Shown piece by piece: positions 1-64,000 of a stretch of 64,000 nucleotides of DNA (the first letter of the stretch is position 1; every line of letters begins with the position of its first letter). The notes below the pieces were generated by a model. That model had not been told where the DNA came from and did not search any database. It worked only from the letters and a program-made list of their open reading frames with translations. Origin of the DNA: Planctomycetota bacterium (GTDB lineage Bacteria; Planctomycetota; UBA8108; SXIK01); assembly GCA_965223845.1 (NCBI GenBank), contig CBDCXR010000004.1, positions 6,016,001 through 6,080,000 of the forward strand. Direction: 5' to 3'. Both the position numbers and the translations under genes were made by a program.

Positions 1-835
1 TGTTCTCGTCCTCGGGAAGAACATCGAGCTCGCCGATCGTCAGCTCCGAGACGCGGCGCATCTGATCGCGCAGGCTCTCGATCGCTGCCGCGTCGTTCGC
101 GGTCAGGATGCCGAGCGCGAGCGTCTCGATCTCGAGGCCTCCGGCGTGGAGATTGAGTGCGGCCTGCACTCGGAGAAGGGCGCGAGTCGTCACTTCGGAG
201 ATCGTCGCGAACGCGTTCGTCAGCGCCTCGTCTCGGCCGTTCTCGCCGGGGCGACTCCGCGACGCCGAGGCCTCGCCGTCGCGCAAGTTCGCGAACTCGT
301 CTCTGAGATCGATCTGCGCGTCTTCGAGGCTCGAGAGCGCCTGAAACTCCGCACCGTCGACCGTCTCACGCGCGGCGAAGCGAATCTCGCGGAGAAGACC
401 CGTCACGTCGGCGCGCAGCGTTTCGAGTCTCGTCGCGAGATCGAGCTTGGTTCGCTTGAGTGCGAGCAGGCGATCGAGCGGTCGTTCGACGGGCGCGAGG
501 CGTTCGTCCGAGCCGCGGAGTGCCTTCGCGAGGTCATCGCGGAGGCCATCGAGCTCCTCCTGGGAGCGTGCGAGCGGAACGGCCGTGACGAGCCGCCGCA
601 CGGTCGAGAGCGACTGAGCGCCGATGTTCTGCGCTTCGACCGTACCCGCGACCTTGCTCGTCACGGTGTCCATCTCGGTCTGAACCCGTACGAGCGAGAC
701 GAGGCCGAGGATGACCGAGAGGCAGCCGCAGGCCGCCACGCCCAAGCACCCCGCGAGCAACCGCCAGCGGAGGGAGCGCGCCGCGGACGAGCGCAGCCAG
801 CCTCGCCAATGGAGTAGCGAATGAAGAATACGCAA
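1..835 (-). CDS. Partial (runs off left edge) membrane-anchored sensor-like protein, probably a histidine kinase or chemoreceptor N-terminus
   Basis: Not in the supplied track; read by hand. An open minus-strand frame runs from TTG at 835 to the window edge: MRILHSLLHWRGWLRSSAARSLRWRLLAGCLGVAACGCLSVILGLVSLVRVQTEM..., then an alpha-helical region. 'SLRWRL' followed by a hydrophobic helix is typical of sensor N-termini. No catalytic domain is visible in the window. Confidence 0.6.
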   Translation of the reverse strand, partial: MRILHSLLHWRGWLRSSAARSLRWRLLAGCLGVAACGCLSVILGLVSLVRVQTEMDTVTSKVAGTVEAQNIGAQSLSTVRRLVTAVPLARSQEELDGLRDDLAKALRGSDERLAPVERPLDRLLALKRTKLDLATRLETLRADVTGLLREIRFAARETVDGAEFQALSSLEDAQIDLRDEFANLRDGEASASRSRPGENGRDEALTNAFATISEVTTRALLRVQAALNLHAGGLEIETLALGILTANDAAAIESLRDQMRRVSELTIGELDVLPEDEN

Positions 836-1181
836 AATAGACTACTACCCAAGCCCTGCGCAACTCGGAGGAATTTCGCCCGATGCGGTTCTTCCCCCAA
901 CCAAGTTTCGGCTGCGCGGTGTCTGTCCTCCACCGATCGCCCGGTAAGCGGGCGGGGAGCCCGCCGACTCCTCAAATTCGACTACGTACCGGTTCGCTCG
1001 ACGAACGCGGCGGGACGGGCGAGCGGGGCGTCGGGGCTGCGCGGAGGTCGTTCCCGTCCGCTCGGCTTCCAGTGGACGCCGTCGATCGTCCGAGGTAAGA
1101 AGAAGGACGCTTGGTCCCCGGAGAACCCGGAGCCGAACCGGGAGGGCTAGGCGAGACGACGTTCGACTCAGGTAGGAATCG

Positions 1182-1883
1182 ATGCCCTTCTTATTGGACC
1201 CACTCTATTTGATCGTTATGGGAATCGCGGCCCTGCTCAGCATCTGGGCCTCGTTCCAGGTGAAGGGAACCTTCGCGCGCTACAGCAAGCGGTCCACGCG
1301 CGCCGGGGTCTCGGGGGCCGAGATCGCCCGGGCGATTCTTCGCTCGAACGGGATCGACGATGTTCACGTCGAACGGGTCCCGGGTTCCCTCAGCGACCAC
1401 TACGATCCCATGAACCGCGTCCTTCGCCTCAGTGAGCCGGTCTACGGCAGCTCGAGCATGGCCGCTTTGGGCGTGGCGGCGCACGAAGTCGGCCACGCGA
1501 TTCAGCACGCGCAGGGCTACGCGCCGCTCAAGTTCCGCTCCGCTTGGGTTCCCGTTGCGAACGTGGCGAGTGGACTCTCCGGCATTCTCCTGATGGCCGG
1601 GTTTTTCCTCGGCATGGCCGGTCTCGCGAAGATCGGTGTCGTCGCGTTCGCGGCGACGACCCTCTTCACGCTCATCACGCTGCCGGTCGAGTTCGACGCG
1701 AGCAAGCGCGCGCTCATCGCGCTCGAGGGCGGCGGATTCGTCACGGAAGAGGAGCTTACCGGAGCGCGGCGCGTCCTCAACGCAGCCGCCATGACGTACG
1801 TCGCTGCGTTCGTCACTTCGCTGCTCCAGCTTCTCTATTTCGCGTACCGGGCGGGACTCATCGGAGGAAGCCGGGACGAGTAG
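1182..1883 (+). CDS. Membrane zinc metallopeptidase, YugP / Zn_peptidase_2 family
   Basis: Motifs LSDHYDP, AAHEVGHAIQ (HExxH), TLPVEFDASKRA and AAAMTYVA; hydrophobic segments; GTAGGA upstream of ATG. Confidence 0.9.
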   Translation: MPFLLDPLYLIVMGIAALLSIWASFQVKGTFARYSKRSTRAGVSGAEIARAILRSNGIDDVHVERVPGSLSDHYDPMNRVLRLSEPVYGSSSMAALGVAAHEVGHAIQHAQGYAPLKFRSAWVPVANVASGLSGILLMAGFFLGMAGLAKIGVVAFAATTLFTLITLPVEFDASKRALIALEGGGFVTEEELTGARRVLNAAAMTYVAAFVTSLLQLLYFAYRAGLIGGSRDE

Positions 1884-2229
1884 TTCTCGTTCCGGGAAGA
1901 ACTCTCTCTGGTCCCTCGGCCTCTTGGTCGGCCCACGCTGCTCGCGCTGCCGCGTACGACTGGCCCGCGCATCGCCTCTACTGTCTCGCCTGCGGGGCGG
2001 AGGAGACCGGCTTCGAGATTCACAGTTTCTTAGTTCTCTCGAAACATTCGCTCGGTGCCTGAACGCGATGCGAGCTCGGTTCGAAGCCTCCCTCGACTCC
2101 TCGAAGCCGAGCTAAGTGCGAGCGATGTCCTTCGGCAGCTCGTCGACACGATCTGTAATCCCGTGTCGTCGGGGTTCCCGACGCAAAGAATTGGCCCGGG
2201 CCCCGCAGCGCGCCGAGTGGGAGATCCGC

Positions 2230-5200
2230 CTACGGCACCCCGAAACAAGCCGAAAGATCACACCCGACGTCGACGACTCCCGCCGCGCAGTCCGGAAACG
2301 GCGCGCTCGGCGCTTCCCCCGCCGCGAACAGGTAGAGGAAGAGAAAAATCGGATCGCCAATGTCGACGTCTCCGTCGGTGTTTACGTCCGCCGAGTCTCG
2401 ACAGTTCGGCTCGCGCTCGCCCGAGAACAGCCAATTGAGGACGAAAATCCCGTCGGCGAGGTCGACGCGAAGGTCCTGGTTCGCGTCCCCGCGTAGGAAC
2501 TCCGGCGAGTTTGGATCGACGACGTGCACGTTGATGATCTCGGTGCCGCGGCCGCCGACGGAGTCCTCGACGGCGAGCTCGACCGAGTAGTTCCCCTGGG
2601 CGCCCATTCCGAACGAAGAGAGATCCGCGTGGCTCACGATCGGCTGCGGGCCGGCGACGATGTTCCCGTCGAAGTTCCACTCGTAGAGGACGATGCCGTC
2701 GCCGAGCGCCGAATTGGGTTCGGAGGAAGCGGTCCCGTCGAGATGAAGATCGTCGCCGACGAGCACAGTGTAGCCGTCATTCGGATCGTCGGGGTCGGCA
2801 TCGGCGACGGGATCGTCGTTCTCGTAGCTGAACGCGTTCGGAGCGAGGAACGACGTGCCTTCGGCCCGTGTGATGAAAATGTCGACGTCGTGAGGCGGAA
2901 ACGCGCCCGACGGAGCGGTGACTTCGACGCCGCCCGGGACCGGGGTGAGCTCGCTCGCGAGTGCGGCGCCGAATCGAACCTCGCTCGCGCCGAGCGCGCC
3001 GCGCCCTTCGATCCGAACGCGGTAGCCGCCGTTCACCGAGCCGACGCTCGGGACGACGTCGTTGATCTCGATCGGCTGCGATGCGCGTGACATCGCGTTC
3101 GCGCCGCCATCGATTTCCTCCGAGTTCGACCATCCATCTCCGTCGAGATCGCCGTCCGGGTCGACGCTGTTCGCGAAGACGAAGCCTGTCGCGTCGCCGC
3201 GATTGAGCGGGGCGTAGCCGACGAGCTCGGAACTGATCTGCGTGCCGTCGGACGCTAGGCGAAAGAGTGTCGATCCGATGCCGGCTGCGTACTGCGACGC
3301 CCAGATGTCGCCGTCGCCGCTAACCGAGAGGCCGCGGAGACTCGGTGCGAGGGTGATCGTCGTGAGATTCGTGCCGTCGGCATCGAGGCGAGTGAGAGTC
3401 GGCTCAAAATCGTTCGCAACCCAGATGCGCCCGGCGATATCGAGAGTGATTTCTACGGGACGAAGGCCGGCGGCGAATGTCCCGATCGTCGAGCCGTCGC
3501 CGGCGAGGATCGTCACGTCGTCCGAGCCGCGGTTTGCAACGTAGACCCGGCCGGCGCGATCGCAAACGAGCGCCGACGGTTCCGCGCCGGCGGCGTACGG
3601 CGAGCCGGCAAGCTCCGCACCGGAGGAGTCGAGCTTCGTCACGTCGTCGCTCCCCGCGTTCGCGATCCAGATGTGCCCCGTGCGATCGATGGCGACGGCG
3701 ACCGGCCTCGTGCCGGCCGCGTAGAGCGCCGTGTCCACCTGTCCGTCCGCGCGCACGCGCGCGACGCTTCCCGTCTTCTCGAGACTCACCCAAGCATCTC
3801 CCGCCGCGTCGACCGCGATTCCGATGAGGTCAACGTCCTGGAGCGCGCCGACCAGACTGGCGAGATCCGAGCGGAAGCGCACCTGTCCGGCCGAATTGAG
3901 CTTCGTCACACTCGCGTTTTTTCGGCACGCGAGCCAGACGCCGCCGTCGCCGCCGACCGCGATTCCGAGAGGCTTTCGTCCTCCGCCGAGACGGAACGGA
4001 CCCTCGAGCGCGACGACGTCCGATGTCACATCGTCGAGCGCGACGAATGTCGCCGCGTCGTCGAACGAACTCGCCGACCAGACGCCGTGTCGAATGCCGA
4101 GATCGACCGGGAGCGCACCGTACGCATCGACGAGTCCCGTTCCGTACGTCGCGTTCCACGCCGGATCGAGGAGCGGCTCGTCCGGAGTTCCGATCGGCTC
4201 CGCGGTGATGCGGAGCGCGGTTCGAACCGCCCCGGGGTCGAGAGATTCTCCGGCGTCGAGAAGGAGCGCCGCAACTCCACTCACGTGAGCCGACGCGGCC
4301 GAGCTTCCGCTCAGCTCCGAATAGGAGAGCGGCGGCGCGGGCGCGACGCTTCCCGTCGGCGCGAGGATGGCAACACCCGGCGCGACCACGTCCGGTTTCA
4401 TTTCGTCGGTGGGATCGCCGTCGCCGTCGTCGAGCCGCGGCCCGAAGTTCGCCGGCGGGTAGATCGCGTCGTCGGCGCGGTCGATCGTGCCGCCGTCGTC
4501 GAGCGCCGCGACGGTGATCGCCCCGTCGGCGGCGCCGGGCGCGCCGAAACCGGACGCGCCGGCACCGCTGTTGCCCGCCGACGCGACGACGATGAGGCCT
4601 GCTGCAGTCGCCGCGTCGACGGCCATGCTGATCGCGTCCTTCCCGTCCGTCCGCGTCGTGCTCGAGAGGCTCAGGTTGAGGACGTCGATGCCGCGATGGG
4701 CGGTCGGTTGACCGCTCCAGGCGGTCGTTCGGTTGTTCATGCACCACTGAAGACCGGCGAGCAGCGTCGCGCTTGTCCCTTGGCCGAATCGATTGAGCAC
4801 CTTGACGTCGACGAGTTTCGCGTCGGGCGCGATCCCGAGCGAGGTCGAGCTTCGACCGCAGGCGATGCCGGCAGCGTGTGTCCCGTGAAAGACTCCAATG
4901 AAGTCCATATCGTCGTCGGGATTCGAAGCGCTTCCGGCCGTCGCCGGATCGTCGCTGAACGCATCGAAGCCCGCGACGAACTTGCCGGCGAGCGCCGGGT
5001 GATCGTCGTCGACACCGCTGTCGAGAAACGCGATGTTGACGCCTGCGCCGGTGATTCCGAGATCGTGCGCCGTCGACGGCGAGTGCACATCGCTCGGCGC
5101 GGCGCGAAGGACAGCCGCGCTGATATCGAGAGTCGCTTCGAGCGTGACGTCTTCCTCGATGCGAAAGATCGTCGTCTCGGTTGCGAGCACTTGCTTGACG

Positions 5201-8200
5201 TCCTCGACGCGGATGCCCGCGAGACAGACCGCCGAGATCAGCGGAAACGTGCGCGGCGGATGCGCGGCGAGGGGCGCGAGTCGGTCTGCGATCGCAGCGA
5301 GATCCGATCCCGCCTCGAAGACGACCACGATATCGATCGACTCGGAGTCCCGGCGGGCGTCGATCGCATCGTCGAGTCGATCGCCGTCGCGGTCGCCCTC
5401 CCAATCGGCGTAGTCGTCGTTCGGAAACGTTTCGGCGCGAGCGCGGACCCGGATCACCGCCTCGCTCGATCCCTCTGCTCCCATGCGATCCTCGACCGTG
5501 AGCTCGACGCGGTGCTCGCCGACCCGCGCGAGACCGAAGCTCTCGAGCTCGATCGCCTCGATAAATACCTTCGCCCCGCGTCGGTCCGGTTCGCCGTCGC
5601 GGTCGAGATCCCACCAGTAGCCCGCGATCGCGTCGCCGGCGGGCACGTTCGGATCGGAGGAGGAGGAGCCATCGAGAACGAGGCCGCGACCGAGTCGCGT
5701 CGCGTAGCCATCTTCGTTCGCGATCGGCATCGCGCGCGCGACAGGAGGGTCGTTGAGGTACGTAAAGCCCTCGGCGAGAAAGATGGTCGTCTCCTCGAGC
5801 TCGACGGCGACGGTGACCGCGCCCGCGGGAATCCGTCCCGTGGGGACGATCGCTTCGATGGTCACGTCGTCGATGATCGCGAGGCTCGCCGCGCGGCCGT
5901 CGAACCGGACCGCCTTCGCGCCGGCGAGCCCGGGGCCCGAAATCACGACCGGGTAGCCACCGTTGATGGAACCCGATCGCGGAACGACTTCGATCGTTGT
6001 GAGCTCGACCGTCGTCACGTCCTCGTCGCGAGCGCCCGCGCTATCGGCCACGCGGAGGATGACCGGGTATACGCCGAGATCGCGGATGCCGAGCGCCGCG
6101 AGCCCAGCGGCGGTAAGACGCGGCGTGACGCCCGAGGTCTCGAACAGCCCGTCGCCACCCACGTCCCACTCGTACGTCACGAGGACGTCGCCGAGAGGAG
6201 AGTTTCGATCGGTCGAGGCGCTGCCGTCGAGACGGAGACCGTCGCCCGCCCGAACGACGTATCCGGCCCCCGACGACTGGGGGTGAGCCGCGGCGACGGG
6301 CGCATCGTTCAGATAGACGTAGTCGCCGAGCGGGAACTCGAGCCCTGGCGACAGGGTGACGACCGCAGGAACGGTTTCCGGCGGAAATCGTCCGGCGGGG
6401 ACGACGACTTCGAGCGTCGTTTCGTCGATGGCCCGGACGGACGGCGACGCGTTGTCGCCGAAGAACACTCCGACCTTGTCGGCCGCGACGGGCGAGGACG
6501 AGCGGATGTGCGCGAGCTGTCCGCCGTTCACCGAACCGCGCCGGGGATCGAGACCGAACTCGAGCCGAATGATGTCGACCACGCGGATGCGTTCGTTTCC
6601 TTTGTCCGCGATGAAGATGTGCGAGCCGTCGGGAGAATAGAGAGCCGCGGCCGGCCGCCGGAGCTCAGCGAGATTCGCGGGGCCGCCATCGCCGCTCGCA
6701 CCAGGAACGCCGCTTCCGACGAGTGGGATCCACTCACCGCCTCCTCCGAGCGCGACGACTTGATGACGCGCCCGGTCGACGACGCGGAGCGCACCGGAGA
6801 AATCGAGTGCGAGGCCGGCGGGATCAATCGCGGTTCCAATGGTTCGGATCACCCTACCCGCATCGATTTCGAAGACCGCACCGAGCCCTTCGTCGGCGAT
6901 GTAGAGGTTTCCCGTCGCATCGGCCGCGAGCGAGGACGGAAGACCGAGACGAGCGTCCGTACCCGCGACATCGCGGGGTTCGAGTGCGCCCCCGCCCGCG
7001 TAGACCGAGAGCTCGCCGTTGCTCAAGAGATAGATGCGTCCCGCCGAGCGATCAGCGATCCACGCACCGGCGGGACCGAGCGCAACGTCGGTCGGATCTT
7101 GGAGCGCCGCCGCGAGCGCATCGACCGGTCCGTTCCCGGGTGCCATCGTACCGCCGCCGGCGACCGTTTCGATGTTTCGTCCGGTGACACGCCTCACTCG
7201 CGCGTGTCCCGTATCGGCGATCCAGAGCGCTCCGTCCGCACCGATGGCGATCCCGCGCGGACGGGCGAGCCGCGCGAGTTCCGCGGGTCCGCCGTCACCG
7301 AGCCCATCGAGCGACGAACTACCGCCCGCCGCGGTTCGGATGGTTTCGGCGACGGGATCGATGACGCGAACGCGATCGTTCTCGGTGTCGGCGATCCAGA
7401 CGAGTCCGCTCGACATCGCGAGATCGCTTGGACAGGCGAAGAGAGCCTCTGCGAGCGAGTCGCCGCGGTCGTAGAACCGCGTGGACCCGTTTCCGGCGAC
7501 GGTTCGGATGATTCCATCGTCTCCGATTGCCCGGAGTCTCCGATTCAGCCGATCGGCGATCCGGAGCGTTCCGTCGGCAGCCACTCCCAGATCGGCGACT
7601 CGTCCGAGGCGGGCGGCCGTGGCCGGGCCGCCGTCGCCGAGACCGTCTGCCGGTGCGCCGCCACCGGCGAACGGAGTGACGATCGCGTCGTCGATCCCGA
7701 CGCGGAGGACGCGTTCGAGCGAGGTGGTCTCACAGTCATCGCCTTCGCGCTTGCAGATGCGATCGGCGACGTAGAGCGCTCGCGCTTGAGCGTCGACCGC
7801 GATCGCGGTCGGATACGCGAACGCCGGGGGTAGATCCTCGATTCCCTCCGCTCCGCCGGCGTCGCTCGCTACCGCCGAACCGAGAACGATTTCGCGGTCG
7901 ATGTCGAACGCGTAAACGTCCCGGCGCGTTGCGTCGGCGATCCATAGAGTCCACGGCATCTCGAGATCGATGGCGGTGATCTCGCCGAGGAGAAATTCGC
8001 GCGCCGGAGTTTCAGCGATGACGGGATCCTCGCGGTCCGCGATGCCGGTCGTGCCGGCGATCGTAGAGATGCGGCCGTCCGCCGTGAGCCGCCGAATGCG
8101 AAACGTGGACGCTTCGGCAAAGAGAAGGCTTCCGTCCGGCGCGACGACCATCGAGGACACTTCGCCGATGGGTTCCGTGCGCGCGTCGTCGCCGTCCGCG

Positions 8201-8661
8201 CCGATTCCTTCCTCGCCGTTTCCTCCGACGAGCGAGACTCGATTCGATGCGACGTCGAGGCGGAACACGCGACGCTGCTCTCGGTCGTAGATCCAGAGAT
8301 TGCTGCGGTCATCCACGGCGACGGGACCCGTTCGTTCGAATGCGGCTGCGGACGCATCGACGTCGCCGGCCCAGCTCGCCGGAACGCCAGTACCGAACGC
8401 GAGCGCGACGCTGCCGTCGCCGCGTAGCTCGTAGATCGCAGGTCCGCTAGCGAACCGAATTGCGACTCCCGGCGCGTGTGCGATCCCCGTCGGATCGACA
8501 CCGAGCTCATCGGCGAAGAAGGGGCCCGGCGGATGGCGATCGCCGGCGAGGGTCCGAATCACTCCGCTCTCTTCGGCCGCTAGTGAGCTGGCGCAAGCGA
8601 CAATGACGGGGAGAAGAAGTCGACGCACCGCCCGCGAGCAAAAGAACTGGGACGTCATCAT
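2230..8661 (-). CDS. Large secreted S8 (subtilisin-like) serine peptidase with NHL repeats, IPT/TIG and PKD-like domains and a C-terminal dockerin-like module
   Basis: Signal peptide; NHL-type GDGGPA/LWIADT repeats; triad motifs AFLDSG (Asp), HGTHAAG (His) and LSGSSAAS (Ser), plus SAGNSG and KPDVVAPG; three GSxNGG-starting IPT modules each followed by an LDGxxSxD PKD-like module; C-terminal FLRGDANQD...CRDSADVNTDG. Confidence 0.88.
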   Translation of the reverse strand: MMTSQFFCSRAVRRLLLPVIVACASSLAAEESGVIRTLAGDRHPPGPFFADELGVDPTGIAHAPGVAIRFASGPAIYELRGDGSVALAFGTGVPASWAGDVDASAAAFERTGPVAVDDRSNLWIYDREQRRVFRLDVASNRVSLVGGNGEEGIGADGDDARTEPIGEVSSMVVAPDGSLLFAEASTFRIRRLTADGRISTIAGTTGIADREDPVIAETPAREFLLGEITAIDLEMPWTLWIADATRRDVYAFDIDREIVLGSAVASDAGGAEGIEDLPPAFAYPTAIAVDAQARALYVADRICKREGDDCETTSLERVLRVGIDDAIVTPFAGGGAPADGLGDGGPATAARLGRVADLGVAADGTLRIADRLNRRLRAIGDDGIIRTVAGNGSTRFYDRGDSLAEALFACPSDLAMSSGLVWIADTENDRVRVIDPVAETIRTAAGGSSSLDGLGDGGPAELARLARPRGIAIGADGALWIADTGHARVRRVTGRNIETVAGGGTMAPGNGPVDALAAALQDPTDVALGPAGAWIADRSAGRIYLLSNGELSVYAGGGALEPRDVAGTDARLGLPSSLAADATGNLYIADEGLGAVFEIDAGRVIRTIGTAIDPAGLALDFSGALRVVDRARHQVVALGGGGEWIPLVGSGVPGASGDGGPANLAELRRPAAALYSPDGSHIFIADKGNERIRVVDIIRLEFGLDPRRGSVNGGQLAHIRSSSPVAADKVGVFFGDNASPSVRAIDETTLEVVVPAGRFPPETVPAVVTLSPGLEFPLGDYVYLNDAPVAAAHPQSSGAGYVVRAGDGLRLDGSASTDRNSPLGDVLVTYEWDVGGDGLFETSGVTPRLTAAGLAALGIRDLGVYPVILRVADSAGARDEDVTTVELTTIEVVPRSGSINGGYPVVISGPGLAGAKAVRFDGRAASLAIIDDVTIEAIVPTGRIPAGAVTVAVELEETTIFLAEGFTYLNDPPVARAMPIANEDGYATRLGRGLVLDGSSSSDPNVPAGDAIAGYWWDLDRDGEPDRRGAKVFIEAIELESFGLARVGEHRVELTVEDRMGAEGSSEAVIRVRARAETFPNDDYADWEGDRDGDRLDDAIDARRDSESIDIVVVFEAGSDLAAIADRLAPLAAHPPRTFPLISAVCLAGIRVEDVKQVLATETTIFRIEEDVTLEATLDISAAVLRAAPSDVHSPSTAHDLGITGAGVNIAFLDSGVDDDHPALAGKFVAGFDAFSDDPATAGSASNPDDDMDFIGVFHGTHAAGIACGRSSTSLGIAPDAKLVDVKVLNRFGQGTSATLLAGLQWCMNNRTTAWSGQPTAHRGIDVLNLSLSSTTRTDGKDAISMAVDAATAAGLIVVASAGNSGAGASGFGAPGAADGAITVAALDDGGTIDRADDAIYPPANFGPRLDDGDGDPTDEMKPDVVAPGVAILAPTGSVAPAPPLSYSELSGSSAASAHVSGVAALLLDAGESLDPGAVRTALRITAEPIGTPDEPLLDPAWNATYGTGLVDAYGALPVDLGIRHGVWSASSFDDAATFVALDDVTSDVVALEGPFRLGGGRKPLGIAVGGDGGVWLACRKNASVTKLNSAGQVRFRSDLASLVGALQDVDLIGIAVDAAGDAWVSLEKTGSVARVRADGQVDTALYAAGTRPVAVAIDRTGHIWIANAGSDDVTKLDSSGAELAGSPYAAGAEPSALVCDRAGRVYVANRGSDDVTILAGDGSTIGTFAAGLRPVEITLDIAGRIWVANDFEPTLTRLDADGTNLTTITLAPSLRGLSVSGDGDIWASQYAAGIGSTLFRLASDGTQISSELVGYAPLNRGDATGFVFANSVDPDGDLDGDGWSNSEEIDGGANAMSRASQPIEINDVVPSVGSVNGGYRVRIEGRGALGASEVRFGAALASELTPVPGGVEVTAPSGAFPPHDVDIFITRAEGTSFLAPNAFSYENDDPVADADPDDPNDGYTVLVGDDLHLDGTASSEPNSALGDGIVLYEWNFDGNIVAGPQPIVSHADLSSFGMGAQGNYSVELAVEDSVGGRGTEIINVHVVDPNSPEFLRGDANQDLRVDLADGIFVLNWLFSGEREPNCRDSADVNTDGDVDIGDPIFLFLYLFAAGEAPSAPFPDCAAGVVDVGCDLSACFGVP

Positions 8662-8949
8662 GGAAGCTCCGCGTCGCCGCCCGACGTCGCGGACGCGGCA
8701 TCGGGCGGCGATTTCGATTCGAGGGGGAAAGGGCTAGCGCGGGATCGAGAGCTCGTGTCCGCGCGAAGCGTGCTCCGACCGGCGAGGCCGACGGACGCGC
8801 AAAGAGTCGAGATTCCGATCGCGCTCGCTCGGAGGAACGACCCCGGCCGGCTCGTCTTCGCCGCGTCGGAGGCGACATCGCACGACGATCGAACGATCGC
8901 CGCCGTGTCCTCCGAGAAGGGGATCCAAGACGCAGCGATACGCCGGCTC

Positions 8950-9130
8950 GCGGTCATTCCACGAGCGGCCAACAGAGGTGGAAGAAGCTGCTGCTTGGAC
9001 GGTTGACCCCAGACACTCCCGTCGTGCGGGAGGGCAAACAACCCGAACCTCACTGTAGTCGCAGGACGAAGGATCGGTCAACCCGAGGCGCGACAAGGAG
9101 TTGGCGAAGGCCTCGCGGTATGGGTTATGT
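8950..9130. ncRNA. Candidate structured RNA (long imperfect hairpin with central bubble, 6S-like topology), unassigned
   Basis: Nested complementarity: 8959-8965/9112-9118, 8968-8973/9100-9105, 9001-9008/9076-9083 and inner 9016-9021/9027-9032. It lies in an approximately 690-bp intergenic gap between divergent genes. No family was recognised with certainty. Confidence 0.3.
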
Positions 9131-9354
9131 TCAGAGGCTGCGATGGGACGGGAACTCCACCCAGACGCGGTTCGTTGGCTGAGCGGCGCGGGATCCGCGG
9201 CCAGCTCTCGCGAATTCACCGCCCGCTTGTGACGCGGCGCGGCGGAGCGGAGAAGACCCATTCAGCGAACGTGAGCCCGGCGTGCGGGCGAACTGGAGAG
9301 CCGGGGCGCGAACGTTCCCTCCGGCGTCGGTCGATCGTTTTTTGAGGTGTCCAG

Positions 9355-9720
9355 ATGAAGAGACGCGAATTCAACAAACGCCTTCTCGGCGCGGCAGCGG
9401 GCGGGGTGTTCGCCGGCCTCACCGCCGGATGTACGAGCAACGGGACGGAAGAGTCGCCCGATGTGAGCGAGCTTCACATCTGTAAGGGCCACAACGATTG
9501 CAAGGGAAAGGGCGGCTGCAAGACGGGCGACAATGGTTGCGCGGGCAAGAACTCCTGCAAGGGAAAGGGCGGCTGCGCACCGAAGGACGCCCACCACGAC
9601 TGCAAGGGAAAGAACCTCTGCAAGGGACTCGGCGGCTGCGGCTCGGGCGACCAGGGCTGCGTCGGTAAGAACACGTGCAAGGGGAAAGGTGGCTGCGCGG
9701 TTCCCGTGAAGCCCATGTAG
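9355..9720 (+). CDS. Cys-rich MNIO precursor-like protein (bufferin BufA2-like repeats), predicted Tat lipoprotein
   Basis: RBS GAGGT; twin-arginine MKRREF plus lipobox LTAGC; four CxGxNxCKGxGGC repeats; directly upstream of DUF692. Confidence 0.85.
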   Translation: MKRREFNKRLLGAAAGGVFAGLTAGCTSNGTEESPDVSELHICKGHNDCKGKGGCKTGDNGCAGKNSCKGKGGCAPKDAHHDCKGKNLCKGLGGCGSGDQGCVGKNTCKGKGGCAVPVKPM

Positions 9721-9816
9721 AGCGCGGCCCATTCCGCGTGAGTGAACGTTCGGGGGAAACGACCGGCCGAGGCGTTTCCCTCGAGCGTTGTTTCTGAAGT
9801 TGCGAGCGCCGTCGCC

Positions 9817-10701
9817 ATGCTGGCCAACAAGTGGAACCTTCCCGATCTCGGACTCGGGGTCGGCCTTCGGACGGTGCACTTCAATCACGTCCTCGCGGAG
9901 CGTCCGGACGTCGATTGGTTCGAAATCATCTCCGAGAACTTCATGGATACCGAAGGGCGCCCGATGTGGGTGCTCGACCAAGTGGCCGAGCGGTATCCGA
10001 TCGCGATGCACGGAGTTTCGCTTTCGATCGGTAGCACGGATCCGATCGACTTCGAGTATCTGCGAAAGCTGAAGAATCTCGCCGATCGCTGTGGCGCGGT
10101 GTGGCTCGGCGACCACGTCTGCTGGACGGGCGTCGCCGGGCGGAACGGGCACGATCTCTATCCGATTCCGTACAGCGAAGAATCCCTCGCGCACATCGTC
10201 GAGAGGATTCGCATCGTTCAGGACTATCTCGAGCGCCCGCTCGTCCTCGAGAATCCGTCGACGTATCTCACCTTCGCGTCGTCGACGATGACGGAGGAGG
10301 AGTTCATTGCGCGCATGGCGGAGGACGCCGACTGCGGGCTTCTTCTCGACGTGAACAACGTCTACGTCACGTGCCGGAACCACGACCTCGATCCCTTCCC
10401 CTTCCTCGATCGGATTCCCTACGAGCGCGTCGTTCAGATTCACCTCGCGGGGCATACGGATCACGGGACGCACTGCATCGACACGCACAACGATCACGTC
10501 ATCGATCGCGTGTGGGAGTTCTACGGCTACGTTCACGCGCGTACGGGCGGCCGCGCGACGCTGCTCGAGTGGGACGCGGACATTCCCGAGTTTCCCGTCG
10601 TTCACGCCGAAGTGCTCAAGGCGCGGCGGTTCCGAGAGGAAGTCGCGGTCGGTAGGGACGCAGCGGGCGAACCCGAGAGCGAGGGCGGTAGCGGTGGCTG
10701 A
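9817..10701 (+). CDS. DUF692 family multinuclear non-heme iron-dependent oxidative enzyme (MNIO)
   Basis: Motifs GVGLRTVH, WFEIISENFM, HGVSLSIGS, LENPSTY, LLLDVNNVYV, QIHLAGH, IDTH and TLLEWD. Start placed at ATG 9817 within ORF 9742..10701. Confidence 0.95.
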   Translation: MLANKWNLPDLGLGVGLRTVHFNHVLAERPDVDWFEIISENFMDTEGRPMWVLDQVAERYPIAMHGVSLSIGSTDPIDFEYLRKLKNLADRCGAVWLGDHVCWTGVAGRNGHDLYPIPYSEESLAHIVERIRIVQDYLERPLVLENPSTYLTFASSTMTEEEFIARMAEDADCGLLLDVNNVYVTCRNHDLDPFPFLDRIPYERVVQIHLAGHTDHGTHCIDTHNDHVIDRVWEFYGYVHARTGGRATLLEWDADIPEFPVVHAEVLKARRFREEVAVGRDAAGEPESEGGSGG

Positions 10702-11614
10702 AAAGGCGAGCGAGAATCGTCGGCGGAGGGACGACGCGGCGAGCGGCCCCGGCGCGGCGGCAGGCAGCCGTCTCGACACTCTCGAGCGCTGGTGGATGGA
10801 GGTGATCACGCATCCCGACGGGGTCGACGTCGGAAGCGCGACCCCGAGCGCCCGCGCGATCTTCGATCGGTCGGTCGAAGCGGTCGTCGAGCCGTCGCAA
10901 TCGCTCAGCTCCGAGGAGCGGCTCGGAATCTACTCGAGTATGTACTTCTCGCGCCTCTTCGAAGTGCTCGAGAAGGACTTTGCGGCGACGCGCGATGTGG
11001 TCGGCGTGGACGACTTTCGCCGGCTCTCCGCGGAGTACGTCATCCGACACCCGCCGTATCACTACAGCCTGAATCGTCTCGGCGAGTCGTTCGCAAAGTT
11101 CCTCCGCGACGAAGCGGACGATTGCCCTCATCGCGCGTTCGCGGCGGAGGTCGCTTCGCTCGAGCGTGTGATCGAAGAGATCTTCGACGCGCCGGAAGCG
11201 CCGGGGCTCGACGTCGACGCTCTTCTCGCGATTTCGCCCGAAGACTGGGGCGACGCGCGCTTTCGACTGATCCCCGCGTCTCGTCTTTGCGCGTTCGAGC
11301 ATCCGGTGAACGCGTTCTTCGAGGCGCGGCGTCGCGGGAAGCTGCTGGACGTTCCGCGACCGGAGGCGTCGTGGCTGGCGGTGTTTCGCCGCGACTTTCG
11401 CACGTGGCGGCTGCCGCTCGCGGAGGATCGCTACCGTCTACTCGCGGCGATCGCGGAGGGAAAGGTCCTCGGCGAGGCGATCGAAGATTGCCTCGAGTCG
11501 ACGGGGCTCACCGAAGACGAGCTTCTGCCTCAGCTCGAGCGCTGGTTCCGCGACTGGGCGGGCGAGGGACTCTTCGCGGGTGTCGAGGTCGCGGGCGCGG
11601 GGCGGCAGGGCTGA
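10694..11614 (+). CDS. DUF2063-like MNIO partner protein
   Basis: ERLGIYSSMYFSRLFEVLEKDF...YVIRHPP..YSLNRLGESFAKFL pattern; overlaps the DUF692 stop codon. Confidence 0.88.
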   Translation: MAEKASENRRRRDDAASGPGAAAGSRLDTLERWWMEVITHPDGVDVGSATPSARAIFDRSVEAVVEPSQSLSSEERLGIYSSMYFSRLFEVLEKDFAATRDVVGVDDFRRLSAEYVIRHPPYHYSLNRLGESFAKFLRDEADDCPHRAFAAEVASLERVIEEIFDAPEAPGLDVDALLAISPEDWGDARFRLIPASRLCAFEHPVNAFFEARRRGKLLDVPRPEASWLAVFRRDFRTWRLPLAEDRYRLLAAIAEGKVLGEAIEDCLESTGLTEDELLPQLERWFRDWAGEGLFAGVEVAGAGRQG

Positions 11615-11639
11615 AGCCTCTCTGCCGGACCGGACGTCG

Positions 11640-12059
11640 TCAGCACGTCGAGTGATAGTGAATCGCGACTCGCACGCCTCGATCCTTGAGCTCGTTGTAG
11701 AGCTCGGCGGCTTCGCCACTCGGCAGCAGGTGCAGCGCGCAGCTTCGAATCGCCTTCACCCGATCGCTCGGCCGAACGACTCGATCCCACCCGAGGGCGA
11801 TGATGAGAACTTCGGGCTCGGGCTCGAGAAGCCACGCGACACTCTCATAGTCGAGCGAGTGCGTCTTCTCGACAGTGCGTACCTCTCCGTCGGCGCGGAT
11901 CTGGAGATCCGAGACGGGCCGCGGGATCCGGTCGAACGTCGTGAACGCGAAGCCGCTCCACCCGAAACGATCGGAGTCGTTCCCGAGAATCCAGATCAGA
12001 ACGACGACGAGGAAGAGCGCCGACGCGGCGAGAAGAACGCGTTTCCGCATCCGTTTCAT
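11640..12059 (-). CDS. Mth938-like (DUF498/AAMDC) domain protein with N-terminal hydrophobic anchor
   Basis: PEVLIIALG, EAAELYNEL and C-terminal HSTC are characteristic of Mth938-like proteins. Confidence 0.75.
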   Translation of the reverse strand: MKRMRKRVLLAASALFLVVVLIWILGNDSDRFGWSGFAFTTFDRIPRPVSDLQIRADGEVRTVEKTHSLDYESVAWLLEPEPEVLIIALGWDRVVRPSDRVKAIRSCALHLLPSGEAAELYNELKDRGVRVAIHYHSTC

Positions 12060-12266
12060 ACGGGCGATCCTCTGCAGGGCCTAAGCCGGCCGAACCAAGG
12101 ACGAGTCCTGGGATGACTTCTTCTGATCTTGGGGCTTCGACCGTGGAACTCAAGCTCGCAAACGACGGGCGAAACGATCCTCCGGCCGTCCGTGCCCGCG
12201 CTTGTGAACCTGAGGACAGTGCCGCTGGGACGTCCGTTGCGCCGGTGATGCACGGCGCGGCGAACC

Positions 12267-13868
12267 TCACTCGTTTCCGCCGTTTCCTTCGCCGTCTCGC
12301 GCCGGCTGGAGCGCTCGAGTGAAGAGCGATTTGCCGTCGAGATCCTTCAGCTGCACCGTCATGACTCCGGTTCGACCGTCGATGTCGAACTGCCCGAAGA
12401 ACTGTAGGCCGGCAAACGGCGAGTAGTTCGGACCCGGGGGAGCTTTTTGGAAGACGACTTTCGGCCCGAACGTGTTGTCGAGTGCATTCGGTCCGAAGCT
12501 GCCGGCGTTCAGCGGACCCGTGACGAACTCCCAAAACGGCAGAAAGTCCCGAAACTGAGCTCGAGCGGGGTCGTAGTGGTGCGCGGCCGTGTAGTGGACA
12601 TCCGCGGTCACCCAAACGACGTTCTGAATGCGGTGTTTCTTGATGAAACTCAAGATGTCGGCGATCTCGAACTCGCGGCCGAGCACGGGGCCATCGCCGT
12701 TCGCGGCGTTCTCGAAGCGCGGGCGGCCTTTCGCGTCGACACCATCGCCGGCGAGAAGCCCGATCGGCATATCCGATGCGATGACTTTCCAAGTGGAGCG
12801 CGACGCCTTCAGGTTTCGCTTCAGCCACTCGATCTGCTCGCGGCCGAGCAACGCGGTATCGGGACCTGGCTCGGGCTGACGATTGAACGTGTTCGGGCCG
12901 CGGTAGCTCCGTTTGTCGATGACGAAAACGTCGAGGTGCCGACCGAACGGCACGTGGCGGTAGACGCGTTCGAGTTCCCTCAGGTCGAACGGACGCAGCG
13001 GCGCGTAATCGAGGAAGGCCTGGGTGCCGTAACCGATCAGCGTGGGAACGTTCTTCTCCTTGTAGCGATCGTCACTCGTCAGATCTTTCGAGTCCGACCA
13101 GTTGTTCACCACCTCGTGGTCGTCCCACTGCCAGAGCTGAGGCACCTCCGCGTTGAAGCGCCTCACGTTCTCGTCGAGCATGTTGTAGCGATAGCGACCG
13201 CGAAACTCGTCGAGCGTCTCGGCGACCTTCGCAACCTCGGGAGTCACGATGTTGCGCCACGTCTCGCCATTCTCGGCTTTCTGGGTTTCCGGGATCGGAC
13301 CGTCGGCGTACACGTTGTCGCCCGAGTGAATGAAGAAATCCGGCTGAGTTCGTCGCATCGTCTCGTAGATCCGCATCCCCCCAAACTCCGGGTTGATCCC
13401 CCAGCCCTGCCCGGCGGTGTCGCCGGAGACGAGAAAGCGAATATCGCGGCGTTCCCACGGAGCAGTACGAAAGTGACCGCCGACGGGATCGCTCACCTTG
13501 CGGTCGTTCGTCAGGTCCTGAAACCTCACCCGGGCGAAGACCTCGGTGTCCGCGGGAAGATGGGCGAGGTCGATCCGGGCGGTGTAATCGGTGCTTTCGA
13601 GCGCATGCGGTCCGCGAAGCGTCTTCGCGTTCTTGAACCGTTCGTCGAAATCGAACTCGACTAGCATCCGCGACGGGCGATCGGCGCGGCTCCAGACGAT
13701 CGCTCCGGTCTGGTGGACGTCGCCGATCTGAATGCCGTGCTCGAGACGCGGAGCCGACAGCGCCCCGATTCCGGGCCGACCCACGGTCGGCACAACCGCG
13801 GAGCCGAGCACGGCGCCGCTGAGCGACTTGAGAAATGTGCGACGAGAGCGTCTGCGGTTCGTCTTCAT
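12267..13868 (-). CDS. phoD: Alkaline phosphatase D (Tat-exported)
   Basis: Tat motif SRRTFLK; SGDTAGQGWGINP, FIHSGDNVYAD, QWDDHEVVNNW and TADVHYTAAH motifs. Confidence 0.95.
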   Translation of the reverse strand: MKTNRRRSRRTFLKSLSGAVLGSAVVPTVGRPGIGALSAPRLEHGIQIGDVHQTGAIVWSRADRPSRMLVEFDFDERFKNAKTLRGPHALESTDYTARIDLAHLPADTEVFARVRFQDLTNDRKVSDPVGGHFRTAPWERRDIRFLVSGDTAGQGWGINPEFGGMRIYETMRRTQPDFFIHSGDNVYADGPIPETQKAENGETWRNIVTPEVAKVAETLDEFRGRYRYNMLDENVRRFNAEVPQLWQWDDHEVVNNWSDSKDLTSDDRYKEKNVPTLIGYGTQAFLDYAPLRPFDLRELERVYRHVPFGRHLDVFVIDKRSYRGPNTFNRQPEPGPDTALLGREQIEWLKRNLKASRSTWKVIASDMPIGLLAGDGVDAKGRPRFENAANGDGPVLGREFEIADILSFIKKHRIQNVVWVTADVHYTAAHHYDPARAQFRDFLPFWEFVTGPLNAGSFGPNALDNTFGPKVVFQKAPPGPNYSPFAGLQFFGQFDIDGRTGVMTVQLKDLDGKSLFTRALQPARDGEGNGGNE

Positions 13869-13975
13869 TGAATCCCTACCTTGAAACGCGACACAGATCG
13901 ACTCACTCCGGACGCCAACGCCTCGGAACGGGCGCGAGCTCCTCGCTCTAGGCTAGAGCCGGGTCCGAACGTCGC

Positions 13976-16900
13976 TCAGCGACACCCGAGTGCGTCCGCC
14001 GTTGGATCGAGTCCGGGCGAGAACGCGCCGGGGAGCGCCGGCGGTGTCCCGCGTGAGAACAGGAACTCGAGGAGCCGAATCGCATCCGTGACGTCGACCG
14101 CACCGCTGTCGTCGACGTCCGCCGCGTCGAGGCAGCGGATATGCGCGGGTCCGGCGAAGAGGTAGATGAGCGTGAGCAGGGCGTCGGAGATGTCCGTCAC
14201 GCCGTCCGAGTTGACGTCGCTCCGACGAAACGTCGGCGCGTTCTTGAAGGTGAGCTTGGAGGCATCGACCTCGCGGAGAAAGCGGAGTGACGGTCCGGAC
14301 CCGAAGTCGATTACGCCGCAAAGATCGCCCTTCCGAACGACGAGCTCGTGCTCGGGATCGTCGTCGACATCGACGACGTGGAATCGATCTTCACGCGCGA
14401 AGGTCCATTCGCTTACGCGCCGGTCGACCGTGAGCACGGGCGAGAATTCCGAGGCTCCGTCAACCGCCGGGCCACCGTCGAACGCGACGAGAGAGAAGCC
14501 GTTCGGGTCGTGAAAGAGAAGGAGGTCACCGTGGTCCGGGAGGAAACGTCCGACGTGGATGCGTTGTCCCCGTTCGAGCGTCCAGCGGTGGTCGAGAGGA
14601 CCGACCAACTCGCGGAGACTCCGCCCGATCGGCGCGAGCCGGCGCTCGTCGTCCCGCCACATGAGAGCGAGCAGCGCCGAGTCGGACGCGAGGACGACTA
14701 GCTCGCGACTCGGACCACCGAACGTGCCGTGAACGACCCGCTGCGGCTCGAGCAGCGACCACGGGCGTCCCGCGGGATCCCCCACGCTCTCTTCCGCCTG
14801 CCACGCGAGCACCGGGCCGCGCTCCTCCCATTCGACGACCCCGATGCGCCCAGCACCGGTAAGGAGAAGCTCGTCTTCCTCGTCGCCATCGAGATCGATC
14901 GCTTCGACGCAGTCGTCGATGCGAAACCGCCAGCTCGGACCGCCGTCGATACCGGGGATCTCTCCACCGACGGTGACTGGTACCAGTGCCGGGCTCGAGC
15001 TCGGCCCCCGAAGCTCGATGAGCGTCGAGCCACTGCGCAGGAAGCCGGTCCGCGCGCCGGTCCTGAGATCCCGACCCGGGACGAGCACGAAGCGCTCTCC
15101 GGGTCGCATCTCCTCGTCGACGCCGCGAATCGGCGAGGACCAGCCGAGGAACAGATCGGTTCGCGCGTCGGATTCGCCCGGCGAGACGAGCGAGATCCAC
15201 TGGCCGTTCGTCAACGCGAGGCGGCTCGAGCCCCCCGGGTCGAGCCGGAGCGAAAGAAGCTGGTCGGACGCGCGCAGAGGCCACCAGTCGAGCGGAGCGT
15301 TCGGCGGCTCCCCGCCGCCCTCGCCCTCGCCCTCACCCTCGCCTTCCCCTCCCTCGAGCGGCGCTTCGGGCCCGAGTCCGTCCCGCTCGGCGGTCAGTCC
15401 TCCGCGTGCGACCCAGCGCACCGCGAGGCGATCGTCGCTGTACTCGAGTACCGCCATTTCAGCGTGCCGACGAACGACGAGCGACTCTCTTCCCCGCGCG
15501 ACGATCTCGTCGACGAGACGATCGTCTCCCGCATTGAGATCCCAATCGTCCACCGTTCCCCGCTCGACGGCGCTCGGATCGAGATCGAGCGTTCCGTCTC
15601 CGCGGCTCGCGGCGAGAACGATCGCGTCGCCGCGAGCGAAGAGAAAGTCGTCGCGCCCGGTGCCGCGAAAGTCTCCGTGCGACCACACGACCTCGCGCTC
15701 CGCCGTGCACGCGATGCCGCACCCGCGAAACGCGTTCGCGCCGATGCCATCGAAGCCGTAGCGAACGAGCCAGCCCCAGTCGTCGTGGTCAGACGTCGGT
15801 TCCTCATCGATCGTGCCGTTCCCATTGAGATCGAATCGCTGTGGCTCGCCGTTCAGCTCGCCGTCGCCGTTCCAATCGAGATTGCTGCTCCAGGGTGAGT
15901 CGTCGATGTGATCGACGAGTAGATTCGCGCGGACGTGCGCGTTCGTTTCCGCACCCATCCCGATGTGCTCGAAGAGCTCGAACTCGCGCAGCGTCGAAAA
16001 CCGTCCGTCGGACAATCCGAGTCGCCTCTCGCCGTCGACTAGGTCGACGCCCCAGAACACGTAGCGGTTGTTCATCACGCTCACGTAGTTCGCCCGGTGG
16101 TCCGTGTTGTCGCGCCGGCCGCCGGGAAGCGTCCCGCCGTGCCCGAGCCCGAACGCGTGGCCGAGCTCGTGGAGAAGCATCGCACTGTAGTGGAACCGGA
16201 CGAAGGCCGGGTCGAGTCGCGGCACCGGACGGCGATACACCACCGCGGCGTGGACGCCGATGCTATCGAGCCCCGCGGCGTGAGCCTCCTCGTCGGAGAA
16301 GGAGTCGACGAACGCGGGGAGCGAGGCCGATTCCCCGCCGCCGCGTCCGAGGTTGTCGCTCTGCTCGGCGATGAGAACGTAGTAGAAGAGATTCCGGCGC
16401 GACGGACGAAAGAAGCGGGGGTCGTTGTAGACCGTGTAGAGCGACGTTTCCGTGCCGAGGCCGCACTGCGGTCGACCCGGGAACGACTCGCGGTAAGCGA
16501 TCACTTTTTCGGGATCCGGCTCGACCGCGAACGCCGACGAGTCGAAGTCCGCGGCGATCGACTCCGGGGGGATGTTCGCCGTGATGTCGACGCCGAGGTC
16601 GAAGTGGATGCGGATCTCTTCGTGCGGCCGAAGCGAACTTCCCGCCCTGGCGTGATCCTCGATGCGCCGGCGGAAGACGCGCGCGACATCGACCGCCGCT
16701 TCGTACGCGATCCTCGCGCCCGTCTCGGAGTCGCCGTCGGCGGTCTCCATCCAGTCGATCTCGACGAAGACATCCTTCCGCAGCGGATCGGCACCGTAGA
16801 GATGGAGCGGCTCGAGGAAGTGTCCGTTCCAGTAACCGTCGACTTCCCAGCCGTCGAGGAGGCCGTCGCCATCGGTGTCGGCGCGCGAGGGAGACGTGCC

Positions 16901-17065
16901 GTAGTCGTGCTCGCGCTCGTCGGGGATTCCGTCGCGATCGGTGTCCTTGAGCGCTTCCGCACCGCCCTGGGCGGAGAGCCCCCCACCGGCGAAAACGATG
17001 ATCGCCGCCCCGAGCCACTGCGCGGCCGGCGAAGGAGACAATCGACAACGAAGAAGAGCGGGCAT
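13976..17065 (-). CDS. Secreted zinc metalloprotease-like protein with Ca-binding DTDGDG motifs, a beta-rich region and a C-terminal dockerin-like module
   Basis: Signal peptide; DTDRDGIPD/DTDGDGLLDGWE; ADPLRKDVFVEIDWM; HELGHAFGLGHGG (HExxHxxGxxH) with NYVSVMNN Met-turn-like motif; FRRSDVNSDG...CLDAADVDDSG. Confidence 0.8.
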   Translation of the reverse strand: MPALLRCRLSPSPAAQWLGAAIIVFAGGGLSAQGGAEALKDTDRDGIPDEREHDYGTSPSRADTDGDGLLDGWEVDGYWNGHFLEPLHLYGADPLRKDVFVEIDWMETADGDSETGARIAYEAAVDVARVFRRRIEDHARAGSSLRPHEEIRIHFDLGVDITANIPPESIAADFDSSAFAVEPDPEKVIAYRESFPGRPQCGLGTETSLYTVYNDPRFFRPSRRNLFYYVLIAEQSDNLGRGGGESASLPAFVDSFSDEEAHAAGLDSIGVHAAVVYRRPVPRLDPAFVRFHYSAMLLHELGHAFGLGHGGTLPGGRRDNTDHRANYVSVMNNRYVFWGVDLVDGERRLGLSDGRFSTLREFELFEHIGMGAETNAHVRANLLVDHIDDSPWSSNLDWNGDGELNGEPQRFDLNGNGTIDEEPTSDHDDWGWLVRYGFDGIGANAFRGCGIACTAEREVVWSHGDFRGTGRDDFLFARGDAIVLAASRGDGTLDLDPSAVERGTVDDWDLNAGDDRLVDEIVARGRESLVVRRHAEMAVLEYSDDRLAVRWVARGGLTAERDGLGPEAPLEGGEGEGEGEGEGGGEPPNAPLDWWPLRASDQLLSLRLDPGGSSRLALTNGQWISLVSPGESDARTDLFLGWSSPIRGVDEEMRPGERFVLVPGRDLRTGARTGFLRSGSTLIELRGPSSSPALVPVTVGGEIPGIDGGPSWRFRIDDCVEAIDLDGDEEDELLLTGAGRIGVVEWEERGPVLAWQAEESVGDPAGRPWSLLEPQRVVHGTFGGPSRELVVLASDSALLALMWRDDERRLAPIGRSLRELVGPLDHRWTLERGQRIHVGRFLPDHGDLLLFHDPNGFSLVAFDGGPAVDGASEFSPVLTVDRRVSEWTFAREDRFHVVDVDDDPEHELVVRKGDLCGVIDFGSGPSLRFLREVDASKLTFKNAPTFRRSDVNSDGVTDISDALLTLIYLFAGPAHIRCLDAADVDDSGAVDVTDAIRLLEFLFSRGTPPALPGAFSPGLDPTADALGCR
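15308..15356. repeat. In-frame hexanucleotide repeat encoding a (GE)n linker
   Basis: ccctcg/ccctca units; translates as EGGEGEGEGEGEGGGE in the minus-strand CDS. Confidence 0.7.
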
Positions 17066-17334
17066 AGAGACACCCGAGTCCGCTCGTTCGCGCGGAGCCG
17101 CGTGAACGAGACGAAATGCCTGGCTCGAGAAACACGTGACATCCAGCGCTCAAACCGCTTCGCGCAGGCGCGCTCTCGACCGGGGAGAGCCGAGGTGCTT
17201 CTGCCGAAGGCCTCGTCGTCGCGCTGGAGTAAACTCTGTCGCTCCGGAGCGCGGCCTTGGCCGCGTCCGCGGGCCGGGTCACCGCCCATCTCCTCCCGAC
17301 CTCGAACCGACAGAATCTCGATGGTACATCTCGC

Positions 17335-18027
17335 GTGAAACCCTTACAAGTCCACGAGGAGCTCCCCGGGCTCGTCCTCGCCTCCGCTTCGCCCCGTCGG
17401 CGCGAGCTTCTCGCGCGGCTCGATGTCTCCTTCGCTGTCGAGTCGTCCGCCATCGACGAGTCCGCGTTCGCGCAGGACTCGCCGCAGGCCTTGGTCGTTC
17501 GACTCGCCGAAGCGAAAGCACGCGCCGTCTTCGACCGGTTCTCGAGACGTAGCGGTCTCGCGCCCGCCGTGTTCGGCGCCGATACGATCGTCGCTCAGCT
17601 GGACGGCGAGCTCCTCGGAAAGCCCCGCGACGACGACGACGCGCGGCGCATGCTCACCGCGCTGAGCGGGCGCTCGCATCGCGTTCTCACCGGCATCGCA
17701 CTCGTCTCGCCCGGCGGCGCCGCGGACCCGACGGTCGTTTGCGACGTCGAAGTGACGACCGTCGAGTTCCGCCGGCTGTCGCGCGAGGAGATCGATGGCT
17801 ACGTCCGCTCGGGCGAACCGCTCGATAAGGCGGGCGCCTACGGGATCCAGGGCCGCGGCGGCGAGTTCGTGGCGAGTCTCGACGGGTGCTACTACAACGT
17901 GATCGGCCTCCCGCTCGAGAGGACGCGAGGTCTCCTCTCGCCCTGGATCGGACCGCAGGCGACAGGATGCGACTGCGGATCGCATCCGCTCCAGCGCGGA
18001 TTACCAGAATGTGAACGCGGCGCGTAG
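17335..18027 (+). CDS. maf: Maf family nucleoside triphosphate pyrophosphatase
   Basis: LVLASASPRRRELL, GADTIV, LGKP, GEPLDKAGAYGIQG and GCYYNVIGLP. Start (GTG 17335) is uncertain. Confidence 0.93.
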   Translation: MKPLQVHEELPGLVLASASPRRRELLARLDVSFAVESSAIDESAFAQDSPQALVVRLAEAKARAVFDRFSRRSGLAPAVFGADTIVAQLDGELLGKPRDDDDARRMLTALSGRSHRVLTGIALVSPGGAADPTVVCDVEVTTVEFRRLSREEIDGYVRSGEPLDKAGAYGIQGRGGEFVASLDGCYYNVIGLPLERTRGLLSPWIGPQATGCDCGSHPLQRGLPECERGA

Positions 18028-18305
18028 GCGGCGTGATGGCGCCGGCGTTCAAACGCCCGCCTTGTCGGGAGTCCTCTCCCTGCGAACTGCGCTCTCGGTC
18101 GACGCGCCGACTCGGAAGCGGCGACCGCATCTCCCGGGTGAAGGTTCTCTTGCAATCCCCGAACGAGTCCGCCTAATAGGGGGCGCCTTCTGAGGCGCCG
18201 CGCGTAGGCGTGATCGCAAACGCCTCGTGGTGACTCACCCGGCGCATCGGGCCGCGACACCGCCCGGTCGCGAGTGGGACGCGCACTCACTCTCGGACAG
18301 AACTC

Positions 18306-18959
18306 ATGGTGCCCGTCACGGCCGACCGCTCCAGCCCCTCCCGTCCGCTCCGCGCCGGACCGCTTCCGTTCGCGGTGGCCGGCGCTCTCCTCGCCGCTCT
18401 TTGGGTCGTCTTCTCGGGCAAGTTCGACCCGCTCCACCTCGCCTACGGAGTGCTCTCGGTCGCCGTCGTTCTCTGGCTCAACCGCCACCTCGTTCGAGCA
18501 CCGTGCTCCGAAGGACGAACGAAACTGCTCACGCGCGTCCATTGGCCGCGGGCGATCGTATTTCCGCTCTGGCTACTCAAAGAGATCGCGCTCGCGAACG
18601 TTCAGGTTGCGCGCACGATCGTGCGGCCGAACCTCGACCTCGATCCGGTGATCCTCCGCTTTCGTTATCCGGTCGATTGTCGCGTGACGAAGGCCGTGCT
18701 CGGGAATTCGATCACGCTCACGCCGGGGACGTTCACCGTTCGTGTGCGTGGCGACTGGTTCGTCGTTCACGCGCTGGATCTGAGGCTCGCGGGGTCGATT
18801 CTCGACGGCACTATGCCCCGCCGGGTCGCCGCGATGTTCGGAATTGCCATCGAGAAGCCGGACGTCGAGATTCGTCGCTCGTTCGCGCCGGAGGACGGAG
18901 ACATTCGACCGGGCGATGAATTCGTCGCCAGCGACTTCGGTCGCGGGGGGTCGCGATGA
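18306..18959 (+). CDS. mrpE: Mrp/Mnh Na+/H+ antiporter subunit E
   Basis: WLLKEIALANVQVA, NSITLTPGTFTV and VHAL motifs. Confidence 0.92.
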   Translation: MVPVTADRSSPSRPLRAGPLPFAVAGALLAALWVVFSGKFDPLHLAYGVLSVAVVLWLNRHLVRAPCSEGRTKLLTRVHWPRAIVFPLWLLKEIALANVQVARTIVRPNLDLDPVILRFRYPVDCRVTKAVLGNSITLTPGTFTVRVRGDWFVVHALDLRLAGSILDGTMPRRVAAMFGIAIEKPDVEIRRSFAPEDGDIRPGDEFVASDFGRGGSR

Positions 18960-19225
18960 CGGTGCTCGACGTCGTGACGTTTGCCGTAGCGGTTGCGCTT
19001 CTCCTTCCGTTCTACCGAGTGCTTCGAGGACCGACGGTCTACGACCGGATGCTCGGCGTCGGCGTCATCGGAACGAAGACGGTGATCCTCATCTGCTTCG
19101 TAGGTTTCCTCTACGAGCGAATCGAACTCTTTGTCGACATCGCACTCGCCTACGCGCTCCTCAATTACGCCGGGGCGGTCGTCGTCGCCAAGTATCTCGA
19201 TCGAACGGGAGGTGCGGCGCGGTGA
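18956..19225 (+). CDS. mrpF: Mrp/Mnh antiporter subunit F
   Basis: RVLRGPTVYDR, DIALAYALLN; 89 aa with 3 TM segments; ATGA overlap with mrpE. Confidence 0.92.
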   Translation: MTVLDVVTFAVAVALLLPFYRVLRGPTVYDRMLGVGVIGTKTVILICFVGFLYERIELFVDIALAYALLNYAGAVVVAKYLDRTGGAAR

Positions 19226-19584
19226 TCACGGCGTGGGTGAGCGACGCGTTTCTCATCGCGGGAACGATGTTTCTTCTCCTCGGAAGCATCGGACTCATCC
19301 GTCTGCCGGATTTCTACACTCGCGCTCACGCGGCGACGAAGCCCGACACGCTCGGTCTCATTCTCGTCTTGCTCGGTCTCGCCGTTCGGCAGGGCGCGGA
19401 TCTCAACAGCGCGAAGTTGATCCTCGTCACGTTCATCGTTGCGATCGCGAACCCGGCCGCGGCGCACGCACTCGGCCGCTCGGCCCTGCGTGCGCGACTC
19501 GAGCCAGGGATCTCCGACGAGCGAGCGGAACAGGTAGACGCCGGCGACGCCGAGGCCGAGCGGAGCGAGAGGGAACCATCTTGA
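19222..19584 (+). CDS. mrpG: Mrp/Mnh antiporter subunit G
   Basis: GLIRLPDFYTRAHAATKPDTLG and NPAAAHALGRSA; GTG start overlaps the mrpF stop (3' part of ORF 18844..19584). Confidence 0.92.
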   Translation: MITAWVSDAFLIAGTMFLLLGSIGLIRLPDFYTRAHAATKPDTLGLILVLLGLAVRQGADLNSAKLILVTFIVAIANPAAAHALGRSALRARLEPGISDERAEQVDAGDAEAERSEREPS

Positions 19585-19823
19585 CCGCGCTCATTCCGAT
19601 GTTTTTCGTCATCGCGATCGTCGCCGCCCTCGTCGCGCTCGAGGTGAAGGACCTCATCGCGGCGTCGTCGCTCCTGGCCGTGTCCAGCTTTACCGTCGCG
19701 CTCCTCTACGTGTCGCTCGGCGCGGTCGACGTCGGATTCAACGAGGCGGTTCTCGGCGCGGGTGTGACGGGCCTACTCTTCTTGACGGCAGTGTTTCACA
19801 CGCGCCGACGGTCGGCGGACTGA
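19581..19823 (+). CDS. Mrp antiporter small subunit (DUF4040 / MbhD-like)
   Basis: Hydrophobic 80 aa with LGAVDVGFNEAVLGAG motif; TTG start overlaps the mrpG stop (3' part of ORF 19131..19823). Confidence 0.8.
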   Translation: MTALIPMFFVIAIVAALVALEVKDLIAASSLLAVSSFTVALLYVSLGAVDVGFNEAVLGAGVTGLLFLTAVFHTRRRSAD

Positions 19824-19832
19824 GAGGCTAGG

Positions 19833-20150
19833 TTGAGACTTCTCGTCAAAGTACTGGTGATCGCGGTGGGAGTTCTTCTCGCCTACGCCGGAACCGGCCT
19901 CGCTCGCTTTGGTGACCCGGCCGCCCCGGCGGCCGTCCACGTCTCCGACCAATACCTCGAGGACGCCTACCGCGACGCGCACACGCCGAACATCGTCACC
20001 GTCATGATCGCGGACTACCGTTCGTTCGACACATTCGGCGAGACCGTCGTTGTCTTCGTGGCGGGAATGGCCTGCCTTCTCATACTGCGCGGCGAGCCGC
20101 CCCGGCGTCGTTTTCGCGGGCCGAGGCATCGGTTCGGGAGGGACGATTAG
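19833..20150 (+). CDS. Mrp antiporter subunit (MbhE-like / MrpA C-terminal-like segment)
   Basis: TPNIVTVMIADYRSFDTFGETVVVF motif. Confidence 0.85.
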   Translation: MRLLVKVLVIAVGVLLAYAGTGLARFGDPAAPAAVHVSDQYLEDAYRDAHTPNIVTVMIADYRSFDTFGETVVVFVAGMACLLILRGEPPRRRFRGPRHRFGRDD

Positions 20151-20648
20151 ATGCTCGAGCTCAAGGGAAGCGTCATCGTCGACATCTCGACGCGCGTTCT
20201 CGTTCCGGTGATTCAGCTCTTTGCTCTCTACGTCATCTTTCACGGGCACTACAGTCCGGGCGGCGGTTTTCAGGGCGGCGCCCTCCTCGCGGCGAGCGTT
20301 CTCGTACAGCGCATCGTGTTCGGACGCGTCGCGAGCGCGGCGGGATTCGCGCCGTGGTGCGCGCTTCCCTGCGGCATCGTCGGGATCGCGATCTACTTCG
20401 GGACCGGACTCGCCGGCCTTCCCGACGGCCGCTTCCTCCAGTACGACTCGCTCCCCTTCGGCCTCGACGCAGTTTGGCTGCGGAACACCGGAATCCTCCT
20501 CGTCGAGATCGGCGTCGCATTCGCGGTGATGGGGATCCTCGTCTCGATCTTCGACAGTCTCGCCGAAGGAGAAGACTCGGTCGACGACGGCGAAGACGAA
20601 GAGAACGTCGGCGCGACCTCGATTCCCGGGGAAGGAGCGCCGACGTGA
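20151..20648 (+). CDS. mrpB: Mrp/Mnh antiporter subunit B
   Basis: HGHYSPGGGFQGG motif. Confidence 0.92.
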   Translation: MLELKGSVIVDISTRVLVPVIQLFALYVIFHGHYSPGGGFQGGALLAASVLVQRIVFGRVASAAGFAPWCALPCGIVGIAIYFGTGLAGLPDGRFLQYDSLPFGLDAVWLRNTGILLVEIGVAFAVMGILVSIFDSLAEGEDSVDDGEDEENVGATSIPGEGAPT

Positions 20649-21034
20649 TCGCGGCCGCGTTCGACGAGTTCATGGCGACGCACTGGGCGTACCTCCTCAC
20701 GGTCGTCCTCCTCGTGATCGGCCTCTACGGCATGCTGCTCAAGCGCAACATGGTGAAGAAGCTGATCGGAATGAACGTCTTTCAGGGCGCGATCATCCTT
20801 CTCTACGTCGTCTTCGCCTACAAGGACGGGGCGACGGTTCCCGTGCATCACGAAGACTTCCCGGGTGAGGCGACCCGGTACATGAATCCGATTCCGCACG
20901 GGCTCATGCTGACCGCCATCGTCGTCTCCGTCGCCACTACGGGAGTGGCGCTCGCGCTCCTCATCGTGATCTACCGCCGGTACGGGACGCTCGAAGAGGG
21001 CGAGCTCCTCGAGAGGCTTCGCGACGATGGCTGA
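20645..21034 (+). CDS. mrpC: Mrp/Mnh antiporter subunit C
   Basis: NMVKKLIG and NPIPHGLMLTAIVVSVAT; GTG start overlaps the mrpB stop (3' part of ORF 20354..21034). Confidence 0.92.
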   Translation: MIAAAFDEFMATHWAYLLTVVLLVIGLYGMLLKRNMVKKLIGMNVFQGAIILLYVVFAYKDGATVPVHHEDFPGEATRYMNPIPHGLMLTAIVVSVATTGVALALLIVIYRRYGTLEEGELLERLRDDG

Positions 21035-22511
21035 GCAGCTCCCGTTTCTCGTGATCTTGCCGCTCCTCCTCGGCCTTCTCGTGGTCCCCGCGGTCGGACT
21101 CGTGCGGAGCTCGCTCGCGCATCCGCTCGCTTGCCTCGCCGTGCTCGCCTACGCCGCGCTCGCCTTCGCGCAGCTGAGCGAAGTCCTTCGCTCCGGCGTG
21201 ATCCGCTATTCCTTCGGCGGTTGGCCCCCGCCTCAGGGAATCGAGTTTCGCGTCGACGCGCTCAGTGCGTTCGTCGTCGCGGTGGTCTCGGCGATCGCGC
21301 TCATCGTCGTCGTCTATTCTCGATTGCCGGTGCGGCGCGAGCTCCCCGAGAAGGAGATGCCGTTCTACGGCGTCCTCTTGATTCTTCTTCTCGGCCTCAC
21401 CGGCATCGTGCTCACGGGTGATCTCTTCAATCTCTACGTTTTTTTCGAGGTGAGTTCGCTCTCCGGCTACGCCCTGATGGCGATCGGGTCGCGGAAGGCG
21501 GTCGTGTCGGCCTATCGCTATCTCATCATGGGAACGATGGGTGCGTCGTTCTATCTCCTCGGCGTCGGGTACCTCTACTTCCTTACCGGCAGCCTCAACA
21601 TGGTCGACGTCGCCGCGCGCGTCGGTGAGCTCGGTGCGAACCCGGCCTTCGTCCTCTCGCTCGTGCTCATGACCGCCGGCGTCGGCCTCAAGATGGCGCT
21701 CTTTCCGATGCATCTTTGGCTGCCCGATGCGTACACCTACGCGAGCAGCGCGGCGACCGCGATCATCGCGCCGGTGATGACGAAGGTGTCGGCGTACGTC
21801 CTCATCCGGATGCTGTTCTTCGTGTACGGAGCGAACCTCGTTAGCTCGTCGCTCCCGATCGCCGATGCCATCACCTGGCTCGGCCTCGCCGGCATCGTCG
21901 TCGGCTCCGTCTTCGCGATCGCGCAAAAGGACGCGAAGCGCATGCTCGCCCACAGCTCGGTCGCGCAGGTCGGGTTCATCGCGGTCGGAATCGGGATTGG
22001 TACTCCCCTCGCCCTCGTGGCAGCTCTCCTCCACGTCCTCAACCATGCCGCGATGAAGTGCTGCCTCTTCCTCGTGACCGGCAATATCGCGCGCGAGATC
22101 GGCAGCACGCGCATCGACCGGATTTCGGGGATGGGGGCGAACATGCCCTGGACGTTTTTCGGCTTCACCGTAGGTGCGCTCGCGATGATCGGAATTCCGC
22201 CGACGAACGGCTTCTTCAGCAAGTGGTATCTCGTTCTCGGCGGAATCCGCGAGGAGCGCTGGACGGTCGTCGCGATCGTGATCGCGAGCGGCCTGCTGAC
22301 GAGCGTCTACTTCTTTCGCCTCCTCGTGAAGATCTACACCGGCACTCCGCACGCCGCCCGACCGCGGGAAGTCCGTGAGGCGCCGGTATCGATGTGCGCT
22401 CCGGTAGTGGCGCTCGCGGCGGGACTCGTCGCGCTCGGCCTCGCGAACGCCTGGTTCGTGGGAGACGTGCTCCAGGCCACGCTGCCGCCCGGGATGGAGC
22501 TACCGAAATGA
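21027..22511 (+). CDS. mrpD: Mrp antiporter subunit D-like proton-conducting membrane transporter (copy 1)
   Basis: TGDLFNLYVFFE, KMALFPMHLWLPDAY, NHAAMK and GIPPTNGFFSKW. Confidence 0.9.
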   Translation: MAEQLPFLVILPLLLGLLVVPAVGLVRSSLAHPLACLAVLAYAALAFAQLSEVLRSGVIRYSFGGWPPPQGIEFRVDALSAFVVAVVSAIALIVVVYSRLPVRRELPEKEMPFYGVLLILLLGLTGIVLTGDLFNLYVFFEVSSLSGYALMAIGSRKAVVSAYRYLIMGTMGASFYLLGVGYLYFLTGSLNMVDVAARVGELGANPAFVLSLVLMTAGVGLKMALFPMHLWLPDAYTYASSAATAIIAPVMTKVSAYVLIRMLFFVYGANLVSSSLPIADAITWLGLAGIVVGSVFAIAQKDAKRMLAHSSVAQVGFIAVGIGIGTPLALVAALLHVLNHAAMKCCLFLVTGNIAREIGSTRIDRISGMGANMPWTFFGFTVGALAMIGIPPTNGFFSKWYLVLGGIREERWTVVAIVIASGLLTSVYFFRLLVKIYTGTPHAARPREVREAPVSMCAPVVALAAGLVALGLANAWFVGDVLQATLPPGMELPK

Positions 22512-22533
22512 CCTCGACGGAGAGAGCGGCCTC

Positions 22534-24024
22534 GTGGAATTCGTAGAGAGCTATCGGCCGCTAGTGGCCGTCCTCGTCTCGCTCGCCGCCGTGCCGCTCA
22601 TTGTCGCGAGCGACCGCCGCCCGAATCTGCGCGAGACGTGGACGCTGATCGCGGCGTTCGCGAAGGCCGCGCTCGTCGTCTCGATGCTCCCCTTCGTGCT
22701 CGACGACAAGATCCTCACTTGTGCTCTGTGGGAGCTCTCCCCGGACATTCGCCTCGAGCTTCGCGTCGACCCGCTCGGTTTGATCTTTGCGCTCGTTGCC
22801 AGCGTCCTCTGGGTGTTCACGTCGTTCTACTCGATCGGATACGTGCGCGGCGCGAGAGAGCACAAGCAGACGCGGTACTTCGCGAGCTTCGCCGTCTGCG
22901 TCTCGGCGACGATCGGCATCGCGTTCGCCGCGAATCTTCTCACGTTTCTCGTCTTCTTCGAGATGCTCACCTTCGCGACGTTTCCGCTCGTGATCCACAA
23001 GGAGACTCCGGTCGCGAAGGCCGCCGCGTGGAAGTACCTCGCGTACACGATCCCGGCGGGACTCTGTCTCATCACGGCGACCGCGTGGAGTGTGAGCCTC
23101 GTCGGCGACACGACGTTTCGTCCGGGAGGTTTCCTCGCCGAGAGCGGGGCGAGCTCGGGCGCGTTCGGTTGGCTGTTCCTCCTCTTCATCCTCGCCGTCG
23201 GAGTGAAGGCGGGCATCATGCCGCTTCACTCCTGGCTCCCGTCGGCGATGGCCGCACCGACTCCCGTCTCGGCGCTCCTTCACGCCGTCGCGGTGGTCAA
23301 AGCCGGAGTCTTCGGTGTTCTCCGGGTGACGGGCTACGTCTTCGGGACGGACCTCCTCCGCGAGCTCGGCGCGTGGTCAGTGCTCGCGTGGGCGGCCGGG
23401 ATCACGCTCACGGTCGCTTCGCTGCTAGCGATGCGACAGGACAACTTGAAACGCCGACTCGCCTACAGCACCGTCGGCCACCTGAGCTACATCGTCCTCG
23501 GCGCGGCTCTCCTCACCCCCGCGGCGTGGACGGGAGCGGTGCTCCACCTCCTCTTCCACGCGACGATGAAGATCACGCTCTTCTTCTGCGCCGGAGCGAT
23601 CTACGTGCGCACGCGCAAAGAGAACATCAGTCAGCTCGACGGGATCGGACGGCAGATGCCGATCACCATGGCCGCGTTCACGATCGCGAGTCTCGGGCTC
23701 GCCGGTGTACCCGGCGTGAACGGATTCCTGTCGAAGTGGTATCTCGCGCTCGGCGCTCTCGAGGCCGACCGGCAGGTGTTTCTCCTTCTGCTCGTCCTCA
23801 GCGGAGTCCTCAACGCCGCGTACTTCTTTCCCGTCATCCGCGTCGCGTTCTTTCGCTCGGGAGATGAATTCTCGCGCTTCGGCGAGGCGAGCGCGCTCAT
23901 GGTGGCGCCCCTCGCGATCACCGCATTGATTTCGGTGACTCTCGGACTCGCGCCGAATCTCGGACCGGCGGCGTTTGATCTAGCGCGTGGCATCGCGATG
24001 GCCGTCGCGGGAGGTGCACCGTGA
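22534..24024 (+). CDS. mrpD: Mrp antiporter subunit D-like transporter (copy 2)
   Basis: KAGIMPLHSWLPSAMAAPTPVSALLHAVAVVKAG and NLKRRLAYST. Confidence 0.88.
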   Translation: MEFVESYRPLVAVLVSLAAVPLIVASDRRPNLRETWTLIAAFAKAALVVSMLPFVLDDKILTCALWELSPDIRLELRVDPLGLIFALVASVLWVFTSFYSIGYVRGAREHKQTRYFASFAVCVSATIGIAFAANLLTFLVFFEMLTFATFPLVIHKETPVAKAAAWKYLAYTIPAGLCLITATAWSVSLVGDTTFRPGGFLAESGASSGAFGWLFLLFILAVGVKAGIMPLHSWLPSAMAAPTPVSALLHAVAVVKAGVFGVLRVTGYVFGTDLLRELGAWSVLAWAAGITLTVASLLAMRQDNLKRRLAYSTVGHLSYIVLGAALLTPAAWTGAVLHLLFHATMKITLFFCAGAIYVRTRKENISQLDGIGRQMPITMAAFTIASLGLAGVPGVNGFLSKWYLALGALEADRQVFLLLLVLSGVLNAAYFFPVIRVAFFRSGDEFSRFGEASALMVAPLAITALISVTLGLAPNLGPAAFDLARGIAMAVAGGAP

Positions 24025-24248
24025 AGCTCAAGTTCCCCGGCGCGCGTGGACTCATCGTTGCGCTCATCTGCGCTGCGATCGCTCTAGCGCTTCCCTACGT
24101 GATCCACGTCGAGCACCACGGCGGATTCTGGGAGAAGATTCCGGCGTGGTGGGCGCTCTTCGGAGCGGTCGGCTGCGTCGTGATCATCCTCGCGAGCAAG
24201 GCGCTCGGTGCGATCCTCCTTCAAAAGCCGGAAGACTGGTATGACTGA
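24021..24248 (+). CDS. Small membrane protein within the Mrp operon
   Basis: 75 aa, 2 hydrophobic segments, WEKIPAWWALFG...KPEDWYD; overlaps both neighbours. Confidence 0.8.
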   Translation: MKLKFPGARGLIVALICAAIALALPYVIHVEHHGGFWEKIPAWWALFGAVGCVVIILASKALGAILLQKPEDWYD

Positions 24249-26151
24249 GGCGCGCCGAGCTTCGATCGCGATCGCCGTGTTCGCGGCCTTGAGTGCAGGG
24301 GGAGGTTCCCTATTCGCGGCCGACGTACCCGCCGAAACGGCCGGTGGACTCGGTCTCGCCGTGGATCCAGTCTCGCTTCCCGCCCCGGCGAGCTCGATTC
24401 CGGGCGCGGTTCCCCCGGCGCTCTTCCTTCTCGCCGGCGCCCTCGCTCTGCCCGCGCTTCCCCGCGCTCTCCGAGGGGTCGCCACCGTCCTCGTTCCCGC
24501 GGCGGCGTTCTGGTGGATCCTCGCCGAGCTCACGCCCGGCGCGACGCTCGCAGTGCCGTTTCTCGGCTACGAGCTCCAGATCGTACGCGCCGATCGACTC
24601 AGCATCGTCTTCGGCCTCATCTTCTCTGCGGTCGGGGTCATCGCCGGCGTCTACGCGCTTCACATGACCGAGCGGCGACAGCAAGTTGCCGCTCTCCTCT
24701 ACACGGCGGGAGCGCTCGGCGTGACGTTCGCGGGTGATTGGTTCACGCTCTACGCGTTCTGGGAGCTGATGGCGGTGGCGTCGACCGTTCTCATCTGGGC
24801 GCGGCGGACGGTCGACTCCGAGCGCGCGGGGACGAGGTACATCATCGTCCACCTCGCCGGCGGCGCGTTGCTCCTCGCGGGAATTCTCCTTCACGTCCAC
24901 GAGACGGGCTCCATCGCGTTCGAGCATTTCGATCCCTCCGGCGACGCGAGCGCAGGTGCGTGGTGGATCCTCATCGGCTTCGCCGTCAACGCGGCGATTC
25001 CACCGCTCGGCGCTTGGCTTCCCGACAGCTATCCGCGCGCCACGGTGACGGGCGCCGTGTTCTGTTCGGCGCTCACGACGAAGACGGCGGTGTACGCACT
25101 CATCCGCGGATTCCACGGCTGGGAGATCCTCGTCGTCGCGGGAGTGGTGATGGCGCTCTACGGCGTCGTCTACGCCGTTCTCGCGAACGATATCCGCGAG
25201 CTTCTCGCGTACCACATCATCTCGCAGGTCGGTTACATGGTCGCCGGCGTCGGACTGGGTTCCGAGCTCGCTCTCAACGGCGCGGTCGCGCACGCCGTGT
25301 GTCACATCCTCTATAAGTCCGTCCTCTTCATGGGCTGCGGCGCGGTGATCGAGACGACGGGCCGCTCGAAGCTGACGGAGCTCGGAGGATTTCTCAAACG
25401 GCAGAAACTGATCTTCGCGCTCTACATGATCGGCGCGTTCTCGATTTCGGGCTTTCCGCTTTGGAATGGGTTCATCTCAAAGTCGATGGTCACCGCGGCG
25501 GCGCACGAGGTGCACGTCGACTGGGCGTTTCTTCTCCTCATGCTCGCCTCGGTGGGAACGTTCCTTCACACCGGGCTCAAGCTCCCCCACGGCATCTGGT
25601 TCGGCGAGGACAAGGGGATCGCGCCGCGCCGCGCGCCGGCGAACATGCTCGCGGCGCTGGCGCTTGGCGGGGCGCTCTGCACTCTCCTCGGCGTTTGGCC
25701 CGCCCTTCTCTACGCTTTCTTGCCGTTCGAAGTGCGCTGGGAGCCGTACACCGCCGCGCACGTCATCGAGATGGTGCAGATCCTCCTCTTTACGTTCTTT
25801 GCGTTCTACCTCTTCATCCCGAAGCTGAAGGGAGAGCCGACGATCTCGATGGACACGGACGTCGTCTATCGAAAGCCGGCCCCCGCGGCGCGAGCGGTGT
25901 TCGTCGATGCCCCCGCGGTGGCGTTCGCGGCGATCGAGCGGATCGCGCTCGCCGTCGCGCGCCGACTCGACTCGCTTCTTCGCGATCCCACGCGCGGGAT
26001 CCCCGGCGTACCCCGCGCCGTCGAGGGCGACGAGGATGGCTACGACGAAGATCGCTGTCGCCGGCCGCTCGGTGTTTCGCTCGCGCTCACGCTTCTCGCC
26101 TTTGCGGCCCTCGCGGCGTGGTCGCTCGTCGCCGCGACCTCGGGTAGGTGA
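24241..26151 (+). CDS. mrpD: Mrp antiporter subunit D-like transporter (copy 3)
   Basis: FWELMA, AWLPDSYP, TTKTAVY, LLAYHIISQVGYM and SISGFPLWNGFISKSM; start at ATG 24241. Confidence 0.88.
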   Translation: MTEARRASIAIAVFAALSAGGGSLFAADVPAETAGGLGLAVDPVSLPAPASSIPGAVPPALFLLAGALALPALPRALRGVATVLVPAAAFWWILAELTPGATLAVPFLGYELQIVRADRLSIVFGLIFSAVGVIAGVYALHMTERRQQVAALLYTAGALGVTFAGDWFTLYAFWELMAVASTVLIWARRTVDSERAGTRYIIVHLAGGALLLAGILLHVHETGSIAFEHFDPSGDASAGAWWILIGFAVNAAIPPLGAWLPDSYPRATVTGAVFCSALTTKTAVYALIRGFHGWEILVVAGVVMALYGVVYAVLANDIRELLAYHIISQVGYMVAGVGLGSELALNGAVAHAVCHILYKSVLFMGCGAVIETTGRSKLTELGGFLKRQKLIFALYMIGAFSISGFPLWNGFISKSMVTAAAHEVHVDWAFLLLMLASVGTFLHTGLKLPHGIWFGEDKGIAPRRAPANMLAALALGGALCTLLGVWPALLYAFLPFEVRWEPYTAAHVIEMVQILLFTFFAFYLFIPKLKGEPTISMDTDVVYRKPAPAARAVFVDAPAVAFAAIERIALAVARRLDSLLRDPTRGIPGVPRAVEGDEDGYDEDRCRRPLGVSLALTLLAFAALAAWSLVAATSGR

Positions 26152-26402
26152 TTGTTTCGCCCGCGGTCCTGCGCTTGCCCTCATCTGCGCAGAACATCCG
26201 ACTCATCTCTCGTCCACGAATAGACGGCGTACTCCGTTTCACCGCCTGAACGACAGCGGAAACGCGTTTGCAAGGACGAGTCCGAGAGATAACGTAGAGG
26301 TTCGGGCCGAGACTGAATCCCAAGCGGGCTTGACGATCAGGCGGGGGGCTGAGTGGATCAGCACGGCGGCGGGCACCGCGCGTGCGCAACCCGGGCGTAG
26401 AC

Positions 26403-29400
26403 ATGATGCGTTGTTCGTGGGCATTGCCGGCGGCGCGGTGGCGCGGCGTCGTCGGAGCCGGAATCGTGGCTGCCGCCGCCGCGATTCTCTCCGGCTGCTA
26501 CGGAACGGTCGGCATCGTCGTCGCCGTGCTTCTCGACGACCCACCGGACGGGCCCGAAAACGCGACGGTGATCCTCCGCTCCGCGGCTCCCGTCGTCGAC
26601 GCCGACTCGTGCACGGACACGCTCGAGAGTCGGCTCGATCTCGACCGGGAGAGCGATGGCGCGCTCGTCTACACCACGAGCCCGATCCTCATCCGATTCT
26701 GTGTCGTCTCGAAGGACAGCGACAGCGAAGTTCGCATCAGCTATCGCATCCTCCAGGTGGAGTCCCCGCGGAACGCCGAGAGCGCCCTCGTCGGCCAGGT
26801 GCGAACGATCTCAAAGGCGGGGCGAAGGACCGGGTGCGACGACGTACACACGCTCGAGTGGAACGCGCGCGAAGCGTTCGCGGCCCTCGGAGTTTCTCGC
26901 GCGCGAGTGCAAATCATCGGAAGGGCACGCGGTTCGTCGGACGATCTGCCGCCGTTCTGGCTCGACTTGACCGAGCCTCCCGCCGTCGTGTCGGATCCGA
27001 TCCTCCGCCTCGGAACGGTCGACGAACCGGGAGAGCCGATGCGGGACGCGATCTACGGCGAAGCCCACGTCCGGCTTGAGCTCGGAGGCGGCGATCCTGA
27101 TACCGGAGCGCCTCGCGCGGCGCTCTTCTTCGCGCCGGACGGAGTGGGACCCTGCCCCGAGTTCTGCGCGGAAGACCTCGTCGCGCTCTCGAGCGAGCCC
27201 GTGACGACCGAAGACGAGGATCCGGCCGAGCCGCTCGAGCTCTTCGCGGAGTTCGATTCCGCTGAGGTTTCCGAATCGCGGGCGCGCGGCCATCTCGTCG
27301 TCGTTCCGTTCAGTACGCGGGTCGGTGAACCGAGGTGCATTCCGATCGAGATCGACAACCGGGTGCCGCGGTTCGAGGTGATCGCGCCGTCGTCGGCGCT
27401 CGCGGGGGTCGTCGGCGTCGCCGTGCGCGTCGAGCATCGCTCCGTTCCCGAGGCCGATTACCTTCTTCGCGCGGTCGACGTCGTCGCGCTCGATCCCGCC
27501 GGCGAGCCGAGCGAAGAGTTTCCCGCGACGCCGGCGCTCGGCGGGCGCAACGAGTTCTTCGCCGACGTCGACGCGGCCTGCGCGGCCGAGCCGGACCCGT
27601 TTCGATCTTCGCGAAAGCCACGCACATACGTGTGGAACGCACCTCGCGACGTGGACGCTTGGCTCGCCCGTGGCGGCGCCGTCGTGCCGCCGGCGACACT
27701 TCGCGTCACGATCGAGAACCAGTCGACCGGACGCATCTTCGCGCGTGAGTCGAACGTGATGACCTACGGCCGCGAACGCGTCGGGACGGTCGCCGGCGGC
27801 GGATCGCAGGCGAACACCTGCGCGGGAAAGATCACTTTTTCTTCCGTCGCGGACGTCGCGTTTGCGAACGGCTCGGTGTTTGCGGCCGACGACGTGCGGC
27901 AGACGATTCACCAGTTCGAGCTCTCGTTCGACTGCGCGGCGGACGAGCCGATCGCCTGTCAGCTCGCGCTCGCCGAGCCGATCCGGGTGTTCGCCGGGGA
28001 CGGGTTTCGAGGCTTCGACGCCGGTTCTCTGCCGGCGACGCTCGCGAGCTTCGATACGCCGTCCGGCCTCGCGGCCGCGCCCGACGGACGCATTTACATC
28101 GCCGACTCGGGGAACGACCGCGTTCGCTTCGTCGATCCGGAGACGCAGTTCCTCGAGAGCTTTCCACCGAGTGGCGGAGTGCGCTTCGATCGTCCGCGCG
28201 ATGTTGCGGTCGTGGCGCCGGATCCCGCGACACCCGGGCGTTACTTCGTCTACGTTGCCGACACGGGAGGAAACCGCGTCGTCCGCATCGATCCCCTCGA
28301 GCTCGAACCACCGGAGGTGGCCGCGACTCTCGCGGCTCCGCGAAGTCTCGCGGGGCGAGTGGAGGCTGGCGAGGTCGCTCTCTACGTCGCCGAATCGGCC
28401 GCGGACGATGCCGTCGCGTCGAGCTGCGGTCCGGCGACCGCGGGAAGCGGTCGCGTGGTTCGTATCGCGCGGGCGGCGGGCGGGACGTACTCGTGCGAAG
28501 CCGTTGCGGACTTTCCGAGTCCGATCGCGGTCGCGGTAGCGGGCGAGACTTTGTTCGTCGCCGATGAAGCGCGCCGCAACGTCTTTCGAGTTGGGGCGGA
28601 CGGGACGATCGAGGCGATCTTCGCCGACTTACCCGCGCTCGTCGAGGGCTTCGCGTGTGCACCGGAGAGCGGCGGTGGGGTTCGACTTTCGTGGGACGTC
28701 GATGACCCGAGCGCGCGAGTTCTGATCTCGCGCGATCCGGGATTCCCGGACGCACCGACGCGCGTTGCCGAGCTGGGCGCGGGAGGATTCGAGGACGCGG
28801 ATGCGCCGCCCGGAGTTTACACGTACTCGGTTCAGCGAATCGGTCCGCCGATCGCGGCGATCGACTGTGACGCGGAAGCGGCCGAACTCGCGAGCATCGG
28901 CGAGGCCGTCACCTGCCTCGCTGAGGTCGCCCCTCGTCCCGTCCGAGATCTCTCGTGCGCTCGCGCCGCAAGCGCGGCAGAGCTCACCTGGACGAACGAC
29001 GGCGTCTACGACGAGATCCGCATCGTCCGCCGTGATTCGCGTGGAGTCGTGAGCGAAGTCGTCGTGCCGGGGGACGCGGCTCGCTACGTCGATTCGACGG
29101 CGACCCGGCTGGGCGCGAGCTACTCCCTTCGCGGAGTGCGGGCGGAGGTCGCGAGCGACGCCGTCGACTGCGAGTTGACCGAGGACAAGCCTCCCGCGCC
29201 GTCGAGTCTCGTCTGCATCGCCGGTGCGACATCGGTCGAGCTGGCGTGGATGAACGCCGCGGAATACGACCGCCTGACCATCCGCCGGGAGTCGTCCGGA
29301 AGAGACGACGTCACGCTGCGGCTGCCGGGGAGCGTCGAGAGCTACATCGACGCGGCAGTCCCGCCCGGTGCCCAGCGGTACTTCGTCGCGGGTTCGATCG

Positions 29401-31319
29401 ATGGCATCGAGTCGGACGAGACGAGCTGCGAAGTCGTCGTGGACGCGTCGACACCGAGCGTTCGCGATCTCGCCATCGACGAGATCGGCGCGGAGGGTAC
29501 CGTCCGGCTGCGCTGGTCGAATGCGCCCGGCGGCTACGATTCCATACTCCTCAATCGCTTCCCGCCGCTCCCCGGCGGGAGTCGCGTGCTGGACGGAGAG
29601 AGTGAAGCATTCGAAGACGTCGGCGCCGAACCGAATCTCTACCGCTATCGCGTCGAAGGGATCCGCGGGTCTGAGCGGAGTGTCCCGGTCTCGGTGCGTC
29701 TCGTGTGGCCGGTCGAGAATCTCGCCTGCCGGGGTGACGAGGAAGTCGAGCTCCGGTGGTCGAACCCGAGCTCGTTTTCGTACGACTCGATCGTCGTCAC
29801 CGCGGAGAGCAGCTCCGGGAGGACGCTCGTCTACAACTTGCCGGGGAGTCACGAATCGATCACTCACTTCCGTACGCCCACGGACGCGTTCACGTACATC
29901 GTGCGCGGTGTCGAGAGCGGAGAGTCGAGTCCGGACGCGACCTGCGTGCTCGCGGCGAACGCCGCTCGGGGTCGCGCCGGTGGGATGGACGTCGACCCGA
30001 ATGCGGCACGCCGCATCGAGCCGCGTGGTCTCGCGGCGGGGCCGTGCGACACCCTTCTCATCGCGATCGGATCGTCGGATCCACTCGCTCGCCGTCAAGT
30101 TCTCGTCTGGGACGATGCCCGCCGCTCGCTCGCGCGTCTCGCCGGTCTCACCACGGTGCGCATCGAAGAGATCGAGCGCCCCGGTGAGACGATCCCGATC
30201 TTTACCTGCGAAGACATCGGCGACGGCGCGATCGAGATCGCTCCGATCGACGAAGAAACCGCTGCTCCGAGCGCACTTCCGATCGCCGCGACGGAGGCGG
30301 AGCTCGCCGAGCCGGCGCGCCTCGCGCTCGAGTCCGCGGAGAGCGGAGAAACGGTTGCCGTCTACGTCTCCGACGCTCCGCAGAGCCGCGTCGTCCGCGC
30401 CGACGGTTGCACTGGAGTCCTCACGGAGTTTGCGGCCGTCGACTCGCCCGGTTCGATCGCGACGGACGGTCGTGGCTCGGTGTACGTCGTTGCTTCGAGC
30501 GGTGGGAGGCGCGTCGTGCGCGTGCTTCCCGGGGATTCGGTGCTCGAGTTCGCCGAGCAGCCGGTGGGGCCGGTCCACATCGCCTGGGATCCCCTCCGTG
30601 AGCGCCTTTGCTACGCGACCGATTGGACCTTTGGATGCTTCGACGGCGAACGGGCGGTGTCGCGCCGGTACTCGCTCACCTACACGCCGAGCCGTGGCGG
30701 CGCGCTCGAGGTCGAAGCGGTCGCGGCGCGCGTCGATGCCCTCGCCATCGACCGTGCCGGAGATTTCGCGATCGCGGGACGATACTCGGTCCGGATCACG
30801 GATGTTGAGCTCGGCGTCCACACCGTCGCGGCGGACGTTCGCGTCATCGGGATCGACGGCGATGCGATCGACACTCCGGGTGAGATGACCGCGCGCGATT
30901 TCGTTCGCGGCACCTACGCGTCGACCTGTGATCTCGTGGAGGAGTCGCGGCGAGACTTTCCGAGCGTCGTCGAGGTGCGCGGGCTCGCGTTTCTCCCCGG
31001 CGGCGACCTCGTGCTTGCCGAGCGGACGGCGGAGGGCCAAAGCTTCGTGTACCTCGTGAGCGCGGAGAGCTTCGCGGCCGGCCGGCCGGAACGAAGCCTC
31101 ATCGCGGGCGGCGCGCTCAGTCCTGCGGATCCACGGGAGCTCATCGGAGTCGACGCCGACGGCAGCGACGCGCGGGTGACGCTGATCCCCGAGCTCTCCG
31201 ATCTCGAGACGGATGCTCTCGGAAATGTCTACTTCACCCAGCTCGGGGGACGGCGCGTGCGGCGGTTTTCGCCCGATGTGTCGATCGCAGGCGAAGAAGA
31301 GGGCGGCGATGAACCCTGA
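26403..31319 (+). CDS. Large putative lipoprotein with NHL beta-propeller repeats and about five Fn3-like modules
   Basis: Lipobox-like ILSGC; NHL motifs (PSGLAAAPDGRIYIADSGNDRVR, VYVADTGGNRV); repeated V..L.C....V.L.W.N...YD.I.I.R modules. Start is uncertain (26382 GTG, 26403 or 26406 ATG). Confidence 0.75.
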   Translation: MMRCSWALPAARWRGVVGAGIVAAAAAILSGCYGTVGIVVAVLLDDPPDGPENATVILRSAAPVVDADSCTDTLESRLDLDRESDGALVYTTSPILIRFCVVSKDSDSEVRISYRILQVESPRNAESALVGQVRTISKAGRRTGCDDVHTLEWNAREAFAALGVSRARVQIIGRARGSSDDLPPFWLDLTEPPAVVSDPILRLGTVDEPGEPMRDAIYGEAHVRLELGGGDPDTGAPRAALFFAPDGVGPCPEFCAEDLVALSSEPVTTEDEDPAEPLELFAEFDSAEVSESRARGHLVVVPFSTRVGEPRCIPIEIDNRVPRFEVIAPSSALAGVVGVAVRVEHRSVPEADYLLRAVDVVALDPAGEPSEEFPATPALGGRNEFFADVDAACAAEPDPFRSSRKPRTYVWNAPRDVDAWLARGGAVVPPATLRVTIENQSTGRIFARESNVMTYGRERVGTVAGGGSQANTCAGKITFSSVADVAFANGSVFAADDVRQTIHQFELSFDCAADEPIACQLALAEPIRVFAGDGFRGFDAGSLPATLASFDTPSGLAAAPDGRIYIADSGNDRVRFVDPETQFLESFPPSGGVRFDRPRDVAVVAPDPATPGRYFVYVADTGGNRVVRIDPLELEPPEVAATLAAPRSLAGRVEAGEVALYVAESAADDAVASSCGPATAGSGRVVRIARAAGGTYSCEAVADFPSPIAVAVAGETLFVADEARRNVFRVGADGTIEAIFADLPALVEGFACAPESGGGVRLSWDVDDPSARVLISRDPGFPDAPTRVAELGAGGFEDADAPPGVYTYSVQRIGPPIAAIDCDAEAAELASIGEAVTCLAEVAPRPVRDLSCARAASAAELTWTNDGVYDEIRIVRRDSRGVVSEVVVPGDAARYVDSTATRLGASYSLRGVRAEVASDAVDCELTEDKPPAPSSLVCIAGATSVELAWMNAAEYDRLTIRRESSGRDDVTLRLPGSVESYIDAAVPPGAQRYFVAGSIDGIESDETSCEVVVDASTPSVRDLAIDEIGAEGTVRLRWSNAPGGYDSILLNRFPPLPGGSRVLDGESEAFEDVGAEPNLYRYRVEGIRGSERSVPVSVRLVWPVENLACRGDEEVELRWSNPSSFSYDSIVVTAESSSGRTLVYNLPGSHESITHFRTPTDAFTYIVRGVESGESSPDATCVLAANAARGRAGGMDVDPNAARRIEPRGLAAGPCDTLLIAIGSSDPLARRQVLVWDDARRSLARLAGLTTVRIEEIERPGETIPIFTCEDIGDGAIEIAPIDEETAAPSALPIAATEAELAEPARLALESAESGETVAVYVSDAPQSRVVRADGCTGVLTEFAAVDSPGSIATDGRGSVYVVASSGGRRVVRVLPGDSVLEFAEQPVGPVHIAWDPLRERLCYATDWTFGCFDGERAVSRRYSLTYTPSRGGALEVEAVAARVDALAIDRAGDFAIAGRYSVRITDVELGVHTVAADVRVIGIDGDAIDTPGEMTARDFVRGTYASTCDLVEESRRDFPSVVEVRGLAFLPGGDLVLAERTAEGQSFVYLVSAESFAAGRPERSLIAGGALSPADPRELIGVDADGSDARVTLIPELSDLETDALGNVYFTQLGGRRVRRFSPDVSIAGEEEGGDEP

Positions 31320-31343
31320 ACGATCGCACGAGAGAGGTTCGCG

Positions 31344-32675
31344 ATGATCTCTGCAGAAGCTCTGGACGACCTCGTCTACCAGATCAAGAACCGCGAGCTC
31401 GTTCCGGTCGTCGGCCCTGAGCTTCTCGTCGTCGAGTGGGAAGGTCGCGAGCGGCGTCTCTACGATGTCATCGCGGATCACCTCATCGATAAGCTTCGCA
31501 TCGATCGCGCGGCCCTGAAGATTCGTCCGACGCTCAGCGAGGTGGCCGCCGAGTATCTCGTGCGGCAGCCGCGCGGGAGAGGAAAGCTCAATCTCGCGAT
31601 CCAGCGCTTCCTCGACGAAACGTCGTTCGAGGTTCCCACGCCGCTCCGCCGGCTCGCGGAGATCACCGACTTCAGTCTCTTCGTCTCGACGACGTTCGAC
31701 GGGCTCCTCGAGCACGCTCTCAACGAGGTGCGCTACGGCGGCGAAGACCGCACGATCCGCGGCGCCTACGCGATTCGTACGCAGGCCGACGACATGCCGG
31801 ACGACATCCCCGAGCTCCACGCGTCGTCGGAAGCCCATGTCTACCGCCTGTTCGGCCGGATCTCGAAGCACGAGGACCAGGTCATCCTCGATCGGGACGC
31901 GCTCGAGTTCTTCTCCCGCCTCCACGAGCCGCGGCAGAGACCGCAAAACCTGTTCGATCTCCTTCGCGATCAGCAGCTTCTCATCCTCGGCTGCAACTAT
32001 CCGGACTGGCTGACCCGCTTCTTCGTGCGTCTCCTCTGGGGTGCGCCGGCCGAGAATCGGACCGGTGGTGACTGGGTCGCCGACCGAGAGACGAGAGCTC
32101 AATCCGGCCTGACTGCGTTTCTGCGGAGCGGCGAGATCGAGTACCTCCGAAGCGGCGACTCCGTCGACCTCGTCCGGCGACTTCACGAGGCGTGGCGCGC
32201 CGCGACACCGACCGAGGCGAGGACGGAGAAGCCCAAGGTTCCGCAGGGTTGCGTGTTCCTCAGCTTCTCGAGCGCGGATCGCCGGCACGTCGCCCGCTTG
32301 CGCGACCAGCTGAAATCGAACGGGCTCACCGTGTGGTTCGACGAGGAACGAATCCTCTACGGACAGGACTACGCATCGGTGATCGCCGCGGGAATCGAGA
32401 AGGCGCAGTGGTTCGTTCCCTGCATCTCGAAGAACACGGCCGACCAGGAAGACCGCTACTTCCCGGTCGAGTGGGAGATCGCCGTCAAGCAGGTCGAGCG
32501 GATCGGGATCAACAACATCTGCCCCGTCATCCTCGATAGCAGCTCGCCCCACGATCTCGTCATCCCGCCCGCGTTCAAGCGCGTCCGGATCGCCGACTGC
32601 CCGAACGGCAATCCGCCGAATGATTTCGTCCAGCGACTGCAGAAGAGCGAGCCGGAACCGCTCCCCGTTTCATGA
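31344..32675 (+). CDS. SIR2-like domain plus TIR domain protein
   Basis: N-terminal SIR2-like layout VPVVGPEL / VSTTFDGLL / YRLFG / LILGCNYPDW; C-terminal TIR VFLSFSSAD...VWFDE...FVPCISKNT...YFPVEW; RBS GAGAGG. Confidence 0.85.
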   Translation: MISAEALDDLVYQIKNRELVPVVGPELLVVEWEGRERRLYDVIADHLIDKLRIDRAALKIRPTLSEVAAEYLVRQPRGRGKLNLAIQRFLDETSFEVPTPLRRLAEITDFSLFVSTTFDGLLEHALNEVRYGGEDRTIRGAYAIRTQADDMPDDIPELHASSEAHVYRLFGRISKHEDQVILDRDALEFFSRLHEPRQRPQNLFDLLRDQQLLILGCNYPDWLTRFFVRLLWGAPAENRTGGDWVADRETRAQSGLTAFLRSGEIEYLRSGDSVDLVRRLHEAWRAATPTEARTEKPKVPQGCVFLSFSSADRRHVARLRDQLKSNGLTVWFDEERILYGQDYASVIAAGIEKAQWFVPCISKNTADQEDRYFPVEWEIAVKQVERIGINNICPVILDSSSPHDLVIPPAFKRVRIADCPNGNPPNDFVQRLQKSEPEPLPVS

Positions 32676-35600
32676 GTACGTCGACACAGCCCCCCAATGT
32701 CGCTTCGGCGACGCCGGAGAACCCGTGGCTCGGGCTTCGATTCTTCGAAGAGTCCGACCAGCGGTTCTTTTTTGGTCGGGAGCGCGAGGTCGCGCAGCTC
32801 TTTCGCCTCGTTCAGCGCGAAGTCGCGTCCGTTCTCTTCGGGCAGTCGGGGCTCGGGAAGAGCTCGATTCTGAATGCGGGACTCTTTCCGCGGCTCCGCC
32901 GTCGGGGGTTCTTCCCGGTGCGCGTGACCTTCGACTACGGAGACGGCGACGACGCGGAGTCGCCGACCCTTCTCGAGCAGACGCGCCGGCAAATCGAGCA
33001 TGCGCTCTCGCTGCGAGGGATCCAGACCGAGCGTGACGAGGACGCCCCGCTCGCCGAGGACGAGACGCTCTGGGAGTACTACCAGAACACTCGGTTCTGG
33101 GACGGTGCGCGTCTCGTGACGCCCGTGATCGTTTTCGATCAGTTCGAAGAGATCTTCAAGCGAGGGCCGACCAGCCCTCGCGCGCTCGCATCGACGCAGG
33201 AGTTCGTTGAGGAACTCGCCGATCTCATCGAGAACCGGATCCCGGAAAGCGTGCAGCAGAGGATTCGCTCGGCCGATCTCCCCGGATTTTCCGCGCGCGC
33301 GCCGCGGGTCAAGATCGTCCTTTCCTTGCGCGAAGACTACCTCGCCGATCTCGAGGAGCTCGTCCCGGGGATTCCGTCGCTTTCCGGACGCGTTCGTTAC
33401 CGGCTCGGGCCGATGGCGGGCGACCAGGCGCTCGACGCGATCCGCGAGCCCGCCGAGGAGAAGCAGCTCCTCGAGGAAGGCGTCGCTGAAAAGATCCTCG
33501 ATGCGATTCGCGAGTCGCGGCGACGGACCTCGTCCCGATTCCTCCCCTTCGTCCGCGACCGCTCGCGCACGATCGAGGTCGAGCCGTTCCTTCTCAGCCT
33601 CTTCTGTCGCGAGCTGAATGAGCTCCGCGACCCCCGACGACGCGGCGGAAAAGCGGGCGCGCGCAAGCTTACGCGCATCACCGCGGACCTCGTCGAGTCG
33701 CACCAACGAGGGATCCTCCGCCACTTCTACGAGTCGTGCCTCCGTGATCTCCCGAACGCGGAGAAGGTGCAAACCTTCGTCGAGGATCGGCTCGTCGGTG
33801 AGACCGGCTACCGCGAGCTCGTCTCGACCGAGCGGGCGAAGCGCGAGTTCGAAATCTCCCCGTCGACTCTCGACAAGCTCGTCGAACGTCGTCTCCTTCG
33901 CCGCGACGAGCGCCGCGGCGTCGTCCACGTCGAGCTCGCCCACGACGTCCTCGTCGACGAGATCGTCGAGAGCCGCCGGCGCCGCCGACTTCGCGCGCGG
34001 CAGAAAGCTTGGCTGAGGCAGGCTTTCCTTTGGTCGACCATCGCAGTCTTTGCCGCGACGCTGATCGGCGTCCGGCTTTTCCTCCTCGTCTTCGAGAGGG
34101 ACGTTCGGGTTTCCGACGACCACTACACGAGCCGGGAGAGCCGGAGCGTCGCGGTGGATACGTCGAAGCTCGAGCTTCCGGATGGCGCCGACGTCAGTGC
34201 CTACACCTGGTCGAGCGCCCTCGGCGGGGTGGGAACTCTCGGACTCAAGGGGAACTACTTGACCGGCCGGATTCTGAACGTCGGTGAGAGCGAGGCGAGT
34301 CGCGTGCTGACGCTTCTCGGACGGAAGGTCGGCATCTTTGAGACCGAGGTTCTCCGCCTCCCGGTCAGCGTGATCTTCGACGACGATTCGCCGACCGTTT
34401 CGCCGGACGAGATCACCTTCGCCAATCAGGGCGGCGTGCTCCGCGATCCCGCGAAGTTCGCCGCCGAGGAGCGCGTTCGCATTCGCCATTCGGCGCGCCT
34501 TGGCGTCGTGGTCACCGATGCGAGCCCTTGTCGAGTCGAGCTGCGACGCGCGGGTTCCGAAGAGGTCGTCATGACGGCGAGCTTGGCGACGGCGGACGAG
34601 GCCGACGTTTCGCAGCGGAGCGACGATGCGGCGGGGCCCGGAGACGAGGGCTCAGGAACGGCGGAATTTCGCGGAGAACAAGTCCGCCGCTATCAGTTCA
34701 ATCTTCAGGAACTCGCGAACTCCGCTCCGCTTCCGCCGGGACCGATCGATCTCGAGATCTACGTCGAGGATGCCGCGGGTCATTCCGCAGAACTCATTCC
34801 GCTCAGCCTCACGATCGACAACGGCCCCGAGCTTTCCGCTGACCCGCAGACCGATCCGCCGCTCTTCGGCGCGGGACGCGCGTTCCTTCCCGTTCGCGTG
34901 GCGGCGGGCGAGCTTCTTCAAACCGTGAGCTTCAACATCGACTCCGATCAGGGCGAGATTTCGGAGCCCGCGGTGTTCTACGCCCGGGAGCAGATCGAAG
35001 AGTGGAGGCGGAATCGCTGGAGCGGCGCGGACGCGACCGGGTTCGATGCGCTCAGCGCCGTCACCGACCCGGCGCTGCTCGAGCACACCACCAACTACTG
35101 CCTCGCCGTCCCGCTCGCGCCTCCGCCAAACGGCGCTCAGACCTGGACGCTCAAGCTGCACGTTCGCGACAATTCCTTCCCGAGCAAGCTCGGCGAGCCG
35201 GAGTTTACGTTCGGTCTACCCCCAGGATTCGACCTCTCACCGAGCGGCGCCGACGACTACCCGTTCGAATCGGTGCGTGCGGGGACGACGTTTCTCGGCG
35301 CCGACGAGTACGCCTACTCCGACTCGGGTCCGGGCCCGGCCCGGCTCGGTCCGATCCAGGCGACTCTCGCTGCGAACTGCGACTTCGTCGAGATCCGCGT
35401 CGGTGCCGACGGAGATCCGCAGCGGGGCGCCGTCGCCGGCGACGATGTGAAGTTCGACGAGCTCGAGCTTCAGCCCGACGCGCGCAACGAGGTCACGATC
35501 CGGGTCGCCGATCTCCTCGGTCGGACCTTCGAGAAAACTTGGACGATCCGGCCCGATCGAGCTCCTCCTTCGATCGATTTGATCGTTCGCCCGGCCGAGC

Positions 35601-37003
35601 AGAACGATACGACGAATCGAGTGCGGTACGTGTTCGAAGTCGCGGCGGACGAACCGGTCGCGCAGGCGACGCTGCAGGCTACGTGGCGGGTGGACTCGGA
35701 GGAGCGGCGGTCGTCGTTCCCGCCGACGCCGGAAAACTCACTCGTTTTCGAGCCAGTGCTTTCCGAGCGCGACTACACGCTCACGTGTACGGCGAAGGAC
35801 GCCGTGGGAAACTCGGGAGAAGCGGTCGTGGCCGTGTCCGTCAATCCGCGAGGTCCGCGCGTCACGACGATGAGTGGGCAGGACTTCGTCGAGCCGGATG
35901 CCGTGACGGGTGTCGTCCGTCTTCGGGCCGAGGACGGGAACGGGATCGACGTCGACGGCGCGTCCATCGAGTTCCGGGTCTCGCACGGAAAAGGACGAGG
36001 ACTCACCGTGACAGCGAGCGGAAGGCTGGAGCGAGGATCGATTCTCGAGGTCACGCCCGACGAGCCTCTCCCGATTCCGTCGCGCGGTTCGATCGAGATC
36101 AAGCTCCGCGATTCGCCGGCCGACGGCAACTCGCTCGAAACGACGACGAGTCTCCCCTACGTCCTCGAGCCGAACTGGCGGCCCTGTGTCGAGTGGCCAC
36201 AGGGATCTGGGCTGAGCTGGATCTTCGTCGAGAGCTTTTACATCCTTCAGACCGAAGTTTCGAACGAGAGCTTCGCGGCGGCCGTCGCGGGAGGCGTGGT
36301 CCGCGCACCGAAGTACTTTCGCCCCAACGGGACGGTTCGCTACGAGCGCGCGGGGCGCCCGATCGACGGCGCGCGGTATCCCGTCGTCGGCGTCGAGCCG
36401 GACGACGCCCTCGCCTTCGCGAAGACCATCGATCCGGGCGCGCGCCTCCCTTGGTGGGACGAGTGGCTCGACGCCGCTCGGCGCGACAATCCCTACGACG
36501 ATCACCCCGGAAAGAGCGACGACGACTGGGACGGTGTGAACTTTCGCTCGCGCTCGCGACCGAGCAATCAGGCGCGCGAGCGTGACGAGCGTACCGATCG
36601 GATTCTCGCGCGTGAGCCGCTTCCGTGTTTTCACGTTCCGGTCGACTACGGTCTCGGCGGGCACGCTCCCGGTTCGCCCCGGTGCAGCGAACCGGGCGTC
36701 CACCGCCTCCTCCACCAGCTCGGGAACGTGCAGGAGATCGTCCGGAGGAACGGGAGCGAAAGCGAGCCCGCCTACGGCGTCGTGGGGGGCTTTTACGATT
36801 CGAACCTCGACGTGATCCTGCGGCCGGGACGCCGTCCTCGACCGTATCGTGCCGCGGCGCATCGCTCGTTCACGACCGGTTTCCGTCTCGTGATCGATCC
36901 GGAAAAAGCGTCGGAGGCGTTCAAGCGCGAGGCGCGCAAAGAGACGAACCGAGAGACTGCGGACGAAGCCCCCGGCGGAGAGGAGACGCGCGATGGCCGC
37001 TGA
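32672..37003 (+). CDS. nSTAND1-type NTPase with a transmembrane helix, beta-rich ectodomain and C-terminal FGE-sulfatase (SUMF1-like) domain
   Basis: ENPWLGL..F.E....FFGRERE; Walker A GQSGLGKSS; Walker B VIVFDQFEEIF; LSLREDYL; VELAHDVL; TM AFLWSTIAVFAATLIGVRLFLLVF; FGE-like QTEVSN, YPVVGV..DDALAF, RLPWWDEW, GNVQE and GFRLV. Confidence 0.85.
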   Translation: MSTSTQPPNVASATPENPWLGLRFFEESDQRFFFGREREVAQLFRLVQREVASVLFGQSGLGKSSILNAGLFPRLRRRGFFPVRVTFDYGDGDDAESPTLLEQTRRQIEHALSLRGIQTERDEDAPLAEDETLWEYYQNTRFWDGARLVTPVIVFDQFEEIFKRGPTSPRALASTQEFVEELADLIENRIPESVQQRIRSADLPGFSARAPRVKIVLSLREDYLADLEELVPGIPSLSGRVRYRLGPMAGDQALDAIREPAEEKQLLEEGVAEKILDAIRESRRRTSSRFLPFVRDRSRTIEVEPFLLSLFCRELNELRDPRRRGGKAGARKLTRITADLVESHQRGILRHFYESCLRDLPNAEKVQTFVEDRLVGETGYRELVSTERAKREFEISPSTLDKLVERRLLRRDERRGVVHVELAHDVLVDEIVESRRRRRLRARQKAWLRQAFLWSTIAVFAATLIGVRLFLLVFERDVRVSDDHYTSRESRSVAVDTSKLELPDGADVSAYTWSSALGGVGTLGLKGNYLTGRILNVGESEASRVLTLLGRKVGIFETEVLRLPVSVIFDDDSPTVSPDEITFANQGGVLRDPAKFAAEERVRIRHSARLGVVVTDASPCRVELRRAGSEEVVMTASLATADEADVSQRSDDAAGPGDEGSGTAEFRGEQVRRYQFNLQELANSAPLPPGPIDLEIYVEDAAGHSAELIPLSLTIDNGPELSADPQTDPPLFGAGRAFLPVRVAAGELLQTVSFNIDSDQGEISEPAVFYAREQIEEWRRNRWSGADATGFDALSAVTDPALLEHTTNYCLAVPLAPPPNGAQTWTLKLHVRDNSFPSKLGEPEFTFGLPPGFDLSPSGADDYPFESVRAGTTFLGADEYAYSDSGPGPARLGPIQATLAANCDFVEIRVGADGDPQRGAVAGDDVKFDELELQPDARNEVTIRVADLLGRTFEKTWTIRPDRAPPSIDLIVRPAEQNDTTNRVRYVFEVAADEPVAQATLQATWRVDSEERRSSFPPTPENSLVFEPVLSERDYTLTCTAKDAVGNSGEAVVAVSVNPRGPRVTTMSGQDFVEPDAVTGVVRLRAEDGNGIDVDGASIEFRVSHGKGRGLTVTASGRLERGSILEVTPDEPLPIPSRGSIEIKLRDSPADGNSLETTTSLPYVLEPNWRPCVEWPQGSGLSWIFVESFYILQTEVSNESFAAAVAGGVVRAPKYFRPNGTVRYERAGRPIDGARYPVVGVEPDDALAFAKTIDPGARLPWWDEWLDAARRDNPYDDHPGKSDDDWDGVNFRSRSRPSNQARERDERTDRILAREPLPCFHVPVDYGLGGHAPGSPRCSEPGVHRLLHQLGNVQEIVRRNGSESEPAYGVVGGFYDSNLDVILRPGRRPRPYRAAAHRSFTTGFRLVIDPEKASEAFKREARKETNRETADEAPGGEETRDGR

Positions 37004-37988
37004 TCGCCTCATTCGACCACTCTTCACGCTCCTCTGCGCCAGCCTCGTACTCTTCGGACTTGGATGCCGGAGCACGGTGAGCCCGGACGTGAGGAGGAGC
37101 GGTTCGCTTCCGTTCGTCGTCGCGATCGAAGGTCGAGAGGGCGACGAGCACGGGCTCTCGATGATTCGACTTCACGAGGACTTCATCGCGAGCGAGGCGT
37201 TCACGTATGTGACGACGCCGAGCGACGGCATCGTCCCGGATGTCGTGATCACACTCGGCGTGAGCGGCGAGTCGTTCGGCGAGTTCACCGTCGACACTCT
37301 CGGCGCGAGCCTATCCACCACCACATGGCTCTTCCTCGGCTACGTCGGTTGGTTCTTTGCCGACCACGTCTACATGGATTCCAACTACTTCGCTGAAATC
37401 TCCGCCGCCGTTCCCGAGTCGAAGCACCGGCTCGACTTCTACCGCGATACGGTGAGCCTGAACGCCTTCGAGCTGAGTCGCTTCGACCGCGTCCCGGAAG
37501 AGAACCGATCCTGGGACGTTCTCGCCGGCGTGTTCATTCCGCCGTTCGCTCCGATGTCGATTTCGACCGAGGCTCTCTGGCGCCAGTCGGAGGAGCGGCT
37601 CGTCGTCGATGGGATCGGACGAATGGTGCGCGGGTTTCCACTCGGCTACCTCGAGCAGCACGGCTGCTACGTCGTCTACCGGCCCGATCAAGACGACTTG
37701 ATCCTCGTTGCCCGCGAGATGCCGTTCGCCGTGACGTTGACGGCCAAGGAGACGGGCTCGAAGCGCACGCTCGACCTCGAGGCGATCACGACGCGAGAGC
37801 TGCGCGACCCGGAAACGGAGGAGAGTGTCCGGCGCGATCTCTCGGAGCGCGGACTCGGGATCGGTGGAACTCCACTCGACCGTCTCTATCTCATTCCGCT
37901 CACCGATCGAGAGCTCGGCTTCGTTCGCATCGCCATCGAGCTCCAGACTTCGAGGGGCGACTTCACGATCGAGAGACCGCTCGAGTGA
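36993..37988 (+). CDS. Putative lipoprotein of unknown function
   Basis: Signal peptide ending LFGLGC; RBS GAGGAG; overlaps the NTPase stop by 11 nt; internal hydrophobic stretch. Confidence 0.7.
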   Translation: MAADRLIRPLFTLLCASLVLFGLGCRSTVSPDVRRSGSLPFVVAIEGREGDEHGLSMIRLHEDFIASEAFTYVTTPSDGIVPDVVITLGVSGESFGEFTVDTLGASLSTTTWLFLGYVGWFFADHVYMDSNYFAEISAAVPESKHRLDFYRDTVSLNAFELSRFDRVPEENRSWDVLAGVFIPPFAPMSISTEALWRQSEERLVVDGIGRMVRGFPLGYLEQHGCYVVYRPDQDDLILVAREMPFAVTLTAKETGSKRTLDLEAITTRELRDPETEESVRRDLSERGLGIGGTPLDRLYLIPLTDRELGFVRIAIELQTSRGDFTIERPLE

Positions 37989-38161
37989 TGCGAGCTCGTT
38001 CACCTCTTCCGCCTTTCGCTGCGATTCTCGCTGTGGACGCCGCGCGTTCGTAGCGATAGCTTGGCTCCCGTTCACCGGCTGTCGGCCCGTCGCGCGGTCT
38101 CCCCGGCCGTGCGGTGCGACGTCAGCAACCCGTCTCGTGAATCGCAGTGAGCAGCGACGCT

Positions 38162-38887
38162 ATGAGTAAGCACTGGTGGAGGCGACTTTTCCTCGTCCCG
38201 AGCGTACTGGTGCCGCTCGCCGTCGGACTCGGTTCCTTCGCTTGGGGACTCGTCGCCGGCAGCTCCGCCGTCACGACGACCGTTGGGATCGCGGGCGTCG
38301 TCCTCGGAGTGGGAGCGGCGGCCTACCGCGCGATAACGAAGGGCGACCGACTCTCGAAGAAGGCTGAACGAGATGCCGCGGACGAGCGCGCCGAAGGCGA
38401 GCTCGAGGCTTTCGACCGGCTCGAGCACCGTCTCTACAACGACGACGATCCGAACACGACGGCGATGGCGCGCAAGCTGCGCGAGCTCTACGAGCGGATT
38501 CGGAAGGTACCACTGACGAGCTCCGAGACTTCCGCCGAGGTGCGAAAGCGCGCTCTTCGTCTCTGTCTCTCGTGTCGAACTTCGCTCGAGCGCACGGTTG
38601 AGCTCTACGAGGCGAGCGAGCGCATGGCGACCGAGGAGACTCGTGCAGAGACGCTCCGTTCGCGCGAGGAGCTGCTCGGCGAGATCCGTGCGAGCATGGA
38701 GAAGCTCGGCGCGACTCTCGACGAGATCGAGTCGACGCGCCTCGAGAAGCGAGTTCCCGAAAGCGGGAGCGAGGCGCTCGCGCGGGCGCGGCTCGAGCTC
38801 GACGAAGGGCTCGCGGTCGCGCGGCGGGTGGAGGAGCGGATGGAGGAGTTCCATCGTCGCTTCGATCGAACGGCGGGGCGCGAGTAG
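38162..38887 (+). CDS. Hypothetical membrane protein (2 TM segments plus coiled coil)
   Basis: Two N-terminal hydrophobic helices followed by an E/R/L-rich helical region. Confidence 0.75.
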   Translation: MSKHWWRRLFLVPSVLVPLAVGLGSFAWGLVAGSSAVTTTVGIAGVVLGVGAAAYRAITKGDRLSKKAERDAADERAEGELEAFDRLEHRLYNDDDPNTTAMARKLRELYERIRKVPLTSSETSAEVRKRALRLCLSCRTSLERTVELYEASERMATEETRAETLRSREELLGEIRASMEKLGATLDEIESTRLEKRVPESGSEALARARLELDEGLAVARRVEERMEEFHRRFDRTAGRE

Positions 38888-39113
38888 CGCGCGGGGCCGG
38901 TCCGTCGCGATCCGTCCCACGGCCGGCGAGCCGGCAGGCGCGCCGTCCCTCCGATCCTCCGATTCGCTGGCATCGCGCGCTCGGGCCACCAGAATGAGGG
39001 ACGAAAGTTTCGCGAGAATTCCGACGAACCGTGCGCCCGGCTCCGTTCCATCTGACGAAGGCTGAGCACGGAGCGAAGCCTCCCGTCGTTCGAAAGCCCT
39101 TCTGGAGGCCGTC

Positions 39114-39965
39114 ATGCGGACCCTGACAACTCTCTCGCTCGTCCTCGCTCTCCTCTCGGTCGATTCCGGCGCCGTCTTCTCCCAGGACGCGGCCGGTGCG
39201 ACGGGAAGCCGGCGGTCCCGAGCTGTGGTCGACGTCGAGATCGAAGCCGGAACTGTCGTCTCGTACTTCGAGATTCTTCGCGAGCGGTATGCGCTCAATA
39301 TCCTCGTCGATCCGAGTCTCGCGCAGACATCGATCCGCATGCCCGCGGTGCGCCTCCGAAACGTCTCGCCCGAGGCGGTCGCCACGCTTCCGATGGAAAT
39401 CTCCGAGGCCGCCGATCACGGCCTTGAGGTGGTCGAGCACGACAGCATTTTCGTCGCGCGGATTCGAACCCCGGTGAGGCCTTCGCGCCGGCGATCGCAG
39501 CAGGTCGAGAATCGTATCCAGACGGTCGTGAATTCGCTGGCGCCGATGCTCCGGTCGCCGACACCCACGAAAGACGAACTCACGGAAGTCGACAAGCTCC
39601 TCCGTGCGATCGATCAGGCGGTCGAGCTCCTCGGTGCGGAGACGAAGCCGATCATCCGCGTCCATCCCGAATCGAAGATTCTTCTCATGCGCGGGGAACA
39701 AGAACCGCTTCTCTTGGCGTCCGAGGTGATCGAACATTTTCTCTCGCTTCGCGAGGAGTCCACGCTCGACGAGGAGAACCGAAAGCTGCGAGCGGAGATC
39801 GCCACCCTGAAGGCCGATCTCGAGAAATCCCAGCTCCACCTTCTCGAGCTCAATCACATGCTCCAGCTCGAGAAGGAGCGCGTGGCGGCAGCGAAGCAGG
39901 CGGCTGAGGACGCCGCGAAGGCAGCGAGCGAAGCGGTGAAGGCCGCGGCGGGACAGCGCCCCTGA
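39114..39965 (+). CDS. Secreted protein with secretin N-domain-like segments and a C-terminal coiled coil
   Basis: RBS GGAGG; signal peptide; NILVDPSL..VRLRNVS and IRVHPESKILLMRG segments; heptad-rich C-terminus. Confidence 0.65.
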   Translation: MRTLTTLSLVLALLSVDSGAVFSQDAAGATGSRRSRAVVDVEIEAGTVVSYFEILRERYALNILVDPSLAQTSIRMPAVRLRNVSPEAVATLPMEISEAADHGLEVVEHDSIFVARIRTPVRPSRRRSQQVENRIQTVVNSLAPMLRSPTPTKDELTEVDKLLRAIDQAVELLGAETKPIIRVHPESKILLMRGEQEPLLLASEVIEHFLSLREESTLDEENRKLRAEIATLKADLEKSQLHLLELNHMLQLEKERVAAAKQAAEDAAKAASEAVKAAAGQRP

Positions 39966-39972
39966 GGATCTC

Positions 39973-40599
39973 TTGAATCGCTCGCTCGTGAGTGAACTTC
40001 CCCCGGGATCCGGCGCGCGCGGCGCGCGCGCCGGCCGGGGATCTCAACTTTCCGATCGTGACGTGCGCACCGTCACCGCGGCCATTCACCGCGGCGACCG
40101 AGCGGCGTTCGCGCGCTTCTACGACGCGTGGTTCGACGCCGCTTTCGTTCTCGCCCGCACGGTGACGCGGCGCGACGAGTCCTTTTGTCTCGACGTAGTG
40201 CAATCGGTGATGATGAAAGTCGTCGACTCTCTCCCGCGGCTCGACTCAGCCGCGAGCCTTCGCCAGTGGATGGCGCGCGTCATTCACAACGCCGCGATCG
40301 ATCGCATCCGGGCCGAGACGCGTCGAGCCGAGCGCGAGCGCGAAGCCGCGACGGAGCGACCGGATCGCGACGCGGCGGATCCCCGGGGGGATTTGATCCT
40401 CGCCGAGGATCTCGAGTGGGTGCGGAGGCGCGTCGCCGAGTTGCCCGAGGCGGAGCGAGCGCTCGTCGAGTATCGCTTCGGGGATGGATTGACACTAGCC
40501 GAGACCGGACGGATCCTCGGGATGACGGGAAACTCGGTTCACAGCAAGCTCCGCGGCATCCTCGCGAAGCTGCGCTGGAAGGCAGGAGAAGGAAAGTGA
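39973..40599 (+). CDS. ECF-type RNA polymerase sigma-70 factor
   Basis: GDRAAFARFY, DVVQSV, LRQWMARVIHNAAIDRIR and LPEAER...GLTLAETGRILG..GNSVHSKL. Start is uncertain. Confidence 0.9.
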   Translation: MNRSLVSELPPGSGARGARAGRGSQLSDRDVRTVTAAIHRGDRAAFARFYDAWFDAAFVLARTVTRRDESFCLDVVQSVMMKVVDSLPRLDSAASLRQWMARVIHNAAIDRIRAETRRAEREREAATERPDRDAADPRGDLILAEDLEWVRRRVAELPEAERALVEYRFGDGLTLAETGRILGMTGNSVHSKLRGILAKLRWKAGEGK

Positions 40600-41057
40600 A
40601 CGCACCGGATCCTCGCTCGATTCGCTTGTCTCCCACCGGCGCGACGCGGCGGGAGTCCATGCGCTCGGAGCTCCTAGGACGCGTCGACCGGCGTCGGCGC
40701 CGACGCTCGGCGATGCGGGCGACGGCTTTGATCGCCGTCGTCGCGATGGCGGGTTTTGGGATGTGGCGCGGCTTCGATCGTCTCTCCGGTCCGGCCGCCG
40801 ACACGGACGGGCGTGTCGAGCTCGTCGGAGGCGATTCATCGAGCGAGGAGTCGATCACCGCGCTGGCGCCGCCCTTCGGACACTACGAGCACGTCGACGT
40901 CGAGATCATTACGAGCGATGACCCCGCGCCGCGCGAGGATCGGTACGCAAGCGACGACGAGCTGCTCGCTCTCCTTCACGAATCGGGGCACGCGGCTGGA
41001 CTCATCCGAATCGGCAACCGGGTGATCGTCGAAGGGATCGACGAGCTCGTGAAGTAG
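40596..41057 (+). CDS. Single-pass membrane protein, putative anti-sigma factor
   Basis: GTG overlaps the sigma stop (GTGA) with a GGAG RBS; poly-Arg followed by TM helix ATALIAVVAMAGFGMW (3' part of ORF 40128..41057). Confidence 0.65.
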   Translation: MNAPDPRSIRLSPTGATRRESMRSELLGRVDRRRRRRSAMRATALIAVVAMAGFGMWRGFDRLSGPAADTDGRVELVGGDSSSEESITALAPPFGHYEHVDVEIITSDDPAPREDRYASDDELLALLHESGHAAGLIRIGNRVIVEGIDELVK

Positions 41058-41078
41058 GATCGGGATCGTCGCTCCCGA

Positions 41079-42920
41079 TCACGCCTGGTGGAGCGTGATC
41101 TGCTGGAACGGAATCCCCCAGCCGTGCTCGTTGCAGGCTTCTACCGCGATTCGCGCGAGCGCTCGCTCGACGCGCTCGTAGTACTTCGCCGCCGCGCCGT
41201 CGAGGTCCGCCTCGATTTCGTAGTCGAGTGAGGAAGCCGCGGCTTCGAGAAACGTCACCTGCACCTTCTGGATGTGCTCGGACGGAACGACGTCCGGGAG
41301 CTCGCGCTCGATCCGCTCGAGAAAGATCCGCGGGATTTCGTCCGTGCACTCGGCCTGGTGGGCGTAGTCGATGCCAAACCGGATCTCGACGCGATAGCCC
41401 TTCGAGATGTTCTGCGGCGCGGCAGCGAGGAACTCCGCGGTCGGATAGTTCTTCTCTGCTCCCCCGGGAAGCCGAACCTCGACCATCTCGGGCGTCTGCT
41501 TGATCACCTTGGCGCGCGTTTCGTCTTCGAGCAGCACCCAGTCCCCCTCGTTCGTCGGAAACCACGGCTCGTTCTCCGCCATCGGTCGCGAGTGAAGGCC
41601 GATGAGATGCCGAAGCGGGAGGCGAAGACGTCCGCCGGCCAGCGCTGGATTGACGAGTCGGGAGTAGAAGAGAAGCGTGTCGATCTGCCACGGCACGCCC
41701 TCGAACACGAGCCGCTCGCCTTCGCGGACCGACCCGAGGTTGAGGAGAAGCCGGACCTGTTCAAAGAACTGGGGGAGCATCCGCGTCGATGCCCAGCCGA
41801 CGCCCGCGAGGAAGAGAATCACGATGAGAAGGAGGGTCCAGTCTCCCATCGCCGCGAGCGCGATCATCACCGCGCCGATCGACGCGACGAAGGTGAGGAG
41901 ATAGAAGACGACGTTGAGAGCGCGAAACGGAAACGTCCGGTGGCGCTCGCGGAGTGGCCGGATCACGGTGCGGTGGACGAAGCGAAATGCGAGGAATACG
42001 ACGAGGAACGCCCCGATCGCAACCGCGAGATTGAGCCCCTTCTTGCGGAAGAACTGATCGATCGTATCGCGCGCGGTGTCGATCATGCTCGTTTCTTCCT
42101 TTCGCTCGATGAGCCGAGCGAGCTCACCCTGTGCGACGTCGCGGCCGCGACGAACCTGATCGAGACGCTTTTGCCACGATTCGCGCGCTCCTTCGAGGTG
42201 AGGGCGGAGGCCGGGCGCTGCGTTGTCGTGCAGCTCGTTCACGCCGGCGAGCGCGCGCGTCGCCTGGTCCTCGAGGCTCGTGAACCGCTCGATCGTTTCC
42301 TCGAGCGAGTGCTGGAGGCGGACGTCTTTCGTCGCGCCCTTCAGCTGGCGGATGAGCGGAGTGAGGAGGCTCTCGAGCTCGCCTTGGAGGTTGGCCTCGG
42401 ATTCTTTCGTTTCGTCCGAGAATTCACCCGCGTCGATGCCGAGGGCCGCGATTTTCTCGAAGCGCAGATCGAGCTCGTCGATCTCGAGTCGAATCGACTT
42501 CAGCGCCTCGCCGATTTCGGTGCGCTCTTGCGGAGTCGTTGCGGACGAGAGCTCCGCGCGCCTCTCGTCGAGCTCCTCGCGTTTCAGGCGAAGCTCTTCG
42601 ACGAGGGCCTCGAGCGAGGAGAAGGTCGCCTGTCGAATCTCCGCTTTCCGTGCACTTTCTGCGTCGGTCCCGTCGTTTGTCGGTGGAGATGGCGGGTCGG
42701 GCTCGTTCGGGGTCGACGCGTTCGCCGCAGCCGCCTCGGGCGCCTCGTTCGGCGCCTGCGCGCTGGCGAACGACGGCGCGAGCGTGAGCGCGAGCGCGAG
42801 CGCCGGTGCGAGAGCGAGCGGCGGGAGCCGTCGACATCCCGGTGCCGCCGACTCAAGGGACCCGAACGAGGCGGGGGCGGGAGACTTCGACGTCGACGAG
42901 ATTCGATCGTGATCCGGCAT
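41079..42920 (-). CDS. MscS-family mechanosensitive channel-like protein with a long periplasmic coiled coil
   Basis: The real gene is the 3' part of ORF 41079..44987. Signal peptide, coiled coil, 3 TM helices, NLGSVREGER, FGIDYAHQ, AAASSLDY and WGIPFQQITLH. Confidence 0.82.
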   Translation of the reverse strand: MPDHDRISSTSKSPAPASFGSLESAAPGCRRLPPLALAPALALALTLAPSFASAQAPNEAPEAAAANASTPNEPDPPSPPTNDGTDAESARKAEIRQATFSSLEALVEELRLKREELDERRAELSSATTPQERTEIGEALKSIRLEIDELDLRFEKIAALGIDAGEFSDETKESEANLQGELESLLTPLIRQLKGATKDVRLQHSLEETIERFTSLEDQATRALAGVNELHDNAAPGLRPHLEGARESWQKRLDQVRRGRDVAQGELARLIERKEETSMIDTARDTIDQFFRKKGLNLAVAIGAFLVVFLAFRFVHRTVIRPLRERHRTFPFRALNVVFYLLTFVASIGAVMIALAAMGDWTLLLIVILFLAGVGWASTRMLPQFFEQVRLLLNLGSVREGERLVFEGVPWQIDTLLFYSRLVNPALAGGRLRLPLRHLIGLHSRPMAENEPWFPTNEGDWVLLEDETRAKVIKQTPEMVEVRLPGGAEKNYPTAEFLAAAPQNISKGYRVEIRFGIDYAHQAECTDEIPRIFLERIERELPDVVPSEHIQKVQVTFLEAAASSLDYEIEADLDGAAAKYYERVERALARIAVEACNEHGWGIPFQQITLHQA

Positions 42921-43133
42921 GACGAATGATCCTGGGCTTCGAGGGAGCGACGAGAAGTACGGGCCCCGGAGGCCGAAAGAGTAGCGCGGGACTCTCTCCC
43001 GAATCCACCCCTGGCTCCGCGTCTTCGGTTCGCACCCAGAGCCGTGGTACTCTGGGCCGTCGATCATCGCGGGCGACCTCCGTCGTTCCCGCGCCACTTC
43101 TTCGCCGCAAGCTTCTCCCGGAAAGCTCCGTCC

Positions 43134-44900
43134 ATGAAAGCTCCTCTGCGCGCCTCCGTACTGACGACTCTCTTTCTCGCCGGCGCTTCCGCCTGCGCGG
43201 CCACACCCGACGAGAAGTTCGCCTCGCTCGGGAAGCGCTACCTCGACGAGTTCACTCGACTCTCGCCGGTCTCGGCGACGCTGCTCGGCGACCATCGCTA
43301 CGACGGCGAGCTGAATCAAGTCTCTCCCGAGACGCGCGCTGCGTCGGTCGCATTCTCGCGCGAGTACCTCGAGGAGCTTCGGGCGATTCCGCGCGCCGAG
43401 CTCTCTCGGGCCCACCAGATCGACGCGGCGCTTCTCGAGCACGACCTCGAATCGACGATTTGGCGGCTCGAGCGCCTGCGTGAGTGGGAGTGGAATCCAC
43501 TTCGCTACACGTCGCTCGCGGGGAACGCGGTCTACGGCCTCGTCGCCCGAGCTTTCGCTCCGCTCGAAGAACGTCTCGCAAACGTCGCCGTACGCCTCGA
43601 GAAGTTCCCGCGTCTCTTCGAGCAGATTCGCGCCACCCTCATCCCGGAGCGCGTCCCGAAGATCCACGCTGAAACCGCCGTGAAGCAGAACCGAGGCGTC
43701 CTCAGCATCCTCTCGAACATGGTCGAGCCGGAGCTCGGCGCGGTCTCGGAGGCTCTCCGTGCTCGCTTGACGACTGCGATCGCGACGGCGCGCGATGCCG
43801 TCGAGAAGCACCAGAAGTGGCTCGAGGACGAAGTGGTGCCGAAGGCCGCCGGTGAGTTTCGGATCGGCGCCGAGCTCTACGACGAGAAGCTTGCGTTCAC
43901 CCTCAACTCGCCGCTTTCGCGGAAGGAGATTCGCGAGCGCGCCGAGAGCGAGCTCGCGCGAGTGCGCGCCGAGATGTACGAAATCTCGAAGATCGCCTAC
44001 AAGAAAGCCCACCCCTACACCGAGTTTCCCGAGCGCCCGTCCGCCGAGTACCGCCAGGCGCTCATCCGTTCCGCGCTCGAGATGGCCTACGCGGAGAAAC
44101 CCGATCGGAACCGCATCGTCGAGACCGCGAAAGAGTCGCTCGCACTCATCGAGGAATTCGTCCGCGAGCGCGATCTGATCACGCTCCTCCCCGATCCGAT
44201 CGAGATCATCGTCATGCCCGAGTTTCGTCGCGGCGTCTCGCTCGCTTACTGCGACTCCCCGGGACCGCTCGACGTCGGGCAGAAGACGTTCTACGCGGTG
44301 GCTCCGCTTCCGAAGGACTGGACGGAGACGCAGGTCCAGTCCTTTCTGCGCGAGTACAATCTCCGCTCGCTCCACGATCTGACGATCCACGAAGCGATCC
44401 CTGGTCACTACCTTCAGCTCGCGCGATCGAACCGCTACCCGTCCGTGCTCCGAGCGGTCCTCTCTTCCGGCCCGTTCATCGAGGGTTGGGCCGTCTACAC
44501 CGAACAGATGATGGCGGACGAAGGCTTTCTCGGTGGCGATCCGCTCATGAAGCTCATCGCGCGCAAGTGGTATCTCCGCGGGATCGCGAACGCTCTCATC
44601 GACCAGGCCATCCACACGGGCGGGATGACTCGCGACGAAGCGATGAAGGTGATGGTCGAAGACACCTTTCAGGAGGAGCGAGAAGCCGCCGCGAAGTGGG
44701 TGCGGGCGCAGCTCACGTCGACTCAACTCGCGACCTACTTCGTCGGCTACCTCGAGCACGTCGACCTTCGACGGGAGGTCGAAGCCGCTTGGGGTGAAGA
44801 GTTCGCGCTCAAGAAGTATCACGACACGGTGATCTCGTTCGGCTCGCCGCCCGTCAAGTACGTCCGGGCCTTGATGCTCGATCTCGAGATTCCGCGGTGA
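43134..44900 (+). CDS. DUF885 domain protein (secreted, HExxxxH metallopeptidase-like)
   Basis: Signal peptide; SPVSATLLGDHRYDG, HEAIPGHYLQ, FIEGWAVYTE and FALKKYHDTVISFGSPP. Confidence 0.92.
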   Translation: MKAPLRASVLTTLFLAGASACAATPDEKFASLGKRYLDEFTRLSPVSATLLGDHRYDGELNQVSPETRAASVAFSREYLEELRAIPRAELSRAHQIDAALLEHDLESTIWRLERLREWEWNPLRYTSLAGNAVYGLVARAFAPLEERLANVAVRLEKFPRLFEQIRATLIPERVPKIHAETAVKQNRGVLSILSNMVEPELGAVSEALRARLTTAIATARDAVEKHQKWLEDEVVPKAAGEFRIGAELYDEKLAFTLNSPLSRKEIRERAESELARVRAEMYEISKIAYKKAHPYTEFPERPSAEYRQALIRSALEMAYAEKPDRNRIVETAKESLALIEEFVRERDLITLLPDPIEIIVMPEFRRGVSLAYCDSPGPLDVGQKTFYAVAPLPKDWTETQVQSFLREYNLRSLHDLTIHEAIPGHYLQLARSNRYPSVLRAVLSSGPFIEGWAVYTEQMMADEGFLGGDPLMKLIARKWYLRGIANALIDQAIHTGGMTRDEAMKVMVEDTFQEEREAAAKWVRAQLTSTQLATYFVGYLEHVDLRREVEAAWGEEFALKKYHDTVISFGSPPVKYVRALMLDLEIPR

Positions 44901-45003
44901 CGGCGGACTTGCGGGCGCGCGTCCCAAAACGCCTCTGTTGTCGTTGACCGGATTCTGCCGCGGCGCGTACGCTGAACGGTCGTTCACCGGCGGATGCGGA
45001 GCG

Positions 45004-47184
45004 ATGACGAGAGCGCGCGGACGATTCGAGTCGAGGGGATGGGGCGCCGTATGGGCGTTCGTCTTCGTCGTGACATCGTCCTCTCGCGGGGAGGAGGCCG
45101 AGGCGAAGCCCGCCGCGTCCGGGAAGTGGCCCTACCACGCCGTCGCGTCGATCGAGGTGCCACGCGTCGATGCGGCGCAGTGGTCGAGGCGCGCCGTCGA
45201 CGCGTTCGTTTACGCGAAGCTGAGCGCGAGCGGTCTCACTCCCGCCGCCGAGATCGATCGGCGGACGTGGATTCGGCGCGTCACCTTCGATCTCACCGGT
45301 CTTCCCGTTTCCATTGCGGATCTCGAAGCGTTTCTTGGGGATCCGTCGTCCGACGCCGTCGCGCGTGAAAAAGTCGCGGATCGCCTTCTCGGATCGCCGG
45401 AATACGGCGACCACCTCGCGAGCATGTGGCTCGACGTCGCGCGTTACGCCGATTCCGACGGCTACGCGATCGACGGCGAGCGGCCGACGCTGTGGCGCTA
45501 CCGCGACTACGTGATTCGTTCGTTCAACGAAGACCGTCCTTTCGATGAGTTCGTGCGGGAGCAGATCGCGGGCGACGTCCTGCGAAGTTCCGAGCGAAGC
45601 TCGCGCGGGTTGGTGGCGGCCGGCTTCCTCCGCCTCGGTCCGTGGGAAGCCGACAACATGGTGGCGGAAGACCGCCGCCAGGATTATCTCGACGAAGTGA
45701 CGACCGCGACGGGAACGGCGTTTCTCGGGCTCACGGTCGGTTGCGCGCGTTGTCACGATCACAAGTACGATCCGGTGAGCGCCGAGGATTACTATTCGCT
45801 TCAGGCGTTCTTCGCGAACGCGCAGCGAACCGATCGCTCGGCGGAATTCGATCCCGACGAGATCGAAGGCAGCGTCGAATCCCGCCGCGCGGCCGTCGAA
45901 GAGGAGGCGAAGCGGCGCGCCTCGCAACTCGCGGAGTTTCGGCTCCGTCTTAAAAAGAAGGTCGCCGCGGCGCTCGAGAAGCAGCCGGAGGAGATCGCCG
46001 ACGCGGAGCTCGCGCGCGAGCCCGCTGCGGGGATGATTTCCGCCGAGGAGAAGAAGAAGCTCGGCGAGCTCGAAGCGTCGGTGAAAAACTACGTCGACGA
46101 CGATCGCTTCGGCGCGGTCGCGTGCTCGGTCACCGAAGACTCGAAGAAGGATCGGAAGCGGACCGCGATCCTCATCGGCGGCGATCTCGCGCGGCGCGGA
46201 AAAGAGGTCGAGCCGGCGGTCCCGACTTGGCTCGCGGCGGCCGCGTTCGAGTCGCCCCGCGCCGAAGCGCCCCCGCGAGCTCGGCTCGCCGAGTGGCTCG
46301 CGGTGAATCCGCTCGCCGCGCGTGTCTTCGTGAATCGACTTTGGCAGCAGGTCTTCGGTCGCGGCATCGTCGCGACTCCGAATGACTTCGGCCTCAATGG
46401 CGCGGGAGCGAGCCACCCGGAGCTCCTCGAACATCTGACGGCGAGATTCGTCGCCGGCGGACGCCGCGCGAAGCCGATCCTCCGCGAGCTCGTCCTCAGT
46501 CGAACCTACCGTCTCGCGACGACGCACCCGAACGGCGCACGCTGCGCGGAAGTCGATCCGGAGAATCGGCTCCTCTGGCGCGCGAACTACCGCCGGCTGA
46601 GCGCCGAGGAGCTGCGCGACGCGATCCTCTTCGTCTCGGGAAGACTTCGATTCGAGCGCGGAGGACCGGGATTCTTGAGCGCGCTTCCTCCGGAGCTCGG
46701 CTCGGCGTTCCCCTTCTTCAATTGGCAGCCCTCGAGCGAAAACGACCGACGGCGGCGGAGCGTCTTCCACTTCCAGCGCCGGAATCTTCTACCGCCTTTC
46801 TTCGAGGCCTTCGACGCGTGCGATCGCTCCGCGTCGACGGGTCGGCGGAGCGCTTCGGTCATCACGCCCCAGGCGCTCAGTCTCCTCAACGGATCGCTCA
46901 CGCAGGACGCCAGTCGCGCGCTCGCGCGGCGAGTGCGCGACGAGGGTGGATCCGAGCTCGAGGGTCGTCTCGATCGGATGTTTCTCCTCGCATTCGCGCG
47001 CCGACCCGCGCGCGAAGAAATCGCGGTATGTCGCGAGTTCCTCGCCGCACAAGCGACGCGGTACAAAGGCGAGGCGGAAGCAGTAGCCCGGTCTGAAGCT
47101 CAGCCCCTCTCGCCCCGCGACCGAGCGTGGGTCGATCTTGCGCACGTCGTTCTGAACGCCAACGAGTTTCTTTACCTCGAGTGA
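45004..47184 (+). CDS. DUF1549/DUF1553 (PSCyt2/PSD1) planctomycete domain protein
   Basis: RRVTFDLTGLP, WLDVARYADSDG, GCARCHDHKYDP, RVFVNRLWQ, SHPELLEHL and NANEFLYLE. Confidence 0.93.
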   Translation: MTRARGRFESRGWGAVWAFVFVVTSSSRGEEAEAKPAASGKWPYHAVASIEVPRVDAAQWSRRAVDAFVYAKLSASGLTPAAEIDRRTWIRRVTFDLTGLPVSIADLEAFLGDPSSDAVAREKVADRLLGSPEYGDHLASMWLDVARYADSDGYAIDGERPTLWRYRDYVIRSFNEDRPFDEFVREQIAGDVLRSSERSSRGLVAAGFLRLGPWEADNMVAEDRRQDYLDEVTTATGTAFLGLTVGCARCHDHKYDPVSAEDYYSLQAFFANAQRTDRSAEFDPDEIEGSVESRRAAVEEEAKRRASQLAEFRLRLKKKVAAALEKQPEEIADAELAREPAAGMISAEEKKKLGELEASVKNYVDDDRFGAVACSVTEDSKKDRKRTAILIGGDLARRGKEVEPAVPTWLAAAAFESPRAEAPPRARLAEWLAVNPLAARVFVNRLWQQVFGRGIVATPNDFGLNGAGASHPELLEHLTARFVAGGRRAKPILRELVLSRTYRLATTHPNGARCAEVDPENRLLWRANYRRLSAEELRDAILFVSGRLRFERGGPGFLSALPPELGSAFPFFNWQPSSENDRRRRSVFHFQRRNLLPPFFEAFDACDRSASTGRRSASVITPQALSLLNGSLTQDASRALARRVRDEGGSELEGRLDRMFLLAFARRPAREEIAVCREFLAAQATRYKGEAEAVARSEAQPLSPRDRAWVDLAHVVLNANEFLYLE

Positions 47185-47192
47185 GGACCGCG

Positions 47193-48614
47193 ATGGGATC
47201 GCCGACGCCGGCGCCGCACCGATCCGGCCGCCGCGAAGTTCTCTATCAGCTCGGATCGGGACTAGGCGCGGTTGCGCTGAGCTCGCTTCTGGCCGAGCGT
47301 CGAGCCGTCGCCGCGTCGTCGACCGGCGCGCTCGCTCCGCGCGTCGGCCACTACTCGGGACGGGCCCGGAGCTGCATCTTTCTTCTCATGGAAGGCGGCC
47401 CGAGCCAGATGGACACCTTCGATCCGAAGCCGGAGCTCGAGCGACTCGACGGAAAGCTCATGGAGCGCGATCTCGTCTTTCAGTCGAACCAGACGCGCGG
47501 TGAGCGATTCTTCGTGCGGAGTCCGTTTCGCTTCGAGCGCTACGGCGAGCGTGGGATGCCCGTCTCGGAGCTGTTTCGCGAAACGGCCGCGTGTGTCGAC
47601 GACATGGCGTTCGTGCGCTCGGTCCACTGCGAGAGCGACAATCACCCCGCGGCACTCAATCAGTACACGACGGGGCAGCAGATGCCGGGGAGCCCGTCGG
47701 TCGGGGCATGGGTCGTCTACGGGCTCGGGAGCGAGAACGAGAATCTTCCGGCCTACGTCGTCCTCCGCGACGGCCGTCCCTTCGGCGGAACGACGAGCTG
47801 GGGGAGCGGCTACCTGCCCGCGCACTTTCAAGGAACGCAGCTTCGGAGCGGTGCGCGACCCGTTCTCGATCTCGACTTGCCGAACGGAGTGTCGCGGAGC
47901 GATCGCCGCTCGAGCCTCGACCTCCTCCGCCGTCTGAACGAGATGCATCTCACGCGCCAGCCGGCGAACGACGCGCTCTCGGCGCGCATCGATGCGTACG
48001 AACTCGCGTTCCGCATGCAGATGGAGGTGCCCGGTGTCGTCGATCTCGCGCGCGAATCCGCGGCGACGAAGACGCTCTACGGTCTCGACGACAAGGCGAC
48101 GAAATCATTCGGTGAACGCTGTCTCCTCGCGCGACGGTTCGTCGAGCGTGGAGTGCGATTCGTCCAGGTGTGGGCCGGCGGCTGGGACTCGCACGACGAC
48201 GTCCTCGGCGGGCACCGAAACGCTGCTCGGCGCGTCGATCGACCGATCGCGGGGCTCCTCACCGATCTCAAGCAGCGCGGGCTTCTCGACGAGACTCTCG
48301 TCGTCTGGGGCGGAGAGTTCGGCCGAACACCGGACACGCGGAAGCAGAGCCTCAAGCGTCCCGGGCGCGACCACAACCCCGGCGCGATGACGATGTGGTT
48401 CGCCGGCGGCGGCGCGGCGGGCGGGAGTGTCGTCGGCGCGACGGACGAGACCGGGAACCGCGCCGTCGAGTCACCGCACCATCTGCGCGACGTTCACGCG
48501 ACGATTCTCCATTTCCTCGGCCTCGACGATTTCGATCTCACCTACTACCACGGCGGTCGTTTTCAGCGACTCACCGACACGGGCGGAGATGTGATCGAGG
48601 GGATCACCTCCTGA
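47193..48614 (+). CDS. DUF1501 domain protein
   Basis: Tat-like GRREVL; EGGPSQMDTFDPKP, GSENENLPAYV, YELAFRMQ, GWDSH, WGGEFGRTP and GRDHNP. Confidence 0.93.
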   Translation: MGSPTPAPHRSGRREVLYQLGSGLGAVALSSLLAERRAVAASSTGALAPRVGHYSGRARSCIFLLMEGGPSQMDTFDPKPELERLDGKLMERDLVFQSNQTRGERFFVRSPFRFERYGERGMPVSELFRETAACVDDMAFVRSVHCESDNHPAALNQYTTGQQMPGSPSVGAWVVYGLGSENENLPAYVVLRDGRPFGGTTSWGSGYLPAHFQGTQLRSGARPVLDLDLPNGVSRSDRRSSLDLLRRLNEMHLTRQPANDALSARIDAYELAFRMQMEVPGVVDLARESAATKTLYGLDDKATKSFGERCLLARRFVERGVRFVQVWAGGWDSHDDVLGGHRNAARRVDRPIAGLLTDLKQRGLLDETLVVWGGEFGRTPDTRKQSLKRPGRDHNPGAMTMWFAGGGAAGGSVVGATDETGNRAVESPHHLRDVHATILHFLGLDDFDLTYYHGGRFQRLTDTGGDVIEGITS

Positions 48615-48680
48615 CGTGGCCGGCGCGCTCGTTCGCGCGGCGGCGTTTCCTCCCGTCGCTTTCGCCGTCGGCTGATTCGC

Positions 48681-50105
48681 GTGAATCGATCTGACCTCTC
48701 TCGCTCGAATCGATCGAGTTCAGCCCGTTCGCTCGATCGCGAAATCCTCGACCTCGCGCTTCCCGCCGTCGGCGCGCAGCTTACACTTCTCGCCCACACC
48801 TGGATCGACATGGCGTGGGTGGGACGGATGGACGCCGCCGAAGAAGCCGTCGCCGCACTGTCGATCTCCATCTTCGCCGTGTGGATCTTCGGCTCGCTCG
48901 CCGCACTTCTTTCGGTCGGACTCTCCGCGCTCGTCGCACGGTACGTCGGCGCCGGCCGACAGGCCGGAGCGCGCTACGTGGCCTCGCAGGGGATCCGTGG
49001 ATCGGTGGCGCTCGGCGTGATCTGCGGGATCGCGGGTCTGCTGCTCGCGCCGACGCTCTTCGCTGCCGTCGGTACCGAGGAAGGAGTGACGCGCGCCGGA
49101 ACGGCCTACGTTCGCATCTACTGGGGCGGAGGGCTCGCAACACTGCTTCTTCAGGCCGGAGCGGCGATTTTTCGCGGACACGGAAACACCCGGGCACCGT
49201 TCGTCGTCGCGCTCGGATCACTCGCTCTCAACGCGGTGATCGATCCCCTGTTCATCTTCGGCTGGGGACCGCTGCCCGCCCTCGGGGTCGCGGGCTCGGC
49301 GTGGGCGACGATCCTTGCGAGCGCGCTCAGCGCGATGGTTCTCGGCGATTTGCTTCGGCGATCGGGTCACGTCGATCGCGCGCGTCCGGCTGACGACGTC
49401 CTCCGGCTCCGCGATTCGACGCCGCTCTCGAGACCGGGAATGATCGGAATCGATTGGGCGGTGCAGCGACGCGTCGCGCGCGTCGGCGTTCCGATCGCGA
49501 TCTCGGGAGTCGTGTTTACGCTGATCTACGTCGTGATCGGGCGGATTACGGAAGAAGCCGGCGGAAGCGCCGCGGTCGCGGGCCTCGGCATCGGCCACCG
49601 CGGAGAGGCTCCGGCCTGGGTACTCGGGACGGGGTATGCGACGGCCGCGGCGTCGCTCGTCGGACGCCGGCTCGGAGCCGATGATCCCGACGGGGCGAAC
49701 CGCTGCGCGTGGCGAGCGATCGCGCAGTGTGTCCTTCTTTGCGTGTTCTGGGCCGCGATCTTGATCGCCGCGGCGGACTGGATCGCGGCCGTGTTCATCG
49801 ACTCGAGCGAACCGGCGTTCGCCTACGCGACGATGTACTATCGCATCGCTGCCTGGTGCATCGCGTTTCAGGCGACGGAGATCGTCGTCGAGGGCGCGTT
49901 CGGCGGCGCCGGCCTCACGGTTCCGCCGATGTTGATCACCGTCCTTCTCACCGCCGTCCGTGTGCCGATCGCGTACTGGGTGGTGCGATCGACCGAGTAC
50001 GGAATCGAAGGAATCTGGTGGACCCTATCCCTCACGGCTATCGTGCGCGGGATCGTGATGGCGCTCTGGTTCAGCCGGGGGACGTGGCGGGGTCAGGGGG
50101 TTTGA
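48681..50105 (+). CDS. MATE family efflux transporter
   Basis: About 12 TM segments; LALP, DMAWVG, RGHGNTRAP, NAVIDPLFIFG and LGVAGSAWAT. Confidence 0.92.
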   Translation: MNRSDLSRSNRSSSARSLDREILDLALPAVGAQLTLLAHTWIDMAWVGRMDAAEEAVAALSISIFAVWIFGSLAALLSVGLSALVARYVGAGRQAGARYVASQGIRGSVALGVICGIAGLLLAPTLFAAVGTEEGVTRAGTAYVRIYWGGGLATLLLQAGAAIFRGHGNTRAPFVVALGSLALNAVIDPLFIFGWGPLPALGVAGSAWATILASALSAMVLGDLLRRSGHVDRARPADDVLRLRDSTPLSRPGMIGIDWAVQRRVARVGVPIAISGVVFTLIYVVIGRITEEAGGSAAVAGLGIGHRGEAPAWVLGTGYATAAASLVGRRLGADDPDGANRCAWRAIAQCVLLCVFWAAILIAAADWIAAVFIDSSEPAFAYATMYYRIAAWCIAFQATEIVVEGAFGGAGLTVPPMLITVLLTAVRVPIAYWVVRSTEYGIEGIWWTLSLTAIVRGIVMALWFSRGTWRGQGV

Positions 50106-50114
50106 GCGGGGAGG

Positions 50115-50777
50115 CTATGGTTGGGGGCGCGACAGCAGTTCGGGATGAACAGCGTGAGGACTCCGGCCATGGACCAGCTGAATTTCGAGTTCCGCGCGAT
50201 GGCAAGCTCTTTCCGCGCGTTCGCGGATATGGTTGAGTCTCAGGCCTCCTCCGACTGTATCCTTCCGAAACGCGGCTCTGACGTCCGGGTCTCGGGCCCA
50301 CGCCCTTACCGTGGATGCGAACATCGGTTTCGAAGTCAGATACAGGTCGTCTGCATCCTCGATAAACCCCGCTTTCCACGCGGCTGTGTACGCACCGCTC
50401 GTTTCCGCAGCTTTGATTTGGTTGTACACCCCGGCCAGGTACTTCCACTGGGACGCAAAGCGTGTGTACAGGGCTGTGTAAGTCGCCGCCAGGATCGCCC
50501 CAAACATCGGAATGGAGTCGACGAAGATTTCGCGCGCTCGCGTCCAATTCCAGGTCAGGAATTCGACTTGGGGGTTTGAAACTTCACGGAGACAAGAAAC
50601 GGAGATGCAAAGCGCGAACGAAGACACGAGCGCGCGAGCAAGAACGATTGGGCCTCCGTTCGGGCGAGCGGGGCGAATCGGATTCAGGCGCTTTCTGCTG
50701 TTGTCCGTTAGTAGCCACTCTCCGGATAGCCACTTTACGGCGGCGGACCAGCAGCGCCACAACTGCGAGTCGTGCAT
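50115..50777 (-). CDS. Hypothetical membrane protein
   Basis: 220-aa ORF filling the gap between MATE and FNR; two hydrophobic segments then YTRFASQWKYLAGVYNQIK; visibly less GC-rich than the flanks. Confidence 0.6.
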   Translation of the reverse strand: MHDSQLWRCWSAAVKWLSGEWLLTDNSRKRLNPIRPARPNGGPIVLARALVSSFALCISVSCLREVSNPQVEFLTWNWTRAREIFVDSIPMFGAILAATYTALYTRFASQWKYLAGVYNQIKAAETSGAYTAAWKAGFIEDADDLYLTSKPMFASTVRAWARDPDVRAAFRKDTVGGGLRLNHIRERAERACHRAELEIQLVHGRSPHAVHPELLSRPQP

Positions 50778-50980
50778 CTTTCGCGGCCTGTTCAGCCAGG
50801 AGGATTCGAGCCGTCTCGACGGATGCGTCGAGTTACTAATATCGACATAGTTCTAATTATTCATTAGAGAGTCGCCAGATTCGTCGGAGATTCAGCGGGA
50901 CGCCCCCGTTTTTTGGGCTGCGGGGTCGATTCGCGGTATCACTGCGTCTGCCGAATTTTGGCCGTAACGGAGGCCAAGGA

Positions 50981-52048
50981 ATGTCCGACTTTCGAGTGAC
51001 CGAGCTGTCCGCCGACACGGACTTCTCGAATCTTCCCTACTGGGATGTAGCGATCATCGGGGCGGGGCCGGCTGGGCTCGCCGCGGGACTCACCACGGCG
51101 CATCGCGGTCTCACGACCCTCGTCATAGAGGCGAAGGAGCGACCCGGCGGACAGCCGCAGTTTCTCTACGCGGACAAGCGCATCGTCGATATCCCGGGGT
51201 TTCCCGATGGGATCACCGGGGAAGAGCTCTCCGACCGAACGTATCGCCAGGCGAGGGACGCGCTCGTTCAGTTCCGCTTCAGCGAAGAGCTGACGGAGAT
51301 CGAAGACACCGACGAGGTCGAGACCGACGACCGGCTGAAGCGAGTCGTGACGACGAAGGGCTCGTATCTCTGCCGGAAGGTGATCATCGCGTGCGGACTT
51401 CTCCACTATCCGCGAAAGCTCGCCGTGCTCGATTCTCTCGCATCGAAGAAAGTGCACTACAAGGTGCCGAAGATCGGCGACTACGAGGGGCAGCGGGTCG
51501 CCGTGGTGGGCGGGGGTGATTCTGCGCTCGACGCTGCGCTCATGGCGCTCGCGCGGGGCGCGCGAGTCGATCTCATCGTTCGCGAGGAGACGCCGATCGG
51601 GAAGGCCGACAGCCTCGCGCGGATCCGCGAAGCCGGTGGCGTCGTGCGAACCTCGGTCGAGATCGCGAGCGCCGAGTTCGCCGGGGATGCGGTCGCGCTT
51701 CGGCTGACGAACGGCGACAGCCTCGACGCGGAGCAGGTGATCGTTCAGATCGGATTCTTGTCGGCGAAGGAGACGTTCGAGCGGCTCGCCATCGATCTCA
51801 ACGAAGACGGCAGCATCGCGATCGATCCCTACTTCGAGACGAGCCGAAAGGGCATCTTCGCGGTCGGCGACGTCCACGGAGACATCAAGCTGATCACGGT
51901 CGCGTGGGCCGAAGGGATCCAGGCGGCGATCCACGCGTTCAAGGAGATCACGAGTCCCTACTGGCTGAACGAGAAGCGGCTTCGTGATCACAAGCTCGTC
52001 ATGATCGGCGAGAAGCTGACGCAAGCGGCGCGGAGCCGACGACCGTGA
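50981..52048 (+). CDS. Ferredoxin--NADP+ reductase (TrxB-like, YumC-type) FAD oxidoreductase
   Basis: GAGPAG, GGQPQFLYADKRIVDIPGFP, VVGGGDSALD and TSRKGIFAVGD; no CxxC of true thioredoxin reductase. Confidence 0.85.
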   Translation: MSDFRVTELSADTDFSNLPYWDVAIIGAGPAGLAAGLTTAHRGLTTLVIEAKERPGGQPQFLYADKRIVDIPGFPDGITGEELSDRTYRQARDALVQFRFSEELTEIEDTDEVETDDRLKRVVTTKGSYLCRKVIIACGLLHYPRKLAVLDSLASKKVHYKVPKIGDYEGQRVAVVGGGDSALDAALMALARGARVDLIVREETPIGKADSLARIREAGGVVRTSVEIASAEFAGDAVALRLTNGDSLDAEQVIVQIGFLSAKETFERLAIDLNEDGSIAIDPYFETSRKGIFAVGDVHGDIKLITVAWAEGIQAAIHAFKEITSPYWLNEKRLRDHKLVMIGEKLTQAARSRRP

Positions 52049-52195
52049 GCGGCGAGAACTCGTAGGCGAGCTCCGTTTCGTGCGAAAACGGGCCGAATGG
52101 TTTTCGCTCGCCTCGAAGTCTCCCCTCTACAATGGACGCCGGTGGTCAGGCTCGAACCGGCGTACGCGCAGCAGAATTTGGGGGGAGGTCGAGGC

Positions 52196-53368
52196 ATGAA
52201 GGTCCTCAGTTCGGGGCGTTATCTCGCGAACGTGTTCGTCTGCGCGTTCGCCATCGGATCTACCGCGGTCGCGCCCGGCGCTCGTCTTCGCGCAGAGGAG
52301 GGTCAGGTCTACGAGCTCACCGGAGAGAGTCTCTACTTCGTGAACTGCCCCGTCTGCGAAGTGCTGCAGACGGATCTCGCTCTCGCCGGGACGTTCGTGC
52401 TCACCCCGCACCCCTCCGGCGACGAGGGGCGGTTCCTCGTCGACGACGTTCAGCTCGTGAACGCGGACGTTTTCTTTCGAGGCTCCGGGCTCTACACGAT
52501 CGAAGACGGCATGCAGACCATGCGGCTCGGTCTCGCAACGAGCTACGGGGAGGTGTTCGAGTCGCTCGGCACGAGCTCGATCGAAGCGGAATGGCCGGAG
52601 ATCAGGATCCACCTCACCGACGCCGACGGAGTGTTCACCGTCGGCCACGATTTTCACATCGTCGCACGTCCGCGGACCGAGAGAGCCGTCGTGCGGTATC
52701 GACTGAGAGAGGAAAGTCAGCTCATCGATGAATGTGTTCCCTGCGGAGCGCCTCCCCAGGTGAAAGCACTCCGCGGGACGTTCGACCTCGAGGAGCTCCG
52801 GCGCGATGAACAGGGGCGAGGCAGCTTCGCCGTCGAGAACCTCGGTCTTTTCGCCGAGGACTCCGATCGTTACGACCTCTCGGGTCGCGGCTTCTACGTC
52901 CGGTCCGGTGAGCGCAATCTGCTCGAGCGGATGATGCTCGAGCTCGATTGGCGCGGGGTGGGAGCGATTTCGCTCGAAGGGAGATTCGAGGAGCTCGCGA
53001 GCGACACCGAGTCGATCGACGTCGACGTCACGTATTTCTCTGAGGAGACCCGACTCACGCTTCGCATCATGGCGGATCCGATCGCGACGACGGAATTCCG
53101 CCGGGGCGACGCCAATGTCGACGGGGGAGTCAACATCGCCGACGCTCTCGCGATCCTCAATACACTCTTTTCGCGCGGTGAGCCGTTCGCGTGCCGCGCA
53201 GCGGCGGACGTGAACGCGGACTTCACGATCAACGTCACCGATCCGATCTTTCTGCTCGGACACCTCTTCGGCGCACTGGGCCCGCCGCCGGCGCCGGGAC
53301 CGAACGAGTGCGGAATGGGGAGCGCTCGGGAGCTCTCTTGCGGTGAGTACGATCGCTGCGGCGTCTAA
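52196..53368 (+). CDS. Secreted protein with a duplicated CxxC-containing beta domain and a C-terminal dockerin-like module
   Basis: ATG 52196 with GAGG RBS; signal peptide; two related units; FRRGDANVDG...CRAAADVNAD. Confidence 0.8.
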   Translation: MKVLSSGRYLANVFVCAFAIGSTAVAPGARLRAEEGQVYELTGESLYFVNCPVCEVLQTDLALAGTFVLTPHPSGDEGRFLVDDVQLVNADVFFRGSGLYTIEDGMQTMRLGLATSYGEVFESLGTSSIEAEWPEIRIHLTDADGVFTVGHDFHIVARPRTERAVVRYRLREESQLIDECVPCGAPPQVKALRGTFDLEELRRDEQGRGSFAVENLGLFAEDSDRYDLSGRGFYVRSGERNLLERMMLELDWRGVGAISLEGRFEELASDTESIDVDVTYFSEETRLTLRIMADPIATTEFRRGDANVDGGVNIADALAILNTLFSRGEPFACRAAADVNADFTINVTDPIFLLGHLFGALGPPPAPGPNECGMGSARELSCGEYDRCGV

Positions 53369-53458
53369 CCGCTAGTCGCGCAGATCACGGTACCTCCGGC
53401 ATGCGATCCGCGAAGGCGAGGATCGTTCGAGTGAACCACTAACATCGACCTGGGCAGT

Positions 53459-53488
53459 TTGACAGAGACGCGAGAGCCGGCGGAGAAT
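53459..53488 (+). promoter_or_regulatory. Possible sigma-70 promoter for the large SIR2 gene
   Basis: Perfect TTGACA (53459-53464), 18-nt spacer, weak -10 GAGAAT; about 115 nt upstream of ATG 53603. Confidence 0.3.
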
Positions 53489-53602
53489 GGGGCGGCTGTG
53501 GTGTCAGAGCTGACCGGGAGGCTCGTCGGGGCACCGCGTGGAAGAGCGACGATCGGGACTCGAGTACCGTCGTGTCCATCGTCGCGACCGTAGAGGGAAG
53601 AC

Positions 53603-56600
53603 ATGGCCGCTGCGAAGTCTCCCGCCGTGCGGGAGTGTAAGAGTTCCCGTGATCTGATCGATCGAATTCGACGAGACGTCCGCGACGGATACGGCTTCGT
53701 TCCGTTTGTCGGAAGCGGCGTCTCCGCTCCGTCCGGAATTCCGATGGGGCAGGAATTCGACGAGTTTCTCGCGTACACGGTGTACCGAGTGCTCGCGACC
53801 GAGGAAGAGCGACCGAAGAGCCGCGGCGACGAAGCGCTTCCCCGCTGGTGCGTCCGTCGAGACGGGTGGCCGAAGTACCCCAACAGCAAGGATGCCGAGG
53901 ACACTCGGAAATGGGTTCTCGAGCGCTACCGCGAAATCTGTAGAGATCTCAAAATCGAAGTGAAGAGCGAAGGCGGCTTCGTTACGGATCTCCAAGTGAT
54001 GTCCGATGCCTTGAGCGGACTCGCTGGCGACATAGCGCTACGAGCTCGCCGTCCGCTCGTTCCGAACGTCATCGCGTCTGCGGACTGCCGCGCGCGCGAT
54101 CAAGAGCTCCGATCATTTCTTCGCGCGGTCGGGCGCGATGGTCCCGACCGTATGTTCGCCGGTCGCCACGGCTACTCTCCGACTTCACAGGACCACATTC
54201 GCGAAGCGGGCATCCGTTCGCTCTCCGATTGGCGCGCGACCCTGCATTTTCTCTCTCGCGTTAAGGTCGACGAGGACACCGGGGATCTCGTTCTCTCGGA
54301 ATCCGAGCCTTGGGTCATCGACGGATTCAACATTCACATCACGCGGGGAAAGCGCAGCAATCTCACTCACAAGATGCTCGCTCATCTTGCGACGCCGATG
54401 CGGATCCGCACCGTCGTGACGACGAACTTCGACACCCTCCTCGAAGATTCCTTCGCGCAGATCCAATCTCGAGTTGCGGTGTTCGAAGTCGGCTCGCGCG
54501 GCGAGCTGCCCGATCCGGGAACCGTGCGCGCGCAGAACTGCATCGTGAAGCTGCACGGTGGCATGCTCGATACCCGCGCGGACTTTTCGCTCGACGACGC
54601 CCCGAGCGACCGGGACAAGGCATCGTTTGCCGAATACGTCCGTCAACGAAGCCAAGCGAGCTCGAGTCGCAGCGCGCAGAGCGGTCGAACCCGGGGAATC
54701 CCGAATCACCTGATCGTCATGGGCTATTCGGGATCGGATCAGCGCTGCGTACAGATGATCAAGTACTTGCTCGATCAGGACCCAGGAGTGCGGATCTATT
54801 GGCTCGCGTTCAACGACGCGGACGTGCGCAGAGTCTCCGAGACTTTCTACGAAGACTGCTACCGGAAGGGCGGTGAGCCGAGAGTGATCACATATCGGAG
54901 CGATCGGCAGGATCTTCTTCTCTACGAGCTCTATCAGGAGCTCACTCTGTCCCTACCTGCCGGCGGATTTGCCTACCAGTTCACCCACAAGATTCCGCCC
55001 GAGCGGCGCCTCGAGTTTGCGGCTTCCGACGCCAAGATGAACAAGGTAGGCGACGCGATCGTGGAGATCCTCACCAACTCCCAGACCCGCGACGCCCGGC
55101 TCGCCGAGCTCGAGGAGCGAGCGGACGTTCACATCGAGCGAGTGCCGCGGGATCGTGACGATGACACGACGCTGTCGCTGGAAGCAGACGGGCGATCCGA
55201 TCTCGCGTCCGCTATGCGACACGCGTTTCGAAAGTTGCGATCGAAGCATCATCGCCAGTGTATCTGGCTCGAGCTTCAGGACTACGCGAGTCCGCACTAC
55301 GTCTACACCGAACTCCTCAAGGTGATCTCGGTGAGGCTCGGGCTCTTCCAGCTGGAGCACGTCGTTCTCGCCCCCGACGAGAGCGATCGAACTCGAGTCG
55401 GCTACGGAAAGCACCTCAAGAAGGCGATCGAGTACTTCGGAATCCAGCCGGAAGCTTGGGTCGTATTCCTCTATGGCCGGAGCTGTCCCGGCGGCTGTTC
55501 CGGTTGGGACAACCGACCGTGGGGTCGCGACGAATACGATCGATTCAAGGAACTGCGCGAGGCGCTCGGTGCGGCGGGGATCCGTGTGGTGTACATGCCG
55601 CTTCGGGATCATCGCCGAGTTCGCAACGAGGCGAAGCTCTTGTTCGTCGACCGACTCGGGCCCATCGTGAAGGCTCAGGCTACTCTACCGTCGAAAGATG
55701 AGTTTCCGGTCGACCGGTACAAATCCGAAGAAGAGCGGAGACGAGAAGAGAAGGAGTGGAGAGCCGAGCAGGTCGGTTTCCTCGACACTCAGCGAATCCT
55801 CGATTCGAACTCGCAGGAGGATACGGTCCTCCAGGGGAATCCGTTCTTGATTCCCAAGCACTCCGTCGATGCAACCGTTTCCAAGTGGAAGAACGTCCCG
55901 CGCGGGGGACCGACGACCTACGAGTCGATCGTTCACAGAATCGTCGATGAATGGCTCACCGTAAGATCGGCGGGCAGCGAGTACGACGAGCGACTGAAGA
56001 AGATTCAGTTTCTCTATGCCGTGACGCTCTTTCGACAGTCTCGGCATACGAGCGCATTCTTTTCGGAGGCCCTCTTCCCTTGCCCGCACCGATTCAATGC
56101 GGACGGGGAAGACAACGACTGGGTGCGCTTCGACAAAGTACGAAAGTGGATTCGAGATCTCGAGCGCGAAGCGGTCTTTTATCACAAACCCGGCGGCTAC
56201 GCGTGGAAGTACCGTGACATGCGCCTCGGGATCCAGCGCCTGATCGAAGGCATGGAGAACGTCTGCTTGAACGAGCCGGCGGAGTCGCGCGAAAAGAGCC
56301 GGTTCGTTCGCTTCATGGGGCAGCGACGCGCGCGGACGCACCTCTGGATCGGCCACTGGTACCTCAAGGCGTTTTACGCGACCGGGCACGCGATTCCGAT
56401 TATCGAATCCCTCTACCATCGGCTTCAGTGCGTGCGCTATTCGCCGTACGCGAAACCGCCCGTGCTCGCACCGACGAGCTCGAATCGCGAAGAGCTGTAC
56501 CGCTACCGCCTTCAGCTTTTTCGCCTCGCGATTCTTGCGATGGTGAAGACGAGTCGCATGGCTCGGCCGTGGCTCAAGTTCTGGCTCAACGATCCGGGTG

Positions 56601-58273
56601 AGAGCTCGCTCTTCGGCGAACAGGCGAAAGCGGGCCGGCGCATCGTAGAGGCTGCCCGGGAGAAGCTGGAGGAAATGGCGAAAGCCGAGCCGGCGCTGGT
56701 TGCCGAGGGTCGTACGCTCAAAGGATTGACCGAATTGCTCAGGGACGAGTTCGATACGCTCGGCGGATCGCTGAGGGCTGAAGCCGGGAAGCGAGGCGGG
56801 AAGAAGTTCCTGCTCGACATTCCTCCCCGCGAGCCGGGAGAACCGGAGCGTCCCGAAACCACGACGGATCTGAGATTCGACGCCGAGATTCTCTGCAGCC
56901 CCGACTGGCGCGGGCGATTCAGAGAGCGGCTGAAGGCGTTCAAGCTCGAGCCGACCGACCCTGGTCTCGAGAACGTCGTCGAGATCATCGAGCAACACGA
57001 AGGCGCGATTCGACGCGCACCGAACACCGGCGAGGAATCCGCGGCGAGGCGCCGCGGGATCTCAGAGACTCTCGACGAGCGGCTCGTCGCGATCAAGTCG
57101 AAGTGGATCCTCGCTTGCGGAGGGCGTCAATCCTACGTCTCTCAGGCGGTGCAGACGATCAGCGAGTTCGCATACCTCCACGTGAAGCAAGCGAAGCTTC
57201 TCGATCACAGCGCCGGGTCAAACGATGCCGACCCGGAAGCGCGCGCTCAGATTCGTGCGCTCTGGGTCGAGGTAACGGCGCTCTGCAACACGGCGATGGA
57301 TCTCCTCAATCATCTTCATCCGGCGTACCTGAACGTCGAGATCGAGGAACACATCAAGTGTCAGACGATGTACGGGCTCGCGCTCGGTCACCTCGGCCGA
57401 TTCTTCGAAGCCCATCGCCGACTCAACGAGGCCGGGGCGGTTCTTTCGAAGATGGCGAATACTCTCGAGAGCGAAGAGTTCGCCGTCATCAAGCTTCGTC
57501 GCGCCGAGGTCTTTCTCTGCGAAGCCGTTGCCGTCCGCGAAGCTCTGAACGGAGTCGAGACGAGCGAATCGGAGGCGGAGCTCGAGTCTCTGCAGGCTTC
57601 TGCACACCCGCAGTTCGCGAACCCCGTCGGCAAAGCCGTGGCCGCAACTCGGAAAGTGGTCAAAGCTCGAAAGAGGCTAGAAGAGATAGAGAAAGAACGC
57701 TTCCAGCGATCGGATGCCGAGAGTGCGATCGAGCGCCAGGAGCAGAGGATCGTCGCAGGAAAGGAGGAGCGCCGGCGCGCGATCGAGACACTCGAGCGAA
57801 TCCACTATGCGAAGCTCGATGACGCCTGGGTCGCGCTCGAGGCCGCCGAGCAGCTCCTCTCCGGCCGCAGCCATTCGTCGCTCTGGTGGGGTCGACTGTT
57901 TGCGCTCAAGCTGCGAGTTTACGGGGAGCACCAAGACCGTCGATTGGTCGCGCGGTACGAATCCCTCGCCTTCCGGCAGCGCATTCAGCACGACCACGTC
58001 GTGCATCAACTTTTCGACAAGGGCGTCCTTGTGAGCCCGTCGGACCCGTACCGGCGTCTGCGCCTCCTCGACTACTATTTGAAAGCGGTGGAGAAAGTCA
58101 CGGGGAGTTGGAAACCGGGGCGACTCGAGCGAGCCATCGAGCTCTGGGGATCCATCGCCACCTCGATTCGGCGAGAGCCCGTCCTTCGTGCCCCCCGTTC
58201 GCCGATCCGCAATTATCTGGGCCGTATGCGGAAGGCGATCCAGGCCTGGAAGCAGAGCGACGAGACGGGGTGA
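53603..58273 (+). CDS. Large SIR2-domain protein (putative NADase defence protein) with a helical/TPR-like C-terminus
   Basis: FVPFVGSGVSAPSGIP, VVTTNFDTLLE, IVKLHGG and LIVMGYSGSD; C-terminal YGLALGHLGRFFEAHRRLNEA TPR-like helices. Confidence 0.85.
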   Translation: MAAAKSPAVRECKSSRDLIDRIRRDVRDGYGFVPFVGSGVSAPSGIPMGQEFDEFLAYTVYRVLATEEERPKSRGDEALPRWCVRRDGWPKYPNSKDAEDTRKWVLERYREICRDLKIEVKSEGGFVTDLQVMSDALSGLAGDIALRARRPLVPNVIASADCRARDQELRSFLRAVGRDGPDRMFAGRHGYSPTSQDHIREAGIRSLSDWRATLHFLSRVKVDEDTGDLVLSESEPWVIDGFNIHITRGKRSNLTHKMLAHLATPMRIRTVVTTNFDTLLEDSFAQIQSRVAVFEVGSRGELPDPGTVRAQNCIVKLHGGMLDTRADFSLDDAPSDRDKASFAEYVRQRSQASSSRSAQSGRTRGIPNHLIVMGYSGSDQRCVQMIKYLLDQDPGVRIYWLAFNDADVRRVSETFYEDCYRKGGEPRVITYRSDRQDLLLYELYQELTLSLPAGGFAYQFTHKIPPERRLEFAASDAKMNKVGDAIVEILTNSQTRDARLAELEERADVHIERVPRDRDDDTTLSLEADGRSDLASAMRHAFRKLRSKHHRQCIWLELQDYASPHYVYTELLKVISVRLGLFQLEHVVLAPDESDRTRVGYGKHLKKAIEYFGIQPEAWVVFLYGRSCPGGCSGWDNRPWGRDEYDRFKELREALGAAGIRVVYMPLRDHRRVRNEAKLLFVDRLGPIVKAQATLPSKDEFPVDRYKSEEERRREEKEWRAEQVGFLDTQRILDSNSQEDTVLQGNPFLIPKHSVDATVSKWKNVPRGGPTTYESIVHRIVDEWLTVRSAGSEYDERLKKIQFLYAVTLFRQSRHTSAFFSEALFPCPHRFNADGEDNDWVRFDKVRKWIRDLEREAVFYHKPGGYAWKYRDMRLGIQRLIEGMENVCLNEPAESREKSRFVRFMGQRRARTHLWIGHWYLKAFYATGHAIPIIESLYHRLQCVRYSPYAKPPVLAPTSSNREELYRYRLQLFRLAILAMVKTSRMARPWLKFWLNDPGESSLFGEQAKAGRRIVEAAREKLEEMAKAEPALVAEGRTLKGLTELLRDEFDTLGGSLRAEAGKRGGKKFLLDIPPREPGEPERPETTTDLRFDAEILCSPDWRGRFRERLKAFKLEPTDPGLENVVEIIEQHEGAIRRAPNTGEESAARRRGISETLDERLVAIKSKWILACGGRQSYVSQAVQTISEFAYLHVKQAKLLDHSAGSNDADPEARAQIRALWVEVTALCNTAMDLLNHLHPAYLNVEIEEHIKCQTMYGLALGHLGRFFEAHRRLNEAGAVLSKMANTLESEEFAVIKLRRAEVFLCEAVAVREALNGVETSESEAELESLQASAHPQFANPVGKAVAATRKVVKARKRLEEIEKERFQRSDAESAIERQEQRIVAGKEERRRAIETLERIHYAKLDDAWVALEAAEQLLSGRSHSSLWWGRLFALKLRVYGEHQDRRLVARYESLAFRQRIQHDHVVHQLFDKGVLVSPSDPYRRLRLLDYYLKAVEKVTGSWKPGRLERAIELWGSIATSIRREPVLRAPRSPIRNYLGRMRKAIQAWKQSDETG

Positions 58274-58313
58274 GAATCGCTCCGAGATGAACTCCCGACG
58301 CGTTTGAGAGAGT

Positions 58314-60092
58314 TCATCGGCGTGATCCATCCCCGAGCTGCCGTCCGGTCCCTTCCGTCAGCTCGACCGACCGATCCACTCTGCTCACCGCGAAGCTCTC
58401 CCTCCGTCCCGAAGGCCAGTCCACTCGGAGCTCGTCGACCTTCGTCTCTCTTCCCAATCCGAATCGCGCTACGAGCTCCGACTGAGACGCGTAGCTCGAG
58501 CCGCTGCGAAGGCGACGCCGCTGCGTTCTTCCGCCTGCTCGCAGCGTGACGATGGCGCCGATTCCGTCGCGATTGGACACCGTTCCGCGCAGTCGCACGG
58601 CGAGCCAGTGATGCGAGTGGTCGCTCGTGTTTTCGAGCACCGTCGCTCGTTCGTCGAGCTCGCTCACGATGATGTCGGCGTCGCCGTCGCCGTCGAGATC
58701 GCCGAATGCCGCGCCCCGAGACGACTTTGCGACTCCGAGTGTCGATCCAGCGGACACGTCGCGAAATCGGCCGTCCTTGTTTGCAAATACCTGGTTCGCC
58801 TGCCGGTAGCTCACTCCGTCGGCGACGGCGTCGACCTGTGGTGCGACGTGACCGTTCGCGACGAAGAGATCTTGATCGCCGTCGAGATCGGCGTCGAAGA
58901 AGAAGGTCCCCCAGCCGAGCGTCGGGTACGTCGCTCGGGCTAGGCCCCGCTCGGTCGTTGTTTCCGTGAAGAAACCGTCGCCGTCGCTGCGGTAGTAGGT
59001 CGCGGTATCACGCGAGAAGTTGACGACGAAGAGATCCTCTCTCGCCGAGTCGCCGAGGTAGACCGCATCGACGCCCATTCCGGCCTGCGCCACGCCTTCG
59101 TCGCTGTACGCGACTCCTGCGAGGGAACCGACGTCGCGAAACGTCCTCCCGGCCTCGTTCAGCCAGAGAACGTTCGGACGAGTGTCGTTCGCGACGTAGA
59201 TGTCGAGCCAGTCGTCGCCGTTCGCGTCGAGGATCGCGACGCCGAGGCTGTACGCAAAGTGCTCGAGGTCGAGTGCGCGGAGTCCCGCGCGTTCGCTCAC
59301 GTCCTCGAACGTGCCATCGCCGCGGTTGCGATAGAGCGTCGACGCCTCGGGGGGGAGCCCCGCCGGGCCGCAGGCGATCGGAACTCCGCGGTAGTGACAG
59401 CGCGGGTCGCGTCCCCGCACCGGAACCGACTCGCGATCGAATGCGAGATAGTTCGCGACGAAGAGGTCGAGGTGGCCGTCGCGGTCGAAGTCGAAGAACG
59501 CGCAGCTCGCTCCCCAACCCGGATCGCCCGTTCCCGCTTCGGCGGTCGCGTCGACGAACGTGCCGTCGCCGTTGTTTCGCCAGAGCCGGTCCGGCCCGTA
59601 GTTCGCGACGAAGAGATCGGGGTCGCCGTCGTTGTCGTAGTCCGCGGTCGCGACACCGCAGCCGCTCGCCCGGTCGATGAGTCCCGCCCGCCGGGTGACG
59701 GTTTCGAACCGGAGACCGCCGAGATTGCGGTAGAGCCCGTCGCTCGGTTGCGGGTCGCCCGGCGCCCGGTCGGGATCGCCGCCGTTCGCGAGAAACGCGT
59801 CGAGTCGGCCGTCGCCGTCGTAGTCGAGGAGCGCGATCCCGCCGCCGTTGATGGAAAGAATGTAGTCTTTCTCGGGATCGCCGGTGGCGTACTCGAAGTC
59901 GAGCCCGCTCTTCATGCTCGCGTCTTCGAAGCGAATTTCGGTGCTCGGGCTCTCGGTCGCTGATCGCTCGGTCTCGCATCCGAGGAGGACGACGACCGAG
60001 AACACCAGCGAGCTGGGACCCCGCGCAAGGAATCGGGTTCGGGCAGAAAACGGTCGTCTCGAACGGCCGCTCGGGCGCGCGTTTCCGGCCAT
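58314..60092 (-). CDS. CRTAC1-like protein (FG-GAP/VCBS repeats plus ASPIC/UnbV domain), probable lipoprotein
   Basis: Repeated D[YF]DxDGxxDLFVAN motifs; SNRDGIGA, GSSYASQS...FGLG and VDWPSG; VLLGC lipobox. Start is uncertain (ATG 60092 chosen). Confidence 0.9.
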   Translation of the reverse strand: MAGNARPSGRSRRPFSARTRFLARGPSSLVFSVVVLLGCETERSATESPSTEIRFEDASMKSGLDFEYATGDPEKDYILSINGGGIALLDYDGDGRLDAFLANGGDPDRAPGDPQPSDGLYRNLGGLRFETVTRRAGLIDRASGCGVATADYDNDGDPDLFVANYGPDRLWRNNGDGTFVDATAEAGTGDPGWGASCAFFDFDRDGHLDLFVANYLAFDRESVPVRGRDPRCHYRGVPIACGPAGLPPEASTLYRNRGDGTFEDVSERAGLRALDLEHFAYSLGVAILDANGDDWLDIYVANDTRPNVLWLNEAGRTFRDVGSLAGVAYSDEGVAQAGMGVDAVYLGDSAREDLFVVNFSRDTATYYRSDGDGFFTETTTERGLARATYPTLGWGTFFFDADLDGDQDLFVANGHVAPQVDAVADGVSYRQANQVFANKDGRFRDVSAGSTLGVAKSSRGAAFGDLDGDGDADIIVSELDERATVLENTSDHSHHWLAVRLRGTVSNRDGIGAIVTLRAGGRTQRRRLRSGSSYASQSELVARFGLGRETKVDELRVDWPSGRRESFAVSRVDRSVELTEGTGRQLGDGSRR

Positions 60093-60207
60093 TTCGCCGG
60101 AACGGCCTGCGGTTCGCCTTGCGATGCCCTGCGCGAAGCCTCGTTCTCCGCCTTTGAACGAGGTTTTGCGCAGGCTCCTGGCGCGCCCCATCGCGTCGTC
60201 TGCCTCT

Positions 60208-61932
60208 CTAACGCGCCGCATCGTGCCCCTCGCCGGAAGGAGACGCAGTCCCGTCCGGTCCGCAGAGTACCGTCGCGATTTCCACCGCCGTTCGAGGCGG
60301 CGGCGCCGTCGGCTCTCGCTCTCTTCGCTTCGCGGCCGCCTCTCGCCGGAGAAAGATCTCCTCGACGCGGTCGAGGCGTTCGTAAAGGACTCTCCATGCG
60401 GCGCCGTCATCGATCGCCGCAATTCTCGCGAGCCGAAGACCTTCGGACCGCTCGCCGAGCTCGAAACGCTGTTTCGCGGCTCGGAGGAGATGGCGCGCCC
60501 GCGCCGCGCCGCGCGCGTGTCCGGCCGCGTAGAGATCACCGCGGATCGCGCGTTCGAGCGCAGTCGATTCGTCTGCTCTCCGCCGCGCTGACGCGAGTGC
60601 GCGTTCGTCGACCGCTCCGCGCGCGGTCAAGCACTCGAGGAGCGCGATGTCGTAGTCGCTTCGGCGATCGGTGACCCCGTTCGGTTTGGGCAGATCTTCG
60701 CACGCGACGGCCTCTCCCCGCGCGAGTCGGACGCGCGCCGAGAGCAGCGTCGCCGCGTTTCGCTCACGCGTCGAAAACGAACCGCGCGCGAGAATTTCTT
60801 CCGCGGCGAGAAACTGGCGGCTCTCGACGAGTGCTCGCGCGAGGAGGAGCGCGCCGGCACCGCGCCCGCTTCGCCGGTAGAGTTCGAGCCATCTCGCCGC
60901 TCGCGCGGGTTCGTCGAGATCTTCGAGGACGATCTGGGCGAGCCGCGGTGCCCACATCGCGACGAGACGTGAATCACTCCGGCAGAGAGACTCGAGCTCT
61001 CGGGCGGCAGAGTCACTTTCGCCGCGGAGTGCTCGCGTCATCGCACGCCAACCGCGTACGTCGGGATGCGCGGACCCGATCGCTGCGCCGAGCCGTTCGA
61101 TTTGCTCGAGCGCTTCCGGTGCAGCGTACGACGCGACGAGATTCTCGATGAGAAACACGATGGCGCCCGGATCCGCGCTCTGTGCGGATTCACTCAAGAC
61201 CTCCCGCGCACGCTCCATCTGCCCGCGGAGCGTGAACGCGCGCGCGATCGTCCTCGCGGCGATCGCCGAGCGGCCCAGCTCGCTCTCGAGCTCCGCTCGT
61301 CGCTCCTCTCCGTCCCCTCGCTCGAGCTTCCGCGCGAGCGTGAGAAACGCCGCGGCGGCGCCGTCGCTTTCCGTCCGGCTCCTTTGAAGGCGCGCGAGTG
61401 CCGCGGCGAGGCGAAGATAAACCCAGCGATCGTAGGGATCGTCCGTGAGAAGCTCCGCGGCGAGCGTCACCGCGCGTCGCGACTCCCCGTTCTTTTCGAG
61501 TGCGAGTAGGAGCTCTTTCCGCGCCGATTCTCGTTCGCGCGGCGTCGCCGCGAGCTCGATCGCCCGGGTGAGGTACCGCTTCGCCTTTGCGTACGCTCCG
61601 CGCGCGCGCAATCCGATCCCGAGCGCGGAGAGTCCGTCGAAGGAATCCGGCTGCGATTCGATCCAGGCGCGTCCGTAGCGTTCGAGCGCAGCCGCATCGC
61701 GCGATTGTCGCGCCCGTGCGAGCACCGCTCGGAGCGTTTCCTCTGCGGCGGGTTGTTGCCAAAACCGCTCGGTCCCGAACTCGAGCGCGCGGAGATCGGG
61801 GTCGATCTCGACGGCGTTTGCCGTCGCCGGGGACGGTTGCTTCGCCCCGCGGTCGCAGGCGACGATCGTCGCGGAGACGAGAAGCGCCGCGACTCCCGCG
61901 CGCGCGGCGACCCACCGAACCGTTTCGGCCAT
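60208..61932 (-). CDS. TPR-like repeat protein, probable lipoprotein
   Basis: AAGGAG RBS before ATG 61932; lipobox-like IVAC; LGIGLRARGAYAKAKRYLTRAIELA TPR-like helices. Confidence 0.72.
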   Translation of the reverse strand: MAETVRWVAARAGVAALLVSATIVACDRGAKQPSPATANAVEIDPDLRALEFGTERFWQQPAAEETLRAVLARARQSRDAAALERYGRAWIESQPDSFDGLSALGIGLRARGAYAKAKRYLTRAIELAATPRERESARKELLLALEKNGESRRAVTLAAELLTDDPYDRWVYLRLAAALARLQRSRTESDGAAAAFLTLARKLERGDGEERRAELESELGRSAIAARTIARAFTLRGQMERAREVLSESAQSADPGAIVFLIENLVASYAAPEALEQIERLGAAIGSAHPDVRGWRAMTRALRGESDSAARELESLCRSDSRLVAMWAPRLAQIVLEDLDEPARAARWLELYRRSGRGAGALLLARALVESRQFLAAEEILARGSFSTRERNAATLLSARVRLARGEAVACEDLPKPNGVTDRRSDYDIALLECLTARGAVDERALASARRRADESTALERAIRGDLYAAGHARGAARARHLLRAAKQRFELGERSEGLRLARIAAIDDGAAWRVLYERLDRVEEIFLRREAAAKRREREPTAPPPRTAVEIATVLCGPDGTASPSGEGHDAAR

Positions 61933-62122
61933 GCTCCTTGCCGACGGGCGGGCGGGCTTCCCTCCGATCCCCATTCGGTCCTCTCCTCACTCTCCCTCGC
62001 TGGCAGTGTTCGCGCCCGCCGTCGGCACGAACATTGCGTCCGCTTGCCGCTCTCCGAGCGGATGTTACTCTTCGACGGGCAGGAGCGGATATCGGAACTT
62101 CGCGACGAAGGAGATCAGATCG

Positions 62123-62314
62123 ATGAGTCGTTGTGTCGAGCCCGATTGGCAGGCTCTCTACGCGGGGATTCAGCGCTCGCGCGCGACGGAGTCGGGTGAA
62201 GATCTCGACTCTGAAGAGCAGGCGTGCCCGAACTGCGTCGGCGGCCTCGTCTCCGACGACGAGGTGTGTCCGATCTGCAGCGGGTACGCGGTCGTCAAGG
62301 TCGTCGCAGTGTAG
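62123..62314 (+). CDS. Small protein (63 aa) with two CPxC motifs (zinc-ribbon-like)
   Basis: AAGGAG RBS upstream of ATG 62123; CPNC...CPICSG (3' part of ORF 61931..62314). Confidence 0.6.
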   Translation: MSRCVEPDWQALYAGIQRSRATESGEDLDSEEQACPNCVGGLVSDDEVCPICSGYAVVKVVAV

Positions 62315-62658
62315 ATCGAATCGGATTTGAGGCCCGGCAGTGTGGAGGGAGTCTTCGCTCGCGCGCGTGCGGCCGCGGAGCGGAGGGCACTCGTCCCTCG
62401 GGGAGAGAGGTGGTTGGCGACCCGAAGCGCGCCTTTTTTTGCGCGCCGGGACTCGAGCCTGGATCAGCGGGATGCTCGAGTCCGCCGACCCGAGTGGTAC
62501 CCGTGCCCTCCGCTCCGCGGCCGTCGCCGCGCGTCGCGATTCGCCTCGGCAGCCGCGGTGCCTCGACGAAAGTCGGGACGCCGCGGCTCGCGTTCCTTTT
62601 GGTGGGCCGCGGAAGTGTCGTCGACTCTGAGGAAAGGGACGACACTCGACGGCAGGCG

Positions 62659-63603
62659 CTATCCTCGCCACCGCCGACAGAGATCCCTCGCCGCATTCGG
62701 CCACTCCGGGAACTGGAACTCGAATCCGGACTCGATCAAGCGCGACGGCACGACGCGACGACTCTTCAAGATCAACTCCGTCTCCGTGCGCAGGAAAAAC
62801 GCACCGAGCTCCAGCATCGGGACCCGTGCCGGCAGGCCGAAGCCGATCCCCCACGCTGTGCGGAGCGCACGCATGAACTCTGCGTTCGGGACGGGATGGG
62901 GCGCCGCGAGATTGACGGCGCCGCTCAGCGCCGAGTGATCGACGAGCCAGTAGATCGCGCGCACGAAGTCGTCGCCGTGGATCCACGAGACGAACTGACG
63001 GCCGTCGCCGCTTGCGCCGCCGAGCCCGAAGCGGACGAGCCGGAGGAGGACGTCGAAGATCCCGCCGCGGTCGGGGCTCATCGTCATCGCCGAGCGGAGA
63101 AGCACCCGGCGCGTCGCCGGCACGTTAGCGTCGGTCGCGGCGCGCTCCCACGCCTTCGCGACCTCGATGCTGAACCGCCACGTCTCGGGTGCGCCCGTCT
63201 CCCCACCGCCGATCATCCCCGTTTCTTCATCGTTCGGCGCGTCGAACCGGTGCGAGTAGATCGTCGCGGTGCTCGCCTGGAGCCAGACGCTCGGCGGGCG
63301 GGAGGATTTCTCGATCGCCTCGCCGATGGCGCGAGTCGAGCGGACCCGTGACTCCAGAATCTCCCGACGGTTTCGCGCGTGGTAGCGACAATCGACACTG
63401 CGCCCCGCCAGATTGATGACGACTCCCGCGCCGTCGAGCTCGCGGAGCCACTCGCCGCAGCTTACGCCGTCCCAGTAAAGAGTACGCCACGGCCGCCGCT
63501 GCGGCCGCCGACTGAGGACGACGATCTCGTGCCCGTCGCGGACGAACGCACGAGCGAGCAGAGTACCCACTTGTCCGGAGCCACCGGCGAGGACGATCTT
63601 CAT
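62659..63603 (-). CDS. TIGR01777 family NAD-dependent epimerase/oxidoreductase (DUF1731)
   Basis: MKIVLAGGSGQVG, VINLAGRSV, WLQASTATIY, GRQFVSWIH and SRRVVPSRL; GGAG RBS. Confidence 0.93.
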   Translation of the reverse strand: MKIVLAGGSGQVGTLLARAFVRDGHEIVVLSRRPQRRPWRTLYWDGVSCGEWLRELDGAGVVINLAGRSVDCRYHARNRREILESRVRSTRAIGEAIEKSSRPPSVWLQASTATIYSHRFDAPNDEETGMIGGGETGAPETWRFSIEVAKAWERAATDANVPATRRVLLRSAMTMSPDRGGIFDVLLRLVRFGLGGASGDGRQFVSWIHGDDFVRAIYWLVDHSALSGAVNLAAPHPVPNAEFMRALRTAWGIGFGLPARVPMLELGAFFLRTETELILKSRRVVPSRLIESGFEFQFPEWPNAARDLCRRWRG

Positions 63604-63709
63604 GTTCGAGGTCTCTCCTTGCGAAGCGGTCGCGAGAAGAGAACCGCAAACGAGACGACTCCGTAACGGTGAACGGCTGTCCCCCAGAGCGAACCGGACG
63701 CGCGAGCAC

Positions 63710-63751
63710 AAAAAAAACCGCGGTTCCCCGACTCTCGCCGGGAAACCGCGG
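63710..63751 (-). terminator. Rho-independent terminator
   Basis: GC stem ccgcggttcccc/gggaaaccgcgg (63718-63751) with an 8-nt A run at 63710-63717 (U tract on minus), about 30 nt after the stop at 63784. Confidence 0.8.
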
Positions 63752-63783
63752 CCCCGAAACAACGCCCCGGAGATCAACTGCCC

Positions 63784-64000
63784 TTAGATCGACTCCTCGC
63801 AGCCGATGCGGTCCGCGGTTGGATCGACACCCGGCGTCGGGAACGGAGCCGGCGGCTTCGGCCCGCCGCCGAAGAGGTAGTTGAGGAGATAGATCGAATC
63901 GGCGAGATCCGAGCGGCCGTCGTCGTTCGCGTCCGCCGCGTCCATGCACGTCGGCTTCGGACCCGCACCGAAGAGGTAGTTGAGGAGGAAGATCGCGTCG
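63784..64000 (-). CDS. Partial CDS (3' end): C-terminal dockerin-like module
   Basis: Not in the supplied track; read by hand: DAIFLLNYLFGAGPKPTCMDAADANDDGRSDLADSIYLLNYLFGGGPKPPAPFPTPGVDPTADRIGCEESI*. Confidence 0.85.
   Translation of the reverse strand, partial: DAIFLLNYLFGAGPKPTCMDAADANDDGRSDLADSIYLLNYLFGGGPKPPAPFPTPGVDPTADRIGCEESI

Follow-up and report, generated by a model that had tools for sequence, protein, structure and literature searches.

Work on the NLR-like (STAND) immune proteins of bacteria has treated them as sensors of phage proteins in the cytoplasm; the clade studied here has a different design, with a membrane helix between the NTPase and the sensor. The closest described systems are the counter-invader systems built on STAND NTPase-FGS (nSTAND1) proteins (Kaur, Iyer, Burroughs, Aravind, eLife 2021, PMC8195603). 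There, as at the present locus, the presumed sensor of an nSTAND1 NTPase is a C-terminal lectin-fold FGS domain, and the effectors include TIR; the NTPase is described with a fused effector or with an effector-associated domain at its N-terminus that is matched on partner proteins, the FGS as intracellular and DGR diversification as frequent. Set against this description, the present locus encodes its effector as a separate protein (g2, with a SIR2-like N-terminus) and has no adaptor domain by Pfam, no Pfam domain being found N-terminal to nSTAND1, which starts at residue 18 of g3. It also has a helix predicted to put the FGS outside the cytoplasm and two lipoproteins, and no reverse transcriptase was found when RVT_1 was searched in its own genome (91.7% complete). 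Sensing of signals within the membrane or in the periplasm has likewise been proposed for STAND NTPases, in bacterial NACHT proteins whose C-terminal regions are transmembrane (Kibby et al., preprint 10.1101/2022.07.19.500537) and in a study predicting a periplasmic C-lectin STAND target (PMC10907252). Those proteins differ in belonging to another NTPase clade, with multi-pass membrane regions or DGR targets, and the parts of the two sources that concern them report neither lipoprotein partners nor a kinase-swapped ectodomain.

The window, by which we mean the whole 64,000-nt stretch of planctomycete DNA that was analysed, contains four co-oriented open reading frames, g1 to g4, with the following features:

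26382-31319, + strand: g1, 1645 aa from the GTG at 26382, or 1638 aa from the ATG at 26403
27357-27803, + strand: beta-sandwich segment of g1, common to other cassette-linked NHL lipoproteins, with the motif EEFPATPALG at 27513-27542
about 27969-28631, + strand: NHL region of g1 (Pfam NHL)
about 28599-30011, + strand: Fn3-like repeats of g1 (weak tenascin/Tencon Fn3 matches)
about 30249-31301, + strand: second propeller-like region of g1
31344-32675, + strand: g2, 443 aa
about 31371-32213, + strand: SIR2-like domain of g2 (Pfam, family alignment and PDB profile alignment)
about 32241-32618, + strand: TIR domain of g2 (Pfam), with the conserved Glu376 at 32460-32483
32672-37003, + strand: g3, 1443 aa
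32672-34036, + strand: head of g3, a predicted cytoplasmic nSTAND1 NTPase (domain 32723-33958)
34037-34093, + strand: single predicted transmembrane helix of g3
34094-37003, + strand: ectodomain of g3, an all-beta (Ig-like) array, then an FGE / C-type-lectin-like domain
about 36209-36946, + strand: FGE / C-type-lectin-like domain of g3, non-catalytic
36993-37988, + strand: g4, 331 aa

Re-reading of the frames gave the same spacing as the preliminary description, namely a 24-nt gap between g1 and g2, a 4-nt overlap of g2 with g3 and an 11-nt overlap of g3 with g4. All four genes carry the coding signature of this GC-rich genome (GC3 0.80-0.83, GC2 0.41-0.54), and the GC content of the locus is that of its surroundings. 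Positions 30800-38200 lay inside a single contig with zero differences in each of four public runs, which represent two samples from one study and are possibly the source data themselves; the internal junction of g3 is therefore not read as a misassembly. The locus neighbours an Mrp-type antiporter operon and an ECF sigma factor, and a search among the neighbours for defence, phage and mobility genes found none. PADLOC, one of the checks that the preliminary description had proposed, has no model covering g1, g3 or g4, which agrees with its view that the four-part arrangement is not a named system. Thoeris, made up of the SIR2 effector ThsA and the TIR sensor ThsB, shares SIR2-like and TIR domains with the locus but was rejected, since the ThsB matches in PADLOC are weak (best E 2.5e-4) and the ThsA match (E 3.8e-4) has lost the catalytic residues; moreover, in the window both domains are on g2, the SIR2 Asn and His are gone, SLOG and Macro domains are absent and the partner is a STAND NTPase. 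Avs and bNACHT, single polypeptides of effector, NTPase and cytosolic sensor, were also rejected, as no PADLOC family matches g3 at E <= 0.1 and its architecture differs.

The reading that we favour, at a probability of roughly 60%, is that the locus joins two modules, each conserved on its own, into a natural chimera, in which an envelope cue would be passed to a TIR domain. The first, module A, pairs a SIR2-like/TIR gene with an nSTAND1 gene. Full-length homologues of g2 form 26 protein clusters and occur at 407 genome loci and 271 metagenome loci, from which 160 loci in other phyla were kept for the survey. A pair was counted when an nSTAND1 gene started within 800 nt downstream of the g2 homologue on the same strand, and such a gene lies directly 3' in 146 of the 160; of the remainder, 13 have less than 800 nt of contig left and one has the nSTAND1 gene 2 kb away. 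The separate cytoplasmic TIR effector suggested earlier is thus the fixed partner of an nSTAND1 clade. Within the phylum the distribution is patchy (full-length g2 in 3 of 401 genomes). Neither the window ectodomain nor either lipoprotein was present at any of the 160 loci from other phyla.

The head of g3 matches nSTAND1 (PF20703) at 4.8e-34 over residues 18-429 (119 bits against a cut-off of 27.1), with a Walker A motif GQSGLGKSS at 32840-32866 (Lys63) and a Walker B motif VIVFDQFEE at 33125-33151, and residues 1-480 are 36-43% identical to nSTAND1 genes located 3' of g2 homologues. The transmembrane helix previously placed at about 34020-34095 was found at 34037-34093 (residues 456-474, hydropathy 2.33). 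Its flanks, RARQKAWLRQAFLWS and ERDVRVSDDHYTSRE, carry Arg/Lys on the N-terminal side and acidic residues on the C-terminal side, so that from hydropathy and charge bias the N-terminus is predicted to be inside and the sensor part outside the cytoplasm, as had been claimed. The helix is no peculiarity of this locus but the rule in the clade: 102 complete nSTAND1 genes have one hydrophobic segment in 91 cases, none in 6 and two in 5, and one such segment starts at residues 398-508 in 73 of 79 database homologues. The charge bias recurs as well, with a mean K+R of 5.12 before and 2.86 after the helix in 88 clade members (higher on the N-terminal side in 75, lower in 1). Behind the helix the sensors vary, TPR_12 being found in 24 and WD40 in 19 of the 67 scanned; elsewhere in module A the sensor is TPR, WD40 or unassigned, whereas the Ig-like array and FGE domain with lipoproteins were found only in the window. 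Module A is a widespread, unnamed two-gene unit with a variable sensor predicted to face outward.

The g2 protein matches SIR2_2 (2.8e-8, residues 112-229) and TIR_2 (6.2e-19, residues 304-422). Catalysis by SIR2 domains depends on an Asn and a His, found in TTNYD and LHG of the SIR2 chain 7uxt_B; g2 has Thr117 (STTFD, 31686-31712) at the first position and Phe170 (RLFG, 31839-31865) at the second, where the family has Leu or Phe. Consumption of NAD by the SIR2-like domain is therefore unlikely, and the earlier inclusion of SIR2 among the NAD+-consuming parts probably does not hold for g2. The TIR domain looks intact: Glu376 aligns with the Glu of AbTIR and is kept in at least 90% of the 25 sequences of the family alignment. 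With no hydrophobic segment in its hydropathy profile, g2 is predicted to be a cytoplasmic effector. In gene order, the 4-nt overlap (shared with 22 of 102 complete pairs), the dead SIR2 residues and the TIR Glu, g2 and the head and helix of g3 are ordinary members of module A.

The rest of g3 has a different origin. From about residue 544 on, its ectodomain shares homology with those of receptor Ser/Thr kinases of planctomycetes: tblastn aligns 443-966 aa of it with kinase receptor genes at 23-28% identity. Within its own genome the ectodomain is unique. The AF2 model, of low confidence (pLDDT 59), is all-beta and then alpha/beta. Pfam finds FGE-sulfatase (PF03781) at residues 1183-1306 (1.4e-8, 35.1 bits against a cut-off of 23.3), and a profile of the ectodomain family matches the solved FGEs in the PDB at E 8.6e-26. 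A role as formylglycine-generating enzyme was nevertheless rejected: the LCHDSYC that follows the RGGS motif of the S. coelicolor FGE (6muj, 2q17), whose cysteines we take to be the catalytic pair, aligns with a Cys-free family consensus, and g3 reads VGGFYDSNLDVILRPG there. The ectodomain does keep the invariants of its alignment.

In its usual setting this ectodomain belongs to module B: a receptor whose outer part combines a beta-sandwich array with a non-catalytic FGE-like domain, encoded ahead of a lipoprotein of the g4 family. Module B was found at 40 other planctomycete loci, g4 lying directly 3' of the receptor gene, and g4 homologues occur in 22 of 401 genomes of the phylum and 21 of 59 of the class (G000 in both counts). 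The gene upstream of g4 on the same strand has a Ser/Thr (Hanks) kinase head at 24 of the 40 loci, and 9 of 11 module B receptors scanned have the Pfam FGE-sulfatase domain. The kinase cassettes resemble the window in their homologous ectodomain, tight gene coupling, downstream g4-family gene and, sometimes, an upstream NHL lipoprotein; they differ in the head, which in the window is an nSTAND1 NTPase accompanied by a gene for its TIR partner, g3 giving no Pkinase match in Pfam. Neither an nSTAND1 head nor g2 was seen at any of the 40 other g4-family loci. The preliminary description had made its unit depend on the lipoproteins recurring beside the TIR/STAND pair in related genomes; they do so at none of the 160 module A loci, the 2 further module A loci in planctomycetes and the 40 g4-family loci. 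A conserved four-gene system was accordingly rejected, as the combination was found once and the modules are conserved separately.

The g4 product was correctly described as a 331-aa lipoprotein, having a signal peptide and the lipobox LFGLGC at 37050-37067 (Cys25), and the lipobox Cys is present in all five close homologues. Its family, with 182 representatives at E <= 1e-3 among 1.84 billion proteins, matches no Pfam family in g4 or in any of 54 members, and g4 keeps every invariant column of the 54-sequence alignment. The AF2 model is confident (pLDDT 91.7), and Foldseek against the PDB returned nothing at E <= 0.001, the only matches otherwise being two weak viral ones (TM <= 0.27); g4 represents a new lipoprotein family in which no known fold relative was found. 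Its co-occurrence with the receptor suggests that g4 is the cognate partner of the g3 ectodomain.

The g1 product is probably a large exported NHL-repeat lipoprotein. Its size, NHL match (Pfam, 1.7e-8) and lipobox (AILSGC, 26481-26498) agree with its earlier description as an NHL/Fn3 lipoprotein of about 1640 aa; the Fn3 part has weak matches to tenascin and Tencon Fn3 (E 0.002-0.03) and no Fn3 match in Pfam. The statement that the sensor is flanked by two exported partners held for g4, co-inherited with the ectodomain at 40 other loci, and less so for g1, a large NHL lipoprotein of this kind standing beside module B at 4 of the 40 loci, in three lineages. It is quite possible, though we lean against it, that the unit is g2, g3 and g4 only and that g1 is an unrelated surface protein lying 24 nt upstream by chance: a full-length orthologue was not found in 40 relatives, where only generic repeats matched, 36 of the 40 g4-family loci and all module A loci are without an NHL protein, and g2 carries its own Shine-Dalgarno-like GAGAGAGG. 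However, the sole other match to the N-terminal 520 aa of g1 in 401 genomes of the phylum is an NHL gene in G131 that adjoins a kinase receptor and g4-like cassette, and in G235 and G024/G026, too, the cassette is flanked by NHL lipoproteins, which share the lipobox and Gly-rich start of g1. Of the three other genomes having both families, two have the genes as neighbours. Outside the NHL repeats the similarity is weak (E 2e-6 in blastp, 3.5e-4 per genome). We read g1 as a facultative member of the extracytoplasmic set.

Since the similarity of g3 to module A runs through the helix to residue 480 and that to the kinase receptors begins at residue 544, these alignments make g3 a chimera whose head and helix come from module A and whose ectodomain comes from module B; the partner genes of both modules accompany it. 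The kinase head and helix of module B would have been exchanged for g2 and the nSTAND1 head and helix, and the order g1-g2-g3-g4 mirrors that of NHL lipoprotein, kinase receptor and lipoprotein in another planctomycete. Most likely, g3 responds to a cue at the envelope by switching on the TIR NADase inside the cell. Together with g4, and possibly also with g1, the ectodomain would bind or monitor an envelope or external ligand; the change would cross the single helix, probably by clustering; the NTPase would then exchange nucleotide and oligomerise; and the TIR domains of g2, brought together, would cleave NAD+, with NAD+ depletion or a signal causing the cell to stop growing, die or respond in some other way. 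What the analysis establishes is the anatomy of the genes, the two recurrent pairings, the junction within g3, the missing catalytic residues and the topology as predicted; from these we infer ligand binding, signalling, NADase activity and a role in immunity.

An unlikely alternative to the immune role is a device for envelope signalling in which a physiological envelope or cell-contact cue makes the TIR domain produce a regulatory nucleotide or tune NAD+ without killing; the kinase-headed relatives probably report cues of this kind. In its usual setting the module B sensor is coupled to a kinase, which would suit signalling equally well and speaks more for regulation than for immunity; the neighbours are housekeeping genes, the GC content is unremarkable and PADLOC names no system. 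Because the genome yielded no reverse transcriptase match, we do not take the FGE domain to be diversified by a DGR, unlike in the described conflict systems. Against this, swappable sensors are typical of defence genes, and those of module A are swappable. The module is also patchily distributed. Its families are otherwise tied to conflict systems, TIR as NADases and nSTAND1 in the material used from PMC8195603.

As the combination was found once, conservation cannot show selection on it, and the locus could be a recent, unproven or non-functional recombinant. That it is an accident caught before decay is, however, very unlikely even with an architecture unique among everything searched and no close orthologue for measuring selection, given four intact frames with normal codon bias, the retention of Walker A and B, TIR Glu376 and every invariant column of three family alignments, tight overlaps on both sides of the chimeric gene, and an ectodomain and g4 that are 24-30% identical to their nearest relatives, which implies a long independent history of intact genes.

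If the chimera reading is correct, one genome holds a natural domain swap in which a receptor-kinase ectodomain with its own lipoprotein partner(s) sits on nSTAND1. Such a swap argues that the post-helix region forms a sensing unit of its own outside the cytoplasm and that the kinase and STAND/TIR outputs are interchangeable readers of the sensor, and it suggests that NLR-like proteins of the nSTAND1 clade read signals from outside the cytoplasm. It also offers a defined pair of homologous sensors that lead to different outputs, and a dead SIR2 domain as a candidate adaptor or nucleotide sensor.

Animal Toll-like receptors combine an outside binding domain, a single helix and a TIR domain inside; for lipoprotein co-receptors, compare TLR2, CD14 and MD-2. 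The window shares, by functional analogy only, a predicted outside-facing domain, a single helix, TIR output inside and putative co-receptor lipoproteins, whereas its TIR domain is on a separate protein coupled through an NTPase and its ectodomain has no homology to theirs. We tentatively raise, as a rather doubtful extension, a bacterial Toll-like receptor logic on an NLR chassis, in which a lectin-like ectodomain and two lipoprotein co-receptors would act through the STAND NTPase on a TIR NADase. One ectodomain cassette driving either a Hanks kinase or STAND/TIR would then imply a common, portable mechanism, ligand-induced clustering across the membrane, and the whole membrane nSTAND1 clade would be true transmembrane immune receptors. 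Candidate ligands under such a logic would be phage, a predator, kin or a surface glycan.

Four co-oriented genes make up the locus, encoding an NHL lipoprotein (g1), a SIR2-like/TIR protein (g2), an nSTAND1 protein with a membrane helix and an ectodomain (g3) and a 331-aa lipoprotein (g4):

26382-31319, forward strand, g1 open reading frame (1638 aa from the ATG at 26403 chosen in the preliminary description)
31344-32675, forward strand, g2 open reading frame
32672-37003, forward strand, g3 open reading frame
36993-37988, forward strand, g4 open reading frame

The first two genes are 24 nt apart, the second and third overlap by 4 nt, and the third and fourth by 11 nt, exactly as had been read from the sequence initially. 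All four have a GC3 of 0.80-0.83 and show the third-position GC excess of real genes of this genome. Four public runs each contain a single contig that spans the region 30800-38200 with zero differences. The contigs are of DNA type, no RNA data set being listed for this stretch, and the runs, which derive from two samples in the same study, are possibly those from which the window was assembled. Since these contigs are identical over the region, g3 is unlikely to be an assembly join. No tandem repeats were found within the locus. Scans for regulatory signals, uninformative for a planctomycete, gave no sigma-70-like promoter in the locus and 5 terminator-like sites against 9.1 expected, none of them at gene ends.

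Pfam recognized one clear NHL repeat in g1, SIR2_2 (residues 112-229) and TIR_2 (304-422) in g2, nSTAND1 (18-429, 119 bits) and FGE-sulfatase (1183-1306) in g3, and no family in g4. Hydropathy analysis of g3 revealed a single strong hydrophobic segment at residues 456-474 (window 34037-34093), in agreement with the transmembrane helix proposed earlier at about 34020-34095. At the N-terminus of g4 are a signal peptide and a lipobox, LFGLGC; the g1 lipobox reads AILSGC. None of the four proteins scored above the cut-off of an NCBIfam model, and PADLOC, one of the two defense-system tools recommended in the preliminary description, had no model for g1, g3 or g4 and matched g2 at the TIR level only.

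The g3 NTPase carries a Walker A motif, GQSGLGKSS (Lys63), and a Walker B motif, VIVFDQFEE, and the TIR domains of the g2 family keep FxSY, WFD and a Glu (Glu376) aligned with the Glu of the AbTIR NADase; the motifs of both domains appear intact. The SIR2-like half of g2 matched solved SIR2 proteins weakly (ThsA, E 3.8e-4; 7uxt_B, E 0.005). At the TTNYD and LHG positions, which we take to be those of the catalytic Asn and His of SIR2, the g2 family carries Thr invariantly (STTFD) at the first and either Leu or Phe at the second (RLFG for g2 itself), and this half is predicted to be dead. The FGE-like domain of g3 matched solved FGEs, PorK/GldK and kinase FGE domains with E values down to 8.6e-26. 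It has no cysteine at the position of the FGE catalytic pair and so is a binding fold rather than an enzyme; the ectodomain was rejected as a true FGE on this ground. Diversification of this domain by a DGR is not supported, since a search of the window's genome gave no reverse transcriptase.

The g2 gene and the inner part of g3 recur in other phyla as an unnamed two-gene unit, module A. Both SIR2_2 and TIR_2 were present in 23 of 26 protein clusters of full-length g2 relatives. Pattern scans yielded 407 genome loci with g2 homologues, from Opitutaceae, other Verrucomicrobiota and Beta- and Gammaproteobacteria, and 271 metagenome loci; 80 of each formed the module A set of 160. At 146 of the 160 a same-strand nSTAND1 gene, with 36-43% identity to g3 residues 1-480, starts no more than 800 nt downstream of the g2 homologue, while 13 loci have less than 800 nt of contig downstream and one has its nSTAND1 gene 2 kb away. 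At E <= 1e-5, g1, g4 and the g3 ectodomain were absent from all 160, and no conserved third gene was found beside the pair. Exactly one hydrophobic segment lies just past the NTPase in 91 of 102 complete nSTAND1 genes, and 73 of 79 g3 homologues from databases have such a segment, starting at residues 398-508. Lys and Arg together average 5.12 in the 15 residues preceding the helix versus 2.86 in those following it (n = 88), the count being higher on the N-terminal side in 75 of 88 members of the nSTAND1 clade and lower in one. This bias would place the NTPase inside and the remainder outside, a predicted N-in/C-out topology for the clade. The region past the helix is variable: among 67 of the complete genes scanned with Pfam (one helix at 420-560, length at least 1000 aa), TPR_12 was found in 24 and WD40 propellers in 19, and FGE-sulfatase was absent from the 25 commonest families. 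Within the window's phylum, 3 of 401 genomes have a full-length g2; the two other copies precede nSTAND1-helix proteins of 2033 and 2111 aa, and neither locus has the g3 ectodomain or g4.

Two variations on module A were also seen. Extra TIR-domain genes lie directly upstream or downstream of the pair in about 10 loci (L087, L088, L100, L109, L116 and others). At locus L255 (G264:C3, 7281-9466, reverse strand) a 299-aa gene corresponding to the SIR2-like half of g2 only, without TIR, directly precedes a 1644-aa nSTAND1-helix gene, giving a TIR-less form of the unit.

The g4 gene and the outer part of g3 belong to a different unit, module B, which usually has a Ser/Thr kinase as its head. Homologues of g4 (27-30% identity) were found in 4 of 40 relatives at five places, and at each of these the adjacent upstream gene is similar to the last 440-970 residues of g3, with no match to the NTPase part of g3, to g2 or to g1. 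The four complete upstream receptors consist, by Pfam, of Pkinase, a membrane helix, Big_13-like beta domains and FGE-sulfatase. The g4 family was present in 22 of 401 genomes of the phylum with the first family profile and in 21 of 59 genomes of the class with a deeper one, the genome of the window counted in both. Among 40 module B loci other than the window, 24 have a kinase head upstream on the same strand, and none has an nSTAND1 head or a g2 homologue; the other 16 are contig-limited, or belong to one genus without a long receptor gene before the lipoprotein, or have an NHL protein instead. FGE-sulfatase was found in 9 of 11 module B receptors scanned with Pfam. In genus g5 (L035, L036, L039-L041), where the g4-like genes lack a long upstream receptor, multi-pass membrane proteins are encoded close by.

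Similarity of g3 to module A extends through the helix to residue 480, and its similarity to the kinase receptors starts at residue 544. Judged from these alignments, g3 is a chimera joined a short way past the helix. Querying 5.8 billion sequences with the whole protein, a search insensitive to an ectodomain of 25% identity, turned up no protein spanning both parts; each of the 79 matches covers at most 34% of g3. The nearest relatives of the ectodomain and g4 come from the same family and order as the window genome, and the nearest relatives of g2 and the nSTAND1 part are outside the phylum (40-43% identity versus 32-35% for in-phylum copies). In the simplest history, a resident receptor would have exchanged its kinase head and helix for g2 together with an nSTAND1 head and helix, the direction of this swap resting on counts rather than on a tree. 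The preliminary description had proposed one four-part, envelope-spanning TIR/STAND system. Its lipoproteins and TIR/STAND pair occurred together in none of the 160 module A loci and none of the 40 module B loci. Of that interpretation the predicted extracytoplasmic sensor, the separate TIR partner and the pairing with g4 were supported, but not a conserved four-gene set.

The g3 ectodomain is unique within its own genome; the quality of its structural model (mean pLDDT 59, pTM 0.35) did not suffice for a fold search. The genome has three further nSTAND1 genes of a more typical kind (contig C4, at 1870285, 4481814 and 4495289, open frames of 2087-2332 aa), which are much nearer to the Pfam model, with 328-347 bits versus 115 bits for g3.

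No full-length orthologue of g1 was found in 40 relatives, where the widespread matches were to Fn3-like repeats only. Its N-terminal 520 residues had exactly one other match in 401 genomes, a 1078-aa NHL protein of genome G131, whose gene lies 37 nt upstream of a kinase-helix-FGE receptor gene followed by a g4-like gene, which is the window order minus g2. In G024 and G026, orthologous copies (65% identity) of a 1105-aa protein with 8-9 NHL repeats directly precede the g4-like gene, the N-terminus of the G024 copy being cut by the contig end. The NHL protein of G235 (about 1100-1200 aa) is encoded on the same strand just past the g4-like gene; between the two is another ORF, whose start resembles a signal peptide (L306, G235:C270, 5047-6438, reverse strand). 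An NHL protein thus adjoins the cassette in 4 of 40 loci, from three lineages, besides the window. A beta-rich segment ahead of the propeller (g1 residues ~330-475) is found in g1 and in all four of these proteins. The g1, G131 and G026 proteins have an N-terminal signal peptide and lipobox cysteine, followed by a Gly-rich stretch in the latter two versus a short hydrophobic one in g1, and the motif EEF(F)PATPALG is common to g1 and the G131 protein. These similarities are suggestive of g1 being a loose member of the extracytoplasmic set.

The lipobox cysteine is present in all close g4 homologues. At E <= 1e-3 a search of 1.84 billion proteins yielded 182 representatives of the g4 family, and none of 54 members has a Pfam family. 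The AlphaFold model of g4 is confident (pLDDT 91.7, pTM 0.85). A fold search of the PDB gave nothing at E <= 0.001, the top probabilities being a DUF330 protein (2iqi_F, TM 0.27/0.44) and LptE; two matches to a viral library at E <= 0.001 had TM of at most 0.27 and were taken as no fold assignment, and scores in the ESM Atlas, at most 0.85, pointed to no informative family. A dead caspase was rejected, there being no Pfam family in the 54 members and no caspase among the fold matches. Conservation in the family is highest in a hydrophobic helix at residues 102-121 (window ~37296-37355), in which Ser108, Thr109, Trp112, Gly116 and Trp120 are invariant or nearly so, making it a candidate interface or membrane-dipping element. 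Complex predictions for g3 residues 884-1443 with mature g4 scored 0.63, 0.62 and 0.55, and one unrelated control scored 0.50.

In the mechanism we propose, the ectodomain, with g4 and perhaps g1, would sense a periplasmic or surface cue, and the signal would cross the single helix by clustering. The NTPase would then oligomerize, and the g2 TIR domains, drawn close to one another, would cleave NAD+. The dead SIR2-like half may be the part through which g2 docks to the NTPase, or it may bind a nucleotide. One and the same outer cassette is found on a kinase head (24 loci) and once on a STAND head, which argues for activation by proximity rather than by a head-specific conformational relay.

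Readings of the locus as Thoeris or Avs were rejected on membership tests. The locus is a variant of nSTAND1 conflict or signalling systems. The name nSTAND1 comes from Kaur et al. 2021 (PMC8195603), and the STAND NTPase-FGS proteins described there likewise combine an NTPase with an FGS fold, but their adaptor or effector domains are fused, their FGS sensor is intracellular and they are linked to DGRs, none of which is found here. Closer to the extracytoplasmic reading are a preprint on bacterial NACHT proteins (10.1101/2022.07.19.500537), according to which membrane regions may sense intramembrane or periplasmic signals, and PMC10907252, with one predicted periplasmic C-lectin STAND target. 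The main-text passages searched described no pair of a pseudo-SIR2-TIR protein and a membrane nSTAND1 protein, no g4 family and no head swap. The main value of the locus is a natural swap connecting membrane STAND receptors with receptor kinases.

The surroundings contain the following features:

13976-17065, reverse strand, 1029-aa protein, weakly matching a dockerin-type domain close to its C-terminus
21027-26151, forward strand, three consecutive Proton_antipo_M genes (Mrp/Nuo-type antiporter subunits)
38147-38887, forward strand, ORF without a Pfam family
39114-39965, forward strand, ORF without a Pfam family
39973-40599, forward strand, ECF sigma factor
43044-47184, forward strand, DUF885 protein and PSCyt2/PSD1 (DUF1549/DUF1553) protein, the latter typical of Planctomycetota

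The Proton_antipo_M genes show 64-74% identity to those of G003, the closest complete relative, which has kept the Mrp operon, but the 29 kb downstream of it have no match to the window. Synteny with G003 ends directly after these genes. Beyond g4, three further ORFs (38147-40599) continue on the same strand, the last being that of the ECF sigma factor.
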